From: an uncultured Methanosarcinales archaeon
Lineage (GTDB): Archaea > Nanobdellota > Nanobdellia > Woesearchaeales > UBA583
Length of the DNA stretch: 64,000 nucleotides
Reading direction: 5' to 3'
Assembly: GCA_964429995.1 (NCBI GenBank)
Contig: CAYSDY010000002.1
Coordinates: forward strand, 110,361-174,360
The position numbers and the translations under genes were made by a program. The notes beneath the pieces are model-generated. The model made no database searches. It worked only from the letters and a program-made list of their open reading frames with translations, and was not told the DNA's origin. This document shows positions 1 to 64,000 of the stretch, in pieces (within the stretch, counting starts at the first letter, position 1; the number at the start of each line of letters is the position of its first letter).

Positions 1-1208
1 TAATAATGTGTATCAAATAATCCATAATCACTGTAATTCATGTTTAGATTTGTCAATAAGCCAAGTTCTACAATGTATTCATCATCTCCAGAAATAATTG
101 GCAGTGCATTAGAAACATTAGCGATAATTGATTTGCTTTCAGTTTTATTGCTACTAGAATTTAAGGTAACGTTAATTGTGTATGACCCTTGCTGATTGTA
201 CATTAGTTTAGTAGATGTAAAAGTGCCTGTGTTTAAGTTACTAGAATTGCTTATGTATCCATCTCCCCAATTAATAGTTAAATTGTATTCAAAAGAACTA
301 TTATAATTAAAACTTATATTTAATGTTAACGATTTACCTTCAAATAAACTTTGATTAGGTCCAATACTCAAATTTAATGTTTCATTGTAAGAATCTGTGT
401 TTACATAATTGTTTGTTAACGGCAAATAATCATATACTTCTGTCCATAAATCAATCTTATGAGCACTTTCTCCAATTCCATCTAAATTAGTGTCATTTCC
501 GTTATAATCTGACCAAAAATTACCACCTATATGTGTACCATTAATTATGTTATTAGTTAGAAACTTTGTAGTATTAAAATGATTATTTAAATTCCCATTG
601 AATATTATATTATAAGAACAATTAAACTTATTATTATATATGATATTGTTAGAAGAAGGATCCCCCATAAAATCAACAAATTCTATTCCAGTTCCAACTG
701 CTGAATCAAAAATAGAATCTTTTACAGTAACATTATCACTCCCTTCAAATAAGATACCCCAATCCATGTCATAAAAAGAATTATTTTCAATGATATGATT
801 ATCTCCATTAACTTTTATTGAAGTTCTAATGTTATTGAAAGTAGAATTTTGAATTTGTACATTCTGATCACTTGGGTTTCTTATATAAATTCCTAAATTT
901 GTAAAATCTTCAAAAATACAATTTTTGATTGTTATATTAGAATGTTCTATCCATAAGCCTTCGTTTGCCATTCCATTTTTTAAAGTAGATCCATTACAAT
1001 CTAAAAAAATATTATCATTAGAAGTTATGAACCCAACAGCAGGAGATCCCATATTTAATGTGTAAATTCCGTTACATAAAACAGTATCTGAATTTAGATA
1101 ATTTGGATTAGTTAGGTCAGGAACTAAACAACTATGTGTTATTCTAATGTTAAAAATAAAAATCAAAAATAAAAGTATCAGGATTTTAAATTTATTTTTA
1201 GTTGCCAT
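1..1208 (-). CDS. Secreted parallel beta-helix repeat protein (NosD/pectate-lyase-like), N-terminal signal peptide; C-terminus truncated by window edge
   Basis: ATG at 1208 (minus). My own translation gives MATKNKFKILILLFLIFIFNIRITHSC..., a signal peptide followed by repeated N/G/I-rich beta-helix-like repeats (NITIKNCIFEDF, NVTVKDSIFDS) with no stop codon to position 1. Absent from the ORF track because it runs off the window. Confidence 0.5.
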   Translation of the reverse strand, partial: MATKNKFKILILLFLIFIFNIRITHSCLVPDLTNPNYLNSDTVLCNGIYTLNMGSPAVGFITSNDNIFLDCNGSTLKNGMANEGLWIEHSNITIKNCIFEDFTNLGIYIRNPSDQNVQIQNSTFNNIRTSIKVNGDNHIIENNSFYDMDWGILFEGSDNVTVKDSIFDSAVGTGIEFVDFMGDPSSNNIIYNNKFNCSYNIIFNGNLNNHFNTTKFLTNNIINGTHIGGNFWSDYNGNDTNLDGIGESAHKIDLWTEVYDYLPLTNNYVNTDSYNETLNLSIGPNQSLFEGKSLTLNISFNYNSSFEYNLTINWGDGYISNSSNLNTGTFTSTKLMYNQQGSYTINVTLNSSSNKTESKSIIANVSNALPIISGDDEYIVELGLLTNLNMNYSDYGLFDTHY

Positions 1209-1222
1209 TTTATTTTGAGAAA

Positions 1223-4200
1223 TTAACATTCTCCTTCATTATATTTTGTGATTCCTGCCTTATTTGCAAGACAACTATTTGGATAAGTTTTCTTATTGGC
1301 ACAAACAGGTTCGTAATCAGAAGAACATAGAACATTCTTTGAATAATCTGTGGAGTCGTTGCTAAAAATGTTTTTTATCCATCGTTCAATTTTTCTAAAA
1401 ACACTAGGTTCTAAATTAGTGATTTTGATTTTTCCTTCTGTAAATTTTAAGTAAAAAGTTTGTCCAGGATTTTTGGATAAGATAATTTCTTCAAGTATTT
1501 CTTGATTTATTTCTATTAGTATTTGTGCATTTTGCGAATGGTCTTCTTGAATGATTCCAGTGCTTATATCAATATTTAATTTTTCTATACTTAAATCTGT
1601 TCTAATTCCGTTAATGTTGATGATGTTTTTTGTTTTTAGAAAATTAACCAGATCATCATAACTTGAGATATAATAATCTGCTATTTGAATGTAGGTTATA
1701 TTTTCTAAAGATTTATTCAATAAGTGTTGACTGATGATTTCTGATAAATCTTCTTTACTTAAATTAGTTTTTTTACTTTGGTTTTTATCTAGTATTATTT
1801 CAAAATCATAATCTTTTTTATCACACATTTTTTTAAGGATGAAATAGCTTGCTTCTAATTCTTGATGATTTAGAACCTTATCGTTCTTTGATTTAATATT
1901 TCTATTTCTGGAAATTGATTTTAATTTTTCTAAGCTGGAATCTTTAGAAATAATAGTGTAATTTTTATTTTTGTAATATGAATCTGATAAATATGTATTT
2001 TTAATTGATTCAAAATAACTGCAATCTAATTTAAGGCTTTTAAAATCAGTTGCCTTTAAACTGATACCTATATTTTTTTTTATATCGTTAAATTTAATAG
2101 AATCGAATAAAATTTCTATTCTTTTATAGGTTGGTTGTGTAATGTTTAATTCTTTTACAGGCTCTGGTGTGATTGCAAACATTCTTACATATCTTTGGTA
2201 AGTAATCATTTTAAGTTCACAGTCATATGAGTTTTTTGAACATTCTAAGGCAAGAATTTGGTTTTTATTAGGATTAATATCAATTGCAACAATATTTTTA
2301 TTGTTTGTTACATTGTATACTAAATCTATTCTTTTTAAAGCAAAATCATAATAATAAATACTGCTATTTAATGTTTTATTATCAATTTCTATTTCTCCTA
2401 AAGAAAAAAACATACCTTTTGGAATATTATTAGAATCTAGTTTGTAATCAAATCTTAAATCATATATTCTTCCTTTTGGTATTGTAAATTCAAAAGTTGA
2501 ATTAATTGGATATTTATTTAAAATATTTTTATCGTTTTTAATTATTTGAACAATAGCCCCAGAACTTGAAGATCCGTGTGTTGTTAATGCTATATATTTT
2601 CCGTCGTTAGAATATGCAACATAAGCAGGATTATAATAAGATCCCTTTGTAGATAAAACATCAAATACAAAGGTTTTATTTGTGCTATTATTTATGCCCA
2701 TGTAGTTATGATAAACTAAAGAATGTGTATTAGATGATATGTATGATGATGGGTCAATTCCTACTTGTTTAGACATTATATAAGATTCTTTTGAATCAGC
2801 AGGATTTCTCATTAAATATTGTTGACAATTTGGAACATTAGTTCCAAAATAACTATGATTTGAGTATAATTCGTAATATTTGTCTAAATATTCCTGTTCA
2901 TTAATTCCGTAATAATATTTTGCTCCCATTAATTCGGATTCTTTAAAATAAATCCATTCTGCTGAGTTAACAGAAGATAGTTGTTTATTAGGGGAAATAG
3001 ATTCTAAATTTACATTTAATGTGGGGAAAAATCTTATTTTAAACAAATCCAATTTAGTTTGTGGGTCTTTTTCTTTACTTACAAAATAAATATTTTTACT
3101 TGCATCTTTTGACCAGCCAGTTAGAAATTGTTTTGTATAATCGGGAATGTAAAAAAGAGCATTTCTTATAAAATTAAAACTATTACTATTTTCGTTAAAA
3201 TTCATTAAGTGATACAATAGGCTTTTATCTATTTGGGAATTACTATTAGATGCTACACCATAGATAAAAGAATTTCCATCAGGTGAAAAATAACCGCAAG
3301 TATCTCTTTGTGAATTTCCACTGTCTAAAACTCTTATAGACTTAACGTTGTAGCTAAAATTATTATTGAAAAATAAACTTATATTTTTAGATTTTTTATC
3401 TTCAAATTCATCTTTTATTGAATCTTTTGATACACATTGTCCATTTTTCCAAATTTTATTATTTAATACAGAACATGCTTTATGTAAATTTGATTCGTAA
3501 CATGTATCAAAAAAAGCGTCCCAAATAAAATTATTTTCTTTACAATCTTCTTCATCTTCTAAGTCAAAACATTCGTCTAAAGAATCAGACCAATACAAAT
3601 CATCATTTAAACATTCTGCTTGTTCTATTGATTCAGCACAAACTCCATAAGAAGAAACAAATAATCCATCTTCATCACAACATTCATCTTCACTTTCAAC
3701 ACACATTCCTAAATTTTCACAAAAGAAAAGATCTTCAGACATACATTCATAAACATCTTCCGATTCAATACAATCTCCATCTAAATAAAATGCTTCCTGT
3801 TCAATACATTCCATTTCAAAATCTGATTCATAACATGAATCAGTTATAATACTCCAAAAATTTCCTTCAATTAAACATTCTGCTTCATTTTCTGTTTCGG
3901 CACAATATTCTTCATCTTCAACCCAAAAGCCATTTTTCCAGTTTGTACATTCAAATTCATTATATTCTACACCTTCAGAAATACAATATCCATCTTCCCA
4001 AATTCCACCTGTTTCTTCACAATATCCCTGTTCAAACGAAACACATTCATCTTCTTGGTTTAAAATTCCTGAACAATAATCATCTGTATCATATTGACAA
4101 AGACCAATTTCAAAACAGGTTGCTTGTTCTAAATCTATGCATTCATCTAATTCATCAATATACATTTGTTCTTCATATTCACAACATTCAGGAGTAGAAC

Positions 4201-4657
4201 CTCTGATTAAGCTGTCATCAATAAACATGTCACAATTTTCAATCATGTAATCTGCAAATACTTCCCAGCAGAAATCATTCATTTCATCTTCATATTCATA
4301 AACGCAGATATCACCGTAATAATCTTCATTTTCTTCAACACATTCTTGTCCATTGCTATATTCTGGAAATTCTGCCAGACAATCATTTTCGTATTCCTCT
4401 TTATGTTCATTTAAACATTCCCAAGAATATATTGAATCACCAAGTGGAAATTCTTCTAGACACATATTTTTTAATTCATCTGCAAAATCATTTTCGCAGA
4501 CTTCCTGACAAGCTAATTGATGGAAAAAAGTTCCATTAACAAAATTAGCAAAAATTAAAATATTAATAAAAAGAATTAAGATTTTATTAATATTAACGTA
4601 TCTTTTAAATTCAATTATATCTTTTTTTGAATTATATTTTTTTAATGAATTACTCAT
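1223..4657 (-). CDS. Large membrane-anchored/secreted protein: Cys-rich acidic tandem repeat region, PD40/TolB-like beta-propeller repeats, C-terminal Kazal-type inhibitor-like domain
   Basis: 1144-aa ORF. N-terminal signal anchor ILILFINILIFANFV. About 60 Cys in D/E-rich repeats (ECxxE...C). FSPDGNSF and YSNDGKYIAL PD40-like motifs. C-terminal CSSDYEPVCANKKTYPNSCLANKAGITKYNEGEC matches the Kazal Cys/Tyr spacing. Confidence 0.6.
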   Translation of the reverse strand: MSNSLKKYNSKKDIIEFKRYVNINKILILFINILIFANFVNGTFFHQLACQEVCENDFADELKNMCLEEFPLGDSIYSWECLNEHKEEYENDCLAEFPEYSNGQECVEENEDYYGDICVYEYEDEMNDFCWEVFADYMIENCDMFIDDSLIRGSTPECCEYEEQMYIDELDECIDLEQATCFEIGLCQYDTDDYCSGILNQEDECVSFEQGYCEETGGIWEDGYCISEGVEYNEFECTNWKNGFWVEDEEYCAETENEAECLIEGNFWSIITDSCYESDFEMECIEQEAFYLDGDCIESEDVYECMSEDLFFCENLGMCVESEDECCDEDGLFVSSYGVCAESIEQAECLNDDLYWSDSLDECFDLEDEEDCKENNFIWDAFFDTCYESNLHKACSVLNNKIWKNGQCVSKDSIKDEFEDKKSKNISLFFNNNFSYNVKSIRVLDSGNSQRDTCGYFSPDGNSFIYGVASNSNSQIDKSLLYHLMNFNENSNSFNFIRNALFYIPDYTKQFLTGWSKDASKNIYFVSKEKDPQTKLDLFKIRFFPTLNVNLESISPNKQLSSVNSAEWIYFKESELMGAKYYYGINEQEYLDKYYELYSNHSYFGTNVPNCQQYLMRNPADSKESYIMSKQVGIDPSSYISSNTHSLVYHNYMGINNSTNKTFVFDVLSTKGSYYNPAYVAYSNDGKYIALTTHGSSSSGAIVQIIKNDKNILNKYPINSTFEFTIPKGRIYDLRFDYKLDSNNIPKGMFFSLGEIEIDNKTLNSSIYYYDFALKRIDLVYNVTNNKNIVAIDINPNKNQILALECSKNSYDCELKMITYQRYVRMFAITPEPVKELNITQPTYKRIEILFDSIKFNDIKKNIGISLKATDFKSLKLDCSYFESIKNTYLSDSYYKNKNYTIISKDSSLEKLKSISRNRNIKSKNDKVLNHQELEASYFILKKMCDKKDYDFEIILDKNQSKKTNLSKEDLSEIISQHLLNKSLENITYIQIADYYISSYDDLVNFLKTKNIININGIRTDLSIEKLNIDISTGIIQEDHSQNAQILIEINQEILEEIILSKNPGQTFYLKFTEGKIKITNLEPSVFRKIERWIKNIFSNDSTDYSKNVLCSSDYEPVCANKKTYPNSCLANKAGITKYNEGEC

Positions 4658-4780
4658 ATAGATGATTTTATGTTAGTAAATTTATAAGCTTTTTTATATG
4701 CAGACTTTAAAGTCTTATTTTGTTTAATGATTTTTTGGTACTGTACTTTTACTGACTATAGTTAAATTAACTTTTTTAAT

Positions 4781-4812
4781 AAAAATCCCCGTCATTCATG
4801 GCGGGGATTTTT
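4781..4812. promoter_or_regulatory. GC-rich perfect hairpin (11-bp stem aaaaatccccg/cggggattttt, 10-nt loop) in divergent intergenic region
   Basis: Seen directly in sequence. It is the only GC-rich palindrome in an otherwise AT-rich spacer between divergent genes 1223..4657(-) and 4916..5548(+). Confidence 0.3.
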
Positions 4813-4915
4813 ACTTAATGAGCAAATAGAAAAAGAGTTTGAAATAAGAATTTATAGATAAAATTAAACAATAAATTTATAAATACCGGTAAATAGGTAT
4901 GATTATACTTAAAAT

Positions 4916-5548
4916 ATGGTAAAGCTACTTACAGAAAAACAATTGAATATCTTCAAGGTTTTTAGAGAAAATATTTTCAAAGAATATACCTATAATGAAT
5001 TAAAAGAAAAACTAGATGAAAAATCCAATAGTTTTTTAATATCTTCTTTAAAAAAAATTAAAGAAATGGATTTAATTATAGATCAAAAAATTAATAATTC
5101 TAAAATTTATTATTTAAATTTAGAAAATGATTTAGTTTTTGATTATATTGAACTTATAAATTACGATTTTTATAAATCAAATACATTAAAAAAAATAATT
5201 AATTTATTAAAAAATCAATTAGATACTCAACTATATTCATACTCAATTGTAATATTTGGATCTTTTGCAATAGATAAAGAGAAAAAAAACTCAGATTTAG
5301 ATATTGCAATTTTTATTGAAGATGAGAGAAATAGAGAATTTATTGAAAATAGTTTTAAATCAATTAAACTAAAATCATTAATTGAATTAGATTTACATGT
5401 AATTTCAAAAAAAGAATTTTTAAAGATGTTAAAAGTTGATTATTCTAATTTGGGTAAACTAATTTATCAAAAACATAAATGTATTTATAATACGAAATTA
5501 TTTTATAAAATATTAAAAGAAGGAGATAAAAATGGATTTAGAATATAA
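4916..5548 (+). CDS. Nucleotidyltransferase (minimal Pol-beta-type NTase, MNT-like) with N-terminal wHTH-like region
   Basis: IFGSFAIDKEKKNSDLDIAIF matches the GS...D.D signature of minimal nucleotidyltransferases. The downstream gene overlaps by 17 nt. Confidence 0.6.
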   Translation: MVKLLTEKQLNIFKVFRENIFKEYTYNELKEKLDEKSNSFLISSLKKIKEMDLIIDQKINNSKIYYLNLENDLVFDYIELINYDFYKSNTLKKIINLLKNQLDTQLYSYSIVIFGSFAIDKEKKNSDLDIAIFIEDERNREFIENSFKSIKLKSLIELDLHVISKKEFLKMLKVDYSNLGKLIYQKHKCIYNTKLFYKILKEGDKNGFRI

Positions 5549-5648
5549 AACCTATATTGAAAGAGCAGAAAATGAAATAGAACTTGCAGAGATTATATTA
5601 GAGATTTCAACAAATTCTAATAAAAAAGAAGAATTTAATTTATTATAG
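5532..5648 (+). pseudogene. Truncated HEPN-like fragment (38 codons) overlapping the NTase gene, a degraded MNT/HEPN toxin-antitoxin partner
   Basis: MDLEYKTYIERAENEIELAEIILEISTNSNKKEEFNLL*. It resembles the first helix of HEPN proteins but lacks the Rx4-6H motif and is far too short. Confidence 0.3.
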
Positions 5649-5661
5649 TAAAAAGAATATT

Positions 5662-5701
5662 GCAAATTTACCAATTATTGTGCATTTAAGTAATTTCTTT
5701 T
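5662..5701. repeat. Copy 1 of ~40-nt imperfect direct repeat (core tttaccaatWattgtgcatt ... aatttctttt)
   Basis: Matches 36990..37030. The 20-nt core is 19/20 identical and is followed by an identical aatttctttt. Both copies sit in convergent 3-prime intergenic regions. Confidence 0.5.
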
Positions 5702-5712
5702 GCTATTAACTA

Positions 5713-6276
5713 TCAATCAGCATAAATAGTTTCTTCATCATATTTATTATATATATGATTCATATTGTTTAAACTTTTTAACTGAATTTTTTCATTATTT
5801 ATTTCAACAATACTTATTGATGTTGGATCTAATACAATATTTTTTGTTTTTTCAGGTTCGATCTCTAATGTTTTTGAAATGAAAAACTTCATAATATTCC
5901 CATGAGAAACAACAAATACTTTTTTAAGATTCATAGATATTAATTTATTCCAAAAAATATTAGCTCTTTCTAAATCTTCTTCAATTCTATTCGATCTTGT
6001 ACCTTCTTTAGGAGCACCTCCGACAATTAATCTATGTATCTCTTGAAGTTCATTTGTTATTTTAAGCTCTGGTTTATTGATATTTTGTAATTGAATTTCT
6101 TTTGCTGTTAGTTGAGCTCTTTCTAAATCAGATGATATAATTAAATCAATTTTTTCATTTTTTAAACTTTCTGCTAATAGATTTATTTGTTTTTTACCAT
6201 TCTCAGTAAGAATTGGAGGTTTATTTGGGTCTAAATTGGCTTCTGTTTCTGCATGTCTAATTAAATATATTTCCAT
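5713..6276 (-). CDS. Histidine phosphatase family protein (phosphoglycerate-mutase-like)
   Basis: N-terminal LIRHAETEAN (RHG-type catalytic His motif) and later SHGN. Last gene of the tightly packed minus-strand operon, 1 nt after the upstream stop. Confidence 0.7.
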   Translation of the reverse strand: MEIYLIRHAETEANLDPNKPPILTENGKKQINLLAESLKNEKIDLIISSDLERAQLTAKEIQLQNINKPELKITNELQEIHRLIVGGAPKEGTRSNRIEEDLERANIFWNKLISMNLKKVFVVSHGNIMKFFISKTLEIEPEKTKNIVLDPTSISIVEINNEKIQLKSLNNMNHIYNKYDEETIYAD

Positions 6277-6277
6277 T

Positions 6278-6850
6278 TTACTTAGTTAAAATATCATAAA
6301 TATTCTTCTCTAGTTCTTCTTTAACATTATCAAAAGAATGATTAGTATTCATATAATTAATATTTATTTCTAAGTTTTTAGCTATTTCTTTTGAATAATT
6401 TTGAAATTTTTCTTTATCATTTGTTCCTTGATAAATAACTATATCTTTGTTTTTCAAATGATTGATGTCAAACACTACATCTTCTAACTTCAACAAACCT
6501 AAATCTGTATTCATTATGTTAGATATAGTTGAATTTCCAATAATTATAGGAGATGCCAAAAATATATATTTATCAAAATTAATATTGGTTAATAAAGAAA
6601 TAACTCCACCAAAGCTTTTACATATTGTAAAAATATGTTTATAGTTTTTTTCTTCTTTTTTTAATTCTAAATTAATTAATGAAACAAGCTTATCAAATGT
6701 TGTATTTTCAAAATCACAAATAACCTCTATAACATCAAACTTATCTTCAAATGTTTCTATTTCAAATAATGAATCAAACTTTTTTTTAGATGCACCTGAA
6801 AAAAACACTATTAAAGATTCATTTCTATTATCAATTATTTTATTTATCAT
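6278..6850 (-). CDS. Small alpha/beta-hydrolase-like protein (putative Ser-Asp-His)
   Basis: LIVFFSGA, CKSFGG (nucleophile-elbow-like), QGTNDK and NHSF motifs. I prefer the internal ATG at 6850 (11-nt overlap with the upstream gene) over the longest ORF start at 6928. Confidence 0.45.
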   Translation of the reverse strand: MINKIIDNRNESLIVFFSGASKKKFDSLFEIETFEDKFDVIEVICDFENTTFDKLVSLINLELKKEEKNYKHIFTICKSFGGVISLLTNINFDKYIFLASPIIIGNSTISNIMNTDLGLLKLEDVVFDINHLKNKDIVIYQGTNDKEKFQNYSKEIAKNLEININYMNTNHSFDNVKEELEKNIYDILTK

Positions 6851-7880
6851 TTTTATTATACATACATAATAAGTTTCCTTTATATAATTCTCCAGTTTCC
6901 CAATATGAATAAGCTCTACAACCTCCACATAATTGAATTAATTCACAATCTTTACAATTACCTTCAAATTTCCTATTCCTCATGATATTATAATCTTTAG
7001 AATTGTTCCAAATATCAATTATAGAAGTAGTATTAGTATCACCAATTATAATATCATTTAACATAGGACAGAATGCTACATTACCATCATTATTAAAATA
7101 CATATAACTAATTCCAACACTACAACCTGCATACAAATTAAAAGTACCATAATTGTCTTTAATATTTTGTAATAATGATTTATTTGCAGCTAATGCCAAT
7201 GGATCTCCAGAGAAATAATGAATATTATATTTTTCAGAATATTTTGGAAGTTGTTCTAATATTTTAAAATATTCTTTTTTATCTACGAATAATTCTTTTT
7301 CATTAAGATTGGCATATCCCATATAAATACATCCTCTCAATCCAACTTCATCTGCACCTAAATCTTTTGCAAATTTAAAGAAATCTTCAATGTCATCTTT
7401 ATTAATATTCATTATTGTAAGTCTTAAAACAAATGGAATATTTAACAACACACAGTTTTGAGATGCTTCTACTACCTTATCATATGATAATTTATTTTGT
7501 CTAATATAATTATGAGTTTCTTTTTTATAGCTATCTAAAGAGAATTGTATTCTATCCAAACCTATTTCTTTTAATTTTTTTAATTTTTCTAAATTACAAA
7601 AATATGCATTTGAAACCAATATTATTTTCATTTTAGTATTTTTCTTAATAAATTCAATAATTTCATATAAATAAGGATATAGTAATGGCTCTCCACCCCC
7701 TAATTCTATCCATTCAACTTCATCTCCCCAGTTTGTATTTATTTGGGTTAAGATATCTATTACTTTTTCTTTTGAGATATGATTATTCTCATCAACTCTT
7801 CCTCTACAATGTAAACATCTAAAATTACATTTTCCTGTTAAATCAATATGTATTATTTTCGGTTTAAATTTTAAGTTCAT
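6840..7880 (-). CDS. Radical SAM enzyme with C-terminal SPASM/twitch-like Cys-rich domain
   Basis: CNFRCLHC (CX3CX2C) near the N-terminus. C-terminal CKDCELIQLCGGCRAYSYWE Cys cluster. The ATG at 7880 forms an ATGA overlap with the upstream stop; an alternative ATG lies at 7943. Confidence 0.8.
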   Translation of the reverse strand: MNLKFKPKIIHIDLTGKCNFRCLHCRGRVDENNHISKEKVIDILTQINTNWGDEVEWIELGGGEPLLYPYLYEIIEFIKKNTKMKIILVSNAYFCNLEKLKKLKEIGLDRIQFSLDSYKKETHNYIRQNKLSYDKVVEASQNCVLLNIPFVLRLTIMNINKDDIEDFFKFAKDLGADEVGLRGCIYMGYANLNEKELFVDKKEYFKILEQLPKYSEKYNIHYFSGDPLALAANKSLLQNIKDNYGTFNLYAGCSVGISYMYFNNDGNVAFCPMLNDIIIGDTNTTSIIDIWNNSKDYNIMRNRKFEGNCKDCELIQLCGGCRAYSYWETGELYKGNLLCMYNKNDK

Positions 7881-8626
7881 TTTTTTAATGTTGTTATTGC
7901 CCTTGGTTGTAATATATATATATTTCCATGATATATTGTCCATTCAATATCCTGTGGATATTTAAATATAGACACTATTTGTTTACCAATTTCAGCTAAT
8001 TCATAAATTTGATTTTTAGATAAAATATTTTTATTTCTACCATACATATGTCTAATATTATCAGAGTTAATTAAATATGTATCTGCAATTGTATTACCTG
8101 AAACTAATGCGTCACATGTTCCTGCTTTTACTTCTAATAACATCTCTTCTTTTTTTGACATTGGACTTTGTGTAAACAATGTTCCTGAAAAATTGCCTTT
8201 CAAAAACTCTTGTATGATTACAGCGAATGACAAATTATCAATATTTATTGATAAAGCTAAAGCATAGTCTTGTAATCTTTCTGATTTAGAAGAATTCCAG
8301 CAAGAAATGATACTTGATGCAATATTTTCCACTTTAACATTTAACAACGATTCAAATTGACCGGGGAAAGCATATTTATTTCCATCTTCTAGATTGGAAG
8401 ATGACCTCACAGCATAATTTTTTTCATGATTTACAAATGAATTAAATGTTTTATCTTGTTTTAATAATTTTTCTAATTCTTCTATATTTGGATTTTGCTG
8501 TCTAATAGTATCTGAGATTACAATTCCTTTTGGGACTAAAATATTATGTTTTATTATTTGTGATAAATTAAATGCTTTATTTCCGTATAAATTTCTATCG
8601 TGAATCCTTGCCAAACCATCTATCAT
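7877..8626 (-). CDS. PEP-utilizing enzyme N-terminal ATP-binding domain protein (PPDK_N / PEP synthase / rifampicin phosphotransferase-like), stand-alone
   Basis: YGNKAFNLSQI and YAVRSSSNLEDG correspond to the GGKAANL and AVRSSA.AED motifs of PPDK_N. ATGA overlap at both ends. Confidence 0.65.
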   Translation of the reverse strand: MIDGLARIHDRNLYGNKAFNLSQIIKHNILVPKGIVISDTIRQQNPNIEELEKLLKQDKTFNSFVNHEKNYAVRSSSNLEDGNKYAFPGQFESLLNVKVENIASSIISCWNSSKSERLQDYALALSINIDNLSFAVIIQEFLKGNFSGTLFTQSPMSKKEEMLLEVKAGTCDALVSGNTIADTYLINSDNIRHMYGRNKNILSKNQIYELAEIGKQIVSIFKYPQDIEWTIYHGNIYILQPRAITTLKK

Positions 8627-9630
8627 TTTCTTTTAATTTTTGCTTCTCCAATATTTTCATCAAAGTTAACTTTTATACTAATAATATCATCATCTTGTAT
8701 TTTTTCAGTTCCTTTATTATTATACAATTCAGTTCCAACTATACAAGGGATGTCTAATTCTCTAGAAACAACTGCTGCATGACAAGTTATTGAACCAGTA
8801 TCAGTAATTATTCCGCCTGCTTTTGTCATTAAACTTGTTAATTGAGGATCTGTTCTTGGTGCAACAAGTATATCACCTTTATTAAAATTCATATTTTTTA
8901 AATCATCTCTAATAGTTATAGGGTCAAACTTTGTTAGTATTTTAGCAATTCCTTCTATTTCCCCTTCTGATGCAGGAATTCCATTTATTATTTGTTCCAA
9001 ATTAGTTTGTTTAGAAAAAATTAAAGCAGCTTGCATATAATCTAATTTAATTTTTTGATTAAATCTGTCTACTAAATTATTTTGATAACTATTAATTGGG
9101 TCAACTAATCTTATATAGCTATTCTTATGTCCTCTAATTACAATATTATGAGTAGGATAGCTAGTTGGGTAATTAATTTCAACTAATATTGGTAATCCTT
9201 TCTCAACAAATGGATGCAAATCGTCATATTCAAAAGGCCCATTTATTATATTAAAATTTTCACTATTTGATAATTCATCTATATATGGCAAAAATTCATT
9301 CATAAAATCATCAAATAAATCATGTGGGAAAAATATAGGATTTGGTTTTCTTGGGCCCTCCATTAACATAGTTACACGATATCCATTATCAATAGCATAT
9401 TTAGCAAGTTTGGGATAACTTCCATATTCTCCAAACCCTCCTTCCCAAAATCTAATGATTCTATGTATTTCCATTTCTTTTTCTTCTGTTAATGGATATT
9501 TCTCAGGTTCAAAATAATTAAACATCATTAATGCACTTGCAGCTATGCAAGTAGTTGGAGTAGTTTGTAAATAACTATTAACAGCTAATTTTATACTTTT
9601 TCTTTGTAAATAATTATATTTATCTTCCAT
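8623..9630 (-). CDS. Fusion: papain-fold C39-like cysteine peptidase domain + PEP-utilizing enzyme mobile (phosphohistidine swivel) domain
   Basis: N-terminus has QTTPTTCIAASALMMF, then HNIVIRGH...RLVDPI (Cys-His-Asp pattern of C39 double-glycine peptidases). C-terminus has TGSITCHAAVVSRELDIPCIVGT, the phosphohistidine swivel signature. Confidence 0.55.
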   Translation of the reverse strand: MEDKYNYLQRKSIKLAVNSYLQTTPTTCIAASALMMFNYFEPEKYPLTEEKEMEIHRIIRFWEGGFGEYGSYPKLAKYAIDNGYRVTMLMEGPRKPNPIFFPHDLFDDFMNEFLPYIDELSNSENFNIINGPFEYDDLHPFVEKGLPILVEINYPTSYPTHNIVIRGHKNSYIRLVDPINSYQNNLVDRFNQKIKLDYMQAALIFSKQTNLEQIINGIPASEGEIEGIAKILTKFDPITIRDDLKNMNFNKGDILVAPRTDPQLTSLMTKAGGIITDTGSITCHAAVVSRELDIPCIVGTELYNNKGTEKIQDDDIISIKVNFDENIGEAKIKRK

Positions 9631-10549
9631 CTTCCTTTGTTAAATCTAGTAGTAAATCTTGTTTTATATCTAAAGCATAATTTGCATTATTAACTAAATG
9701 ATTATTACTTTTTGCTTTTAATTTTAAAAAAATTGATTCTCTAAATAATACATCTAAAACACCGAATTCAACTTTGTATCTTTTTTGAGGTTCTTCATAT
9801 CCTCCCCAATGTGACATTCTATGTAATAATCTAATACTTTCTTCTAATTCGGGATGTTTATTAGCAATATTTTCAATTAATGTTTGATATCTTTCAACTT
9901 TTTTATTTTGGTTAGCTTGCACTCTTTCTAATAATGAGAAATCATAGTCTAATTCAAAAGTATTTAATTCTAAATGAGCTAAGTCAATATTAGAATATGT
10001 AAATTCATTTGCAAATTCAGTAATATTTTTGTTTCCATTTCTTACTTGATAAACATAATTTACTAATTGAATTTCAAAACTACTAATTGGAGGGATAACT
10101 ATTTTCTCAGCTGTATCTAATAATTCTTTTCGAATTTTTTCTATTCTTGGCTCTAATCCTTCAGAAACATAAACCCTTAATCTACAATCATTAAATATAA
10201 ATTGTTTTAAGTAAGTCTCCCAATTGTCTTCACTACTTAGAATAACATCCCAATTTTGTGCTAATTGAAATAAAGAATTATCATGTTGATACCAACTAGA
10301 AATATATTTATTAAAAAAGTCTAAATCTGAACATTCATCTCTTTCTTTTCTAATTTGTTTCATAGAATTTGCAAATAAATTTCCAGAGTGTTCAGATTTT
10401 AGTATTAAATTTCTTAACTCAATTAAATCCATGCCTAAATCTTTCAAACTAGAATTTACAACATTATTTATTATCTCACGATTATAGCTTTGTAACCAAA
10501 ATAAATAATCCCTTTCAAATTGAAAGGGCACAGTTAATTTTTGAATCAT
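9620..10549 (-). CDS. Hypothetical protein, co-operonic with the peptide-modification genes
   Basis: 309-aa ORF with no motif I recognise. Its ATG overlaps the stop of the upstream 37-aa ORF (ATGA). Confidence 0.45.
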   Translation of the reverse strand: MIQKLTVPFQFERDYLFWLQSYNREIINNVVNSSLKDLGMDLIELRNLILKSEHSGNLFANSMKQIRKERDECSDLDFFNKYISSWYQHDNSLFQLAQNWDVILSSEDNWETYLKQFIFNDCRLRVYVSEGLEPRIEKIRKELLDTAEKIVIPPISSFEIQLVNYVYQVRNGNKNITEFANEFTYSNIDLAHLELNTFELDYDFSLLERVQANQNKKVERYQTLIENIANKHPELEESIRLLHRMSHWGGYEEPQKRYKVEFGVLDVLFRESIFLKLKAKSNNHLVNNANYALDIKQDLLLDLTKEDGR

Positions 10550-10659
10550 TTTATTCTTCTTTTACTTCTTGTGATTTTTTGTGATTCTTTTATATCAGCT
10601 TTGATACCACCATAAGCAACGCATGCTAGTTGCCATAAAACTTTTTCTGTATTTTCCAT
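10546..10659 (-). CDS. Candidate precursor peptide (37 aa) with double-glycine motif
   Basis: My translation is MENTEKVLWQLACVAYGGIKADIKESQKITRSKRRIK*. The N-terminal half is hydrophobic/acidic and ends in GG. The C-terminal half is strongly cationic. Stop TGA overlaps the ATG of the next gene. A TATA-like tttataaaaat lies about 45 nt upstream. Confidence 0.35.
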   Translation of the reverse strand: MENTEKVLWQLACVAYGGIKADIKESQKITRSKRRIK

Positions 10660-10820
10660 TTTGAAGTATAACAAGATTTACTTGTTATGTATTTATGATT
10701 TTTATTTTTATAAATGTTACGATATTACTCGAAGTTAATAACATTAAAATTTATAAACTTTTGTTTATGTCACTACTAATTACTAAAACTTAAATAGTTT
10801 GAACTTTTAGAATATTATAG
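10660..10820. promoter_or_regulatory. Divergent promoter region (TATA-like boxes on both strands) between the peptide operon and integrase
   Basis: AT-rich 160-nt spacer with tttataaa-type boxes at about 10702..10713 (reading minus) and 10748..10757. Confidence 0.3.
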
Positions 10821-11948
10821 ATGCAGTTTATAGAATCATACAAATTTAAGCATAAAGATTGGAATCAAACAAAAATTAGAGTTTTGATTCACATGGTAAG
10901 AAATTTTGAACCTGAAAATCATAGACTATTTGCTCAAATGCTTTCAATGTTAGAACCTGAAAGCTCAAAGAAAATATTTGAAGAAATAAAAAATATGGGA
11001 GAGTATTTCAAAAGAATTATTGATATTGCAAATGTCGAAGATGAGAAGAATAATTTAGTTGAACAAATTTTAGCTTCAAAAAATGATTCAACAATTAATT
11101 CCACTGAAAGTTATGATGTATTGAGTATGTATAATAAATATAAAGAATCATTTTCTGAGTGGATGTTTACAAATAGAACTAAAAGGTATGCTACAAGTAC
11201 TGTAAATGAATGTTCTAAATTGTTTGCATGTGATGTTAAGAATATTTTAGATATTAGAAGAGAGATTGTAAATAATAAAAGCTTACCTCCTAGAACTAAT
11301 AATGCTTTTAGAGCTTTTTTGAATTTTGTAGAAGAAAAGACTCCAATTAGTCCGATTTTACTAAATGATTTAAGAGTATATATTAAAGGTGGTGTTGGAG
11401 AACATGTTGACAAGAGAGTTCCAACTAAGGAAGAAATTTTAAGATCAATTCAAACAATTAAAAGAGATTATTCCAATAACGATTTAATGCTTTATTATTT
11501 TTTATTTGAGTCAGGATGTAGATTTGAGGAACTTAAGAAAGTTATCTTAGAATTTGATTTTGATAAGTTTGTTGAAGGAGATGATTTTTCTTACTATAAA
11601 TTGTTTTGGAGAAGAGGAAAGAAGAACTCATTTATATTATTCTTTAGACCTGAAACTATAAAACATATTGTAGATAATTTAAAGATTTATCAAGATAATA
11701 CTTATTTAGAAAGGTTTAAAGATTGGCTTCAAGATAATCAAGATATTGAAAGTTCAAAGTATGTAAGAAAATTTACATTTACAGAAATGATTCATACTAG
11801 TGAGATTGATATAACTATTGCAAATCTGTTTCAGGGAAGAACAACAAAAGGAGACATTGGTGAGAAACATTACTTGGAATATGAAAGATTACTAGTTAAA
11901 TGGTATCCAAAATTTTTACCATTTGCAAAAGAAATTGAAGGTGAGTAA
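10821..11948 (+). CDS. int: Tyrosine recombinase / integrase
   Basis: C-terminal catalytic region has ESGCRFEEL (R) and RKFTFTEMIHTSE ... GRTTKGDIGEKHYLEY (H..R...Y). Paralogous to the integrase at 37283. Confidence 0.75.
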   Translation: MQFIESYKFKHKDWNQTKIRVLIHMVRNFEPENHRLFAQMLSMLEPESSKKIFEEIKNMGEYFKRIIDIANVEDEKNNLVEQILASKNDSTINSTESYDVLSMYNKYKESFSEWMFTNRTKRYATSTVNECSKLFACDVKNILDIRREIVNNKSLPPRTNNAFRAFLNFVEEKTPISPILLNDLRVYIKGGVGEHVDKRVPTKEEILRSIQTIKRDYSNNDLMLYYFLFESGCRFEELKKVILEFDFDKFVEGDDFSYYKLFWRRGKKNSFILFFRPETIKHIVDNLKIYQDNTYLERFKDWLQDNQDIESSKYVRKFTFTEMIHTSEIDITIANLFQGRTTKGDIGEKHYLEYERLLVKWYPKFLPFAKEIEGE

Positions 11949-12005
11949 AAGTCTTTAGAGACAACTTTATAAATAATCTTGTTATGAATATGTTAGGATA
12001 CAAAA

Positions 12006-13031
12006 ATGAAAGATTTAACAATCAAAGATGAAATTACTGAATTTATTATATATAAAGCACCTAATGAAGAAATTAAGGTAGAAGTATTTTTACATAATGA
12101 AACAGTCTGGTTAACGCAAAAAAGAATGTCGGAACTTTTTGATGTTGGAATCCCTGCAATTTCTAAACATTTAGATAATATTTATTCTGAAGGAGAATTA
12201 GATAAAGATTCAACTATTTCCATTTTGGAAACAGTTCAAAAGGAAGGAAATAGAGAAGTTAAAAGAAAACTCGAGTATTATAATTTAGATGTAATTATTG
12301 CAGTTGGTTATAGAGTTAATTCATATAGAGCAACTCAATTTAGAATTTGGGCAACAAAAATACTCAAAGAATACATTATTAAAGGATTTGCAATGGATGA
12401 TAAGAGATTAAAAAATCCTAATAATGTTTTTGGTAAGGATTATTTTGATGAACAATTAGAAAGAATACGAGATATAAGAAGTAGTGAGAGAAGATTCTAC
12501 CAAAAAATAACTGATATCTATTCTCAGTGTAGTGCTGATTATGATTCTAAATCTAAAATTACTGAAGATTTTTTTGCAATAGTTCAAAATAAACTACATT
12601 ATGCAATCTCTGGAAAAACAGCTGCAGAAATTATATATTCTAGAGCAAATAGTAAAGAACAAAATATGGGACTTACTTCTTGGAAAAATTCTCCTAAAGG
12701 AAAGATTAGAAAAACTGATATTAGTATTGCAAAGAATTACCTTAACAATGAAGAATTGGATTCATTAAATAGAATTGTATCAATGTATTTAGATTATGCT
12801 GAAATGCAAGCTAAAAAGCAAAATATAATGTATATGAAAGATTGGGTTAATAAATTAAATGCTTTTTTAAAATTTAATGAAAGGGAAATCTTACAAGATT
12901 TGGGCAAAGTTACTTCTGAGATTGCTAAAGAGTTTGCAGAAACAGAATTTGAAAAATATCGTATCATTCAGGATAGATTATTTAAGAGTGATTTTGATAA
13001 GTTAATTGAAAAAAGTAGAGATATAAAATAA
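12006..13031 (+). CDS. RhuM family virulence/cell-filamentation-like protein
   Basis: ETVWLTQKRMSELFDV, YYNLDVIIAVGYRVNS, ATQFRIWATKILKEYIIKGFAMDD are the characteristic RhuM blocks. RhuM genes are commonly RM-associated. Confidence 0.75.
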   Translation: MKDLTIKDEITEFIIYKAPNEEIKVEVFLHNETVWLTQKRMSELFDVGIPAISKHLDNIYSEGELDKDSTISILETVQKEGNREVKRKLEYYNLDVIIAVGYRVNSYRATQFRIWATKILKEYIIKGFAMDDKRLKNPNNVFGKDYFDEQLERIRDIRSSERRFYQKITDIYSQCSADYDSKSKITEDFFAIVQNKLHYAISGKTAAEIIYSRANSKEQNMGLTSWKNSPKGKIRKTDISIAKNYLNNEELDSLNRIVSMYLDYAEMQAKKQNIMYMKDWVNKLNAFLKFNEREILQDLGKVTSEIAKEFAETEFEKYRIIQDRLFKSDFDKLIEKSRDIK

Positions 13032-13953
13032 ATATTTTCAACATTGAATTTATGTTACCATGCTATATTGTAATAAGTTTTAGATAATTTATTTTTTTAT
13101 AAATTGTAATTTTTTATTTTTTAGTTGTTAATTAATGAATTTTGTTTGTTTGTGAATGTTTTTAGTGATTTTTTTTATTTTGCTAATTTTTTTTATCTCT
13201 ATGGAAGTTAATCGCCCCAAAAAGATTAGTTTTTATGTGGGTGTATTTTTGATGTTTTTTGAGGTGGGTTTGTTAATACATATATATGAAATTTTTGGAT
13301 TTTTGTGACAAAAGGAAAAGTTCATTTTTCTATTGATTTTTTAATTAAAAATTCAATTTGAAAAAATCTAAGTTTTTATTTGTTTTTTCAAGAAGTTATT
13401 AGGCATTAGTAATGTTAATTGCTATTTTTGGTGATTTTTTTTGAATTTATAGTGGCGTCTAGAAATAAGAGATAATTTTAAAATATATAAAATCGCCACT
13501 ATATGCCAAAAATGATATTTACTAGTATTTTTGAGTTTCTTAAAAATACTATTTAAATAGCATTTTTACTATATATGAATTTGAGTTTGGAAGCTTTCAG
13601 TTGTTTTCCCACCAAAATAGTTTTTTTTATGAGTTGGTTTTTTCTGTTTTTTGGATGTTTGCTCTGAGTATACATACTAAATCTGAAAATCGTGTTTTTA
13701 AATTATGGTTTTTTGGGATTGAAATAAAATTTTGTGAATAAAACAAAAGTTTGAAATTAGCTTCAAATTGAAGAGTTTTTGGTATTTTATGATAAGTTGT
13801 AGGTCAATTGAGAGTTTGTATTGAATTTTTAGGTTTGAAGTGGGTTAATTTGGGAATTGAAGTTAATAAAAAACTATTTATTTGCTGTCTTTAGTTATAA
13901 TAAGTAATAAAGTATTTAAATAAACTTAATTAAAAATTATTATATAATAAAAA

Positions 13954-16500
13954 ATGGCTAAAAAAAAAGTAAAACTTATTCCAGTCAAAGAAAAAACTAG
14001 TACTGATGATTTTAAAGATCAAGTTAAACAATATACTCATCAAGAATCTAAAAGGATTAATAACCCTCCTATTGGTTTAGTTACAGCAGAAACTGATAGT
14101 TTGAATGGAGTTAAAAAATATGAATATGATCCACATTTAAATCCTCAATTAGTTTGGGCTGGAAAGAAAGAAGGAATTAGTTTTGAAGTTGATACCGTTT
14201 CTCTTCATGTTCATGAAAGAATAGATCCATTATCTATTATTGAGAATGTGAAGAAAAGTGATGGTGAGATACAATTTTCTCTTTTCCATTATTTTGAAAA
14301 TGATAACAGACCTATAAGAGAAGCGATTGAATTTTATAAACACGAACAAAACTGGTCAAATAGATTAATTGCAGGAGATTCTTTGATTGTAATGAATTCT
14401 CTTCTTGAAAAAGAAGGAATGACTAGAAAAGTTCAGATGATTTACATTGATCCACCTTATGGAATTACTTATGGTTCTAATTTTCAACCATTTGTTAATA
14501 AACGAGATGTGAAAGATAGAAAAGATGAAGATTTAACTCAAGAGCCAGAAATGATTAAAGCATTTAGAGACACTTGGGAATTAGGGATTCATTCGTATTT
14601 AAGTTATTTAAGAGATAGATTAAAACTCTCAAAAGATTTATTGACTGATAGCGGAAGTTGTTTTGTTCAAATTTCTGATGAAAACTTACATCATGTAAGA
14701 GAAATAATGGATGAAGTTTTTGGTCCTGAGAATTTTGTTAGTCTGATTGCTTTTAAAAAAGGATTAGGATATTCTGAGAAATTTATTCCTTCTGTTTATG
14801 ATTATTTAATTGTTTATGCAAAGGATAAGACTCAGCAAAAATATAGAAAACCTCTTGTTTTTGATGACGAAGAGAATTTTATTACTTTTGGTTGGATTGA
14901 ATTACCTAATGGTGAAAGAAGAAGAGTTTCTAAAAAAAACGATTTTGTTAATGATAAATTTGTAACTAAAGGGAGATTATTTCAAACATCAACTTTAGTT
15001 TCTAAAGGTTCTGCTAAAGAATCACAAGAATATGAAATGGAAGGAACAAGATATTTCCCTTCGACAGGAACACATTGGAAAACAAAATGTCCTGAAGGAT
15101 TAAATAATTTGAAAAGTAAAAATCGTTTAATTGGCGTGAATAAAACTCTTGCTTTTGTAAGATTTAAAGAGGATTTCCCATATAAAATACCAACTAATGT
15201 TTGGGATGATACATTACAAAGTACATTTTCCTCTGATAAAGTCTATGTTGTACAAACTAATACTAAAGTTATTCAAAGATGTATTCTTATGACAACCGAC
15301 CCAGGAGATTTAGTATTAGATCCTACTTGTGGAAGTGGAACTACTGCATTTGTTGCAGAACAATGGGGAAGAAGATGGATAACTTGCGATACATCGAGAG
15401 TTGCTACAACACTAGCAAAACAAAGATTAATGACATCTATTTTTGATTATTATGAATTAGCTCATCAAAATGAAGGGATTAAATCTGGTTTCAAATACAA
15501 AACTGTTCCACATATTACTTTAGGTTCGATTGCAAATAACGAGCCAACAAATGAAGAAACTTTATACGACCAACCTTTTATTGACAAAAAGCGTAGAAGA
15601 GTTACTGGTCCTTTTACCTTAGAAGCTGTTCCATCTCAGAGAGTAACAAGTTTTGAAGATGTTGAACAAGCAATACAAGAACCTGATATGACAATTGCTC
15701 GTTCTGGAGAAACAATGAAACAGAACGATTGGATTGATGAAATGCTTGCAACAGGAATAAGAGGAAAAGCAGGACAAAAAATTGAATTTGTAAGAATAGA
15801 AACTCTTGGTGGAACAAGATGGGTTCATGCAGAAGCAGAGACTAAAGACGGACAAAAAGTAGTTATTTCTTTTGGTCCCCAATATGCACCATTAGAACAA
15901 AGGCAAGTAGAATTGGCAATTGAAGAATCTCAATCATTAGTTCCAAAACCAAAAATGATTATTTTTGCGTCATTCCAATTTGATCCTGAAGCAGCCAAAG
16001 ATATAGATGAGTTAAAATGGCCTGGAGTCAATATTCTAAAAGTTCAGATGAATACTGATCTCTTAACAAACGACTTAAAGAAAAAGCGTTCAAGTAGTGA
16101 ATCCTTCTGGTTAATGGGACAACCAGATATAGAAGTTAAAAAACAAAACGATAAATATGTTGTAGAAGTAAATGGATTTGATTATTATAACACAAAAACT
16201 GGTGAAATCGAATCTGGAGATTCTTCAAAAATTGCAATGTGGGAATTGGATACTGATTATGATGGAAGAAGTCTTTATCCAAGACAAGTGTTTTTTCCAA
16301 TGGCTGGAAGTGGAGAAGGTTGGGATAAACTCGCAAAAAACATTAAAGCAGTTATTGATGAAGAACTAATTGAACAATATAAAGGAAATATTTCAATCCC
16401 TTTCAAACTTGGTCCAAATAAAAGAATAGCTGTAAAAATTATTGATGATAGGGGAATCGAATCTTTAAAGATTGTGGAGATTAAAGATGGAAACAACTAA
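13954..16500 (+). CDS. mod: Type III restriction-modification system methyltransferase (Mod), N6-adenine/N4-cytosine class
   Basis: DPPYGITYG (motif IV) precedes LDPTCGSGTTAFVAEQWGRRWITCD (motif I), the beta-class order. 848 aa, with a long C-terminal extension. Confidence 0.85.
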   Translation: MAKKKVKLIPVKEKTSTDDFKDQVKQYTHQESKRINNPPIGLVTAETDSLNGVKKYEYDPHLNPQLVWAGKKEGISFEVDTVSLHVHERIDPLSIIENVKKSDGEIQFSLFHYFENDNRPIREAIEFYKHEQNWSNRLIAGDSLIVMNSLLEKEGMTRKVQMIYIDPPYGITYGSNFQPFVNKRDVKDRKDEDLTQEPEMIKAFRDTWELGIHSYLSYLRDRLKLSKDLLTDSGSCFVQISDENLHHVREIMDEVFGPENFVSLIAFKKGLGYSEKFIPSVYDYLIVYAKDKTQQKYRKPLVFDDEENFITFGWIELPNGERRRVSKKNDFVNDKFVTKGRLFQTSTLVSKGSAKESQEYEMEGTRYFPSTGTHWKTKCPEGLNNLKSKNRLIGVNKTLAFVRFKEDFPYKIPTNVWDDTLQSTFSSDKVYVVQTNTKVIQRCILMTTDPGDLVLDPTCGSGTTAFVAEQWGRRWITCDTSRVATTLAKQRLMTSIFDYYELAHQNEGIKSGFKYKTVPHITLGSIANNEPTNEETLYDQPFIDKKRRRVTGPFTLEAVPSQRVTSFEDVEQAIQEPDMTIARSGETMKQNDWIDEMLATGIRGKAGQKIEFVRIETLGGTRWVHAEAETKDGQKVVISFGPQYAPLEQRQVELAIEESQSLVPKPKMIIFASFQFDPEAAKDIDELKWPGVNILKVQMNTDLLTNDLKKKRSSSESFWLMGQPDIEVKKQNDKYVVEVNGFDYYNTKTGEIESGDSSKIAMWELDTDYDGRSLYPRQVFFPMAGSGEGWDKLAKNIKAVIDEELIEQYKGNISIPFKLGPNKRIAVKIIDDRGIESLKIVEIKDGNN

Positions 16501-19288
16501 TCATTTAATCATAAACAGCCCTTATGAAAAACCACAAAAACATCTAAAGTATTTAAGGGAAATTAGAAAATTTGAATTGGTTGAAGGAAGAAGACCTGCG
16601 GGCTATGTTGTTGCTTCAGAACATTCTAAGAGTTTTGATGATCCCGGTATTTTTGTTGAGTTAGAACTCGCAAATAGAATAAGAGAAAGAGTTCAAAAAT
16701 GGAAAGACAATAATTATCCCGGAATTTCATCAATAACTAAAGATTTACTTGAACATTGGAAAAATCAAGATAGAAATTTAAGGTTCTTTTTTTGTCAGAT
16801 TGAAGCAATTGAAACTTTAATTTGGTTAATCGAAGCTCCTGAAAGTGAGAAACAAGGAATTGAAATTCCGTTTGATGGGGGAGATATTCAAAGAATATGC
16901 TCCAAGATGGCAACTGGAACAGGAAAAACAATAGTTATGGCTATGTTAATTGCATACAACATAATAAATAAAGTTACTTATTCAAAAGATACACGATTCT
17001 CAAAAAATGTTCTTGTTGTTGCTCCAGGATTAACTGTAAAAAGTAGACTTCAAGTTTTACTTCCTGATGCTGATGATAATTATTATGAAGCATTTGATAT
17101 TGTACCGCAAGATTTGTATGATAAACTAAGACAAGGAAGAGTCAAGATAATTAACTGGCATTCTCTTGATTGGGATACTCAGGATAGAATTAACAAAAAA
17201 ATTGAGAATGGAACTCTTAGAACTGTTGATAAAAGAAAGAAAATTGAAATTAGTGATGAAGCATATATAAAAAATGTATTGGAAGAGTTGTCTGATGCAA
17301 AAAAAATTTTGGTTATTAATGACGAAGCACATCATGCTTGGCGAATTAATCCTGAAGCAAAAGGAAAATATCAACGAATTGGTGAAGATAAAGACAGTGC
17401 TGAAGAAGCAACAATTTGGATAAGTGGATTGGATAAAATAAATAAATCTAGAGGAATTATCCAATGTCATGATTTTTCTGCAACTCCTTTTTATCCTTCT
17501 GGTAAAAAAGTAGGGGAAGATCAGCTTTTTACATGGATTGTTAGTGATTTTGGACTAAATGATGCAATAGAGTCGGGACTAGTAAAAACTCCTAGAGTGG
17601 TTATTCGTGATGATGGAAAACTCGACAAAAAAATGAAATCTCGTTTTTACCATATTTATATGGATCCAACTGTTAAAAGTGATTTAAACAGAAGTGTTGA
17701 AGCAGAAGTTCCTCTTCCTGATTTAATTGTACAAGCTTATTATCATTTAGGAAAAGATTGGTTAGAAACACTAAAACTATGGAATAGTTCAAATCCTCCG
17801 TCTGAAGTTCCTCCAGTTATGATTACAGTTTGTAATAGAACCGAAACTGCTGCAAGAGTTGAAAATGCTTTTTTGAAAGGTAAAATAAAGATTGATGAAT
17901 TAAAAGATTCAAGTAAAACCTTGAGAATTGATTCAAAAATTTTATCTGAAGCTGAAACTAAAAAAAACACCACTGAGATTAATTCAGAAAATAAGCTATC
18001 TAAAGAAAAACAAGCAGAATTATTAAGACAGCAAGTTGATACTGTTGGAAAAAAAGGAATGCCTGGAGAACAAATCCAAAATGTAATTTCTGTTGGGATG
18101 TTATCTGAAGGTTGGGATGCAAAAACAGTAACTCATATCATGGGTCTGAGAGCATTTTCAAGTCAGTTATTATGTGAGCAAGTAGTCGGAAGAGGATTAA
18201 GAAGAGTCTCTTATGAAGTTGATGAAGAAACAGGACTATACAAACCCGAATATGTAAATATTTTCGGCGTTCCTTTTACATTCTTACCACACGAGGGCGG
18301 AGAAGATACTCCTCCGGAGCCACCTAAACCAAGAACTAGAATTTTTGTTGATGATATCAAAAAAGAACATGAAATAAAATGGCCCAACATAATTAGAATT
18401 AATCATGTATATTCTTCACAACTTCATTTAGATATGAAAAATGTTAAGAGAATAGAATTAAGACCAGAAGATACTCCTTTCAGAAGTGAACTTGCTCCTT
18501 TTTTGGAAGGAAAACCTGATAGCACCAAACTAAGTGAGATAAATCTGAGCGATGAAAAAATTGAAGAAATGTTAAAAGTCTTAAGGAAACAAAGACTTAT
18601 TTTTGAAATTGCAAGAGATATTTTTGATCAAGTAAAACCCAATTGGTCTGGCAAAAGGGAACATTTACTTATTCAAATAGTAAAAATTGTAGAAGATTTC
18701 ATAAATTCTAACAGGTTGATAATTAAAGGAGAAATCTATAAAGAGGATTTGAAAAAAAGATTATTAATTCTTCTTAATATGAATAAAATAGTACAACATT
18801 TATTTAATGCAATTAGATTTGAAAATACTGAAGAATTAGTTCCTATATATGATAAGGAAAAACCTATAAAATCAACTGCAAATATGATGACTTGGTACAC
18901 GACAAAACCTTGTGAACTTAATAGAAAATCACATATAAGTCACACAATATTTGATAGTACTTGGGAAGCAACAGAAGCATTTGAATTAGACAGAAATGAA
19001 AATATTGAGTCTTGGGCAAAAAATGATCATCTGAATTTTTATGTTAATTATGTATTTAATGGAGTTATTCATAAATATTATCCTGATTTCTTGATAAAAT
19101 TAAGAAATGGTAAAATGTTAGTATTAGAAGTAAAAGGATTAGATAGTCAACAGAATAAAACAAAAAGAGAATATTTCAAAGAATGGATAGATGCAGTAAA
19201 TAATGATGGTCGTTTTGGAGTTTGGGAATTTGATGTTTCTTTTAGACCTGCAGACATAAAAGACATTTTACAAAAACATTCTAAATAA
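16487..19288 (+). CDS. res: Type III restriction enzyme Res subunit (SF2 helicase + PD-(D/E)xK endonuclease)
   Basis: MATGTGKT (motif I), LVINDEAHHAW (DEAH), SEGWDAKTV...QVVGRGLRR (motif VI), C-terminal PDFLIKL...LVLEVKG. ATG at 16487 overlaps Mod by 14 nt. The ORF track's 16472 start is TTG. Confidence 0.85.
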   Translation: METTNHLIINSPYEKPQKHLKYLREIRKFELVEGRRPAGYVVASEHSKSFDDPGIFVELELANRIRERVQKWKDNNYPGISSITKDLLEHWKNQDRNLRFFFCQIEAIETLIWLIEAPESEKQGIEIPFDGGDIQRICSKMATGTGKTIVMAMLIAYNIINKVTYSKDTRFSKNVLVVAPGLTVKSRLQVLLPDADDNYYEAFDIVPQDLYDKLRQGRVKIINWHSLDWDTQDRINKKIENGTLRTVDKRKKIEISDEAYIKNVLEELSDAKKILVINDEAHHAWRINPEAKGKYQRIGEDKDSAEEATIWISGLDKINKSRGIIQCHDFSATPFYPSGKKVGEDQLFTWIVSDFGLNDAIESGLVKTPRVVIRDDGKLDKKMKSRFYHIYMDPTVKSDLNRSVEAEVPLPDLIVQAYYHLGKDWLETLKLWNSSNPPSEVPPVMITVCNRTETAARVENAFLKGKIKIDELKDSSKTLRIDSKILSEAETKKNTTEINSENKLSKEKQAELLRQQVDTVGKKGMPGEQIQNVISVGMLSEGWDAKTVTHIMGLRAFSSQLLCEQVVGRGLRRVSYEVDEETGLYKPEYVNIFGVPFTFLPHEGGEDTPPEPPKPRTRIFVDDIKKEHEIKWPNIIRINHVYSSQLHLDMKNVKRIELRPEDTPFRSELAPFLEGKPDSTKLSEINLSDEKIEEMLKVLRKQRLIFEIARDIFDQVKPNWSGKREHLLIQIVKIVEDFINSNRLIIKGEIYKEDLKKRLLILLNMNKIVQHLFNAIRFENTEELVPIYDKEKPIKSTANMMTWYTTKPCELNRKSHISHTIFDSTWEATEAFELDRNENIESWAKNDHLNFYVNYVFNGVIHKYYPDFLIKLRNGKMLVLEVKGLDSQQNKTKREYFKEWIDAVNNDGRFGVWEFDVSFRPADIKDILQKHSK

Positions 19289-19310
19289 TTCCATTTTGGG
19301 TATAAAATGA

Positions 19311-19394
19311 ATGTAACTACAATGTAACTGAGGGAGTTATAACTTCTCTTTAATTCATTTAAAAGATGCTTTTAGATGTAATTACAATGTAACT
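19311..19394. repeat. Two 19-nt direct repeats (atgtaaYtacaatgtaact) 65 nt apart, each an internal duplication of aatgtaact
   Basis: Units at 19311..19329 and 19376..19394, 18/19 identical. They lie in the convergent intergenic region between res and the gene 19393..20037. Confidence 0.45.
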
Positions 19395-20037
19395 AACAAT
19401 AATCTAAATACAAATTTCCAAAATCAGTAACTCTATTGTTTTCATCTAATATTCCCATTTCCTTACATTTTTTCAAAACTTTATAGACATACTTTTTATC
19501 TTTAGGATATGTTAATACATATTTATTCATGTTAATCTTTTCATTCCAACCAGGTTCAATTCCTTTTCTAAATCCTTCAAGTATTTCTCTTTCTTTGGGA
19601 TGTAAGTCTATTTTTATTATTGGAAATGTTTCTGCAACATTATCGTGACTTAAAAAAGTTAATTTGTATATGTCAGAATTTCTTATATATGATATTAAGG
19701 TTAATATGCTTCCAATTCTTTTATATCCTGCTGAAATTTCAAAATGGAATTTCACATTAGGAAACTGCTTTTTAATGTTATCTAATTCTGTTATTATTTG
19801 TTTTCCAATGTTGTATGTTGATTGCCATGAATCAATTTGAAGCCATCTTTTATATTCATAATTAGTTCCATCATATTTAGAATAAAATGTTTGATCTTGC
19901 TTTGGACCATTCTTTCCTTTATAACAAAATCCGAAATTTTCGGTATTCTCAACTAATGCTAATACACCATCATATTTTTTTTGATGAGGATAATTTAAAC
20001 TTTTCCCAGACCCAATTGCAGTTACATAAAACTTCAT
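19393..20037 (-). CDS. Hypothetical protein
   Basis: 214-aa ORF with ATG start and no recognisable motif. Confidence 0.4.
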   Translation of the reverse strand: MKFYVTAIGSGKSLNYPHQKKYDGVLALVENTENFGFCYKGKNGPKQDQTFYSKYDGTNYEYKRWLQIDSWQSTYNIGKQIITELDNIKKQFPNVKFHFEISAGYKRIGSILTLISYIRNSDIYKLTFLSHDNVAETFPIIKIDLHPKEREILEGFRKGIEPGWNEKINMNKYVLTYPKDKKYVYKVLKKCKEMGILDENNRVTDFGNLYLDYC

Positions 20038-20122
20038 AATTCTATCTAATTTAACACATTTTATATATTTTTCGCTTTATCTAAGAAGAATTACTTATAA
20101 AGTTTTAAAGATATTAGTATTT

Positions 20123-20434
20123 ATGGTAAAAACTAAACCAACAAAAGTTACAAGAACTGTAGATGAAGTTCTAGATGGAGATACTTTTAGAGTTAAAACA
20201 AAAGTTAATGGATCTAATTATATTAGATTAGAAGATATAGATACTCCTGAAAAAGGTGAAAGAGGTTACTCTCAAGCAAAACAAGCTTTGAAAAAACAAA
20301 TTGAAGGCAAAAAAGTTACAATAACAACTTCAACTAAATGTCATTTTGGAAGACCTCTTGCAAAAGTCACACAAAATAGAACAAATGTCAGTAAAAGTAT
20401 GGATAAATTTTCAAAAAAAGGAGGTAAAAAATAA
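20123..20434 (+). CDS. Minimal staphylococcal-nuclease (SNase/thermonuclease)-like protein
   Basis: LDGDTFRV, IRLEDIDTPE and HFGRPLAKV match the SNase Ca-binding and catalytic positions (D21, D40, T41, E43, R87 equivalents). Confidence 0.55.
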   Translation: MVKTKPTKVTRTVDEVLDGDTFRVKTKVNGSNYIRLEDIDTPEKGERGYSQAKQALKKQIEGKKVTITTSTKCHFGRPLAKVTQNRTNVSKSMDKFSKKGGKK

Positions 20435-20534
20435 TAGTTTTTTACACATTAACAATATTTATTTCAATTTTTTAATAATTTGGGATAAAAATTGTTAATG
20501 TTATTTATAAAAAACAATCGATTCATAATTAAAA

Positions 20535-21797
20535 ATGATAGAAATAATATTATTAATTGTACTTATTGTGTTAGTTTTATTTTTAATATTTAAGAAAAAT
20601 AATTCTAATTCAAATACAGCAGATGTTGAAAAGTTCTCAGGAATGATTGAAGGTCAACTAAAGACTCAACCAGATTTAGTATCAAGTAAGATTGGAGAAG
20701 TTTTACAAACTAAATTTGGTGAATTTAAGGATAACTTATATAAGAATAATCAAGAACAGGTTAAAGAGTTTGGAGAGCTTAAAACAAATTTAAGTAAATC
20801 ATTAGGAGAAAATACTGAAAAATTAACTTTAGGTTTAAATACATTTAAAGAAACCTTCAAAAAAGATGTTAACAATGATTTTGAGAAACTAAATAAAACT
20901 GTTGAAGATAAATTGGATAAAATATCTAATAAAGTAATGGAAAATTTAAATGATAATTTCGAGAAAACAAATAAAACATTTTTGGATGTTATGAAAAGAT
21001 TAGAAATAATTGATAGCGCACAACAACAAATGCAAAAATTATCTACTGATGTTGTTTCATTAAACGATGTACTAAATGATAAAAAAACAAGAGGGATTTT
21101 TGGTGAAGTTCAATTAAATCAAATATTATATAGAATATTTGGTGAAGGAAATAAAGGAAAAACTTATGATATTCAACATAAATTTGATACTGGTGCTCAA
21201 TCTGATGCAGTTCTATTATTGCCTGAACCATTTAAGAAATTAGCAATTGATTCAAAATTTCCTTTAGAGAATTATAAAAAAAGTTTAGATAAAAGTTTAT
21301 CCTCACAAGAGATTGAACAATATAAAAAATTATTCAAGCAAGATTTAAAAAAACATATTGATGATATTGCATCTAAATATATAATTCAAAGTGAAACAGC
21401 TGATCAAGCTGTTATGTTTTTACCTGCAGAATCAATTTTTGCAGAAATCCAAGCATTTTATGAAGATGTTGTAACATATAGTCAAAAGAAAAGAGTTTGG
21501 TTAGTATCTCCAACTACTCTTATGGCTGTATTAACTTCAATCCAAATAATGTTAAAAGATGCAGAAAGAAGCAAATACACTCAAATTATTCAAGAACAAT
21601 TAATTAAATTATCTGAAGAATTTTCAAGATATAAAATTAGATGGGATAGATTAAGTAAAGATATTGAGAAAGTTAGTAATGATGTAAGAGACATAAATAC
21701 TACAACTACTAAGATTAGTACAAAATTTGAACAAATCTCAAATGTAGAAGTTGAAGATGAAAAATTATTAGAGGAGGTTTTACCTTTATCTAAATAA
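20535..21797 (+). CDS. rmuC: DNA recombination protein RmuC family
   Basis: N-terminal TM, coiled coil, then RGIFGEVQLNQIL, IDSKFP, VMFLPAESIFAE and LVSPTTLMAVL blocks typical of RmuC. Confidence 0.65.
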   Translation: MIEIILLIVLIVLVLFLIFKKNNSNSNTADVEKFSGMIEGQLKTQPDLVSSKIGEVLQTKFGEFKDNLYKNNQEQVKEFGELKTNLSKSLGENTEKLTLGLNTFKETFKKDVNNDFEKLNKTVEDKLDKISNKVMENLNDNFEKTNKTFLDVMKRLEIIDSAQQQMQKLSTDVVSLNDVLNDKKTRGIFGEVQLNQILYRIFGEGNKGKTYDIQHKFDTGAQSDAVLLLPEPFKKLAIDSKFPLENYKKSLDKSLSSQEIEQYKKLFKQDLKKHIDDIASKYIIQSETADQAVMFLPAESIFAEIQAFYEDVVTYSQKKRVWLVSPTTLMAVLTSIQIMLKDAERSKYTQIIQEQLIKLSEEFSRYKIRWDRLSKDIEKVSNDVRDINTTTTKISTKFEQISNVEVEDEKLLEEVLPLSK

Positions 21798-21867
21798 ATT
21801 GCTTTTTAATAAAGTATTTAAACAAATGATTTGAGGAATTAATAAGATATTAAAAGTTAAAAATAAA

Positions 21868-23283
21868 ATGAAAAAGTTTGATTTAAATATAGAAAAAGTG
21901 CTAGAAGATTGGGAAGTTTATCATGCAACAAGAGAAATTATTGCTAATGCACTAGATGAACAAGCATTAACAAATTCTTCTGAAATAAAAATTTTTAAAG
22001 AAAATGATAAATGGCATATAAGAGATTTTGGTAGAGGAATAAAATATGAACATTTAACTCAAAATGAATCTGATGAAAAACTTAAATTTCCCGAAAAAGT
22101 AATTGGAAAATTTGGAGTTGGATTGAAAGATGCTTTTGCAACTTTTGATAGGAAAAATATTAAAGTTTTAATAAAATCTAAATATAGTGATATTACTTTA
22201 GGAAAATCTTCCAAAAAGGACTTTGAAGATATCATGACATTACATGCTTTAGTTTCAGTACCATCTAACCCATCCATGAATGGAACAGATTTTATACTTG
22301 ATGGAATTAAGGATGAAGATATTGAATTAGCTAAAGAGTTTTTTTTAAAGTTTTCAAATGAAACAGAGTTAGAAAAAACCCAGTATGGTTCAGTACTGAA
22401 AAAACATTCTACTGGAAAAATTTATATCAATGGTCTAAGAGTTGCTGAAGAAGAGAATTTTCTTTTTTCATATAATATTACTTCTATAACTACAAAAATT
22501 AAAAAGTCTTTAAATAGAGAAAGAACTAATGTAGGAAGGAGTGCTTATACTGATAGAGTTAAATCAATTTTATTAGAATGTGAAGAATTTAAAGTTGCAG
22601 AAACATTAGTTAATGATTTGGAGAAATTTGAATTAGGAGAATCACATGATGAACTTAGTTGGATTGATGTATCAGTTCATGCTTGTAAATTATTAAATTC
22701 AAAAGATAAAGTTATATTTTTAACTCCTTATGATTTGTCAGAAAATCAAACAATGGTAGATAGAGCAAAGAGAGACAATATAAGAATTGTAACTATTCCT
22801 GAGAATGTGAAATATAAAATAAGGGGACAAGAGGATACAGAAGGAAATATAATAAGAGATATTGATGAATATGCTTCTGAATGGAATAATAGTTTTGAAT
22901 TTTCTTTTATAGATGAAAAACTATTATCTAATAATGAAAAAGAAATATTTTCAAAGAAGAATGAGATTTTTGAATTAATTGGGGGGAAACCTAAAAAAAT
23001 TAAAAATATTTTAATTTCAGAAACAATGAGATTAGAATCTCAAGGATATCAGGAAGCAGTTGGATTATGGGAAGAACATGAAGGAAGAATTATTATTAGA
23101 AGAGACCAATTAAGTGATTTAAGTTCCTTTGCAGGAGTTCTTTTGCATGAAACTGCTCATGCTATCTGTGGGTATTCAGATATAACTATTGAATTTGAAA
23201 ACCAATTGACTTCTTTACTTGGAATAATTGCTGAAAAAAAAATAAAAAAATCTTTTTGGAGGATATTCAAAAATGATAACTAA
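21868..23283 (+). CDS. GHKL-type ATPase (MORC/HATPase-like Bergerat fold) fused to C-terminal HExxH metallopeptidase-like domain
   Basis: EIIANALDE (N-box), IRDFGRGI (G1 box), and C-terminal LLHETAHAICG (HExxH, ImmA/IrrE-like). Confidence 0.5.
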   Translation: MKKFDLNIEKVLEDWEVYHATREIIANALDEQALTNSSEIKIFKENDKWHIRDFGRGIKYEHLTQNESDEKLKFPEKVIGKFGVGLKDAFATFDRKNIKVLIKSKYSDITLGKSSKKDFEDIMTLHALVSVPSNPSMNGTDFILDGIKDEDIELAKEFFLKFSNETELEKTQYGSVLKKHSTGKIYINGLRVAEEENFLFSYNITSITTKIKKSLNRERTNVGRSAYTDRVKSILLECEEFKVAETLVNDLEKFELGESHDELSWIDVSVHACKLLNSKDKVIFLTPYDLSENQTMVDRAKRDNIRIVTIPENVKYKIRGQEDTEGNIIRDIDEYASEWNNSFEFSFIDEKLLSNNEKEIFSKKNEIFELIGGKPKKIKNILISETMRLESQGYQEAVGLWEEHEGRIIIRRDQLSDLSSFAGVLLHETAHAICGYSDITIEFENQLTSLLGIIAEKKIKKSFWRIFKNDN

Positions 23284-24691
23284 AGCAAAATCAATTGAAG
23301 AATTATATGAAGAAACAAAAAACTATGACCTAGTTATTACTAATGATGCACCTTTGAATACGGCATTAAACAAAACTGTAAATAAACCAATGCTTGGTTC
23401 TTTTGCTTTGACTTCTAAATTAATTGGTTCCAAATATTCCGATTACTTGTTTGAAGAAGAACAACTAGATTTTCCAGAATTAGTTTTAAAAATTCAAAAA
23501 GAATTCAAAATAAATCTAAAAGAAGCTTTGTACTACATAAAAAATATAATGACTGTTTGGCAACATACAGGAAGTTTAGAAGAAAGTAAAAAATATCTAT
23601 CTAACAAAGAAAAAGATATAGTTAAAGTATTAGAAAAATTACCTACATATCAATTATCTATGCAAAGTATGAATTTAACTTTTTTAGATAAAACTAATAT
23701 CGCAACAATTGGAAAAGAAATTTTTAATGAATTAGATAAAAAAGTTTTAACTCTTCCTACAACTCAAATATCTACATTTACAGATAGAGAACATAAACTT
23801 GATACTATTTATCTTTTTAATTCTCAAAATGAAATTATAAATAGAGTTATTTCTATGATTAACAAAGATAATCAAAATGGAATTGCTATAGTTCTAAATA
23901 TTGAAAGTGATTATTTACCTCTAATTAAAGCAAGATTAATTAACAATGGAATTGAATTAAATGAAAAATTATTCTTATTTCAAGAATTTAGAACAAGAGA
24001 ATACTTGTCCATTATAGAAACATTCTACTCAATGCATAATATTTATACAAAAGAATTAACACCAATTGGAAATATATTTAATATTGATATTGACTCTTCT
24101 TTAGAAAATGCTTTATTTTTAGAATTATGTAAAGTAGATAAGAATGCTCAAAAGTTATTCAACTTATTACAAAATTTGAAAAAGAAAAGCTTCGGTGAAT
24201 TAGTTAAAGAACTTGAAAAGTATGATTTAAGATTACCTAAAGAATTTGTTGATGTTTTGTTTAAATTAGAATTATATAACACTCAAATAACTAAAAATAA
24301 ATTTTTAGAGTTGAAATATTTTATTGAAAATTTTGAACAAGAAATTGAGACAAATAAAATAGGAGTATTATTAATTGATGCAAAGAATTCAACTTATGTT
24401 AATAGAGATATTATTTTTTATTTAGGAATGGATTATTCTTGGACTAAAACAATTGAAGATGCTAAGTATATTGACAAAAAACAAGAACTTGAAAAAAATA
24501 TTAAAAAGTTTGAGATATTAATTCAGCAAGGAAAAGAAAGATTTTTCTTTATCCCAAAATATACTTCTGGAACAGATACAATTCCTCCCTTTTATTTTAA
24601 TTTTATATATGAAACTAATGTCGAAAATATTCTTCTAAGGTTTTTGATATTAAAGAAATTATTAACAAGAAGGAAATACAAGAATTTGTAA
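23273..24691 (+). CDS. Hypothetical protein, probably the N-terminal (inactivated helicase-like) part of an AddB-like protein whose nuclease domain is in the next reading frame
   Basis: 472 aa with no Walker motifs. Its frame ends 2 nt before an open frame that carries the nuclease N-terminal Cys motif, across a T5 homopolymer at 24641..24645. Confidence 0.4.
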   Translation: MITKAKSIEELYEETKNYDLVITNDAPLNTALNKTVNKPMLGSFALTSKLIGSKYSDYLFEEEQLDFPELVLKIQKEFKINLKEALYYIKNIMTVWQHTGSLEESKKYLSNKEKDIVKVLEKLPTYQLSMQSMNLTFLDKTNIATIGKEIFNELDKKVLTLPTTQISTFTDREHKLDTIYLFNSQNEIINRVISMINKDNQNGIAIVLNIESDYLPLIKARLINNGIELNEKLFLFQEFRTREYLSIIETFYSMHNIYTKELTPIGNIFNIDIDSSLENALFLELCKVDKNAQKLFNLLQNLKKKSFGELVKELEKYDLRLPKEFVDVLFKLELYNTQITKNKFLELKYFIENFEQEIETNKIGVLLIDAKNSTYVNRDIIFYLGMDYSWTKTIEDAKYIDKKQELEKNIKKFEILIQQGKERFFFIPKYTSGTDTIPPFYFNFIYETNVENILLRFLILKKLLTRRKYKNL

Positions 24692-24693
24692 AT

Positions 24694-25917
24694 AATCCTG
24701 TAACTAAATCTGCTGAAATAAAAATAAAAGAAACTATTTCAAATACAGCCTTAAACAATTTTTTATTATGTCCAAAAAAATATTCATACTCAACTTTAGT
24801 TTCAAATCTAGATAAAGAAGTATTTTTAAGAGGAAATTTAGTTCATGCATTTGCAGAATTCTATGTTAATAATCAAGAATTTGTAAAAAGTAAAGAGATT
24901 GAAGAATTTGTTGATATTATTATGAATAACTTAAAATTAATGTCTAATCCTTTTCAAAATAGTATTTTAAAAACTAAAATAAGATTTGCATGTATTGCAA
25001 TTGTTGATTTTATTGATAATCTTAAAATTGACGAAAGTCTTAGTTTTGAATCGTTTAAAGAAATTTCTAGAAAGAATGAAGAGAATGTATTTGCAAAGCA
25101 TTATTCTAAATCAATGGATAAACCTAATGCGGAATTAGAGTTCAAAGATAATGAATTAAAATTACATGGACTAATAGATTTAGCAGTAAATCAAGAATTA
25201 ATTATAGATTATAAAACCTCTAAAGATAGGAAAAAAGTAATTGATATTGTAAGAAATGCAAGTTTGAGAAACATTTCAGATAAATGTGATTTTCAACCTT
25301 TAGTTTATCTTTCAATATTTAGGAAAATAACTCCCAATAAAAAAATTCAATTTTGGTATAATTTTCCTATGACAGATATTTATGAAAAGATTGTAGGTAT
25401 TGAATTAGAAGAAGATAATAATGTTAAAGTTCATTATATTCCAACTTCATTTATAGATTATATTGTTTCAAAAGACTTTTATGATTATTTTAACGAAACA
25501 GCTCCAAAATATGCTGAACCGATATTGAGTTTAGTAGAAGATTTCTCTTATTTCAAAGATAAAGAAATCCCCGAAGAATTATTAGAAGAGTCAGATCAAG
25601 TCTCAGAATTATTATTTGAAGATTTTAATCAATATTTGATTTCATTAGGACTTAAAGATAATAAAACAAATAGCGGGAATGTATTAAAAGTTTTAAAAAA
25701 TGTATTTGCATTTAAAGTAGGACAACAATACAAACAAAAAGAAGTTTTCTTTTTCAAAGATGATTTAGATAACTTTGAAGAATATGTAAATCAAAGTATT
25801 AACAAAATGAATGAATACATTAAATCTAATTTCCCTTATGAACCAATAGATGGCGAAAACACTTGTAATAATTGTGATTTCAAAAAGCTATGTTTAAAGA
25901 GGTATGAGGTAAAATAA
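24694..25917 (+). CDS. PD-(D/E)xK nuclease with Fe-S Cys ligands (Cas4/AddB nuclease-domain-like); reading frame open upstream of first ATG (24922), likely frameshifted continuation of 23273..24691
   Basis: Upstream in-frame region has LNNFLLCPKKYSY (N-terminal Cys motif). Core has GLIDLAVNQELIIDYKTSK. C-terminus has CNNCDFKKLC (CX2CX5C). There is no ATG/GTG/TTG between the stop at 24616 and 24922. Confidence 0.5.
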   Translation, partial: NPVTKSAEIKIKETISNTALNNFLLCPKKYSYSTLVSNLDKEVFLRGNLVHAFAEFYVNNQEFVKSKEIEEFVDIIMNNLKLMSNPFQNSILKTKIRFACIAIVDFIDNLKIDESLSFESFKEISRKNEENVFAKHYSKSMDKPNAELEFKDNELKLHGLIDLAVNQELIIDYKTSKDRKKVIDIVRNASLRNISDKCDFQPLVYLSIFRKITPNKKIQFWYNFPMTDIYEKIVGIELEEDNNVKVHYIPTSFIDYIVSKDFYDYFNETAPKYAEPILSLVEDFSYFKDKEIPEELLEESDQVSELLFEDFNQYLISLGLKDNKTNSGNVLKVLKNVFAFKVGQQYKQKEVFFFKDDLDNFEEYVNQSINKMNEYIKSNFPYEPIDGENTCNNCDFKKLCLKRYEVK

Positions 25918-25918
25918 A

Positions 25919-26410
25919 ATGACAATTCAAAAAAAACTTAAAACAATGAATAAGGAAGAGTTAATTTTAGTTATTAATGATTTATTAAAATATAATTCTG
26001 AAAATAGAAAGTATTTAAATTTAAGATTATCTGATGAAATTGATTTTAAAAAATTATCAGAAGAATCAAAAATAAAAATTAAAAATTGTTTTTCAGATTT
26101 TAAAGCAGATATTAGAAGAAGTAAAAAGATACTTAGCGATTATAATAAATTAAATCCTCCTATTGATTTGTATTTAGATTTATTCTTATTCTACTTAGAA
26201 TATGGAATTAAATATGGACAACATAGAGATATGTATTCAAGCTTCTATTATAGCTTTGAAATAATGTTTGAAAAGTTTCTTGATTTAATTAAAAATGATT
26301 CAATTTTAGTTTCAAAGTATAAATCAAAGTTAGAAAAGATTGTTGATAATTCTCAACCAGGTTATGGACATTACGATACTCTTTCAGAATTAATGGAGGT
26401 TATAAAATAA
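25919..26410 (+). CDS. Hypothetical small protein
   Basis: 163 aa, with 1-nt gaps to both neighbours. Confidence 0.4.
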   Translation: MTIQKKLKTMNKEELILVINDLLKYNSENRKYLNLRLSDEIDFKKLSEESKIKIKNCFSDFKADIRRSKKILSDYNKLNPPIDLYLDLFLFYLEYGIKYGQHRDMYSSFYYSFEIMFEKFLDLIKNDSILVSKYKSKLEKIVDNSQPGYGHYDTLSELMEVIK

Positions 26411-26411
26411 A

Positions 26412-29243
26412 ATGGGAGCAAATACAAAACAAGATGCAGTAATTAAAAGTACAGATGGAATTTATATTGTAGATGCAGGAGCAGGAACGGGTAAGACATA
26501 TTCAATTACACAGAGATATTTAGAAATATTAAACAAAGGAGTTAATCCTAAAGATATTTTTTTAGTTACATTTACCAGAAATGCATCAACTCATATGAAG
26601 GAAAAAGTAATTTCTAAAGCTGATCCAAAAATAGCAACAGAGATAATAGATGCTCCAATACAAAACTTTGATTCTTTTTGTTTTAAAATTGTTTCAAAAT
26701 ATGGTTTGAATGCACCAAAGATATTAGGAATTGAAGATAATCTTTCAGGATATAAATTAATATCTCAGTCAGTTATACAAAAAAGAATATTTAATAAATT
26801 CTTTAATCAATTCTTAGAAGATAATCAAGATAAATATCAAAAATTATTAGTTTCAATATCAAATCAATTAGAAATACATTCTTTAATTGAGACATTATTA
26901 TCTAAAGGGATTTATCCTACAAAAACAGGATGGTTTTTAGATGCTGAAGATAAACTTAAAGGAGATTATAAATTATTTGCAGAACATTTTAATAAAATAA
27001 ATGAACCTGGAATTGGTGCTAAAGGACCAACTCAATCAGATTTATTAAGTAAGATGAAAACTAGGATTTCATCTAAAAGCTTTTTAGATATACCTGAGAC
27101 TATAGAAACTGAAAAACAAGTAAATCCTAAGTTGATAGATGATATATTTTATGATGATAGGGGAGAAATTATTGAATTTATTCATCATGTATTTATTGAT
27201 TACATTGAATATATGATTAAAGAAAATTCTATGACATTTTCATTAATTGCTATGTTTGCATTTTTAATTTTGTATAATGAAGATGAAGTAAGAAATATTA
27301 ATTCATTCGATTATATTATGGTTGATGAATTTCAAGATACTAATGAAATGCAATTTATGTTAATTCTTCTTTTATTAAAGAAACCTAATCTTTGCGCTGT
27401 TGGTGATTGGAAACAAGGTATTTATGGATTTAGAAATGCTACAATAAGTAATATTAGAGAGTTCAATACTAAGATTGAAAGATATAAAAATCAGTTAAAC
27501 AAAGAAAAGATAAGAATTTCATTTGATGTTTCTCAAATAACACCTCTTGATTTTGATGTAAATTATAGAAGTTCTCAAAAAATTTTAACTTTTTCTGAAA
27601 GGAGTTTAATTACAAAAGCAAGTAAGAATGAAACTATTGATATAGAAGATATTCAAAAAGATATTGTTTCCTTGAAAAGTAATTTTGAATATGATGAATG
27701 TAGTGAGATTAAGTACTATGAAGCAATTGACAAAGAAACTGAAATTAATTATATATTAGAAAAGATTCAAAATTTAGTAGGCAAGAAGACAATAAAATAT
27801 TTTGATTCAGAGATAAAAGAGTACAAAGAAAGATTTATTGATTTTAATGACATTGTAATTCTTTCAAGAACTAGGACTTTTGGCTTAGAAGTTCAAAAAA
27901 AAGCTAACGAATATAATATTCCTGCAGTTTATGAAGGAGGAATTAAACTATTTGAAGAAGAACCTTCAATTTTGCTTCTTGCTTGGTTAAAACTTTTATT
28001 ATATAAAAATAAAAGAGAAGCATGGATACCAATTCTTGAAAAAGAAAGTTATTCATATGCTCAGATTAAATATATTCTAGATAATAAAGAGTATCCTAAA
28101 GAGATTCTTGAATTTAGAGAACATTTGTTGAAAAATAGAAAGATAATAAACTATATTATTGATGAAATATTGAAAAGATATAATTTTACAGGTCCAGTTT
28201 CAAATGCAATGCTCAATATTTTAGATCAAATATTCCATTCAACTTTGATGTCAATAAGTGATTTAATTGTGTTCATTGAAGAAAATATTGAAAATGGGGA
28301 AACATACAATATTGAAATGGAAGGCTCGACTAATTCAATTAAAATTCAAACAATACATGGTTCAAAAGGATTAGAATATCCTATTGTGTTTGTTGTTAAT
28401 TGTAATCTTTCGAATTTCCCAAGTACAATCTCGGATAGTAACTCTTTAACATTTAACGAGATAGTAGGAATAAGAAATAAGAAGTTTTATTCTACTGAAC
28501 ATGAGTTTGTATTTGATAATTGGAAAACTGAACTTGCAAACATGGGATTATTTTCAGATATGGATGAAGAAAGAAGATTATTGTATGTTGCAATAACTAG
28601 AGCAATGTATGATGTTTATTTTACAGCTCACAGACCCTCCGAATTCTTCAATGAACTTTCAGGAGAAGAAAAAGAAGTTATTGAAGAGACTAAGATTGAA
28701 AAATTAAATTTAGTTGAAAAGCAAGAATCATCGACACTAAAAATTAATACTGTTATTGAGGCTAAAAATAAAGTACTAGGTGTTCATGATTTAATGAATT
28801 TTAAAGAGGGACAAAAAGGAAGAGGTATGGAATTTGGAACGATTATACATAAGCTTGCATTTAGATATATTAAAGGATTAAAGATAAGTTCTATTGATAA
28901 TGAATTTAAGCAAGACTTTGAGAATATTAAATCTTTTGTTGATACTGAGTTGAAATATGGGAAGCTTATGCCTGAGATTGATTGTTCTTTACCTATTGAT
29001 GGAACTTTAATTAGAGGAATAATAGATTTAGTTGTAGAGTTTGATAATAGAATTGAGATAATTGATTGGAAAACTGATTTAGTAAAAGATAATATTGAAG
29101 AATATTCTAAGCAATTATCTATTTATTATTATGTATTGAAGGCTATTTATCCTGATAAAGAGATTGTTTGTAAAATCTTTTGGACTTGTAAGGCGCAAGT
29201 TGATGTAGTTAAAGTTGTTGAATTAGGGGTGGTGATAGAGTAA
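26412..29243 (+). CDS. UvrD/PcrA-like SF1 helicase with C-terminal PD-(D/E)xK nuclease domain (AddA/RecB-like)
   Basis: VDAGAGTGKTYS (motif I), VDEFQDTN (motif II), IHGSKGLEYPIVFVV and LLYVAITRA (V/VI). C-terminal GIIDLVVEFDNRIEIIDWKTD is the nuclease motif. Confidence 0.8.
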   Translation: MGANTKQDAVIKSTDGIYIVDAGAGTGKTYSITQRYLEILNKGVNPKDIFLVTFTRNASTHMKEKVISKADPKIATEIIDAPIQNFDSFCFKIVSKYGLNAPKILGIEDNLSGYKLISQSVIQKRIFNKFFNQFLEDNQDKYQKLLVSISNQLEIHSLIETLLSKGIYPTKTGWFLDAEDKLKGDYKLFAEHFNKINEPGIGAKGPTQSDLLSKMKTRISSKSFLDIPETIETEKQVNPKLIDDIFYDDRGEIIEFIHHVFIDYIEYMIKENSMTFSLIAMFAFLILYNEDEVRNINSFDYIMVDEFQDTNEMQFMLILLLLKKPNLCAVGDWKQGIYGFRNATISNIREFNTKIERYKNQLNKEKIRISFDVSQITPLDFDVNYRSSQKILTFSERSLITKASKNETIDIEDIQKDIVSLKSNFEYDECSEIKYYEAIDKETEINYILEKIQNLVGKKTIKYFDSEIKEYKERFIDFNDIVILSRTRTFGLEVQKKANEYNIPAVYEGGIKLFEEEPSILLLAWLKLLLYKNKREAWIPILEKESYSYAQIKYILDNKEYPKEILEFREHLLKNRKIINYIIDEILKRYNFTGPVSNAMLNILDQIFHSTLMSISDLIVFIEENIENGETYNIEMEGSTNSIKIQTIHGSKGLEYPIVFVVNCNLSNFPSTISDSNSLTFNEIVGIRNKKFYSTEHEFVFDNWKTELANMGLFSDMDEERRLLYVAITRAMYDVYFTAHRPSEFFNELSGEEKEVIEETKIEKLNLVEKQESSTLKINTVIEAKNKVLGVHDLMNFKEGQKGRGMEFGTIIHKLAFRYIKGLKISSIDNEFKQDFENIKSFVDTELKYGKLMPEIDCSLPIDGTLIRGIIDLVVEFDNRIEIIDWKTDLVKDNIEEYSKQLSIYYYVLKAIYPDKEIVCKIFWTCKAQVDVVKVVELGVVIE

Positions 29244-29244
29244 G

Positions 29245-30693
29245 ATGATTGACTATAATAAAATAGAAACTATATTACAAACTTCAAAAGCTTTTGAGTT
29301 AATCAGAGTAAAGAATTTGCCTGAAATTCTTTCATTTTTATATAAAGAATTTAAGGAAGATAGTAATAGTACTTTAAAGTATGAAGAAGCCATAACTAAA
29401 CTTTCTAATTATTTAGATATATTGGAAAGTGAAAATGAAAATGATTTTTTAATTAGTAATTTTGAAAAAGCAAGAAAAGTATTAGACAAATGGTGTAAAA
29501 AAGAATTTTTGGTAAGGACTGAAGATTCTAAAGGTAATTGGAATATTTCTTTAACTCCTGAAACTAATAAAGTTATCTTGTGGATTGAAGATTTAGAAGA
29601 AAAAGATTTTATAGGTACTGAATCAAGGTTTCAACTTATATTTAATCAACTAAAAGATATAATTGAAAAAAGTACTTTAGATCCTGTTGAAAGAATAAAA
29701 CAATTAGAAGAAAGAAAAACTGAAATAGAAATAGAAATTCAAAATGTAAAAAATGGAATAATAAATCCTGTTGAGAATTATTTAATTCAAGAGATGTATG
29801 AAAATGTATTAAAAAATGCTAGAAGTTTAGTTTCTGATTTTTCAGAAGTTGAAAAAAATTTTAAAGAAATTATAAGTAAAATATATGAAGACCAAATTAG
29901 TCAAAAATATTCTAAAGGTTCAATTGTTATTAATACTTTTAATTCATTGGAAGCATTAAAAGAAAAAGATCAAGGAAAAAGTTTCTATGGATTTTGGCAA
30001 ATTTTATTTAATCAAAATGGTTCATCTCAATTAGATAAGTTAATTGGAGAAGTTCATTTAATTTTAGATGACAAGAAAATAAAAAATAAAGATTTCTTTT
30101 TAGAAGATCTTAGATTTCAATTACATGAAGCAGGGAAGAAAGTAATTGCTACAAATATTCTTTTAGCCGAAAGATTAAATAGGTTAGTAAACAACGAAAA
30201 TTTAAAAGAAAGTAAAAAAATATTTGAGACAATTAATGAGATTAAAAAATTAATGATTCAAAATGTTAATAATTCAAATAATATAAATAATTTAATGTGT
30301 ATAGAATTAAATCCTGAATTTAATTTTCCATTTGAAAGAAATCTTTTAGAATTAAGTTTTAAATCAAATATTAAAGAAATTATTTTACCTGAAATTAAAA
30401 TTAATCTGGAAGATATAAGTGAATTATTTTCATATGTTCCTGTAAATGAAACTGAGTTAAAAAATAGAATATTGGAACAAATAAAGGATAATAAAGAAAT
30501 TTCATTAGGGGAATTAACAAAGAATATCCCTATAGAGAAAGGAGTTGAAGAAATTTTAAAATATTATAGTTTAGCTTTAAATGATTTACAAAAGTTTTCA
30601 AATATTGATAATATTAATAAGGAGATAATTACTTTTGATTATAATAAACAAATAGGGTTAGAGGTACCTAAAATTATATTTACTAAAAATTAA
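29245..30693 (+). CDS. jetA: Wadjet JetA-like (MksF-like kleisin-type) protein
   Basis: 482 aa. It is the first of four overlapping genes whose sizes and order (482/196/1131/384 aa) match JetA/B/C/D. It has a coiled-coil middle and no catalytic motifs, as expected. Confidence 0.5.
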   Translation: MIDYNKIETILQTSKAFELIRVKNLPEILSFLYKEFKEDSNSTLKYEEAITKLSNYLDILESENENDFLISNFEKARKVLDKWCKKEFLVRTEDSKGNWNISLTPETNKVILWIEDLEEKDFIGTESRFQLIFNQLKDIIEKSTLDPVERIKQLEERKTEIEIEIQNVKNGIINPVENYLIQEMYENVLKNARSLVSDFSEVEKNFKEIISKIYEDQISQKYSKGSIVINTFNSLEALKEKDQGKSFYGFWQILFNQNGSSQLDKLIGEVHLILDDKKIKNKDFFLEDLRFQLHEAGKKVIATNILLAERLNRLVNNENLKESKKIFETINEIKKLMIQNVNNSNNINNLMCIELNPEFNFPFERNLLELSFKSNIKEIILPEIKINLEDISELFSYVPVNETELKNRILEQIKDNKEISLGELTKNIPIEKGVEEILKYYSLALNDLQKFSNIDNINKEIITFDYNKQIGLEVPKIIFTKN

Positions 30694-30694
30694 A

Positions 30695-31285
30695 ATGGAA
30701 AATAATGATACTAATTATGATGAAAAATCTATATATTCTGAAACTCTAATAAAATTACTTAAAGGTATTTTGTATAATGATGATGTTAATGCCTGGGATA
30801 ATTTAAGAATTTTTCAAAAAGATATAAGAAATTATTTTTTAAAAATAAATCTTGAATTAATTATTGATGAAGATAAAGGTTTTGCTTTTTTAAAACAAAT
30901 TGAAAATGATGAAAATAAAAATAATTTGCCAAAATTAATTAATAAAACTTCTTTAGGCTATGATTTAACTTGTTTTTTAGTAATATTGAGAGAATGGTTA
31001 GAAGATTTTAAGAAAAATTCAGCAAATTTATCAACTTTATATATTTCTGAAGAAGATATAAAGGAAAGAATCGAGTATTTTTTTAAACATAATACTGATG
31101 GTTTGCAATTAATTAAAAGAATTAAACATTTAATAAAAGAAACAATAAAATTAGGATTTATAAAAGAAATTAATAATTCAATAGAATTAAAATATGAAGT
31201 AAAAAGAAGTCTAGAAGCTAAAGTCAATGTTGATTTTCTAGAAAATTTTAAGGAGGAATTAGAGAAGAATGGAACTGAAAATTAA
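30695..31285 (+). CDS. jetB: Wadjet JetB-like (MksE-like) protein
   Basis: 196-aa acidic protein. N-terminal LIKLLKGILYNDDVNAWDNL...EDKGFAFLKQ resembles the conserved JetB/DUF4194 block. 1-nt gap to jetA and overlap with jetC. Confidence 0.5.
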   Translation: MENNDTNYDEKSIYSETLIKLLKGILYNDDVNAWDNLRIFQKDIRNYFLKINLELIIDEDKGFAFLKQIENDENKNNLPKLINKTSLGYDLTCFLVILREWLEDFKKNSANLSTLYISEEDIKERIEYFFKHNTDGLQLIKRIKHLIKETIKLGFIKEINNSIELKYEVKRSLEAKVNVDFLENFKEELEKNGTEN

Positions 31286-34200
31286 AGAATATGATGATTC
31301 CATTAGTGGTTTCAGATTAAATTTTATTGAAGTATATAATTGGGGTTTATTTCATGGAAATGTTCAAAGAATTAATCCTAATAGTAAAAGTTCAATTTTA
31401 TTGGGAGAAAATGGAGCAGGTAAGACAACATTAGTAGATGCAATTCAAACTATATTAGTTCCAAACAAATTAAGAGCATATAATCAATCTTCAGGAGCAG
31501 AGAATAAAAAAGATAGAAATGAGATTACATATATTCAAGGAAAATATGGAGAAATTAAAAATAATGAAACTGATAATAGTATAACTGAACAGTTTCTAAG
31601 AACTGAAAAAGGTGAGATATATTCTGTACTTCTGGCTTCTTTCTCAAATTTAGATAAAAAAGAAATATATACTTTAATTCAAATATTATGGTTTGGAAAA
31701 AATGGAATAAAAAAATTATATATTGTTTCAAATAAAGAATTAACTATTGATAATGATATTAGACCTTTTAATAATGATGCTAAATGGAGAAGAGATTTTC
31801 AAAAAGAATATGAGAAAAATCTAGTTTTATTTGAATTAGATAACTCTGGAAAATATTTTCATTTAATTCAAAAAATATTTGGATTAAGATCTGAAAAAGC
31901 TTTGAGTTTATTTTCAAAAACTATAGGAATAAAAGTTTTAGGTAGTCTAGATGAATTTATTAAGAATGAAATGATTGAAGATTATAACACAGAAGAAGAA
32001 TTTAGAGAATTGCATAAACATTATTTATCTTTATTATCTATTCATAAATCTATTCAAAAAGCGAAAAAACAAATTCTATTGTTAAAACCAATATTTGAAG
32101 AAAATAATGAACTTGAAAAAATAAATACTGAATTAAATAAAGTTCTTTTAATTGAAGAAAATATTGAACTATATTTTCAAAAGATTAAACTGGCAAAATT
32201 AATTGAAAATTCTGAATTAATAAATAAAGAAATTGTTAAAATTAAAATAGAGGTTAATAATATTATAGAAAGAATTAATAAATTTAAATTAAAAGAAAAA
32301 GAATTAGAAACAATGATTAATTCAGATGAACAAGGCAAATTAATAATTAATATTGATTCTCGAATTGAGAGTTTAAAAATAGAACAAAAAAAAGTACATT
32401 TTAAACATCAATCTTATATAGAACTTTGTGATCTTGTTGGAATAAATATTAATAATCTAAATGAAGAAAAATTTATTATTAATAATAATAAAATAAAACA
32501 AGAAATTGTTTTAGTAAATTCAGAATATGAGAAGAAAAAAGAAGAATGGGCTGATAAAAGAAATGAAGTTGAAAATTTAAGTACAAATATTAAAGATATT
32601 AGTGAAGAATTAAGTTCATTAGAAAACAGAAAAAACAAAATTGATTATAATTTGATAAAAGTTAGACATAAAATAATAACAGAATTAGGATTAAAAGAAT
32701 TAGAAATACCATTTGTTGGAGAATTAATTAAAGTAAAAGATTCGGAAAAAGATTGGGAGAAAGCAATTGAAATTGCATTAAGAAGTTTTGCTTTAAAACT
32801 AATAGTTCCTGAGAAACATTATTCAAAAGTAAATAAATATATAAAAACAACATTTTTAAACGAAAAAATTTCATATTACAAAGTTAATGATAATTTTATA
32901 ACTAATATTGAAGAACATGATAAAACTAAGTTTTTAATAAATAAAGTTGAAATCAAGGATGATACGCAATATTTTAATTGGATAAAATATAATATTTCTA
33001 GATACTATAATTACATTTGTACTGAAAATTTAGAAGAATTTGAGAAAGAGGATAAGGCAATAACTAAAGAAGGATTATTAAGAGATTATAATAAACATCA
33101 AAAAGATGACCGTAAAAATTTATTTGATAAAAGTAAATTTATATTGGGATGGAATAATGAAGATTTACTTAAAATTAAAAAAAACGAATTAGAATTTATA
33201 CGGAACCAACAAAAATTATTGAAAAGTGAAGAAATTGATTTTAAGAATCAATTATTAGCATTGGAAAATAAAAAAGAAACATTAAACGATTTAATTAAAT
33301 ATGATAATTATGAAATAGTTGATTTTAATTCAATTCTTATTGAGATTAGTAATTTAGAAAAAAATAAATTAAAAGTACAAAAGAATAATTCGAAAATAGA
33401 TGATTTTCAAAATCAATTAGAAAAAACTAAAGAAAAAATTGAAATAAATGATAAAAATAGAATAGATAAATTAAGTAAACAAAAGAACTTTGAAGATAAT
33501 TTAAATTTAATAAATGAAAAAATTGAATCAATTAAAATAATAGTTGAAAATTCTAAGTTAAATTTTGATATAGAAAAACTAATTGAAGAATTTTTAGAGA
33601 TTAATATTCTCAATTGGAATTTAAATAATTTTGAATCAAATCAAAGATTTGAAGAAAAGAAAATACAGCATTTAAAAGAAAAATTAAGAGAAGAAATAGA
33701 TAATAAATCTAAAAAAATTTTAGAATTAATGTCTGAATATAGAAATCCTAAAGATCAAAAAATACATGAGGATTTTCCAGAATGGATTGGTGAAAATAGT
33801 TTTCTTTCGATTAAAGTTGATTATTTATATGAATATATTGATAAATATAAAAAAATTGAATGTGAAGAATTGCCTGATGCAGAAGAACAATTTGAGAGAA
33901 TATTTGAAGAATCTATAATCTTTAAAATGGCTGATTTTCAAGAAGAATTGGAAAAAAGAAGAAAAAAAATAATAGAGAGTATTAGAGAATTAAATTTATC
34001 ATTAGAAAAAATAGATTTTACTTCATTTCCACAAACTTATATTAAAATAAATGAAGAGACAACCAACAATGAGTATATAAAAAAATTTAGAGAAGAACTT
34101 AGAGATTGGAAACCTAATGCAGGAGGTTTAAGTAGAGGTTACAATAAAGATGCATATGAAGAAAGCTTTAATAAAATTAAAATGTTAATAAATAAATTAT

Positions 34201-34664
34201 CAACTAATGATAATTATAGAAAATTTGTTATGAATGTTAAAAATTGGTTTACATTTTCAGTAAATGAATATTGTAGAGATGATAATTATTTAAGAAGGGT
34301 ATATCAAAGTACTAGTGAACTTTCAGGAGGAGAGAAAGCTCAATTAACATATGCAATATTAGGAGCTTCATTATCATATCAATTTAACATTGAGAAAGGT
34401 ATTAAATCTCAAAATTCATTTCGTTTTGTAATAGTAGATGAAGCATTTAGTAAACTTGATAATATTAAATCTAAATATTTGATGGAATTAATTAAAAAAT
34501 TACATTTACAAGTTTTAATAGTTACTCCTAATGAAAAGATGCATGTCGCTCAAGATTATGTTCAAAATGTTCATTATATAAATAAAAATGATAATATTTC
34601 CACTATAATGAATATGCCATATATTGAATTTGATAAATTAATAAATAAAAATGAAAATCTCTGA
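31269..34664 (+). CDS. jetC: Wadjet JetC-like SMC-family ATPase (MksB-like)
   Basis: N-terminal LLGENGAGKTTL (Walker A). About 800 aa of K/E-rich coiled coil. C-terminal LSGGEKAQLTYAILGA (ABC signature) and FRFVIVDEAFSKLD (Walker B). Confidence 0.75.
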   Translation: MELKIKEYDDSISGFRLNFIEVYNWGLFHGNVQRINPNSKSSILLGENGAGKTTLVDAIQTILVPNKLRAYNQSSGAENKKDRNEITYIQGKYGEIKNNETDNSITEQFLRTEKGEIYSVLLASFSNLDKKEIYTLIQILWFGKNGIKKLYIVSNKELTIDNDIRPFNNDAKWRRDFQKEYEKNLVLFELDNSGKYFHLIQKIFGLRSEKALSLFSKTIGIKVLGSLDEFIKNEMIEDYNTEEEFRELHKHYLSLLSIHKSIQKAKKQILLLKPIFEENNELEKINTELNKVLLIEENIELYFQKIKLAKLIENSELINKEIVKIKIEVNNIIERINKFKLKEKELETMINSDEQGKLIINIDSRIESLKIEQKKVHFKHQSYIELCDLVGININNLNEEKFIINNNKIKQEIVLVNSEYEKKKEEWADKRNEVENLSTNIKDISEELSSLENRKNKIDYNLIKVRHKIITELGLKELEIPFVGELIKVKDSEKDWEKAIEIALRSFALKLIVPEKHYSKVNKYIKTTFLNEKISYYKVNDNFITNIEEHDKTKFLINKVEIKDDTQYFNWIKYNISRYYNYICTENLEEFEKEDKAITKEGLLRDYNKHQKDDRKNLFDKSKFILGWNNEDLLKIKKNELEFIRNQQKLLKSEEIDFKNQLLALENKKETLNDLIKYDNYEIVDFNSILIEISNLEKNKLKVQKNNSKIDDFQNQLEKTKEKIEINDKNRIDKLSKQKNFEDNLNLINEKIESIKIIVENSKLNFDIEKLIEEFLEINILNWNLNNFESNQRFEEKKIQHLKEKLREEIDNKSKKILELMSEYRNPKDQKIHEDFPEWIGENSFLSIKVDYLYEYIDKYKKIECEELPDAEEQFERIFEESIIFKMADFQEELEKRRKKIIESIRELNLSLEKIDFTSFPQTYIKINEETTNNEYIKKFREELRDWKPNAGGLSRGYNKDAYEESFNKIKMLINKLSTNDNYRKFVMNVKNWFTFSVNEYCRDDNYLRRVYQSTSELSGGEKAQLTYAILGASLSYQFNIEKGIKSQNSFRFVIVDEAFSKLDNIKSKYLMELIKKLHLQVLIVTPNEKMHVAQDYVQNVHYINKNDNISTIMNMPYIEFDKLINKNENL

Positions 34665-35805
34665 GAAAATAATTAATACTAGTAAGAATAAATATTTGGA
34701 CTTTTTAAAAAGTATTATATTAAAAGATGAGAATTTTTTCCCATTAAGATTAAGAATAAAATTGCCACATCCAAAAAATAATTATTTAGAATTTTATGAG
34801 ACAATGAAGGAAATAAATTCCAAATCAAAAGAATCAATAAAATATGGTTATTTAATTTCTTTTAATCCTGGAATAAAAACTAGAGATGCAGGGACTCAAG
34901 ATATTCCTAATTCAGTTTTTTTTGAATCTGAAAAAGATTATTTATCATTTTTAAATAAAGAACAGGAAGTTAATCAATTTAAAAAAGATTTTAAGTTAAT
35001 TTTAACAAAGTATCCTGAATTGAAATCATGGATTGAAAGATTTCCAATTAAAATAATTAATTCAGCAGGATTATGGCATGATATATTGAAGGTCTGTGAT
35101 TATTTTTATTTGAACCCTAAACCTAATTTATATATTAGGGAATTGCCAATACAAGTTCATACTAAATTTATTGAAAATAATGAAGCAATAATTAGAGAAT
35201 TGTTAGACATATTAATTAGTAATGAAATTAACTCTTTAGAATTTGATTTTAAAAAAAGATTTAACTTAAAGTATGATCAATTTTTAATCAGAGTTAAAGT
35301 TTTGGATAAGAACATACTTTTGAAAAATAATTTGAATAACTCTTTTTTAGATTTTAGTTTACCACTAGATTTATTTGAGAAATTAAATTTAAATGTTGAT
35401 AAAGTATTTATTGTTGAAAATAAGATGAATTTTTTAACTTTCCCAAATATTGAAAATTCAATAATCATATCAGGTTCAGGGAATGGAGTCAATATTTTAA
35501 AGAATTCTTCTTGGCTTAATGAAAAACAAATTTATTATTGGGGTGATATAGATTCTCATGGTTTTGCAATTCTTTCAAGTTTTAAAAAATATTTCTCAAA
35601 TATAAAATCATTATTTATGGATTTTAAAACATATGATACATTTAAAGAGTTTGAAGTAAAAGGAGAAAAAACAGTTCAAGAAACTTTTTCTAATTTAACT
35701 GATGAAGAATTAAAAGTATTTAATTATGTTCATAGTAATAATTTAAGATTAGAGCAAGAAAGAATTTCTCAAGAATATATTATTAATAATTTGAAAAATG
35801 AATAA
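34651..35805 (+). CDS. jetD: Wadjet JetD-like protein with C-terminal Toprim domain (MksG-like)
   Basis: 384 aa. VFIVENKMNF (Toprim Glu) and YYWGDIDSHGFAI (DxD) lie in the C-terminal half. Overlaps jetC by 14 nt. Confidence 0.6.
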   Translation: MKISEKIINTSKNKYLDFLKSIILKDENFFPLRLRIKLPHPKNNYLEFYETMKEINSKSKESIKYGYLISFNPGIKTRDAGTQDIPNSVFFESEKDYLSFLNKEQEVNQFKKDFKLILTKYPELKSWIERFPIKIINSAGLWHDILKVCDYFYLNPKPNLYIRELPIQVHTKFIENNEAIIRELLDILISNEINSLEFDFKKRFNLKYDQFLIRVKVLDKNILLKNNLNNSFLDFSLPLDLFEKLNLNVDKVFIVENKMNFLTFPNIENSIIISGSGNGVNILKNSSWLNEKQIYYWGDIDSHGFAILSSFKKYFSNIKSLFMDFKTYDTFKEFEVKGEKTVQETFSNLTDEELKVFNYVHSNNLRLEQERISQEYIINNLKNE

Positions 35806-36958
35806 ACAACAACTATACCTAAAAAAGATTGAAAATGATGTTAATGAGAAAATATATGATTTGTTAATTCAACATCTAAAAGATGTTCATAAAGTACTTC
35901 CTAGAACTGATGATAATAAAGATTATTTAAGAGAGTTAAATAAACATCTATTCAAAGCATTAGAAGATTTAAAACAAACAAATAGATTTAACTACTTACA
36001 AAACTATAGACACTCAATTCTTATTATAAATACTATTCTTAGCTATAAACCTGATGAGAAACATCTAAAAGAAGTTAAGCTTTCAATATTAAATAGATTT
36101 TCCTCAGATATTATTTACGATAAAAAAGAGAAGATTCCATTAAAGTCTCAAATGACTGAACTTAGAATTACTTATGATACTAGCTATTTAATCTATCTTT
36201 TAGAAAAAGTTTTCATACCAAAAGAGATGTGGGATAAGGCAATGTATTGTTTAATTGCAATAGAATTAGTAGAACCAGATCATAACGATATTGATAAATT
36301 TAAAGAAATAATCACAAAACATCTAAAAAAAGAAGAATTAAAATATAAAGAATTTGAAGAACCTAAAGACTATATTATTCTTTTAGATACAAATATTATT
36401 TTAAATAAAGTATTATATGATGTTGGAGAATATAAAATATCTCATAACAAATTAGAAGAGTATAACTCTTTGATGGAAAAATGGGGAAATAACAATAAGT
36501 TTGTAATAACTAACTCTATAAAAGAAGAGTTAGACAAACAAATTAAATTTTCAATTGATACAGTAAACGATGTTTGTTCTAAGTTTAAACATTTTAATAA
36601 AAATGAAATTATTACAACACTTGAAAAGAGGTTTAATAATTTAATAAAAAAATATGCAATTGCAATAGAAGATAAACAATATGATTTAACAAATATTGAA
36701 AAATTCTACTCAAATTACTTAGGAAACTTATATGAAATAACTTTAGATAAAATCGAAAACAAGAAGTTATCTAAAAAATTAAAAAAACTCTCAGATAGGG
36801 AAGGTTTGCTTCCAGAAATAGGAGATCTGAAACTTTTAGCAGATGCAATTGAACTTAAGAAATCTAATTCAAAGGTAGCAATACTTTCAAATGATAAAGA
36901 CTTGTATTTATTTAATGAACAATTAGAAAAAGAATTTGGAATAAGAATTTACAAATAG
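35798..36958 (+). CDS. PIN-domain nuclease with long N-terminal helical extension, translationally coupled to jetD
   Basis: C-terminal domain has YIILLDTNIIL, KEELD, LLADAIE and LSNDKDL, the four acidic positions of PIN domains. Its ATG overlaps the jetD stop by 8 nt. Confidence 0.55.
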   Translation: MNKQQLYLKKIENDVNEKIYDLLIQHLKDVHKVLPRTDDNKDYLRELNKHLFKALEDLKQTNRFNYLQNYRHSILIINTILSYKPDEKHLKEVKLSILNRFSSDIIYDKKEKIPLKSQMTELRITYDTSYLIYLLEKVFIPKEMWDKAMYCLIAIELVEPDHNDIDKFKEIITKHLKKEELKYKEFEEPKDYIILLDTNIILNKVLYDVGEYKISHNKLEEYNSLMEKWGNNNKFVITNSIKEELDKQIKFSIDTVNDVCSKFKHFNKNEIITTLEKRFNNLIKKYAIAIEDKQYDLTNIEKFYSNYLGNLYEITLDKIENKKLSKKLKKLSDREGLLPEIGDLKLLADAIELKKSNSKVAILSNDKDLYLFNEQLEKEFGIRIYK

Positions 36959-36989
36959 GATTCAAAACTCTAACAAATAACAACCTAAA

Positions 36990-37030
36990 GCACTTTTACC
37001 AATAATTGTGCATTCTAAAAATTTCTTTTT
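36990..37030. repeat. Copy 2 of ~40-nt imperfect direct repeat (see 5662..5701)
   Basis: gcacttttaccaataattgtgcattctaaaaatttctttttt here versus gcaaatttaccaattattgtgcatttaagtaatttcttttg there. Confidence 0.5.
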
Positions 37031-37282
37031 TAGTAAGTCTGGATTTATTCCCTTAGCAGAAACTCTAAAACTTTCAAATTTATCATTTAAGAGAAATTTT
37101 CCTCTCTTCTCAGATTCAAATTCCACATATCTTGTCGTTTTCATAATATTTCTAAAAATTTGGTTATTTTTAACACTTTGCAAAGACCATCAACCTAAAT
37201 TTGAGCCACTTATAGCCAAGATAATGAGAGAAATATTTCAGAACAAGTCTTAGTCTTAAAATGTCAAAAAAGTCTTCAAATA

Positions 37283-38203
37283 TCAATGTTTAATCACCTC
37301 TAACACTTTTTCATATTCTTTTACTGCAATCTCTTTTTTGTTTAAATAATGAGTCATTCCAACATTTTTTGAAGTTGACCTTCCAGATATGAAGTTTGCT
37401 ATTTCAATTGCAACTCCTGCTTTAACCATTAAAGTAAATGAATACTTTCTTAGATATTTTAAATGAACTATTTTCTTATTATCTTGAGTATGATCTACAA
37501 ATCTATTGAAGTATGTTTTATCAAATTTGCCAATATGTTTTTTTAATTCATTATATAATTCTAATGTGAAGAATAAATAATAAGATGATTTCTGACCTCT
37601 TAAATAGAAATTATTGTAAGTAACTATGCCGTTTTCATGTATTTCTATGTTTTTTTCATCAAAATTTTCAAAGAAATGTTTAACTTCTGTTGTCCTAGCT
37701 GTTGTTTCAATATAGAATCTATATAATAAATAATGTAATCGATCATACTTAGAGACTTCTTTTACAGAGTTTTTAATTTCCAAACATGTTGGAATATAAG
37801 TATCAATATGAACTTCATTGTGAATTTTAATTCTTCTTCGGATATTTTCAATTATATCTAAGTCTAATATATCAAACTCTTCTAAGTAATTCAGCCATAC
37901 TCTAATTGCAACTCCTCCTTGTCTTTTGTTAATTTTTTCAAGAGCAATAGCATTTTTAATCTCTTCAATAGTATTAACACCAATCTCTTCAAACAATTTA
38001 GTTAGACAATTAAAAACAGATACTGCGTAAGTTCTTGTGAACTTTTTTAAAGTATATACTTTATATTCATTTTTTGTCTTAAAGTATATACTTTTTAATT
38101 TTATAAAATTTTGATTTTTTGGCGTAAAATTTTCTAGATTTCGAGAAATTTGCTGTTGATTAGAAATTTGAGAGGAGGCGTATTTGCCCCCTAGAGACGC
38201 CAA
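37283..38203 (-). CDS. int: Tyrosine recombinase / integrase (second paralog); reading frame is open through the adjacent tRNA-Ser gene, start undefined
   Basis: C-terminal RKYSFTLMVKAG...GRSTSKNVGMTHYLN (H..R...Y) and IETTARTTEV (R). The ORF track's longest frame (37283..38326) begins at a TTG inside the tRNA duplicate and reads through the tRNA. There is no ATG/GTG/TTG downstream of the tRNA until about residue 98. Relative to int 10821, the protein lacks about 60 N-terminal residues. Confidence 0.65.
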   Translation of the reverse strand: MASLGGKYASSQISNQQQISRNLENFTPKNQNFIKLKSIYFKTKNEYKVYTLKKFTRTYAVSVFNCLTKLFEEIGVNTIEEIKNAIALEKINKRQGGVAIRVWLNYLEEFDILDLDIIENIRRRIKIHNEVHIDTYIPTCLEIKNSVKEVSKYDRLHYLLYRFYIETTARTTEVKHFFENFDEKNIEIHENGIVTYNNFYLRGQKSSYYLFFTLELYNELKKHIGKFDKTYFNRFVDHTQDNKKIVHLKYLRKYSFTLMVKAGVAIEIANFISGRSTSKNVGMTHYLNKKEIAVKEYEKVLEVIKH

Positions 38204-38279
38204 GACAGGGATTTGAACCCTGAATTCCGAAGGAACTACATTAGCAGTGTAGCGCAATACCGAGTTATGCGATCTTGGC
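38198..38279 (-). tRNA. tRNA-Ser (anticodon GCU), no encoded CCA
   Basis: Minus-strand sequence gccaaga..ctaca-ctGCTaa-tgtag, long variable arm ttccttcggaatt, T-arm cagggttcaaatccctg, acceptor tcttggc plus discriminator g. The 7-bp acceptor and 5-bp anticodon stems pair perfectly. Confidence 0.8.
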
Positions 38280-38308
38280 ATTAGGTCTCTTTTTTTAGTC
38301 GCCGCCGG

Positions 38309-38348
38309 ATTAGCAGTGCTGCGCAATACCGAGTTATGCGACCTTGGC
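38309..38348 (-). repeat. Tandem partial duplicate of tRNA-Ser 5-prime half (acceptor/D-arm/anticodon loop, ~40 nt, 3 mismatches)
   Basis: Reads gccaaggtcgcataactcggtattgcgcagcactgctaat on the minus strand, versus gccaagatcgcataactcggtattgcgctacactgctaat in the tRNA. It lies 29 nt upstream of the tRNA 5-prime end. It is a likely att remnant. Confidence 0.55.
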
Positions 38349-38447
38349 TTTATAATATTTGTTTATAGTATTTCATTTATAATATTTTTGTTTTTGTTTT
38401 ATGGATAAATCTAAAGTTTTATAAATGAGATTTATTTTCCTTTTATT

Positions 38448-38615
38448 ATGGCTGATATTAAATATGATGAGTATGGAAATAAACTTGTCAATGATTTTGG
38501 AAGTGTAACATTTAAATGTCCAAAATGTGGAGAAGTTGAAATTTCAAGAAGCAGAAAAGCAAGAGAACTTGTAAAAGAGTATACTTGTCCTAAATGTGGA
38601 TTTATAGGTCCTTAA
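38448..38615 (+). CDS. Small zinc-ribbon protein (two CPKCG pairs), 55 aa
   Basis: My translation is MADIKYDEYGNKLVNDFGSVTFKCPKCGEVEISRSRKARELVKEYTCPKCGFIGP*. Too short for the ORF track. Compact intergenic placement ahead of the PPIase gene. Confidence 0.45.
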   Translation: MADIKYDEYGNKLVNDFGSVTFKCPKCGEVEISRSRKARELVKEYTCPKCGFIGP

Positions 38616-38628
38616 ATATTTTTTTCAA

Positions 38629-39279
38629 ATGGTTGTAAAGAAAGATTCTTTTTTTAGCAAACCTTATGTGTTGTTATCTTTGTTTTTGTTGATTTTATGT
38701 GTTTTATCTCTTTGGTTTGTATTTTCTCAAATTAGCAATTTAAATGTAAAAATGGAAAAAAATGATAATTATGAAAGTAATCCTACTGTTGTTTTTGATA
38801 CAAATTTTGGTATTATAAAGCTTGAGGTTTTTTTGAATGAAAGTCCAGTTACAGCAGGTAATTTTATTAATCTTGTAAAAACTGGTTTTTATGATGGAGT
38901 TAAATTTCATAGGGTTATTAATGGTTTTATGATTCAATCAGGTGATCCTTTGTCTAAGAATGACTCTTTGAAGAGCAGATGGGGAACTGGTGGAAGTGAA
39001 AATATAGAAGATGAATTTATAAGTGGACTTTCAAATGTTAGAGGAACTATTGCTATGGCAAATACTGGTAAAAAAAATAGTGGATCTTCTCAATTTTTTA
39101 TAAATCTTGTAAATAATACAGGTCTTGATTGGGATAAGGAACCTTTAACAAGTAAACATCCAGTTTTTGGAAAAGTTATTGAAGGAATGGATGTTGTTGA
39201 TAAGATTGCACTTGTAAGTACTGGTTCAGGCAATATGCCTTTAAATCCGGTTATTATTCAAAAAGCTTATATTGATTAA
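38629..39279 (+). CDS. Cyclophilin-type peptidyl-prolyl cis-trans isomerase with N-terminal membrane anchor
   Basis: FYDGVKFHRVINGFMIQSGDP and GTIAMANTG...SQFFINL blocks are typical of cyclophilins. N-terminal TM LLSLFLLILCVLSLWFVF. Confidence 0.85.
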   Translation: MVVKKDSFFSKPYVLLSLFLLILCVLSLWFVFSQISNLNVKMEKNDNYESNPTVVFDTNFGIIKLEVFLNESPVTAGNFINLVKTGFYDGVKFHRVINGFMIQSGDPLSKNDSLKSRWGTGGSENIEDEFISGLSNVRGTIAMANTGKKNSGSSQFFINLVNNTGLDWDKEPLTSKHPVFGKVIEGMDVVDKIALVSTGSGNMPLNPVIIQKAYID

Positions 39280-39294
39280 TTTATTTTATTTTTT

Positions 39295-40299
39295 ATGAAT
39301 TCTAGTGAAAAATTAAGTTTACCTGAAAATATTGTTTCTGAATTGAAAAAAAAGCAGTATGGAGTGTATAATCATTCTGCTGTTCAGATATGCACATGGA
39401 ATAAAAAAGCCCTTATTGAAGGGGGAACATGTTATAAAGAGAAGTTTTATGGTGTTGATTGTCATTCATGCATGCAGTTTTCTCCTGTTGCTATGTGGTG
39501 TCAGCAGAATTGTACTTTTTGCTGGAGACCAATGGAGTATATGAAAAATATAACTATAAAGTATGATGATGTTGATGCTCCAAATCAAATTGTTGATAAT
39601 CTTGTTGTTTTAAGACAAAAGCTTGTTTCTGGTTTTAAAGGAAATTCTAAAATAAGTATGGAAAAATGGAATGAATCTTTAGTACCAACACATTATGCAA
39701 TTTCACTTTCAGGAGAACCTACATTATATCCTAGACTTAATGAGATGGTAATGTATCTTAAATCTTTAGAAAGAACTAAAACAATTTTTATAGTTTCAAA
39801 TGGCCAGGAACCTGAATATTTTAAAAACCTTATAAATGATGAAAAATCAATGCCAACACAACTTTATCTTTCAATAGATGCACCTACCAAAGCTCTTTTT
39901 AAGAAGATAAATTGTCCTGTTTATCCTGATGGCTGGGAAAGACTTAACATGACTTTATCTTATTTTAGCAAGATTAAAACAAGAAGGGTTTTTAGGATGA
40001 CACAGATTAAAGGGCTTAATGATGTTGATGAACTTATTGATGATTATAATAAAATGATTGAACTTGGAAAACCTGATATAATAGAGGTTAAGGCATATAT
40101 GCATATTGGTTGTAGTAGGAATAGACATACTAAGGATCAAATGCCTTTTCTGGATGATGTTGAGCGGTTTGCAAGAAAACTTGAAGCTTCTAATCCTAAT
40201 TATACTATAATGGATGTTATGGAAGAATCAAGAATAGTTGTAATGTTAAGAATTGATTCTGCGTATACTCTAAAAATTCAAAAGTATGAAAATCAGTAA
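39295..40299 (+). CDS. taw1: tRNA 4-demethylwyosine synthase Taw1/TYW1-like radical SAM enzyme
   Basis: QICTWNKKALIEGGTCYKEKFYGVDCHSCMQFSPV and CQQNCTFCWRP (radical SAM CX3CX2C) are characteristic of archaeal Taw1. Confidence 0.75.
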   Translation: MNSSEKLSLPENIVSELKKKQYGVYNHSAVQICTWNKKALIEGGTCYKEKFYGVDCHSCMQFSPVAMWCQQNCTFCWRPMEYMKNITIKYDDVDAPNQIVDNLVVLRQKLVSGFKGNSKISMEKWNESLVPTHYAISLSGEPTLYPRLNEMVMYLKSLERTKTIFIVSNGQEPEYFKNLINDEKSMPTQLYLSIDAPTKALFKKINCPVYPDGWERLNMTLSYFSKIKTRRVFRMTQIKGLNDVDELIDDYNKMIELGKPDIIEVKAYMHIGCSRNRHTKDQMPFLDDVERFARKLEASNPNYTIMDVMEESRIVVMLRIDSAYTLKIQKYENQ

Positions 40300-40403
40300 T
40301 TAGAGTATATGTTATTGAGAATTTTGAAAAACCCTAAAATTCTCAGAAGAGTGTTATCAAAAAACTCTTATAAGTCCTAATGGAACAAGTTCAATTCTAA
40401 ATT

Positions 40404-40540
40404 TATTCCTTTGAATACTCCACTGCTCTGTGCTTTAATATTCAAAGGAATGATCAAAAATTGCAATAAAAAAAATTGAGTGATAAATACCCCATCATTT
40501 ATTCATAGGAATAACTCAAATTTTGTAATTTTTGTTTTAT
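40404..40540 (+). repeat. ~135-nt structured intergenic element, copy A (12-bp perfect stem ttcctttgaata/tattcaaaggaa + conserved ~95-nt tail)
   Basis: Matches 45647..45768. Stem sequences are identical, loops differ (20 nt vs 11 nt). The tail tgatYaaaaattgcaRtaaaaaaaaWtgagtgataaatRccccatcatttat...gRataaYtcaaattttgtRatttttgttttat is more than 90% identical. Confidence 0.6.
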
Positions 40541-40645
40541 AGGTTTTTTACAACCCTCTATTAAAAATTAATTTTAAAAATATGTTATATTTTTACTGTT
40601 AAGTTTAAACATTTATTTAAAATATTTTTTTATACTTTCTTATCT

Positions 40646-43537
40646 ATGAGATATTACAAGACAGGTATTTGCGTTTTATTGTTTTTTTTTGTTTTTTGCA
40701 ATGTTGTTTTTGGTGTTGGCGTCTTTGAAAATGGACGATATGTTTATTATACTAATAATTCACAACCACAGATAAGTATTAATATTACTGCTGGCAATGA
40801 AAGGCTTTTTATTGATAAAGGAGTTTTTTCATCTGATAATTTTGAAAAAGTTTATATTATACCTTCAGAGGATAGATATTTACCTTTATTTGCAAGTGGT
40901 AGTTATAATTTTTTACTTGATTTTGGAATTTCAAACATGAATAATCCTAAATTTAAATTGTTTGTTTATGATATGTCTAACAATCAGGTTGTTCCTAAGG
41001 GAGATTCTGTTGATTTTTCTTTAGTTTATGATAATGTGTCTCCTTTTATGACTTATTTTTTGAATGATATCAAAAAGAGTTCTAAACTAATGTTTAAGTT
41101 TAATGAGAGAATTTCTGAGCTTAAGGTTTCTTTTGATGGTCTTGGAACAATAAGATATAACAATATAGAGTACAATAATGTTTTGCTCAATGATATAATT
41201 TCAATTGATGTATCGAGTCTTAATTTTAAGAAGGATTTGTATGATATAACAATAGAATATGTAGATCTTGCTGGGAATGTTGTTGTTGAAACAAAAACAG
41301 TTTATGTTGGTCTTGAAGATCTTAAGGTTGAACTTCTTACAGTTAATGAGGATTCTTCTTTAAAGTATAATTATGATTCAAAATACCCATCTTTTTTTAA
41401 CAAAACAATATATTCTTCTTCTTCTGATTTTTTAATTAAAATAAAGACCAATAAAAATGCAAACTGTTTTTTTAGTTCTTCTTCTTATCAATTTAAAGAA
41501 TTTTATGCTCTTAATGATAAAAAATTAATGGAAAGCGATTCTGAAAATTTGACACATAGTGTAAGTGTTGGAAAGTTGGATGAGAAAATATGGATAGCTT
41601 GTCAGAATACTTATTATGAGAGTGAAATTGTTTATCTTAGTGCGGTTATGGGACTTGGAAATACTTTAATAAATATTGAAAAGTATGATCCATTAACTTT
41701 ATCTATTATTGATTTTGAACCAACAGGATTAGTTACAAATAATCCATTTTCTGTTTTGGCAAATACTGATAATCGTGCTATTTGTAATTATAGAATAGAT
41801 GATGCTGAACTTTTAATGATGGATACTTTAAATTTTACATCTTTTAAAAAAGAGAATGTTCAAACTACTGTTGGTACTCATGAACTGTATTTTGAATGTT
41901 TTGATGTTTTGGGCAGAAAGGCTGTAAAGAATACAAATATTCAGGTTGATCCTAATAGAGGAGTAAGTATTGTTAGTTATTCTCCTAAATATGTTGCAAA
42001 GACTTCTTCAGATATAGAGCTTACATTAAGTGAATCTAATAATGATATAAAATGCCGTTATAGTAAGACACAAAAAAGTAAGAGTAGTTTTTTAACATTG
42101 CCTTTGATATCTAATGGAGTGGGTAATAAGAGAAGTTTTTTACTTAGTGGCCTTGTTTCTGGAAATAATACAGTTTATATATATTGTAGCAAAAATGATG
42201 AGATTAGCGAGGATGTGATATCAATTATATATGATGATAAAGGGATGATGATTGATAATCTTAAATTTATTAATGGAAAGTATAAAAGTGATTATCTTGG
42301 TAGTTCTTTAGAACTTGAATTAGATTTTGATTTATCATCTCTTGTTCCTGTTTCTAAATATACTTTAACTGTTGTTTACAAGGATGATGATAATTATAGT
42401 AAAACTTATTCTGGTAGCAAACCATTATATCTAAAAAGAGATCTTAATGATTCTTTAAAGGTTGTTCTTGTTGCTGATAATGGTTTAACTACTGTTACAA
42501 AAGAGAAGATGATAAAGTTTGATATGGATCCTCCGGTTGTTGAGATAATTAATGTGCTTCAGGGAAAAAAGATTACATGTACAGATCCATTAAGTGGTTG
42601 TGCGTTGATATATTATGGATTTTCAAAAACGGATTTTGATTGTTTGCCAAATAAAATATATGCTAATTCCTCAGATGTGATCAATGTTGCTGGTCAGGTT
42701 TACATGTGTGCTCAGGCTTTTGATTATGTAGGATTATCTTCTAAAGTAACAGTTCTTGTTGGTGATTATAAGCCAAAAGAGGAAGAAAAGAATACTACAG
42801 TTGTTGATAATAAAAAGGATGATAAAAAAACAGATACTGATGATAAAAAGGTTACAGAACCTGAAAATCCATTTAAGAATATAGATGAAGATGATAATAC
42901 ATCTGATGAAAATAATACTGGAATGATAATAGGTGCTGTTATTTTATTGTTTGCAACTGTTGGTGGAGGAGGTTATTATGCATATAAAAAAGGATATCTA
43001 AACAAGGAGCTTGAAAAATTAGGAATAAAAACACATATGCAGAATTCTGGCAATGATTCTTTAATGCAGAATAATTCATCATCAGCAGGAAAAAATAATG
43101 GAATGATTTATGATTCATCTTCTATGCCTTATAGTAACAGGAAAGTTTCATCTTATGATTCTGGTGCTGAATATGATAAGCATATAAACAAAATAAATAG
43201 TTTTATTGATTCAAAGATTAGTGAGACATCTAATGTATTTGCTGAATTTGATGAAAAGAAAAAAAAGAAGGATGATGATAAGGATTCTGATTTTGATCAA
43301 AAAACTCTTATATCAAAAAAGAAATCTAAATCAAATATTATTGAAGAAGAGGATTTTGATGAATTTTACAAAGCAAGCAAGGAAATAGAAAAAAACATAC
43401 AAATGGATGACATAAAAGATCAAGCTACATCATTTGAGGAATATTATAAAAACAAAAAAAAAGACAAATCAGAATTAAAAGATAAGGATATTAAAAATAA
43501 GGATTCTAATAAAAAGGATGATGAAAAGAGTAAGTAA
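40646..43537 (+). CDS. Large cell-surface protein (signal peptide, Ig/beta-sandwich-like repeats, C-terminal TM anchor and K/D/E-rich cytoplasmic tail); S-layer/adhesin candidate
   Basis: N-terminal ICVLLFFFVFCNVVFG signal. C-terminal GMIIGAVILLFATVGGGGYYAYKKG TM followed by a lysine/aspartate-rich tail. Confidence 0.6.
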   Translation: MRYYKTGICVLLFFFVFCNVVFGVGVFENGRYVYYTNNSQPQISINITAGNERLFIDKGVFSSDNFEKVYIIPSEDRYLPLFASGSYNFLLDFGISNMNNPKFKLFVYDMSNNQVVPKGDSVDFSLVYDNVSPFMTYFLNDIKKSSKLMFKFNERISELKVSFDGLGTIRYNNIEYNNVLLNDIISIDVSSLNFKKDLYDITIEYVDLAGNVVVETKTVYVGLEDLKVELLTVNEDSSLKYNYDSKYPSFFNKTIYSSSSDFLIKIKTNKNANCFFSSSSYQFKEFYALNDKKLMESDSENLTHSVSVGKLDEKIWIACQNTYYESEIVYLSAVMGLGNTLINIEKYDPLTLSIIDFEPTGLVTNNPFSVLANTDNRAICNYRIDDAELLMMDTLNFTSFKKENVQTTVGTHELYFECFDVLGRKAVKNTNIQVDPNRGVSIVSYSPKYVAKTSSDIELTLSESNNDIKCRYSKTQKSKSSFLTLPLISNGVGNKRSFLLSGLVSGNNTVYIYCSKNDEISEDVISIIYDDKGMMIDNLKFINGKYKSDYLGSSLELELDFDLSSLVPVSKYTLTVVYKDDDNYSKTYSGSKPLYLKRDLNDSLKVVLVADNGLTTVTKEKMIKFDMDPPVVEIINVLQGKKITCTDPLSGCALIYYGFSKTDFDCLPNKIYANSSDVINVAGQVYMCAQAFDYVGLSSKVTVLVGDYKPKEEEKNTTVVDNKKDDKKTDTDDKKVTEPENPFKNIDEDDNTSDENNTGMIIGAVILLFATVGGGGYYAYKKGYLNKELEKLGIKTHMQNSGNDSLMQNNSSSAGKNNGMIYDSSSMPYSNRKVSSYDSGAEYDKHINKINSFIDSKISETSNVFAEFDEKKKKKDDDKDSDFDQKTLISKKKSKSNIIEEEDFDEFYKASKEIEKNIQMDDIKDQATSFEEYYKNKKKDKSELKDKDIKNKDSNKKDDEKSK

Positions 43538-43582
43538 GGTTTTATTTATCTAAGTTTTCTTTTAAAAGGAAATTCTTTTTAA

Positions 43583-44284
43583 ATGAAACATAGTTTTATA
43601 TTTTTAATGAATAAAAAGAAAGGTTTTTTGGATTACCTTAAAAGGTTCTGGAAATATTTATGGCATGATGATTCTTTGGGTTCTTATGTCTTAAATTTTA
43701 TTTTTGCATTTATTTTTATAAAATATCTGTTCTTTCCTACAATTGGTTTTTTACTTAACAATGATTATCCTATGGTTGCAATTGTTTCAGGTAGTATGGA
43801 ACATAAAATAGTTAATCATAATGTGTGTGATAAAAATGTTGTTGATACGCAAAATAAAAACCTTAATTTTGATGAATGGTGGAGTTTGTGTGGTACATAT
43901 TATGAAAAGATTAACATAACAAAAGCTGACTTTAAAGATTTTGATTATTCAGGTGGGCTTAATATAGGAGATATGATGGTTTTGTATGGAAAAGATCCTA
44001 AAAACATAGAAGTTGGAGAAATACTTGTATTTATTCCACAAGATAGGAATTTTTTTGTGCAAAAAGGTCCAGTTATACACAGAGTGGTTGATAAATGGGA
44101 AAATGAGAATGATGGTAAGTTTTATTTTGCAACTAAAGGGGATCATAATTCTGAAATATTTAAAGATTTTGAAAATAATATATCATCTGATAATGTGATT
44201 GCTGTTGGAGTTGTAAGAATTCCTTATATGGGATATGTAAAGATTATGTTTACAAAATTGGTATCTTATGTGACTGGTGGTTAG
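43583..44284 (+). CDS. Signal peptidase I (S26 family, archaeal Sec11-type)
   Basis: VAIVSGSMEH (box B Ser), GDMMVLYG (box C), IHRVV and TKGDHN (box D/E). Confidence 0.65.
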   Translation: MKHSFIFLMNKKKGFLDYLKRFWKYLWHDDSLGSYVLNFIFAFIFIKYLFFPTIGFLLNNDYPMVAIVSGSMEHKIVNHNVCDKNVVDTQNKNLNFDEWWSLCGTYYEKINITKADFKDFDYSGGLNIGDMMVLYGKDPKNIEVGEILVFIPQDRNFFVQKGPVIHRVVDKWENENDGKFYFATKGDHNSEIFKDFENNISSDNVIAVGVVRIPYMGYVKIMFTKLVSYVTGG

Positions 44285-44288
44285 GCAA

Positions 44289-45623
44289 ATGATTGAATCA
44301 AAACTTAGAAGTGTTGTTTTAGGAAGGATTAAAACGGATGAGTCTGAACATGCTTTTATTACATCTTGTGTTGAATCTGTTATTAAAAATCTTACAACTT
44401 GTGCTGAAAAATTAAATATTGACTGTAATTTTTTTGTTGGTGGTAGTTTTGGAAAGAATACTTATCTTAAGAATAATTCAGATGTTGATGTCTTTGCAAG
44501 GTTTTCTTTATCATATGATGATGATAAACTTAATGTTTATCTTGAAAAAATTTTAGAATTGGCTGGATATGATTATAAAAAACTTAAAGGATCAAGAGAT
44601 TATTTTGCTTTTTCTTTAAAGAATGGTAAAATTAGTCTTGATTTTGAGATAGTTCCTAATAGGTTTATTTTGTCTGCGGATAAGGCATTAAATACTACTG
44701 ATGTTTCTCCTTTTCATGTTGAGTTCATAAAAAAGATAGCTAAAAAAAATCCTTCTGTTTGCGATGAGATAAGACTTGCAAAACAGTTTTTTAAATCAAA
44801 AAAGTTATATGGTGCTGAGAGTTATATTAAAGGGTTTTCAGGTCATGTTATAGATATTATGATAAGTTATTATGGTAGTCTTGAAAACTTGCTAAATGAT
44901 GCTAAAACATGGGGAGAAGAAAAATTGATCGACATTAACAATGAATATGGATGTATTGATAAGGCAAAAGATTTTATGGGTAAATGTGGTAAATCATCAA
45001 GACTTATAGTTGTTGATCCTGTCTTAAAAGAGCGTAATGCAGCAAAATCGTTAAGTGATGATAATTATGCAAGATTCATTTTGATTGCAAATTTTATTTT
45101 GGAATTAAAAGAATCAGATTTTATAATAAATGATGTAGAAATCTTAGACTTATTTAAAAGTGCAAAAAAATTTGCAGAATCAAATGGTATGTTTTTTCTT
45201 TCGTATATTGTATCAGTTGATATGAAAGGAAATAGTTGTGATATTGTTGGGTCAAAACTTTTAAAATTACATGGAAAACTTAAAAAGTATTATGAATCGT
45301 ATGATTTTTTTTCATTAAAGGATACTTTTTCAGTAGAACTTAAAAGATCTAATCAGGCTTTAATGGTATTTTTTTTTGAATATTCTAAATTGTCTGACCT
45401 AAAAAAGGTTATAGGTCCTTATGTTCATATGAAAGATAGTGTTGCAAATTTTATAAAAGATAAAAAATTTTATTTTGTTGAAGATTTTAGAGTTTACTCG
45501 TATCAGAAGAGAGATAAGTGCAAACTTAAGGATATTGCTTTTGTTGATGCTTTAAAAATGGAAAAACTTTTAGGTAAGGATATGAGTTTTGTTTCAAAAG
45601 TTAGATTTTATTCTAATCTTTAA
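44289..45623 (+). CDS. cca: CCA-adding enzyme (archaeal class I tRNA nucleotidyltransferase)
   Basis: FFVGGSFGKNTYLKNNSDVDVFARF (G[GS]x9-13Dx[DE] Pol-beta NTase motif) in a ~445-aa protein. I prefer the ATG at 44289; the ORF track's 44277 start is GTG. Confidence 0.6.
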   Translation: MIESKLRSVVLGRIKTDESEHAFITSCVESVIKNLTTCAEKLNIDCNFFVGGSFGKNTYLKNNSDVDVFARFSLSYDDDKLNVYLEKILELAGYDYKKLKGSRDYFAFSLKNGKISLDFEIVPNRFILSADKALNTTDVSPFHVEFIKKIAKKNPSVCDEIRLAKQFFKSKKLYGAESYIKGFSGHVIDIMISYYGSLENLLNDAKTWGEEKLIDINNEYGCIDKAKDFMGKCGKSSRLIVVDPVLKERNAAKSLSDDNYARFILIANFILELKESDFIINDVEILDLFKSAKKFAESNGMFFLSYIVSVDMKGNSCDIVGSKLLKLHGKLKKYYESYDFFSLKDTFSVELKRSNQALMVFFFEYSKLSDLKKVIGPYVHMKDSVANFIKDKKFYFVEDFRVYSYQKRDKCKLKDIAFVDALKMEKLLGKDMSFVSKVRFYSNL

Positions 45624-45646
45624 AGTTATATTTTAGGTTTATGTTT

Positions 45647-45768
45647 TATTCCTTTGAATAAATGAATACTTCAAAGGAATGATTAAAAATTGCAGTAAAA
45701 AAAAATGAGTGATAAATGCCCCATCATTTATGGCTGGGATAATTCAAATTTTGTGATTTTTGTTTTAT
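45647..45768 (+). repeat. Structured intergenic element, copy B; overlaps the last 13 codons of smc
   Basis: See 40404..40540. It lies between the convergent cca and smc genes. Confidence 0.6.
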
Positions 45769-48700
45769 TATCTTCTTTTTCTATATAATCACTCATGTTT
45801 CTTAAATCAAGACTTACTACATCACTTATCTTGTATTTATCCATTGTAACTCCATATATTATCTCTGCACTTTGTATTAAGTGTTCACTATGGCTTACAA
45901 CTATGTATTGTGCGTATTTGGAATATTGTCGTATTAGTTTTCCTAATTTTTCTGCATTCATTATGTCAAGTGCAGCATCTACTTCATCAAATATGTAAAA
46001 ACTTGCAGGATTGAATTCTTGTACTGCAAATATGAAAGCTATTGCTGTAATTGTTTTTTCTCCACCTGATAATGATTTTATATCAAGATAATTTTTTTGT
46101 GTAAGCCTTACTCTTATATCTACTCCATTGTTAAATATGTCGTTTTCGTTTTCAAGTATTAACTCAACTTCTCCTTTTGTTGATAGTGTTGAAAATACTT
46201 CTATAAAATTCTTTTTTAGTTTATTGAAAGTTTCTAAGAATTTTTCTTTCTTTTTTACATCCATTTCTGCTATAAGTTTTAATATATCTTCTTTTTCTAT
46301 GTTTAATGATTCTCTTTTTTCTAATAAATTATTAAATTCTTCGTATAGCATGTCATAAACTTCAATCGCTTTAAGATTGATTGAACCAAATGAATTTATT
46401 TTTGATTTTATATTGTTTACCTTGTTTTGTAATTCTTTTATATTTAATTCGTTGTTGTTTAGTTCTTTTTCGACATCTGTTATCAATTCTTCTATTTTAT
46501 TATGTCCTATTTGATTTCCATCAGATCCTGTCATTATGAACTCGCTCTTTATTTCTTCATATACAAGATCAAGTTCTTCATTTAATGTTTCGTTTAATGT
46601 ATTAAATTCAGATAATGAATAATTTAGTGTTGCAATATCTGTTTTGATTTTTTCAAATTTGGAATATTCTTTGTCGTATTCTTCTTCCAATTTTTTTCTT
46701 GATGATTTTAAATCATCTCTTTGTTGAATAAATTCTTTATAATTTTTTGATAATTCTTTTTCTTTTTTTTGGTTTGTTTTTAATTCTTCTGATAATTCTT
46801 TATCTTTTTGTGATAATTCTTCTAACTTTTCCTTAAATTCTTTTATTGCAATTTCAGATTCTTTTGCTATTTTATGTAAATTGTTTATATCAGGTGTTAA
46901 AACATTTTTTATCTGTATATTGTGACTGTCTATTGAAAGATTGATTTTTGCTAAATTTTCTTTTAAAGAGTCTCTTTCTTTTTCCATAAGATTAATTGTT
47001 TCTATTATGTCTGCCTGTTGGTTTGAATTGAATTTAAATTTGTTTTTTTCAGTGTTTAATTCTTCTATTTCTTTTGTTAACAAATCTATGTCTTTATCTA
47101 TTTTTTTTATACTATTTTCTATGACTACTTTGTCTGAAAGTATGTTATTTATCAATTCGTGGATTTCCTTATCACTTGAATTTATTGAGAGTATTTTTTC
47201 AATTTTACTTATTTCTCCTTCAAGTTCTGCTTTTTCCTGTCTTAGCGAGTATAGTTTTTCTTCACTATTCTTTTTTTCTTCTTTTAATATATCAATACTT
47301 GAAGATACAGAACTAATTTTATTTTCAAGTGCCTGCATTTTTTCTTCAAGCACATCGTCTTTAAAGATACCCATACTTGTGTTTTTTGATTTAAAACCAC
47401 CAGTCATTGCACCGGATTTTGATACTATATCGCCATCAAGTGTAACCATTTTATATGTACCTATTCCTATTTGTTTTGAATCTTCTATTCTTTCTATTAC
47501 TATTGAATCAGCAAAAATTAAATGAAATATGTTTTCGTATTTTGGATCGTATTTTACAAGGTTTAATGCATAATCTATTACTCCTTTCTTGTTTAATACT
47601 GATTCATCAAGTTTGAATTTTTTGTGTATTTGATTTAAAGGTAAAAATGTTGCATTTCCTATTCTGTTGTCTTTAAGATAATTAATGTATTTTACAGCTG
47701 TTGCATCATTTTCTACTACTATGTTAAATAGATTTTTGCCTGCAATTGTTTCCATTGCCATTGCATATTTTTCTGTAACGCTTGCAAGTTCTGCAACAGT
47801 ACCACATATTGAATTATCTTTATTTTTTAGTTTTATAATTGTGTCTACTGCTTTGTTTGTCATCATTATTTCTTTTGAACTTTCAAGTCTTATCTTTAAT
47901 TTTGAGTGTTTTTCTATTAATTCTGAATATTCATTTAAAAGATTGTTTAATTTTGCACTTGCTTGTGAGTTATTGCTTGCTGTTTGAGATATTTCAATTA
48001 TTGCTTTTTTTAATTTTGTTCTATACTGTTCAAGTATCTTTATTTGTTCTTTATTTTCTATATTGCTTTTTTCTATTTTATTAAGATCGTTTTCAAGATG
48101 TTCTATTTTTGTGTTTAATTTTTCTATTTGGATTTGGTTTTCCTGCTTTATCTGATTTTTGTTGTACTTTTTTGAATTTAAATCTTCTATTTGTTGTTCT
48201 ATCTCATCAATTTTTTTTAAACTTTCAGTTGAAAGGCCTTTTTTTTGTTCTGATAATTTTAATTCTGCTGTTCTTATTTTTTTTTCAATTTCTGATTTTT
48301 CATTAATAAGATCTGTAATCTTTTCATTTATAGCTTTTATTTCTGAATTATTGTTTTTTATATTTTCACTTATTTCAATATTTTTTGTTTTTATTTCCTC
48401 TATTTGTTTTTTTAATTCTGCTTTTTTTTCGTTAACTTTTTGTATTTCACCTTCAAGATAAGTTATTTTATTTGTTACTTCTATAAAATCTTGGTGTGAT
48501 TTTATTTCTATGCTTTTTTCAAGATTTTCAAGCATAAAATCTATTTTTGATTCTTCCTTTTCAAGAGTTTCAAGTTGATGTTTTGATTTTTCAAGTATTT
48601 TTTCGTTTGAACTTAATTCTTCTGTTTTTTTATCTTTTAGTTGTTTGTTTCGTAAAAGTTTTGATTTTATTAAAAGAAGATTGTTAAATCTTAATTCTGC

Positions 48701-49363
48701 TTTTGCCTGATTATATTTTTCAGCAAGTTCTTTTTCTGATTTTAATTCTTTTATGTATTTTGTCTTTTCAGCAAGAAGAAGATCTGCTTCTTTTAGATCT
48801 ATTTCAACTTTTTCAAGTTTTGATAATGAATTTTGCCTTTTTTCTTCGTAATTTGAAATGTTGGAAATTTCTTCTATTAGTTCACGCCTTTCATTTGGGG
48901 TCATGTTAACTATCTTATTAATGTCTCCTTGAAGGATTATGTTGTATCCATCTGGATTAATTGATGCATTTTTTAAGATTTCAAGTATTTCTGTTCTTGT
49001 TGCTTTTTTATCGTTTATATAGTACATAGATGAACCTAATTTGTTTACTATTCTACTTATTTTAATTTCATCACAATCAATGTTTAAAAGTTCCTTGTTC
49101 TCATTTGAAAGAAAGATTGCAACTTCTGCTTCTTTTGATGGTTTTGATGTTTTACCTCCATTAAATACAAGATTTCCAAGTTTGTCAGCCCTTAAACCTT
49201 TAGATGACATTCTTCCTAATACAAAACAAAGTGCATCAAAAACATTAGATTTTCCAGATCCATTGGCTCCAACTATTGTGTTAAAACCTTCTTCAAAATT
49301 AAGTACTGTAGGATTAGCAAAAGATTTGAATCCTTTAAGTTTTAAACGTTTAATTCTACTCAT
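45728..49363 (-). CDS. smc: Chromosome segregation protein SMC
   Basis: N-terminal FKSFANPTVLNFEEGFNTIVGANGSGKSNVFDA. Long coiled coils with a hinge. C-terminal LSGGEKTITAIAFIFAVQ and IFDEVDAALD. Confidence 0.85.
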   Translation of the reverse strand: MSRIKRLKLKGFKSFANPTVLNFEEGFNTIVGANGSGKSNVFDALCFVLGRMSSKGLRADKLGNLVFNGGKTSKPSKEAEVAIFLSNENKELLNIDCDEIKISRIVNKLGSSMYYINDKKATRTEILEILKNASINPDGYNIILQGDINKIVNMTPNERRELIEEISNISNYEEKRQNSLSKLEKVEIDLKEADLLLAEKTKYIKELKSEKELAEKYNQAKAELRFNNLLLIKSKLLRNKQLKDKKTEELSSNEKILEKSKHQLETLEKEESKIDFMLENLEKSIEIKSHQDFIEVTNKITYLEGEIQKVNEKKAELKKQIEEIKTKNIEISENIKNNNSEIKAINEKITDLINEKSEIEKKIRTAELKLSEQKKGLSTESLKKIDEIEQQIEDLNSKKYNKNQIKQENQIQIEKLNTKIEHLENDLNKIEKSNIENKEQIKILEQYRTKLKKAIIEISQTASNNSQASAKLNNLLNEYSELIEKHSKLKIRLESSKEIMMTNKAVDTIIKLKNKDNSICGTVAELASVTEKYAMAMETIAGKNLFNIVVENDATAVKYINYLKDNRIGNATFLPLNQIHKKFKLDESVLNKKGVIDYALNLVKYDPKYENIFHLIFADSIVIERIEDSKQIGIGTYKMVTLDGDIVSKSGAMTGGFKSKNTSMGIFKDDVLEEKMQALENKISSVSSSIDILKEEKKNSEEKLYSLRQEKAELEGEISKIEKILSINSSDKEIHELINNILSDKVVIENSIKKIDKDIDLLTKEIEELNTEKNKFKFNSNQQADIIETINLMEKERDSLKENLAKINLSIDSHNIQIKNVLTPDINNLHKIAKESEIAIKEFKEKLEELSQKDKELSEELKTNQKKEKELSKNYKEFIQQRDDLKSSRKKLEEEYDKEYSKFEKIKTDIATLNYSLSEFNTLNETLNEELDLVYEEIKSEFIMTGSDGNQIGHNKIEELITDVEKELNNNELNIKELQNKVNNIKSKINSFGSINLKAIEVYDMLYEEFNNLLEKRESLNIEKEDILKLIAEMDVKKKEKFLETFNKLKKNFIEVFSTLSTKGEVELILENENDIFNNGVDIRVRLTQKNYLDIKSLSGGEKTITAIAFIFAVQEFNPASFYIFDEVDAALDIMNAEKLGKLIRQYSKYAQYIVVSHSEHLIQSAEIIYGVTMDKYKISDVVSLDLRNMSDYIEKEDNKTKITKFELSQP

Positions 49364-49447
49364 TATTAATAAGAAATATTTAAAAAAAAACTTTTAAATG
49401 TTTGTTGTAAAGTTTAGTAGTAAGAGTTGATAATTTTATAAAAAACA

Positions 49448-49888
49448 TCATTTGTTAAGGAATCCTTCTATTATTTTTTCTAAATCGTTTATAATTTCTT
49501 TTTTTATCTTTGTAATTTCATCTCTTGTTATAAAATTTAATGGTTCCCATAAATCAATGTATCTTTCAAGTTTTGCAACTTCATCATGACTCGCCATTAT
49601 TTTTATTTGTTTTACCATCTTGCTTTCAAAATCCTTAACATTTTTAATTTCGCTTTTTATTTCTTTTACATCGTTTTTTATTTCTTTTATCTGTTGAAAT
49701 ATTTTTTTGAAATTATCTATTGCATTATGATCTAAAAGTTCTATTTTTTCATTGATTGTATCTAATGAATTTTCTATGTCTTTTTGTCTTTCAACTACTG
49801 TTAATATTGCTTTAGAATGAGTATCTACTGTTTCCTGAAACTGTTTCTGCTTTATTTCATCCGAGTTTCCAAAAAGGTTGCTGCTCAT
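49448..49888 (-). CDS. Hypothetical coiled-coil protein
   Basis: 146 aa, ATG start, no motif recognised. Confidence 0.4.
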   Translation of the reverse strand: MSSNLFGNSDEIKQKQFQETVDTHSKAILTVVERQKDIENSLDTINEKIELLDHNAIDNFKKIFQQIKEIKNDVKEIKSEIKNVKDFESKMVKQIKIMASHDEVAKLERYIDLWEPLNFITRDEITKIKKEIINDLEKIIEGFLNK

Positions 49889-49892
49889 TTTT

Positions 49893-51149
49893 TTATTTGA
49901 TCATTTCCTTATATATTTTTATTAGTTTTTCAGCTGGAAAATCCCATGAAAATCTATAAAAATTATTGTGTGCATTTTCTCTTATGTGTTGGTGTAAATC
50001 TTCATATCTTATAAGTGAAATCATTTGATTGGCCATTTCATCAGTATCCCAAAAATCAACTTTAAATGAATGTGTAAGTACTTCTGATATGCCAGATTGT
50101 TTGGATATTATTGTTGGTGTTCCTTTAGCAACAGCCTCAAGAGGTACTATTCCAAAAGGCTCTGATACTGATGGCATTACAAATATGTCTGCTAATGAAA
50201 AAAACATGTCCGCTTCATTCCTACTGTATTTTCTTCCAAGAAGGTATATATTGTTTTTTATGCCATATTCATCACAAAGACTTTTTATTCTTGGTAATAA
50301 GTCACCTTCTCCTGCTACTATAAACTTTGTGTCTTTTTCGTATTCTAATACTTTTTTGGCTGCTCTTATGAAAAATTCTGGACCTTTTTGAGTTGTGATT
50401 CTTCCTGCAAATAGTACTATCTTGTTTTTATTCCCATAATTTTTTCCACTTAATTCTGGTTCAAGATCACTAATACCTCCGTTATGGATTACTCTTATTT
50501 TGTCTGGATTTACATGATAGCAATCAACAAGTTTGTGTTTTACAAAATTACTTACAGCAACAAGAATGTCGCAATTAGCAAAACCTTCCTGTTCTATTTT
50601 AAATATTTCATCATCTCCACCCATATTTCCTGTCTTGTCAAGCTCAGTTATGTGTACATGAAGAATTACAGGTTTGCCAGTTAATTTTTTAAGTATTAAT
50701 GCTGCCGGAATACTTGTCCAATCGTGTGCATGAATTATGTCAAATTTTTCATCCTTGTATATTTCTGCAACTCTTTTGGCATAAAGATATACTTCTTCAA
50801 GCAGGTTATCTCCATAAAGTTTTCCTATATCTTTTTTTGTATTGCCGTTTTCTTTTTTTTGTAACTCCCTTATTCTTGCTGAGTATTTTTCGTATGTATC
50901 ATATGCTTTTATGGTACTGAAAACTCTTCTAAAATTGAGACTAAACTGTACATGTTTTCCAAAAGAATGTGCAGACTGTATTTTTAATTTTTCAAATCTT
51001 GTTTCTTCCTGTGCTGGACCATATGGCATTACATAGGTTATATCAAGTGTCTCGTTTTTGCAAAGGGAACGTGTGAGTTCGTAACATGCTATTCCTAAAC
51101 CCCCTGCAAAGTGAGGTGGAAATTCCCATCCGAGCATTAAAATTTTCAT
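49893..51149 (-). CDS. Glycogen-synthase-like retaining glycosyltransferase (GT4/GT5 clade)
   Basis: MKILMLGWEFPPHFAGGLG N-terminus, as in archaeal/bacterial glycogen synthases. C-terminal EPFGIVPLEAVAKGTPTI (E-x7-E). Confidence 0.65.
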   Translation of the reverse strand: MKILMLGWEFPPHFAGGLGIACYELTRSLCKNETLDITYVMPYGPAQEETRFEKLKIQSAHSFGKHVQFSLNFRRVFSTIKAYDTYEKYSARIRELQKKENGNTKKDIGKLYGDNLLEEVYLYAKRVAEIYKDEKFDIIHAHDWTSIPAALILKKLTGKPVILHVHITELDKTGNMGGDDEIFKIEQEGFANCDILVAVSNFVKHKLVDCYHVNPDKIRVIHNGGISDLEPELSGKNYGNKNKIVLFAGRITTQKGPEFFIRAAKKVLEYEKDTKFIVAGEGDLLPRIKSLCDEYGIKNNIYLLGRKYSRNEADMFFSLADIFVMPSVSEPFGIVPLEAVAKGTPTIISKQSGISEVLTHSFKVDFWDTDEMANQMISLIRYEDLHQHIRENAHNNFYRFSWDFPAEKLIKIYKEMIK

Positions 51150-51247
51150 CTAATAAAAAATAAGTTCCTTGTTTTATACAATTTCGTTTTTACTGCATTA
51201 AGGTAAAAAGTTTTAATTAAATGTTAATGGTAATAAAAAAATAATAT

Positions 51248-52852
51248 ATGAATTCTTTGTCTTATAATATGCAACATGATATACCTTTGTTTGAAGTGTC
51301 TTTTGAGGTGTGCAATAAGGTTGGTGGGATAAATACTGTTGTCAAATCCAAGCTTTCTTATGCGATAAAACATTTTAAAAATTATTTTTGTTTGGGTCCT
51401 TATACTTTTAAAAATGAGGAATTTGTGGAAAAGGATATTCCTAAAAAATTTATTGATGCAAGTGAATCATTAAAACAAAAAGGAATAATTATTCATTATG
51501 GTCTATGGAATTATGCAGATGTTTCTGCAAATGTTATTCTTGTTGAATATATGGGATATTCTTCTCATATTAACGAAATAAAATCAGATATCTGGGACAT
51601 TGGAAAGGTTGATTCTCTTAATTCTGACTGGTATGATTTTGATGAAGTTATGCTTTGGTCTTGGTGTTGTGGTATTGTTATTTCTGAATTGTCTAAGAAT
51701 TTTGATTCAAAAGTTTTAGTTCATGCCCATGAGTGGATGAGTGGTGGTTGTATATTTTATCTTAAAAAAGTTAAATCTTTGCAGTTTCGTACAATTTTTA
51801 CAACTCATGCAACTATGCTTGGAAGATCAATATGTGGACATGGTGAGAATCTTTACGATCTTATAGAAACGATAGATGTTGATGATTTTGCAAAAAAAAT
51901 GGGAGTTAGCATAAAACAGCAGACAGAAAAAGCTCTTGCTAATATTTCGGATTGTTTTACAACAGTTTCTGATCTTACTGGAAATGAAGCTGAACATTTT
52001 TACATGAAAAAACCAGATTTTATACTATATAATGGATTTGATAACAACAATTTTCATGCTTTAAAAAATATTGAGCTATTTTTTAAATATTCACAGAATA
52101 AATTAAAATATGCGTTGTATAATGTTTTTTCTCCTTTTTATGAATTTGATATCAATAAATGTAAAATTTATTATACTTCAGGGCGTAATGAGTTAAGAGA
52201 TAAAGGTTTTGATATATACATAAGAGCTTTGGGGCGTCTTAACGAATTGCTTAAAAAAAATAAATCAGACAAGAAGGTTATAAATTTGTTTCTTGTTAGC
52301 ATGGGTAATTTTCCAGTATTGAAAAATCCTTATGCAGTTCCATTATCTACTCATGATGTTGGAATGTCAAATGAGTATATTGAATTAATGTTTAAATGTG
52401 GTCTTCTTAATGGACCTTATGATAATGTTAAGGTTTTGCTTGTACCTAATATGCTTAATGGATTGGATGGATATTTTAACATGGATTATTATGATGTTGT
52501 TTCTGGAACAGATTTAGGAATTTTTCCATCTTTTTATGAACCTTGGGGGTATACACCACTTGAGAGCATAAATTATGCTGTACCGTGCGTGACTACAAAC
52601 CTTTCCGGTTTTGGTCAGTATATATACGATAATTTTTCGTCTAATGAGTCTGTTCAAATTCTTAACAGAAAAAATGTTGATGATGAATTTGTGATTGATG
52701 AGTTGGTTGATATAATGTTTTTTAATTTGAACAAGGATTCAAAAAAAAATATTGAATTTAAAGAGAATGCAAGAAAATTTTCAAAAAATTTTACATGGGA
52801 CAAATTTTATGAGAATTATCTTAATGCTTATGATTATGTTCTTAAAAAGTAA
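51248..52852 (+). CDS. Eukaryote-type (GT3 family) glycogen-synthase-like glycosyltransferase
   Basis: LFEVSFEVCNKVGGINTVVKSK closely matches the GT3 N-terminal block (FEV.WEV.NKVGGIYTV..TK). C-terminal FPSFYEPWGYTPLES (E-x7-E). Confidence 0.55.
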   Translation: MNSLSYNMQHDIPLFEVSFEVCNKVGGINTVVKSKLSYAIKHFKNYFCLGPYTFKNEEFVEKDIPKKFIDASESLKQKGIIIHYGLWNYADVSANVILVEYMGYSSHINEIKSDIWDIGKVDSLNSDWYDFDEVMLWSWCCGIVISELSKNFDSKVLVHAHEWMSGGCIFYLKKVKSLQFRTIFTTHATMLGRSICGHGENLYDLIETIDVDDFAKKMGVSIKQQTEKALANISDCFTTVSDLTGNEAEHFYMKKPDFILYNGFDNNNFHALKNIELFFKYSQNKLKYALYNVFSPFYEFDINKCKIYYTSGRNELRDKGFDIYIRALGRLNELLKKNKSDKKVINLFLVSMGNFPVLKNPYAVPLSTHDVGMSNEYIELMFKCGLLNGPYDNVKVLLVPNMLNGLDGYFNMDYYDVVSGTDLGIFPSFYEPWGYTPLESINYAVPCVTTNLSGFGQYIYDNFSSNESVQILNRKNVDDEFVIDELVDIMFFNLNKDSKKNIEFKENARKFSKNFTWDKFYENYLNAYDYVLKK

Positions 52853-52906
52853 ATTTTTTTTAAAATCAAAAATTTTATTAATATGACTGTTCATTAATTG
52901 TTAATA

Positions 52907-53452
52907 GTGGTAAAAATTACATTGTTTGGCTTAGCAGGAACCGGAACTTCTACAATAGGAAAGATGATTGCATCTACTTGTGGTTATGATTTTTTTTCAG
53001 GCGGATTGATGTTTAGGGATATGGCAAAGCAAAAGAATATGGATTTGTATGAATTTAGTGAGCTTTGTGCTAAAGATAAAAAGTATGACATAGAACTTGA
53101 TAAAAAAATTAAACAGTATGGAATTGATAATGATAATTTTGTTTTTGAGAGTAGAATATGTTGGTATTTTATTCCTGATTCTATAAAAATAAAACTTTCA
53201 TGTGATGATAACATAAGATTTGAACGAATATCAAAAAGAGATCAAAAGGATTTAGGATATGTAATAACTAAGACAAAAGAGCGTGAGTTATCTGAAAGAG
53301 ATAGATATATGAGATATTATGGGCTTGAAGATTATGATTCAAATTTACATTTTGATATTGTTGTTGATACAAGTTATAAAACAGAAGATGAAATATTAAG
53401 AATACTTGTAAGATTTATTGAATCTTATCAAAAAAAGAGATCAAGGATTTAA
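52907..53452 (+). CDS. cmk: Cytidylate (CMP) kinase, archaeal type
   Basis: VKITLFGLAGTGTSTIGK P-loop at the N-terminus, about 180 aa. I prefer the GTG start at 52907; the ORF track's 52898 is TTG, and there is no in-frame ATG. Confidence 0.55.
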   Translation: MVKITLFGLAGTGTSTIGKMIASTCGYDFFSGGLMFRDMAKQKNMDLYEFSELCAKDKKYDIELDKKIKQYGIDNDNFVFESRICWYFIPDSIKIKLSCDDNIRFERISKRDQKDLGYVITKTKERELSERDRYMRYYGLEDYDSNLHFDIVVDTSYKTEDEILRILVRFIESYQKKRSRI

Positions 53453-54051
53453 AAAAAGATGAAGTTTGATATCAAATGAAGATCAATAAGGCTTAATATA
53501 GTTCCAAACATTACAAGCATCATTATTATTGGAATCATCATCACTATCAGTATTTGAGGAAGAGAGTATTGATATACAGCAGAAATTGATACGAACATTG
53601 TTACAAGAAAGTACATTAAGAATGCTATTACAAAAAAAGATGCAAGTCTTAAACTAAATGTTGATATAAGACCAATCATGTACATTATAATGGCATAAAC
53701 TATTCCTGTATGAAATCCAACAGAAATCAATGGTTTTACTTTTTTGTGTTTATTCAATAACTCTGCAACAATTCCAAAAAATCCATAAAGAGCATATATT
53801 TTTATGTTGAATACAAAAGGGTATATCATCAAAAATCCAAAAAAAACTTGTGGATTTATTTCTCTGCTACCAAAAGAAATATTATCTGTAAATAGTGTTA
53901 TTAGAAAAACTACCAAAACTATTATGTAGTTAAGGAACAATGTGCTTAAAAAAATTTCTTCAAGGCTTTTTTCACGTGAAACCTTTTTCATGGTTTCTTT
54001 ATCAAATGCCATTATTTTTAATCCGTTTATGACTGAATCTGTAAGATACAT
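53449..54051 (-). CDS. Polytopic membrane protein, unknown function
   Basis: 200 aa with about 5 hydrophobic segments. Confidence 0.45.
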   Translation of the reverse strand: MYLTDSVINGLKIMAFDKETMKKVSREKSLEEIFLSTLFLNYIIVLVVFLITLFTDNISFGSREINPQVFFGFLMIYPFVFNIKIYALYGFFGIVAELLNKHKKVKPLISVGFHTGIVYAIIMYMIGLISTFSLRLASFFVIAFLMYFLVTMFVSISAVYQYSLPQILIVMMIPIIMMLVMFGTILSLIDLHLISNFIFF

Positions 54052-54117
54052 AAAACGTATAGGGTATTTTTTTATATAAATTTTATTTGCTATTTATAAA
54101 TTGTAAAAATGTAAAAC

Positions 54118-55413
54118 TTAAAATTTAATGTTCAATATAAAGCTTCCTTTGATCTTTGTTGTTTGTTTTTTAATATCGTCTATTTTGTTTTTTATGATTT
54201 TTAATGTTTTTTGATATTCATTATTTATTTCATCTTTTTTTGACTTTATAATTTCAATAGAATTATTCTTTATTAAATTTAGCCTGTTGTCTATTTTTTT
54301 TAACTTGTCTTCTAATTCAAGTATATTTTTTTGGTTTTTTGGGTTTAGATTTGTCTTGGTTATTTTTATTTCAATATTTGAGATTTCTTTTATAATTTGA
54401 TTTAATTCATATTTTTTTTCTTTTAAAGCTTCATTTATTTTGTTTTTTTGAATTTTAGAATCTTCTTGCTGTGTTTTTGATGTTTTTTCTAGTTCCTCTA
54501 ATTTGTCTTTGTATTCAAAGATGTCTTTTTCTTTTTTTGTTATTTTTTTGTCAATGTTTGCAATTTTTGATTCTAACCTTAGTATGTTATATTTTATATT
54601 GCAGAATCTTGTCCAGTATATTAGTCCTAAAGTTATTATGAATAATGGCCAGGAAAAAATAATCTTTTTTTTACCCATTCTGCTTTTTATTTTTAATTCT
54701 TTTATGTATTCATGCAATTCTTTTTTTCTAAATTCATATTCTTTTTTTTCTTTTTCTAATTTATCTATTATGTCACGTAATTCTTCATTCTCAGGGTTTA
54801 AGAAACTTGTTTGATTTAAAGATTTTTCAAGATTTTCAATAGTAATGGTTAAATTATTCTTTTTTTTGTTTAGTTCTTCTATTGATTTTAGAAAAGGTTT
54901 TGATATTAGCAGGTTTTCATTTTTAAGTTGTTTTAGTTCTTCAGAAACTATGTTTTTTTCATCGTTAAGTTTTGATATTTCACTTTTTTCTATTGCTTGT
55001 GCGCTTTGTTCATATGAGTTTAGCATATTTATCAGTTTTTGTATTGAATCGTTAGAACTTATGGTTTTTAATATGTTTTCCAGTATATCCATTTGGCTTG
55101 TTATTTCTGTAAATTCATAGTCATTGCTTTTAGGTTTTTGAAAATCATTTTTGTTTTTACTAAAATTTTCTTCAATTATTCTTTTAACTGTTTCAATATT
55201 TTCTATAGTTTTAAATGTTTTAACAATTTTAGGTTTTGTTGAATTGTTTAGTGTTGATATTATTTTTTCATTTGACTCTGTTATGTTTGCATAAGATGGT
55301 TTGATATTTTCTATTTGCAATAAAAGATCATTGTCTATGATTATAAGGGATATTTCATCATTCTGCCCTGAAAATATCAAGTTATCTTTTATGAAGAATT
55401 TTTTTTCATTCAT
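54118..55413 (-). CDS. Coiled-coil protein with one internal TM segment
   Basis: 431 aa, K/E/N-rich heptad-like sequence, TM IIFSWPLFIITLGLIYW. Confidence 0.45.
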   Translation of the reverse strand: MNEKKFFIKDNLIFSGQNDEISLIIIDNDLLLQIENIKPSYANITESNEKIISTLNNSTKPKIVKTFKTIENIETVKRIIEENFSKNKNDFQKPKSNDYEFTEITSQMDILENILKTISSNDSIQKLINMLNSYEQSAQAIEKSEISKLNDEKNIVSEELKQLKNENLLISKPFLKSIEELNKKKNNLTITIENLEKSLNQTSFLNPENEELRDIIDKLEKEKKEYEFRKKELHEYIKELKIKSRMGKKKIIFSWPLFIITLGLIYWTRFCNIKYNILRLESKIANIDKKITKKEKDIFEYKDKLEELEKTSKTQQEDSKIQKNKINEALKEKKYELNQIIKEISNIEIKITKTNLNPKNQKNILELEDKLKKIDNRLNLIKNNSIEIIKSKKDEINNEYQKTLKIIKNKIDDIKKQTTKIKGSFILNIKF

Positions 55414-55477
55414 TTTTTATGTTTATTACTATGTATAAATAGATAATCTTTTTAAATTTTTCTTGTTTTTCATTTGT

Positions 55478-56689
55478 ATGGGAAGTCTTGAGATTTTCAA
55501 GATGATTTTAGAATTTGGTGGATTACCTTTGCTGTTTTTACTATTGTTAGTTGAAGGAAATCCTATTACAGGATCATTTATACCTGGTCAGACACTTCTT
55601 ATTTTTACAGGATTTATGGTTAGTACGTTTAGGTTTACAAGTGTTTATTGGCTTATATTCATATCTTTTCTTGCAGGTTTTTTAGGTGATTTGATAGGTT
55701 ATTTTTTAGGTGTCAAACTGGGACATAATGGTCTTAAAAAATTTGGTGTTGATTCTAATGGAAGCATGTACAAATCTTCGTGTTCGTTCTTTAAAAAATA
55801 TGGTTCATTATCAATAGTACTTGGAAGAGAGTTTAATATTACTCGTGCGTTTGTTCCATTTTTTGCAGGTTGTTTTAAAATGTCAAAATATAAATTTGCA
55901 TTCGTTGCTTTTGTTTCAAATGTCATATGGAGTGTTCTATCAGTCTTGCTTGGCTATTATTTTGGTTATATAATAGTTAACAATTTTGATATGCTTTTCT
56001 TTTTTATGTTGTTTTTATCATTGTACATTTTTCTTCTTGTTTTTACATACAAATCATTTATAGCTTTTTCAAATGCAAACAAGGAACTTATTCATAAATT
56101 TTCGTTGCATAATATGATATTTGCATGGATACTTGTTTTATGTTTTATATTGTTGTTATTTATTAAGAGATGGAACATGCATATTCTTTTTAACGATTAT
56201 TTTGCATTTTTTCTTTTTCCTGAACTTTTTTATCTTGGGTTTTTACTTTCAAGAACAATGTTGTTTTTGTTTATATCGTTTTTCTTTTTTGTTTTTATTG
56301 TTACAAGAAAGTATAGGTTAGCATTAGTTTTTTTTTGGAGTCTTGTATTTAGTCTTTTCTATGCTCTTATTTTAAATTTTTTGCTGATAAAATTTTTTGG
56401 ACTCATAATGTATTATTCTGTTCTTGTGTTTTGTATTTTGATATTTTATATATGGATTTTTATGAAATCTTATAATATTACTTTAAAAAAATATTACTTT
56501 ATCAATACAGTGTTTGTTTTATTGCTTTTGTTTTTTATTTTTATCAAATTCTCTATCACTTCTAACATGTATGTTTTATTGTTATCTTTCATATTTTCTG
56601 CTATATTTTGTGAATTTCTTTTGATACTTTCAAATTATCAGGTTTTAGATAAAGTTTTATCATCAACTAGATGGTCTGATGAATTATGA
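55478..56689 (+). CDS. DedA/SNARE-associated (TVP38/TMEM64) family membrane protein with extended C-terminal TM region
   Basis: LLLLVEGNPITGSFIPGQTLLIFTGF matches the DedA core motif. First ATG is at 55478; the ORF track's 55463 is TTG. Confidence 0.55.
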   Translation: MGSLEIFKMILEFGGLPLLFLLLLVEGNPITGSFIPGQTLLIFTGFMVSTFRFTSVYWLIFISFLAGFLGDLIGYFLGVKLGHNGLKKFGVDSNGSMYKSSCSFFKKYGSLSIVLGREFNITRAFVPFFAGCFKMSKYKFAFVAFVSNVIWSVLSVLLGYYFGYIIVNNFDMLFFFMLFLSLYIFLLVFTYKSFIAFSNANKELIHKFSLHNMIFAWILVLCFILLLFIKRWNMHILFNDYFAFFLFPELFYLGFLLSRTMLFLFISFFFFVFIVTRKYRLALVFFWSLVFSLFYALILNFLLIKFFGLIMYYSVLVFCILIFYIWIFMKSYNITLKKYYFINTVFVLLLLFFIFIKFSITSNMYVLLLSFIFSAIFCEFLLILSNYQVLDKVLSSTRWSDEL

Positions 56690-56750
56690 TTTATTACTTT
56701 AAAAAAGTGGCAAATAAATATATACTGTGTTTAGTGTATAATATTTTATA

Positions 56751-57800
56751 ATGGGCTTAAGTTTTATTGAGTTTTTGTTTGGTGGAGGGAAAAAGGTTAA
56801 AAACAATGTTTCTGTGATGAATCAGGCTATGGGAAACAATGGCATGCCTGTTCCTAATCCATCAGTAAATCAGAATGCAGGTTCTCCTGTTAGTTCAGAA
56901 GTTTTGCAATTTCAGGATCAAAGAACTGCAGTACAGTCACAGATGCCTGCTAATATGCAACAGATGCCTGCAGGGCAAGGAAGTTTTTATCCTAATAATT
57001 CGCAATTCCAAAGTGGAATTGATCTTTCAAAAATACATGATGACATTAAAGAAGTAAGTGATAATGTGATAAATCTTACTACTGAGATAAAAGATATGCA
57101 AAATAGCATATCAGGAATTGATAATAGGGTTAAAGAACTTGAAAATTCTAATAAGACTGTTGATGGAAAACTTAAGGATATGGATTCAAGTATGAATAAA
57201 TTTCTTTCTTTGTATGAAATAGTCAATAGCCAATACAATCCTTTTGTTGATTCAGAATCGATTATTAAACCAGCTAAGGAAATAGTTATTTCAAACGATG
57301 GTTCAAGTGTTGTTGTAAATGATTCGCATTCAAAAGGTAATAAGGATGCTGAAAAGGTTTTAGATTTGAAATCTTCTGATGTAAGATTTGGCTCTGATGG
57401 TAAAAGGATTGATTCATTGTTAGAACTTGATACTTTAAACATTGAAGAAGCAGCACATGATGCTGTTCCTTTAACAAAATTGAAAAGCAATACTAATTCG
57501 TTGGTTGTAATACTTAGCTGGCTTGAGTATCTTGTTAAAAGATCTGGGCTTGAAGAAACAAAAAATATATTAAGATATTATACGGAAACATTGAAATGGA
57601 TAACTCCTGAAGTTTATTTTGACCTTGACAAGTTTTTAAGAGGTATGGATGATATATCTGAGTCTAGTAAAAGAGAAAAACTTGGTGTTAAAGACCATAT
57701 AGTATCTCTTTATTTCATAAGTAAGCTTAATGAAAAGAAACTTGATGACAGATTGACTGTTGCAGTGTTAAAAATTATAAAAGATTCTCAAAATGAATAA
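56751..57800 (+). CDS. Archaellum FlaC/D/E (ArlC/D/E)-domain-like protein
   Basis: Q/N/P-rich N-terminus and coiled coil. C-terminal LSWLEYLVKRSGLEETKNILRYYTETLKWITPEVYFDLDKFLRG resembles the conserved FlaD/E block. Confidence 0.4.
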   Translation: MGLSFIEFLFGGGKKVKNNVSVMNQAMGNNGMPVPNPSVNQNAGSPVSSEVLQFQDQRTAVQSQMPANMQQMPAGQGSFYPNNSQFQSGIDLSKIHDDIKEVSDNVINLTTEIKDMQNSISGIDNRVKELENSNKTVDGKLKDMDSSMNKFLSLYEIVNSQYNPFVDSESIIKPAKEIVISNDGSSVVVNDSHSKGNKDAEKVLDLKSSDVRFGSDGKRIDSLLELDTLNIEEAAHDAVPLTKLKSNTNSLVVILSWLEYLVKRSGLEETKNILRYYTETLKWITPEVYFDLDKFLRGMDDISESSKREKLGVKDHIVSLYFISKLNEKKLDDRLTVAVLKIIKDSQNE

Positions 57801-58263
57801 TATCTTTTTTTCTAAGAAGGGATCAGGAGAAGCTGTAAGTACTCTTATAATGTTTATAGCTGTTGTTAGTATCACTACTGGTTTAGTTATTGCTTTTTTC
57901 AATTATACTCAGAATACTCAACATTCTTTTGATATGCAAAACAAACTTACTAATAATAAACTGAAAACATCAATTACTGTAACTAATGTACACTATGATG
58001 AACTATCTTTATCATTAAGGGTTTATGTAAAAAATATAGGTCAGACTAATCTTGATACATCTAAATTTGATGTGTTTTTTAATAATGAATTTATTGGTAA
58101 TTTTTCGGCTTTAAATCCTGTAAACTTGTCTGAAGATTTAAGATTGCTTATTCCTTATCAGACGGTTACTCTTGTATTTAATCAGACTCCTGATTTAGGT
58201 ACAAATCAGATTAAGGTTTTGACAGAGTATGGAGTAGGAGATCAAGTATCGTTTAATCATTAA
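57793..58263 (+). CDS. Archaeal pilin/FlaG-like protein with class III (type IV pilin-like) signal peptide
   Basis: N-terminal KKGSGEAVSTLIMFIAVVSITTGLVIAFF followed by a beta-rich domain. Confidence 0.4.
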   Translation: MNNIFFSKKGSGEAVSTLIMFIAVVSITTGLVIAFFNYTQNTQHSFDMQNKLTNNKLKTSITVTNVHYDELSLSLRVYVKNIGQTNLDTSKFDVFFNNEFIGNFSALNPVNLSEDLRLLIPYQTVTLVFNQTPDLGTNQIKVLTEYGVGDQVSFNH

Positions 58264-58264
58264 A

Positions 58265-59659
58265 ATGAGTGGGTTATCTTCTTTTATTGGGTTTACTTTT
58301 GCTTTTTTTGTCATAGTCATGGTTTTTTTTAGTGTTTTTTATACTTATGAAAATCAATTAAAGCTTGAATATTCAACACTTAAGCGAATGGAGGAGAATA
58401 AGATGAATATAGATGATTTTTCGATTGGAATTGATTCATATTCTTATTCATCTGGCAGGTTAAAATTCGTATTTTCAAATAAGGGAATGAAAAATCTTAA
58501 ATTTGCTGATGATAAATCAGTTTATTGTTTTGAAATGTTTGATAATGATAAAATAAAATCTTTATCTGATTTATCTTTTGTGCCATTTAATTATTCATTA
58601 GCAGGAAATTATAACATGATTACTCCAAAAGAGTTGATGAGTGTATCTGTTTTTTATCCTGATTTTGAACATACAAACAAAACATTAAAATTTATTTCAT
58701 GTTATGGTAATAAATTTAGTTATATGATTGATTCATCAAAACACAATTGGTTATTGCCAGAATTTTTGCAAAGGAGCACTTTTGTTGTTGAAAATTCTAA
58801 AAGTTCATATTCTTTTAACGAAACTTATTATTACAATATAACAGAAGAAGATTTTGATTTTACTAAAAACATAACAGATCTGGTTTTGGTTTATCCGCTT
58901 TTAGATAGTCTTGTTCTTGATTTAACACTTGATGAATACAGACAGGATCTAATTGATTATACAGGAAAATCAAACGTATATCTTGGAAATGGTATAAATA
59001 ATGAGATTTCTGATCCTGTCTCTGAATCAGGGGTTCTATTTGGTGGACTTTTGTTTGATGGGATAAATGATAAAGTTACAGTTATGTCTGAAAATCTTAA
59101 AATTAAGAAAGATTTTTCGTTTTCATTATGGATAAAACCTAAAAGTGATACATTAAGTTCTTGTATATTTAGTGATGATACTGGTAAAAATATGTTATCT
59201 TTACAAAAACAAAATGCTAGTGATTATAATCTAAAAATGGATATGGAATTTTTTTCTTCTTCCTATTCTTTTGAAATATCTAAATTTTTAAAATATGATA
59301 AATGGAGCATGATAACTGTTGTAAGAAATGATGACAAACTAAAGTTTTACATAGATGGAAAATATTTAGAGGAACTTTCTATATCAAATGATGAGATAAA
59401 TACAACACAACTTGTAAAAAATATTGCAGGACTTAATAATTCAGAGTTTTATAAAGGAATTATGGATGAAATTAAACTTTACAATGTTGCACTTAATGAG
59501 GATGAAATAAAAATGCTGTTTTCAAATCAAGAGGTTTTTAGAGAAATGCCTTATAAAATTGAAGGATATTCTTATGAAAATAAAACAGCATTAATAAGTT
59601 TTAATGTTTTGTTTTTAGATCCTTATGGATCAGTGTCTTATAGTATGTATTATGGATAA
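58265..59659 (+). CDS. Membrane-anchored protein with C-terminal concanavalin/LamG-like domain (FlaF-like neighbourhood)
   Basis: N-terminal TM. LFGGLLFDGINDKVTV...FSFSLWIKP...KFYIDGKYLEE follows the LamG pattern. Confidence 0.4.
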   Translation: MSGLSSFIGFTFAFFVIVMVFFSVFYTYENQLKLEYSTLKRMEENKMNIDDFSIGIDSYSYSSGRLKFVFSNKGMKNLKFADDKSVYCFEMFDNDKIKSLSDLSFVPFNYSLAGNYNMITPKELMSVSVFYPDFEHTNKTLKFISCYGNKFSYMIDSSKHNWLLPEFLQRSTFVVENSKSSYSFNETYYYNITEEDFDFTKNITDLVLVYPLLDSLVLDLTLDEYRQDLIDYTGKSNVYLGNGINNEISDPVSESGVLFGGLLFDGINDKVTVMSENLKIKKDFSFSLWIKPKSDTLSSCIFSDDTGKNMLSLQKQNASDYNLKMDMEFFSSSYSFEISKFLKYDKWSMITVVRNDDKLKFYIDGKYLEELSISNDEINTTQLVKNIAGLNNSEFYKGIMDEIKLYNVALNEDEIKMLFSNQEVFREMPYKIEGYSYENKTALISFNVLFLDPYGSVSYSMYYG

Positions 59660-59777
59660 ACATAGTATATATTTAATATTTAAAGTCATTATATTTTGAT
59701 TTATTACTGTTTAAAAAATATTTTCTTCCTGTTAAGTATTTACAATTTATTTTAATTGTTATAAAATAATAATTAGT

Positions 59778-61907
59778 ATGTTTAGGTATCATTTGATAGA
59801 TGATTTTGACTTTAATGGAAAAGTTACAGGTTTAAGAGTTGATATAAATTCTCCTTTAAAAGATGGAAAAGTTATTTTGAACGAAAGAATAAGAGAACAT
59901 GCAAAAACAATTCTTGAACTTTCTGAAAAAGGAGCAAAAGTGGTTATTTTGGCTCATCAGGGAAGAAAGGGGGATGATGATTGTATAAGTTTGAAACAAC
60001 ATGCATTATTGATAGAAAAACAGATAGGTAAGAAAGTTAAATTTGTAGAAGACATATCCTCTAAGAAAGTTGCTCCTGAAATAAAAAAAATGAAAAATTC
60101 TGAAATTTTATTACTTGAAAATCTTCGTTTTTATGATGATGAGGAATCTTTTGATAATAAAAATAACAGTGTTTTAGTATTAGAGGAATTATTTGATATT
60201 TATGTTAATGATGCATTTTCTGTGGCACATAGATCTCAGACATCAATTGTTGGTTTTACGAAAATTCCTTTGGTTGCAGGAAGAGTTATGCAAAAGGAAA
60301 TTGAAGGATTAAATAATATTCTTGAAGTTAGAAGTCCATCAATATATATTCTTGGTGGAGCAAAACCAGATGACCTTATAGATATTATAGATTATGGACT
60401 TTCTAATAATCGTGTTGATTATGTTCTGCTTACAGGTGTTATTTCTGAAATAGCATTTCTTGCACAAGGTGTTGATATAGGAATTAAAAAGAAATTTCTT
60501 GAGGATAAAGGATATCTTTTAAGTTTTGATAAAGTTAAACTACTTATGGAAAAATATCATGATAAGATAGTTTTGCCCAAGGATTATGCTGTTTTTGATG
60601 GTAAAGAAAGGATTGATATTGCTATTGGTTGTGATGATTTTTCATCTTTGTCTAAAAAATACATGATTCAGGATATAGGTAAGAAAACTGTTGATTATTT
60701 TTATCATTTTTTAAAAGATGCTCAGTCGGTTTATCTTAAGGGTCCTGCAGGAAATTTTGAGGATTTAAATTTTGAGTATGGAACAAGGGAAATATTTTCA
60801 ATGTTAAGTAAAATATCAGCTTTTAAATATATGGGTGGAGGTCATAGTGTTACTGCTCTTGAAAGATATGGTTTTTTAAATAGTTTTTCATATATAAGTC
60901 TTGCAGGAGGTGCTCTTGTAAGGTTTCTTAGTGGCAAAAAACTTGTGGGTATTGAGGCTTTAGAGAAAAGTTTTGTAAAAGATGAAAAACATTATGAGGA
61001 TTTTTTGGTTGTAGGATCTAATACTCTTGATATAGGAATAAATGTGCCTGAAAATTTTAGTCAACTTCATCTTGGTGATAAGATAAAGATAGAAGAAGAT
61101 TTTAAGCAGTCTGTTGGTGGTGGTGGAGTAAATGTTGCAATATGCCTTAGTAGGCTTGGAGCAAAAGTTGCATATCTTGGAAAATTATCATATGAAAACA
61201 AAGATAAGATAAAAGAAGTGCTTGATAAGGATAAGGTTGCAATGGTTGATTCAAAGATATCTAAAAAACCTTGTGCTAAATCGGTTCTTATAGATACAAA
61301 AGATAATGATAGGATAATTTTAACATATAGAGGACAAAACTCATATCTAAAATCATCAGATTTTGATTTATCAGTTATTAATGCAAAAAATTATTATTTT
61401 TCATCTCTTAGCGATGATAGTTTTAAGACTCTTATGGATATTGCAAAGGATATAAAAGATAAAAAACCATCATCACTTTTATGTTTCAATCTGTCATCAT
61501 ACATAATAAAAACAGAATTATCATTGAATTTGCTTGTTAAAAAGTGTGATATAGTAATACTTAATTATGAGGAAGCTCAGGAGTTTACAAACAAAATTAC
61601 AATTAGTGATTGTCTAAAAAGTTTAAGGGAAAAATGTCAAAAACTTGTAGTTATAACTGATGCTGCAAACGGTGCTTATGCTTATGATGGTGAAAAAGAA
61701 TATTATGCTAAGGCTGTAAAACCAGATAAAATAGTTGATACAACTGGGGCAGGAGATGGATTTGCTGGAACTTTTTTTTATTTTTATGTTAAAGGATTTG
61801 GAATAAAAAAATCTTTAGAATTTGCTGCAAAAAACGCAGCATCTGTAATTTCATACAAAGGTTCACAGTATGGGCTTTTATATTATGATGATATAAAAAA
61901 AAACTGA
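59778..61907 (+). CDS. Fusion protein: phosphoglycerate kinase (N, ~410 aa) + PfkB/ribokinase-family sugar kinase (C, ~290 aa)
   Basis: PGK part: GLRVDINSPL, ILAHQGRKG, LLLENLRFYDDEE, GGGHSVTALE. PfkB part: GGGGVNVAICLSRLGAKVAYLGKL and DTTGAGDGFAG (anion-hole GAGD). Confidence 0.75.
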   Translation: MFRYHLIDDFDFNGKVTGLRVDINSPLKDGKVILNERIREHAKTILELSEKGAKVVILAHQGRKGDDDCISLKQHALLIEKQIGKKVKFVEDISSKKVAPEIKKMKNSEILLLENLRFYDDEESFDNKNNSVLVLEELFDIYVNDAFSVAHRSQTSIVGFTKIPLVAGRVMQKEIEGLNNILEVRSPSIYILGGAKPDDLIDIIDYGLSNNRVDYVLLTGVISEIAFLAQGVDIGIKKKFLEDKGYLLSFDKVKLLMEKYHDKIVLPKDYAVFDGKERIDIAIGCDDFSSLSKKYMIQDIGKKTVDYFYHFLKDAQSVYLKGPAGNFEDLNFEYGTREIFSMLSKISAFKYMGGGHSVTALERYGFLNSFSYISLAGGALVRFLSGKKLVGIEALEKSFVKDEKHYEDFLVVGSNTLDIGINVPENFSQLHLGDKIKIEEDFKQSVGGGGVNVAICLSRLGAKVAYLGKLSYENKDKIKEVLDKDKVAMVDSKISKKPCAKSVLIDTKDNDRIILTYRGQNSYLKSSDFDLSVINAKNYYFSSLSDDSFKTLMDIAKDIKDKKPSSLLCFNLSSYIIKTELSLNLLVKKCDIVILNYEEAQEFTNKITISDCLKSLREKCQKLVVITDAANGAYAYDGEKEYYAKAVKPDKIVDTTGAGDGFAGTFFYFYVKGFGIKKSLEFAAKNAASVISYKGSQYGLLYYDDIKKN

Positions 61908-62006
61908 TGTTTAATATTTGATGTTTTTAGGATAATTAATTTTTTATTTTTGATACGTATTTTGTTTTTTAGTAATCTTTATATAATATTTATTATTTGA
62001 AATATT

Positions 62007-63224
62007 ATGGATACTGAAAATATACCTGTTCAACCCACCATAAATATGGGTATTGTTGGACATGTTGATCATGGAAAAACATCTATTACAAAAATATTAA
62101 GTGGGAAATGGACTGATACTCATTCTGAGGAAAAAAAAAGAGGTATAACAATAAAGCTTGGATATACCAACTTTGTCATCTATTCTGATGGCAAAGAATA
62201 TTCGTTAAAAGAAAGTGATTCATTTAAGCCTGTAAGGAAAATATCAATAGTTGATGCACCAGGTCATGAATCTTTTATGGCAACAATGATATCAGGTGCT
62301 GCTATTATGGATTATGCACTTCTTGTTATTGCAGCAAATGAAAAATGTCCTCAACCACAGACAATAGAACATCTTAAAACTTTAGAAATTTCAGGTATTG
62401 AAAAGGTTATAGTTATACAAAATAAGGTGGATCTTGTAACAAAAGATTCTGCAATTGAAAATTATAGGCAGATAAAAGCTTTTCTTAAAGGAACAATTGC
62501 AGAAAATTCGCCAATAATTCCGTTTTCTGCACAATATGGGTCAAATGTTAATGTTTTACTTAATAAAATATATAATTATTTTGGTATAATTAAAAGAGAT
62601 GAAAAGGATTTACACCCATTAATGCATATAATCAGGTCTTTTGATATAAATAAACCAGGAGATGATTTTAGAAAACTTAAAGGAGGTGTTATAGGTGGTG
62701 CTATAACAAAAGGAATTCTTAAAATAGGAGATGAAATTGAAATTAAACCTGGTTTACAGATCGTAAGAGATGGACGTGTAACATTTAAACCTGTAATTGC
62801 AAAAGTGTGTGCAATACGGTCTGATTCAGAAAACCTATCTACTGCAGGACCAGGAGGAAGTATTGCAATAATGACAGGTCTTGATCCAACAGTTACTAAA
62901 ACTGATTCTTTGGTTGGTCAAATGGCAAGCATTAAAGGATATCTTCCAGAACCATTGATGACTCTTAAATTTAAAAACTTTTTTTTTGATAAAGTTATTA
63001 CATCTTCAAAAGATTATGATGTTAAATCGTTTGTGCAAAATGAACCATTGATGTTGATAGTTAATTCACTTACAACCGTAGGAAGTGTGTTTAAGGCTAA
63101 TCCTAACAGTACAGAAGTAAAATTAAGAAAACCAGTAATGGCATTTGAGGGTGATAGAGTAGTTGTTTTTAAAAGATTTGATAATAACAAATGGAGAATA
63201 ATAGGGCATGGTCTTATAGAATAA
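62007..63224 (+). CDS. eif2g: Translation initiation factor aIF2 gamma subunit
   Basis: NMGIVGHVDHGKTS (G1), DAPGHE (G3), NKVD (G4), Zn-knuckle region; archaeal-type. Confidence 0.9.
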   Translation: MDTENIPVQPTINMGIVGHVDHGKTSITKILSGKWTDTHSEEKKRGITIKLGYTNFVIYSDGKEYSLKESDSFKPVRKISIVDAPGHESFMATMISGAAIMDYALLVIAANEKCPQPQTIEHLKTLEISGIEKVIVIQNKVDLVTKDSAIENYRQIKAFLKGTIAENSPIIPFSAQYGSNVNVLLNKIYNYFGIIKRDEKDLHPLMHIIRSFDINKPGDDFRKLKGGVIGGAITKGILKIGDEIEIKPGLQIVRDGRVTFKPVIAKVCAIRSDSENLSTAGPGGSIAIMTGLDPTVTKTDSLVGQMASIKGYLPEPLMTLKFKNFFFDKVITSSKDYDVKSFVQNEPLMLIVNSLTTVGSVFKANPNSTEVKLRKPVMAFEGDRVVVFKRFDNNKWRIIGHGLIE

Positions 63225-63230
63225 AAAAAG

Positions 63231-64000
63231 ATGGATGATGAAAAGTTAGACATTGAATTGCTCTTAAAACTTGGAAAATTTACATATGATTTAAGACAAG
63301 GTGTGATGGTTTTACTAAAAGAAGGAGTTTTATATTCGCAGGTTATTGATTATTTGGAAAAGTCTGTTTTTGATAATGGATATTTGCCAGCATTTCCTGC
63401 AACAGTTTGTGTTAATGATGTTACAGCTCATTTTACTGTTTTTGATGAAAATTTTGCTTTTAAAAATCAGGATGTTGTAAAAGTTGATTTTGGAGTTTCA
63501 TACGATGGTTATGTAACAGATAATGCATTTACATGTGAGATTGGCAGTAATAAATATGATAAATTATTAAAAGCTAATAAAGATGCATTATATAGTGTAC
63601 TTAAGTTTGCAAAAACAGATATTGCAGTAAAAGAGATAGGAAAAATTGTTAATGATATTGCAGAACAAAACGGTTTTAAAACTATACATAATTTATCTGG
63701 ACATCAGATAAAAAGATATGATCTTCATGCTGGTTTAAATATACCTAATTACGATAATTCATCTAATCAAAAGATAGAAAATGGTATGGAACTTGCAATT
63801 GAACCTTTTTTTACAACAGGAGAACCACTTGTAAAATCCTATGGAAAATCTAACATACTGATTCTACTTAATCCTTTAAAAAACACAAGAGATATTATTG
63901 CAAAAAAAATACTTTTACACATTAGAAAAAAATATCCTAAATTACCTTTTTCAAAAAGATGGCTTTTAGATGATGTTTGTTTAAATTTTAATATAAATGA
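63231..64000 (+). CDS. map: Methionine aminopeptidase (type 2, archaeal), 3-prime truncated by window edge
   Basis: My translation from ATG 63231 is MDDEKLDIELLLKLGKFTYD...PATVCVNDVTAHFTV...KVDFGVSYDGYVTDNAFT...LSGHQIKRYDLHAG, the MetAP metal-ligand blocks. Confidence 0.8.
   Translation, partial: MDDEKLDIELLLKLGKFTYDLRQGVMVLLKEGVLYSQVIDYLEKSVFDNGYLPAFPATVCVNDVTAHFTVFDENFAFKNQDVVKVDFGVSYDGYVTDNAFTCEIGSNKYDKLLKANKDALYSVLKFAKTDIAVKEIGKIVNDIAEQNGFKTIHNLSGHQIKRYDLHAGLNIPNYDNSSNQKIENGMELAIEPFFTTGEPLVKSYGKSNILILLNPLKNTRDIIAKKILLHIRKKYPKLPFSKRWLLDDVCLNFNIN

Follow-up and report, generated by a model that had tools for sequence, protein, structure and literature searches.

Published metabolic reconstructions report that most or all Woesearchaeota, and many CPR genomes, lack pfk, and record fructose-bisphosphate aldolase (FBA) in the CPR examples that they describe; DPANN and CPR reconstructions note this phosphofructokinase (PFK) gap even where FBP aldolase and the other glycolytic steps are encoded, and fill it with a pentose-phosphate bypass. 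In Nanosynbacter lyticus TM7x, whose reduced genome lacks a canonical pfk, a PfkB-family gene annotated as 'ribokinase', TM7x_02415, lies in an FBP aldolase operon, is induced by glucose and has independently been predicted to encode a PFK (PMC12815258). The PfkB enzyme Pfk-2 of E. coli (3cqd, 3n1c) has glycine in place of the motif-I lysine, and K27 from the other chain substitutes for it (PMC6429617, which also describes the roles of D14, D256, R29 and R105; K27 is further treated in PMC8006165), while the 6-phosphate is bound by the TR motif/RRS triad (PMC8006165). A precedent for covalent linkage of glycolytic enzymes is provided by PGK–TIM of Thermotoga maritima (NCBIfam NF010569), in which phosphoglycerate kinase (PGK) is fused C-terminally to a glycolytic enzyme of the same operon, although that partner is triosephosphate isomerase (TIM) and not a kinase. 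Here we analyse a gene from a small DPANN archaeon of the Woesearchaeota type, in which an archaeal PGK is followed in frame by a PfkB-family kinase. The preliminary description had called this architecture non-standard, and our searches agree: no curated NCBIfam model matches it, no solved structure spans both halves (Foldseek of the AF2 model; query-normalised TM 0.54 or less) and literature searches for a PGK–PfkB fusion found no paper describing one. TM7x_02415, which we liken by context to the stand-alone relatives of this gene described below, is bacterial, stands alone and is unfused to PGK.

The fused gene occupies the + strand of the window (the whole 64,000-nucleotide stretch of DNA that was analysed) as a single open reading frame of 709 codons (59778..61907; ATG at 59778, stop codon at 61905–61907). 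As first described, the frame has no internal stop in the ORF list; both Pfam domains are complete. At 2.1 kb in DNA of 28% G+C, the frame is far longer than chance would produce, and no frameshift is needed to account for it. The halves are joined by a linker of about 10 residues (VKDEKHYEDF, approximately aa 400–409; 60975..61004, + strand), where the AF2 model is least confident (pLDDT around 70, with a mean pLDDT of 90.4 and a pTM of 0.73 for the full-length fusion); inspection of the sequence revealed no in-frame Met near the linker.

The same architecture recurs well beyond this contig. The identical 709-aa product is recorded on 7 contigs and is present in four sources (NCBI, JGI, Logan and ENA). 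Homologues are not always separate genes, the outcome that the preliminary description had named as a refutation: they were found fused over their full length in about 78 clusters at 90% identity (about 11 at 50% identity) that are 38–63% identical; the fusion occurs in 17 GTDB species-representative genomes of Woesearchaeota/Nanoarchaeota, one of them a complete, closed 1.2-Mb Woesearchaeota chromosome. These approximately 78 homologues retain the in-frame junction even though their linkers differ in sequence and in length (alignment A1, 28 fusions), from about 10 residues up to about 310 acidic, low-complexity residues in P0038/L017. Because the identical protein appears on 7 contigs and the diverged homologues are also fused, we take the fusion to be real and an assembly error to be effectively excluded. 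An artefact, whether through a frameshift, through loss of a stop codon or through two genes joined in a chimeric assembly, might have been suspected from the homopolymer runs (A5 and T6) near the junction, from relatives in which unfused pgk and pfkB abut or nearly abut, and from one apparent stand-alone copy; given the identical protein on 7 contigs and in four sources, a frame kept across divergent linkers and a closed chromosome, we regard it as barely conceivable. That apparent copy, P0122 (55% identity), was rejected as a true stand-alone orthologue because its contig begins with an inverted copy of the linker and PfkB start, which marks a fold-back artefact of assembly at the contig end.

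The N-terminal half (aa 1–399; 59778..60974, + strand) is a PGK of the archaeal type. It matches the full PF00162 profile (residues 7–387, profile positions 1–379 of 379, 339.8 bits against a cut-off of 27), and among solved structures its closest relative is P. horikoshii PGK (2cun, 270 bits), which it resembles over its full length and with which the AF2 model shares the two-lobe PGK fold (Foldseek target-normalised TM 0.92, rmsd 2.0 Å). Residues R20, D22, N24, R37, H60, R63, R117, R152, K196, E328 and GGGH 353–356 are invariant in the 28 fusions of A1 and align with P. horikoshii PGK; following the general PGK literature, we take them to be the 3-PG basic patch and the nucleotide-binding motifs. 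The basic patch and the archaeal GGGH motif are found in both proteins, but the P. horikoshii enzyme lacks the 300-residue PfkB kinase that follows PGK here. The bifunctional PGK/TIM model NF010569 scored 252 bits from the PGK part only (model positions 4–394 of 645), short of its cut-off of 883. As an ordinary archaeal PGK, the N-terminal 400 residues would interconvert 1,3-bisphosphoglycerate plus ADP and 3-phosphoglycerate plus ATP.

The C-terminal half (aa 410–709; 61005..61904, + strand) is a ribokinase-fold PfkB kinase (PF00294; residues 411–698, profile positions 6–297 of 302, 162.1 bits against a cut-off of 25.8). Modelled alone, it reached a pLDDT of 95.7 and a pTM of 0.93. Substrate assignment by Foldseek was rejected, because TM values of 0.77–0.87 were obtained alike for ribokinases, the M. 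jannaschii nucleoside kinase (MjNK), adenosine kinases, YihV and YdjH. Individual residues were compared by alignment with the PDB-verified sequences of E. coli ribokinase (RK) and Pfk-2, and with 56 subfamily sequences (A3). D418 (61029..61031, + strand), the predicted sugar-hydroxyl-binding Asp, aligns with RK D16 and Pfk-2 D14; the PfkB-kinase Mg/phosphate site NxxE (N596–E599; 61563..61574, + strand) aligns with Pfk-2 and RK N187–E190; and the TGAGD anion hole (aa 656–660; 61743..61757, + strand), with D660 as the predicted catalytic base, aligns with Pfk-2 D256 and RK D255. All three are invariant in A1 and A3. The GG dinucleotide and the DTTGAGD motif of the preliminary description were both recovered, the latter at aa 654–660 (nt 61737–61757) and the former as the GGGG of motif I (aa 447–450, followed by N452; 61116..61127, + strand), which is invariant in A1 and carries Gly in place of RK K43, as does Pfk-2. 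In the lid strand, K435 of a GxK motif (61080..61082, + strand) occupies a position held by Thr in RK and is invariant in all 28 fusions and in the 56 subfamily sequences (K31 of A3). It aligns with Pfk-2 K27, making it a candidate counterpart of that residue, with a possible catalytic or phosphate-binding role in trans. The 28 fusions, which are 39–63% identical, show no variation at the catalytic residues of either half.

Pfk-2 thus resembles the fused half in its fold, its catalytic Asp, its NxxE motif and the replacement of the ribokinase GGKG by GGGG, and beyond K435 the alignment pairs K/R437 with R29 and R512 with R105, but overall sequence similarity is low. Motif I still reads GGKG in tagatose-6-P kinase and 1-PFK, the combination of Gly and lid Lys being E. 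coli Pfk-2's own feature. No T-R pair was found at the position aligned with T89–R90 of Pfk-2 and tagatose-6-P kinase, in a region where the alignment is unreliable. Scores against PRK10294, TIGR03168 and TIGR03828 place the fused protein, as judged from sequence, outside the Pfk-2/1-PFK/tagatose-6-P kinase clade: the Pfk-2 model PRK10294 gave no match on the fused half and 36–38 bits on its relatives (cut-off 353), the 1-PFK model gave a partial match of 67 bits (cut-off 292) and the hexose kinase model 66 bits (cut-off 216). None of the NCBIfam equivalog cut-offs, ribokinase included, was reached by the fused PfkB half. E. coli YdjH gave the best solved-structure profile match (128.7 bits); it was rejected as a functional model, having neither the GGGG motif nor the lid Lys. 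The ADP dependence raised in the preliminary description gained no support, as the domain is PF00294 and the ADP-dependent sugar kinase family PF04587 had no Pfam match in the fused protein; the ADP-dependent ribose-1-P kinase model NF041134 scored 47 bits (cut-off 500).

In a neighbour-joining tree without support values, the PfkB halves of the fusions group as a single clade inside a subfamily that includes stand-alone proteins as well, and fused and stand-alone proteins have the motifs GxKIxI, GGGGxN, DR, YFSS[LM]xGxSFxT and NPSxYL in common. Proteins of this subfamily currently go by the names 'phosphoglycerate kinase', 'ribokinase' and 'carbohydrate kinase'. The closest stand-alone relatives often adjoin aldolase genes: an aldolase gene lies on the same strand within 200 bp in 29 of 80 unique loci, and within 3.5 kb in 35 of them. 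All five class II aldolase neighbours tested pass TIGR00167, and those of L043, L062 and L026 pass the class II FBA equivalog TIGR01859; a LacD-like class I aldolase passes NF009498. DhnA-type class I aldolases are also among the neighbours, and these may be not FBAs but ADH synthases; in L050, TIM comes after an aldolase of this type. GAPDH, Rpe, RpiB, transketolase and PpsA are further frequent neighbours. In three loci, an unfused pgk lies immediately upstream of pfkB, in the orders pgk–pfkB–aldolase (L023), pgk–pfkB–CorA–aldolase–TIM (L050) and glycogen synthase–GAPDH–PGK–PfkB–FBA–TIM with gaps of at most 12 nt (L059); apart from PfkB, the last of these contains an unbroken run of the enzymes leading from FBP to 3-PG. 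We considered whether L023 might be a fusion truncated by a contig end and rejected this, since a stop codon separates the PGK C terminus from the PfkB start, marking it as an unfused operon. The preliminary description had offered, as one option, that lower glycolysis recruited a sugar kinase; the operons instead point to a PFK-like kinase of upper glycolysis that was co-operonic with pgk before fusing.

We consider it probable that the 709-aa protein combines PGK with an ATP-dependent ketose-phosphate 1-kinase, most likely a 6-phosphofructokinase, and that it derives from the fusion of adjacent pgk and pfkB genes. The fusion would have arisen once, from neighbouring pgk and pfkB of a glycolytic operon with the order gap–pgk–pfkB–fba–tpi. 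The PfkB half would represent an uncharacterised subfamily predicted to phosphorylate a ketose phosphate at its C1 hydroxyl, so that the C-terminal 300 residues would act as an ATP-dependent kinase converting, most likely, fructose-6-P (F6P) to fructose-1,6-bisphosphate, with sedoheptulose-7-P (S7P) as another possible substrate. If this half works as E. coli Pfk-2 does, D418 would grip the sugar hydroxyls, N596 and E599 would place Mg-ATP, and D660 in the anion hole would serve as the catalytic base; with the ribokinase Lys missing from the GGGG of motif I, Lys435 of the lid may enter the active site of the partner subunit across a beta-clasp dimer. We infer the substrate, the dimer, the in-trans lysine and the physiological coupling of the two activities. 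One polypeptide would provide, at a fixed 1:1 stoichiometry, the ATP-spending step of the EMP pathway and its first ATP-recovering step, and local exchange of ADP and ATP between the halves is possible but unproven. Channelling of carbon between them, as the preliminary description had envisaged for a sugar or glycerate intermediate, is unlikely because the two reactions are not consecutive (aldolase, TIM and GAPDH intervene) and because linkers range from 10 to about 310 residues. More tentatively, and falling a little short of a probable conclusion, we suggest that this PfkB subfamily is the 'missing' PFK of Woesearchaeota and many CPR bacteria, hidden by the labels 'ribokinase' and 'phosphoglycerate kinase', fused to PGK in one Woesearchaeota clade, dimeric, and perhaps exchanging ADP and ATP locally.

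The fusion serves as a 'Rosetta stone' which, together with the gap–pgk–pfkB–fba–tpi operons, links a PfkB subfamily of unassigned function to the EMP pathway and supplies a concrete PFK candidate for cloning and assay. If the assignment is true, these organisms would run complete EMP glycolysis and not the usual pentose-phosphate bypass, and its confirmation would change how pathways are drawn and genes annotated in hundreds of reduced genomes. Covalent linkage of an ATP-consuming and an ATP-regenerating glycolytic kinase would, in addition, be a new form of enzyme organisation and a useful test of adenylate coupling.

Two other substrate classes deserve weight, each of them unlikely and to about the same degree. 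The PfkB half could be a ribokinase or broad nucleoside kinase that feeds scavenged ribose or nucleosides through the non-oxidative pentose phosphate pathway into lower glycolysis, where PGK would recover ATP. DPANN archaea are thought to scavenge nucleosides, several relatives are named 'ribokinase' by JGI, and RpiB, Rpe and transketolase often adjoin the stand-alone genes; in one clade (L097, L102, L107, L111 and L113) the gene sits between RpiB and Rpe without a nearby aldolase. RbsK of E. coli (1rkd) and MJ0406 (2c49), the nucleoside kinase of M. jannaschii, rank with the closest relatives by curated model and by fold (TM about 0.8), ribokinases and the M. jannaschii enzyme are among the top Foldseek matches, and ribokinase TIGR02152 is the top NCBIfam model, yet its scores of 85 bits for the fused half and 100–136 bits for stand-alone relatives are two- to threefold under the cut-off of 299.65 (PRK11142, a second ribokinase model, gave 58 bits against 341 for the fused half). 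The ribose ligands of the E. coli enzyme, reportedly listed by Sigrell and colleagues in 1998 as N14, D16, K43, N46, E143 and D255, also argue against this function: N14, K43 and E143 are replaced in the fused half, and the equivalents of D16, N46 and D255 that it does have occur throughout the family. An aldolase (29 abutting), rather than RpiB or Rpe, is the neighbour seen most often and at the shortest distance, and pentose genes are absent from the gap–pgk–pfkB–fba–tpi operon. A PfkB enzyme of Aeropyrum pernix that is related to the RK/MjNK group acts as an ATP-PFK, which would show that PFKs can occur among RK-like archaeal PfkB proteins. In the second class, the PfkB half would be another aldolase-partnered kinase, acting on tagatose-6-P, on S7P only, on fructose at C1, on 5-dehydro-2-deoxygluconate (IolC-like) or, like YdjH, on a ketoacid sugar. 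YdjH, the top solved-structure profile match, is a ketose kinase that has the class II aldolase YdjI as its partner; IolC ranks second among the NCBIfam models (84–121 bits), an aldolase-like DUF2090 gene is found close to one relative, and L031 and L058 are accompanied by LacD-like tagatose/fructose-bisphosphate aldolases and a LacAB/RpiB-family gene. Transaldolase is missing in some CPR genomes according to a published reconstruction, and an S7P kinase/aldolase bypass would fit such a gap. Near the loci examined, however, there were no other genes of inositol or galactose pathways, YdjH differs in motif I and the lid as noted above, and the operon of GAPDH, PGK, FBA and TIM genes best fits F6P.

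Two further readings are remoter. Production of a pentose bisphosphate for form III RuBisCO, from ribose-1-P to ribose-1,5-bisphosphate or from ribulose-5-P to RuBP, would connect the two halves, as the 3-PGA released by RuBisCO is a PGK substrate. RuBisCO-based nucleoside salvage in DPANN and CPR was reportedly described by Jaffe and colleagues in 2019, and archaeal PfkB ribose-1-P kinases are known (NF041134 and NF053626). We nevertheless judge this very improbable: the matches to those two models are weak (47–54 bits, far under cut-offs of 330 and 500), a RuBisCO large-subunit motif was found in none of the scanned loci (L023–L114), none of the annotated ORFs of the window has a domain of RuBisCO, AMP phosphorylase or R15P isomerase, and the linkage to aldolase would be left unexplained. 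(One window ORF, 9620–10549, gave no record in a database look-up.) A catalytically silent PfkB half that regulates or oligomerises PGK draws on the fact that PfkB lids mediate dimerisation, and is about as improbable, since GG, NxxE and TGAGD with its Asp are all invariant over 39–63% sequence divergence, a conservation that an inactive domain should not show.

The 6-phosphofructokinase assignment draws its EMP-gene context from stand-alone relatives that are only 33–38% identical to the fused half, and function could therefore have shifted after fusion. When ORFs from the 17 fusion loci were clustered, no conserved metabolic neighbours emerged. An aldolase lies within 10 kb in only 1 of the 17 (L010). 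The only genes shared near the fusions, in close relatives, were those for the archaellum proteins FlaH, FlaI and FlaJ. On the complete fusion-bearing chromosome, a DeoC/DhnA-family aldolase gene and Rpe lie within 7 kb of the fusion.

The gene at 59778–61907 (+) is a single unbroken ORF with an ATG start that encodes a 709-aa protein. Pfam profiles placed a phosphoglycerate kinase (PGK) domain at residues 7–387 (profile positions 379/379, 339.8 bits) and a PfkB domain at residues 411–698 (profile positions 6–297 of 302, 162.1 bits). The GGGG (residues 447–450) and DTTGAGD (residues 654–660) motifs quoted in the preliminary description were found in the sequence together with an NxxE motif (residues 596–599), confirming that both kinases lie in one ORF. 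The G+C content of the window DNA is ~28%. Across an alignment of 28 fusions, the PGK half had invariant R20, D22, N24, R37, H60, R63, R117, R152, K196, E328 and GGGH (353–356), columns that correspond to the 3-PG basic patch and the nucleotide motifs. AlphaFold2 models of the full-length protein (pLDDT 90.4, pTM 0.73, with a dip at the linker) and of the PfkB half (pLDDT 95.7) were confident, and the PGK half superposed on P. horikoshii PGK with a target-normalised TM of 0.92. No PDB entry spans both halves.

The domain-architecture survey proposed in the preliminary description revealed that the fusion recurs. The identical 709-aa protein was recorded on 7 contigs and in four sources (NCBI, JGI, Logan and ENA), and of 5.8 billion protein clusters searched, 82 had both domains, ~78 of them full length (683–1014 aa, 38–63% identity, 100% query coverage), contrary to the possibility, raised at the same time, that homologues are always separate genes. 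Among 1.84 billion representatives clustered at 50% identity, exhaustive searching with HMMER returned ~11 fused clusters, and the full-length fusion was found in 17 GTDB species-representative genomes, including the closed 1.2-Mb Woesearchaeota chromosome OZ242164.1; all named homologues are from Woesearchaeota or Nanoarchaeota MAGs, which places the source of the window among DPANN archaea. The linker varies among fused homologues both in sequence and in length (~10 residues in the window protein, 20–25 in a deeper subclade and ~310 in the homologue P0038), and the frame is therefore held by selection and not by a common sequencing error. Together, the repeated records of the identical protein, the diverged homologues and the GTDB genomes exclude an artefact, a reading to which we attach practically no weight. 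Public records label the fused proteins only 'phosphoglycerate kinase', and our literature search found no paper describing the fusion, in keeping with the earlier view that the architecture is not a standard one.

Several unusual records were encountered during these searches. The 1,014-aa homologue P0038 (locus L017, 1100–4144) has a strongly acidic, Glu/Lys/Asp-rich, low-complexity spacer between PGK and PfkB, with no Pfam match. P0122, a candidate stand-alone copy, was rejected because it stems from a fold-back contig end: the contig start (locus L025, 1–170) is an inverted duplicate of a fusion gene's linker and PfkB start, an assembly artefact through which a fused gene appears in protein databases as a stand-alone 303-aa PfkB. 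Other odd PGK architectures in the representative library (P0252, P0258 and P0308) were tandem PGK–PGK proteins (795–797 aa) and a PGK with a C-terminal 4Fe-4S dicluster domain (733 aa).

The PfkB half reached none of the curated NCBIfam cut-offs, scoring 85 bits with the ribokinase model (cut-off 299.65), 84 bits with IolC (300), 67 bits with 1-phosphofructokinase (292), 47–54 bits with ribose-1-P kinases (330–500) and 48.5 bits with nucleoside kinase (450). PDB sequence and fold searches described it as generically ribokinase-like, with no finer discrimination. Searching with the PfkB half alone identified unfused relatives of 320–335 aa (33–38% identity, 140–170 bits), which are much closer to the fused half than is any characterised enzyme and have in common with it the motifs GxKIxI (lid), GGGGxN, DR, YFSS[LM]xGxSFxT and NPSxYL. 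All 28 fused halves formed one clade within this subfamily in a neighbour-joining tree without support values, which suggests a single fusion event.

We aligned the subfamily with E. coli ribokinase and Pfk-2, using sequences that exactly match PDB entries 1gqt/1rkd and 3cqd/3n1c, respectively. The motif I GGGG of Pfk-2 is identical in the subfamily, Pfk-2 K27 aligns with K435, a lysine invariant in 56/56 subfamily sequences, and in stand-alone members this lysine keeps the same 11-residue distance from GGGG. Pfk-2 R105 and R29 align with R512 and K/R437, respectively; the Pfk-2 T89–R90 'TR' motif has no clear counterpart in the alignment. In Pfk-2, Gly replaces the motif I Lys of ribokinase and K27 of the complementary chain fills that site, where it stabilises the transition state; the 6-phosphate is bound by R90 and R29′, and the 1-phosphate by R105 (PMC6429617); the sulfofructose kinase YihV has the same in-trans Lys27 (PMC8006165). 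These common features favour a ketose C1-kinase mechanism, and the PfkB half, which falls outside the Pfk-2 clade by score, may by analogy act in a similar way.

Initial look-ups revealed stand-alone members adjoining aldolases of three unrelated families: a class II FBP aldolase (FBA; passing TIGR01859), a LacD-like class I aldolase (passing NF009498) in a PfkB–aldolase–RpiB–Rpe operon, and a DUF2090/DeoC-like protein. A metagenome scan yielded 80 further loci, whose flanking ORFs were clustered annotation-free. The most frequent neighbour was a class II ketose-bisphosphate aldolase (25 loci), followed by Rpe (17), RpiB (15), a PpsA/PPDK-like protein (15), GAPDH (12), a DhnA-type class I aldolase (10) and transketolase halves (6). 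Aldolase genes lay no more than 200 bp from 29/80 unique stand-alone genes (36%), in each case in the same orientation, and no more than 3.5 kb from 35/80; of 46 loci that had 900 bp or more of flank on either side, 17 abutted an aldolase and 22 had one inside 3.5 kb. NCBIfam bore out the aldolase assignments, with FBA and ADH synthase not separated for the DhnA type. Six bacterial-looking contigs, likely CPR (L064, L068, L075, L082, L084 and L061), share the order PpsA/PPDK-like protein (~800 aa)–PfkB–class II FBA–ribosomal protein L25/Ctc-like protein–470-aa secreted cell-wall-type protein, suggesting that the kinase–aldolase pair is a conserved operon in one bacterial lineage.

At three loci, pgk lies immediately 5′ of a stand-alone pfkB on the same strand, which would be the ancestral, unfused arrangement. 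In L023, from a Woesearchaeota MAG, a stop ends PGK at its C-terminus, PfkB starts 3 nt on, and the PfkB gene overlaps a DhnA-type aldolase gene. In L050, pgk shares 8 nt with pfkB, and the genes for CorA, a DhnA-type aldolase and triosephosphate isomerase (TIM) come next. L059 encodes glycogen synthase–GAPDH–PGK–PfkB–class II FBA–TIM, co-directional with gaps of at most 12 nt; the run around PfkB otherwise comprises the enzymes from FBP to 3-PG without a break, and phosphofructokinase (PFK), which supplies FBP, is the sole adjacent EMP activity without an assigned gene. Loss of the stop that separates pgk from pfkB in an operon of this kind would yield the window fusion.

We propose that the protein is probably bifunctional, combining PGK with an ATP-dependent ketose-phosphate 1-kinase, most likely a PFK. 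Reconstructions of Woesearchaeota metabolism reported that no genome has pfk (PMC5994134) or that only 14 do (PMC8421398), CPR papers describe the same gap despite the presence of FBA, and a glucose-induced 'ribokinase' in an FBA operon of Nanosynbacter lyticus TM7x was independently predicted in 2025 to be a pfkB-type PFK (PMC12815258). The main weakness of the PFK model is that its context evidence comes from the stand-alone relatives, only 33–38% identical to the fused half. A ribokinase or nucleoside kinase would suit the generic fold matches and the RpiB and Rpe neighbours, but the subfamily does not retain N14, K43 or E143, which are ligands in E. coli ribokinase, and we consider this unlikely. 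Equally unlikely is a different aldolase-partnered ketose kinase, which the LacD-like aldolases beside some relatives would suit; the L059 run agrees best with a PFK. A pentose-bisphosphate-forming kinase serving RuBisCO is highly improbable; the annotated ORFs of the 64-kb window include no RuBisCO, nor any FBA, TIM or GAPDH. Slighter still is the chance of a silent domain, as the catalytic set D418, GGGG 447–450, N452, N596/E599 and TGAGD 656–660 is invariant in the 28 fusions. If the PFK assignment is correct, the protein would probably dimerise through the PfkB lid, and fusion could plausibly hold the enzymes of the ATP-investing and ATP-recovering steps at a fixed ratio and might permit local ADP/ATP exchange. 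The channelling envisaged in the preliminary description is unlikely for carbon intermediates, because aldolase, TIM and GAPDH intervene between the two reactions and linkers range from 10 to ~310 residues. The interpretation in the preliminary description is therefore supported in part. PGK–PfkB is a previously undescribed bifunctional architecture, and it would tie a PfkB subfamily with no assigned function to the PFK step reported as missing.

The fusion loci had no conserved metabolic neighbours. On OZ242164.1, a DeoC/DhnA-family aldolase and Rpe are encoded no more than 7 kb from the fused gene; in the window, neighbours include archaellum components, aIF2-gamma and AlaRS. Directly upstream are a FlaC/FlaD/E-like gene (56751–57800), an archaeal flagellin (57793–58263) and a 464-aa Laminin_G_3 protein (58265–59659), and close relatives carry FlaH, FlaI and FlaJ-like genes at this position, with no functional tie apparent between these genes and the fusion. 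A GT4/GT5 glycosyltransferase (49893–51149, −) and a glycogen synthase (PF05693; 51248–52852, +) lie ~7 kb upstream, echoing the glycogen synthase directly before gap–pgk–pfkB–fba–tpi in L059, and this placement may reflect a glycogen-to-glycolysis link.

Elsewhere in the window, a dPGM-like short histidine-phosphatase gene (His_Phos_1; 5716–6276) and a radical SAM/SPASM gene (6843–7943) lie near separate adjacent ORFs for a PPDK_N domain protein (7880–8626, −) and a PEP-utilizer mobile-domain protein (8626–9630, −), which may represent a PEP synthase-like enzyme divided between two genes, or be unrelated. Three large ORFs had no Pfam match at E ≤ 0.001: 1226–4657 (−; 1,144 aa), 40646–43537 (+; 963 aa) and 43583–44284 (+; 233 aa), the latter two near a CCA-adding enzyme (44277–45620) and an SMC protein (45731–49363, −). 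An apparent 27-kb defence/mobile island (10821–38326) is bounded by archaeal-type integrases at 10821–11948 (+) and 37283–38326 (−). It contains a RhuM-family gene (12006–13031), a type III R-M methylase (13954–16500) and Res helicase (16472–19288), RmuC (20535–21797), a HATPase_c_3 protein with a DUF6054-like partner (21868–24691), a PD-(D/E)XK nuclease with a UvrD helicase-nuclease (24922–29243) and a complete Wadjet/JetABCD set (29245–36958).
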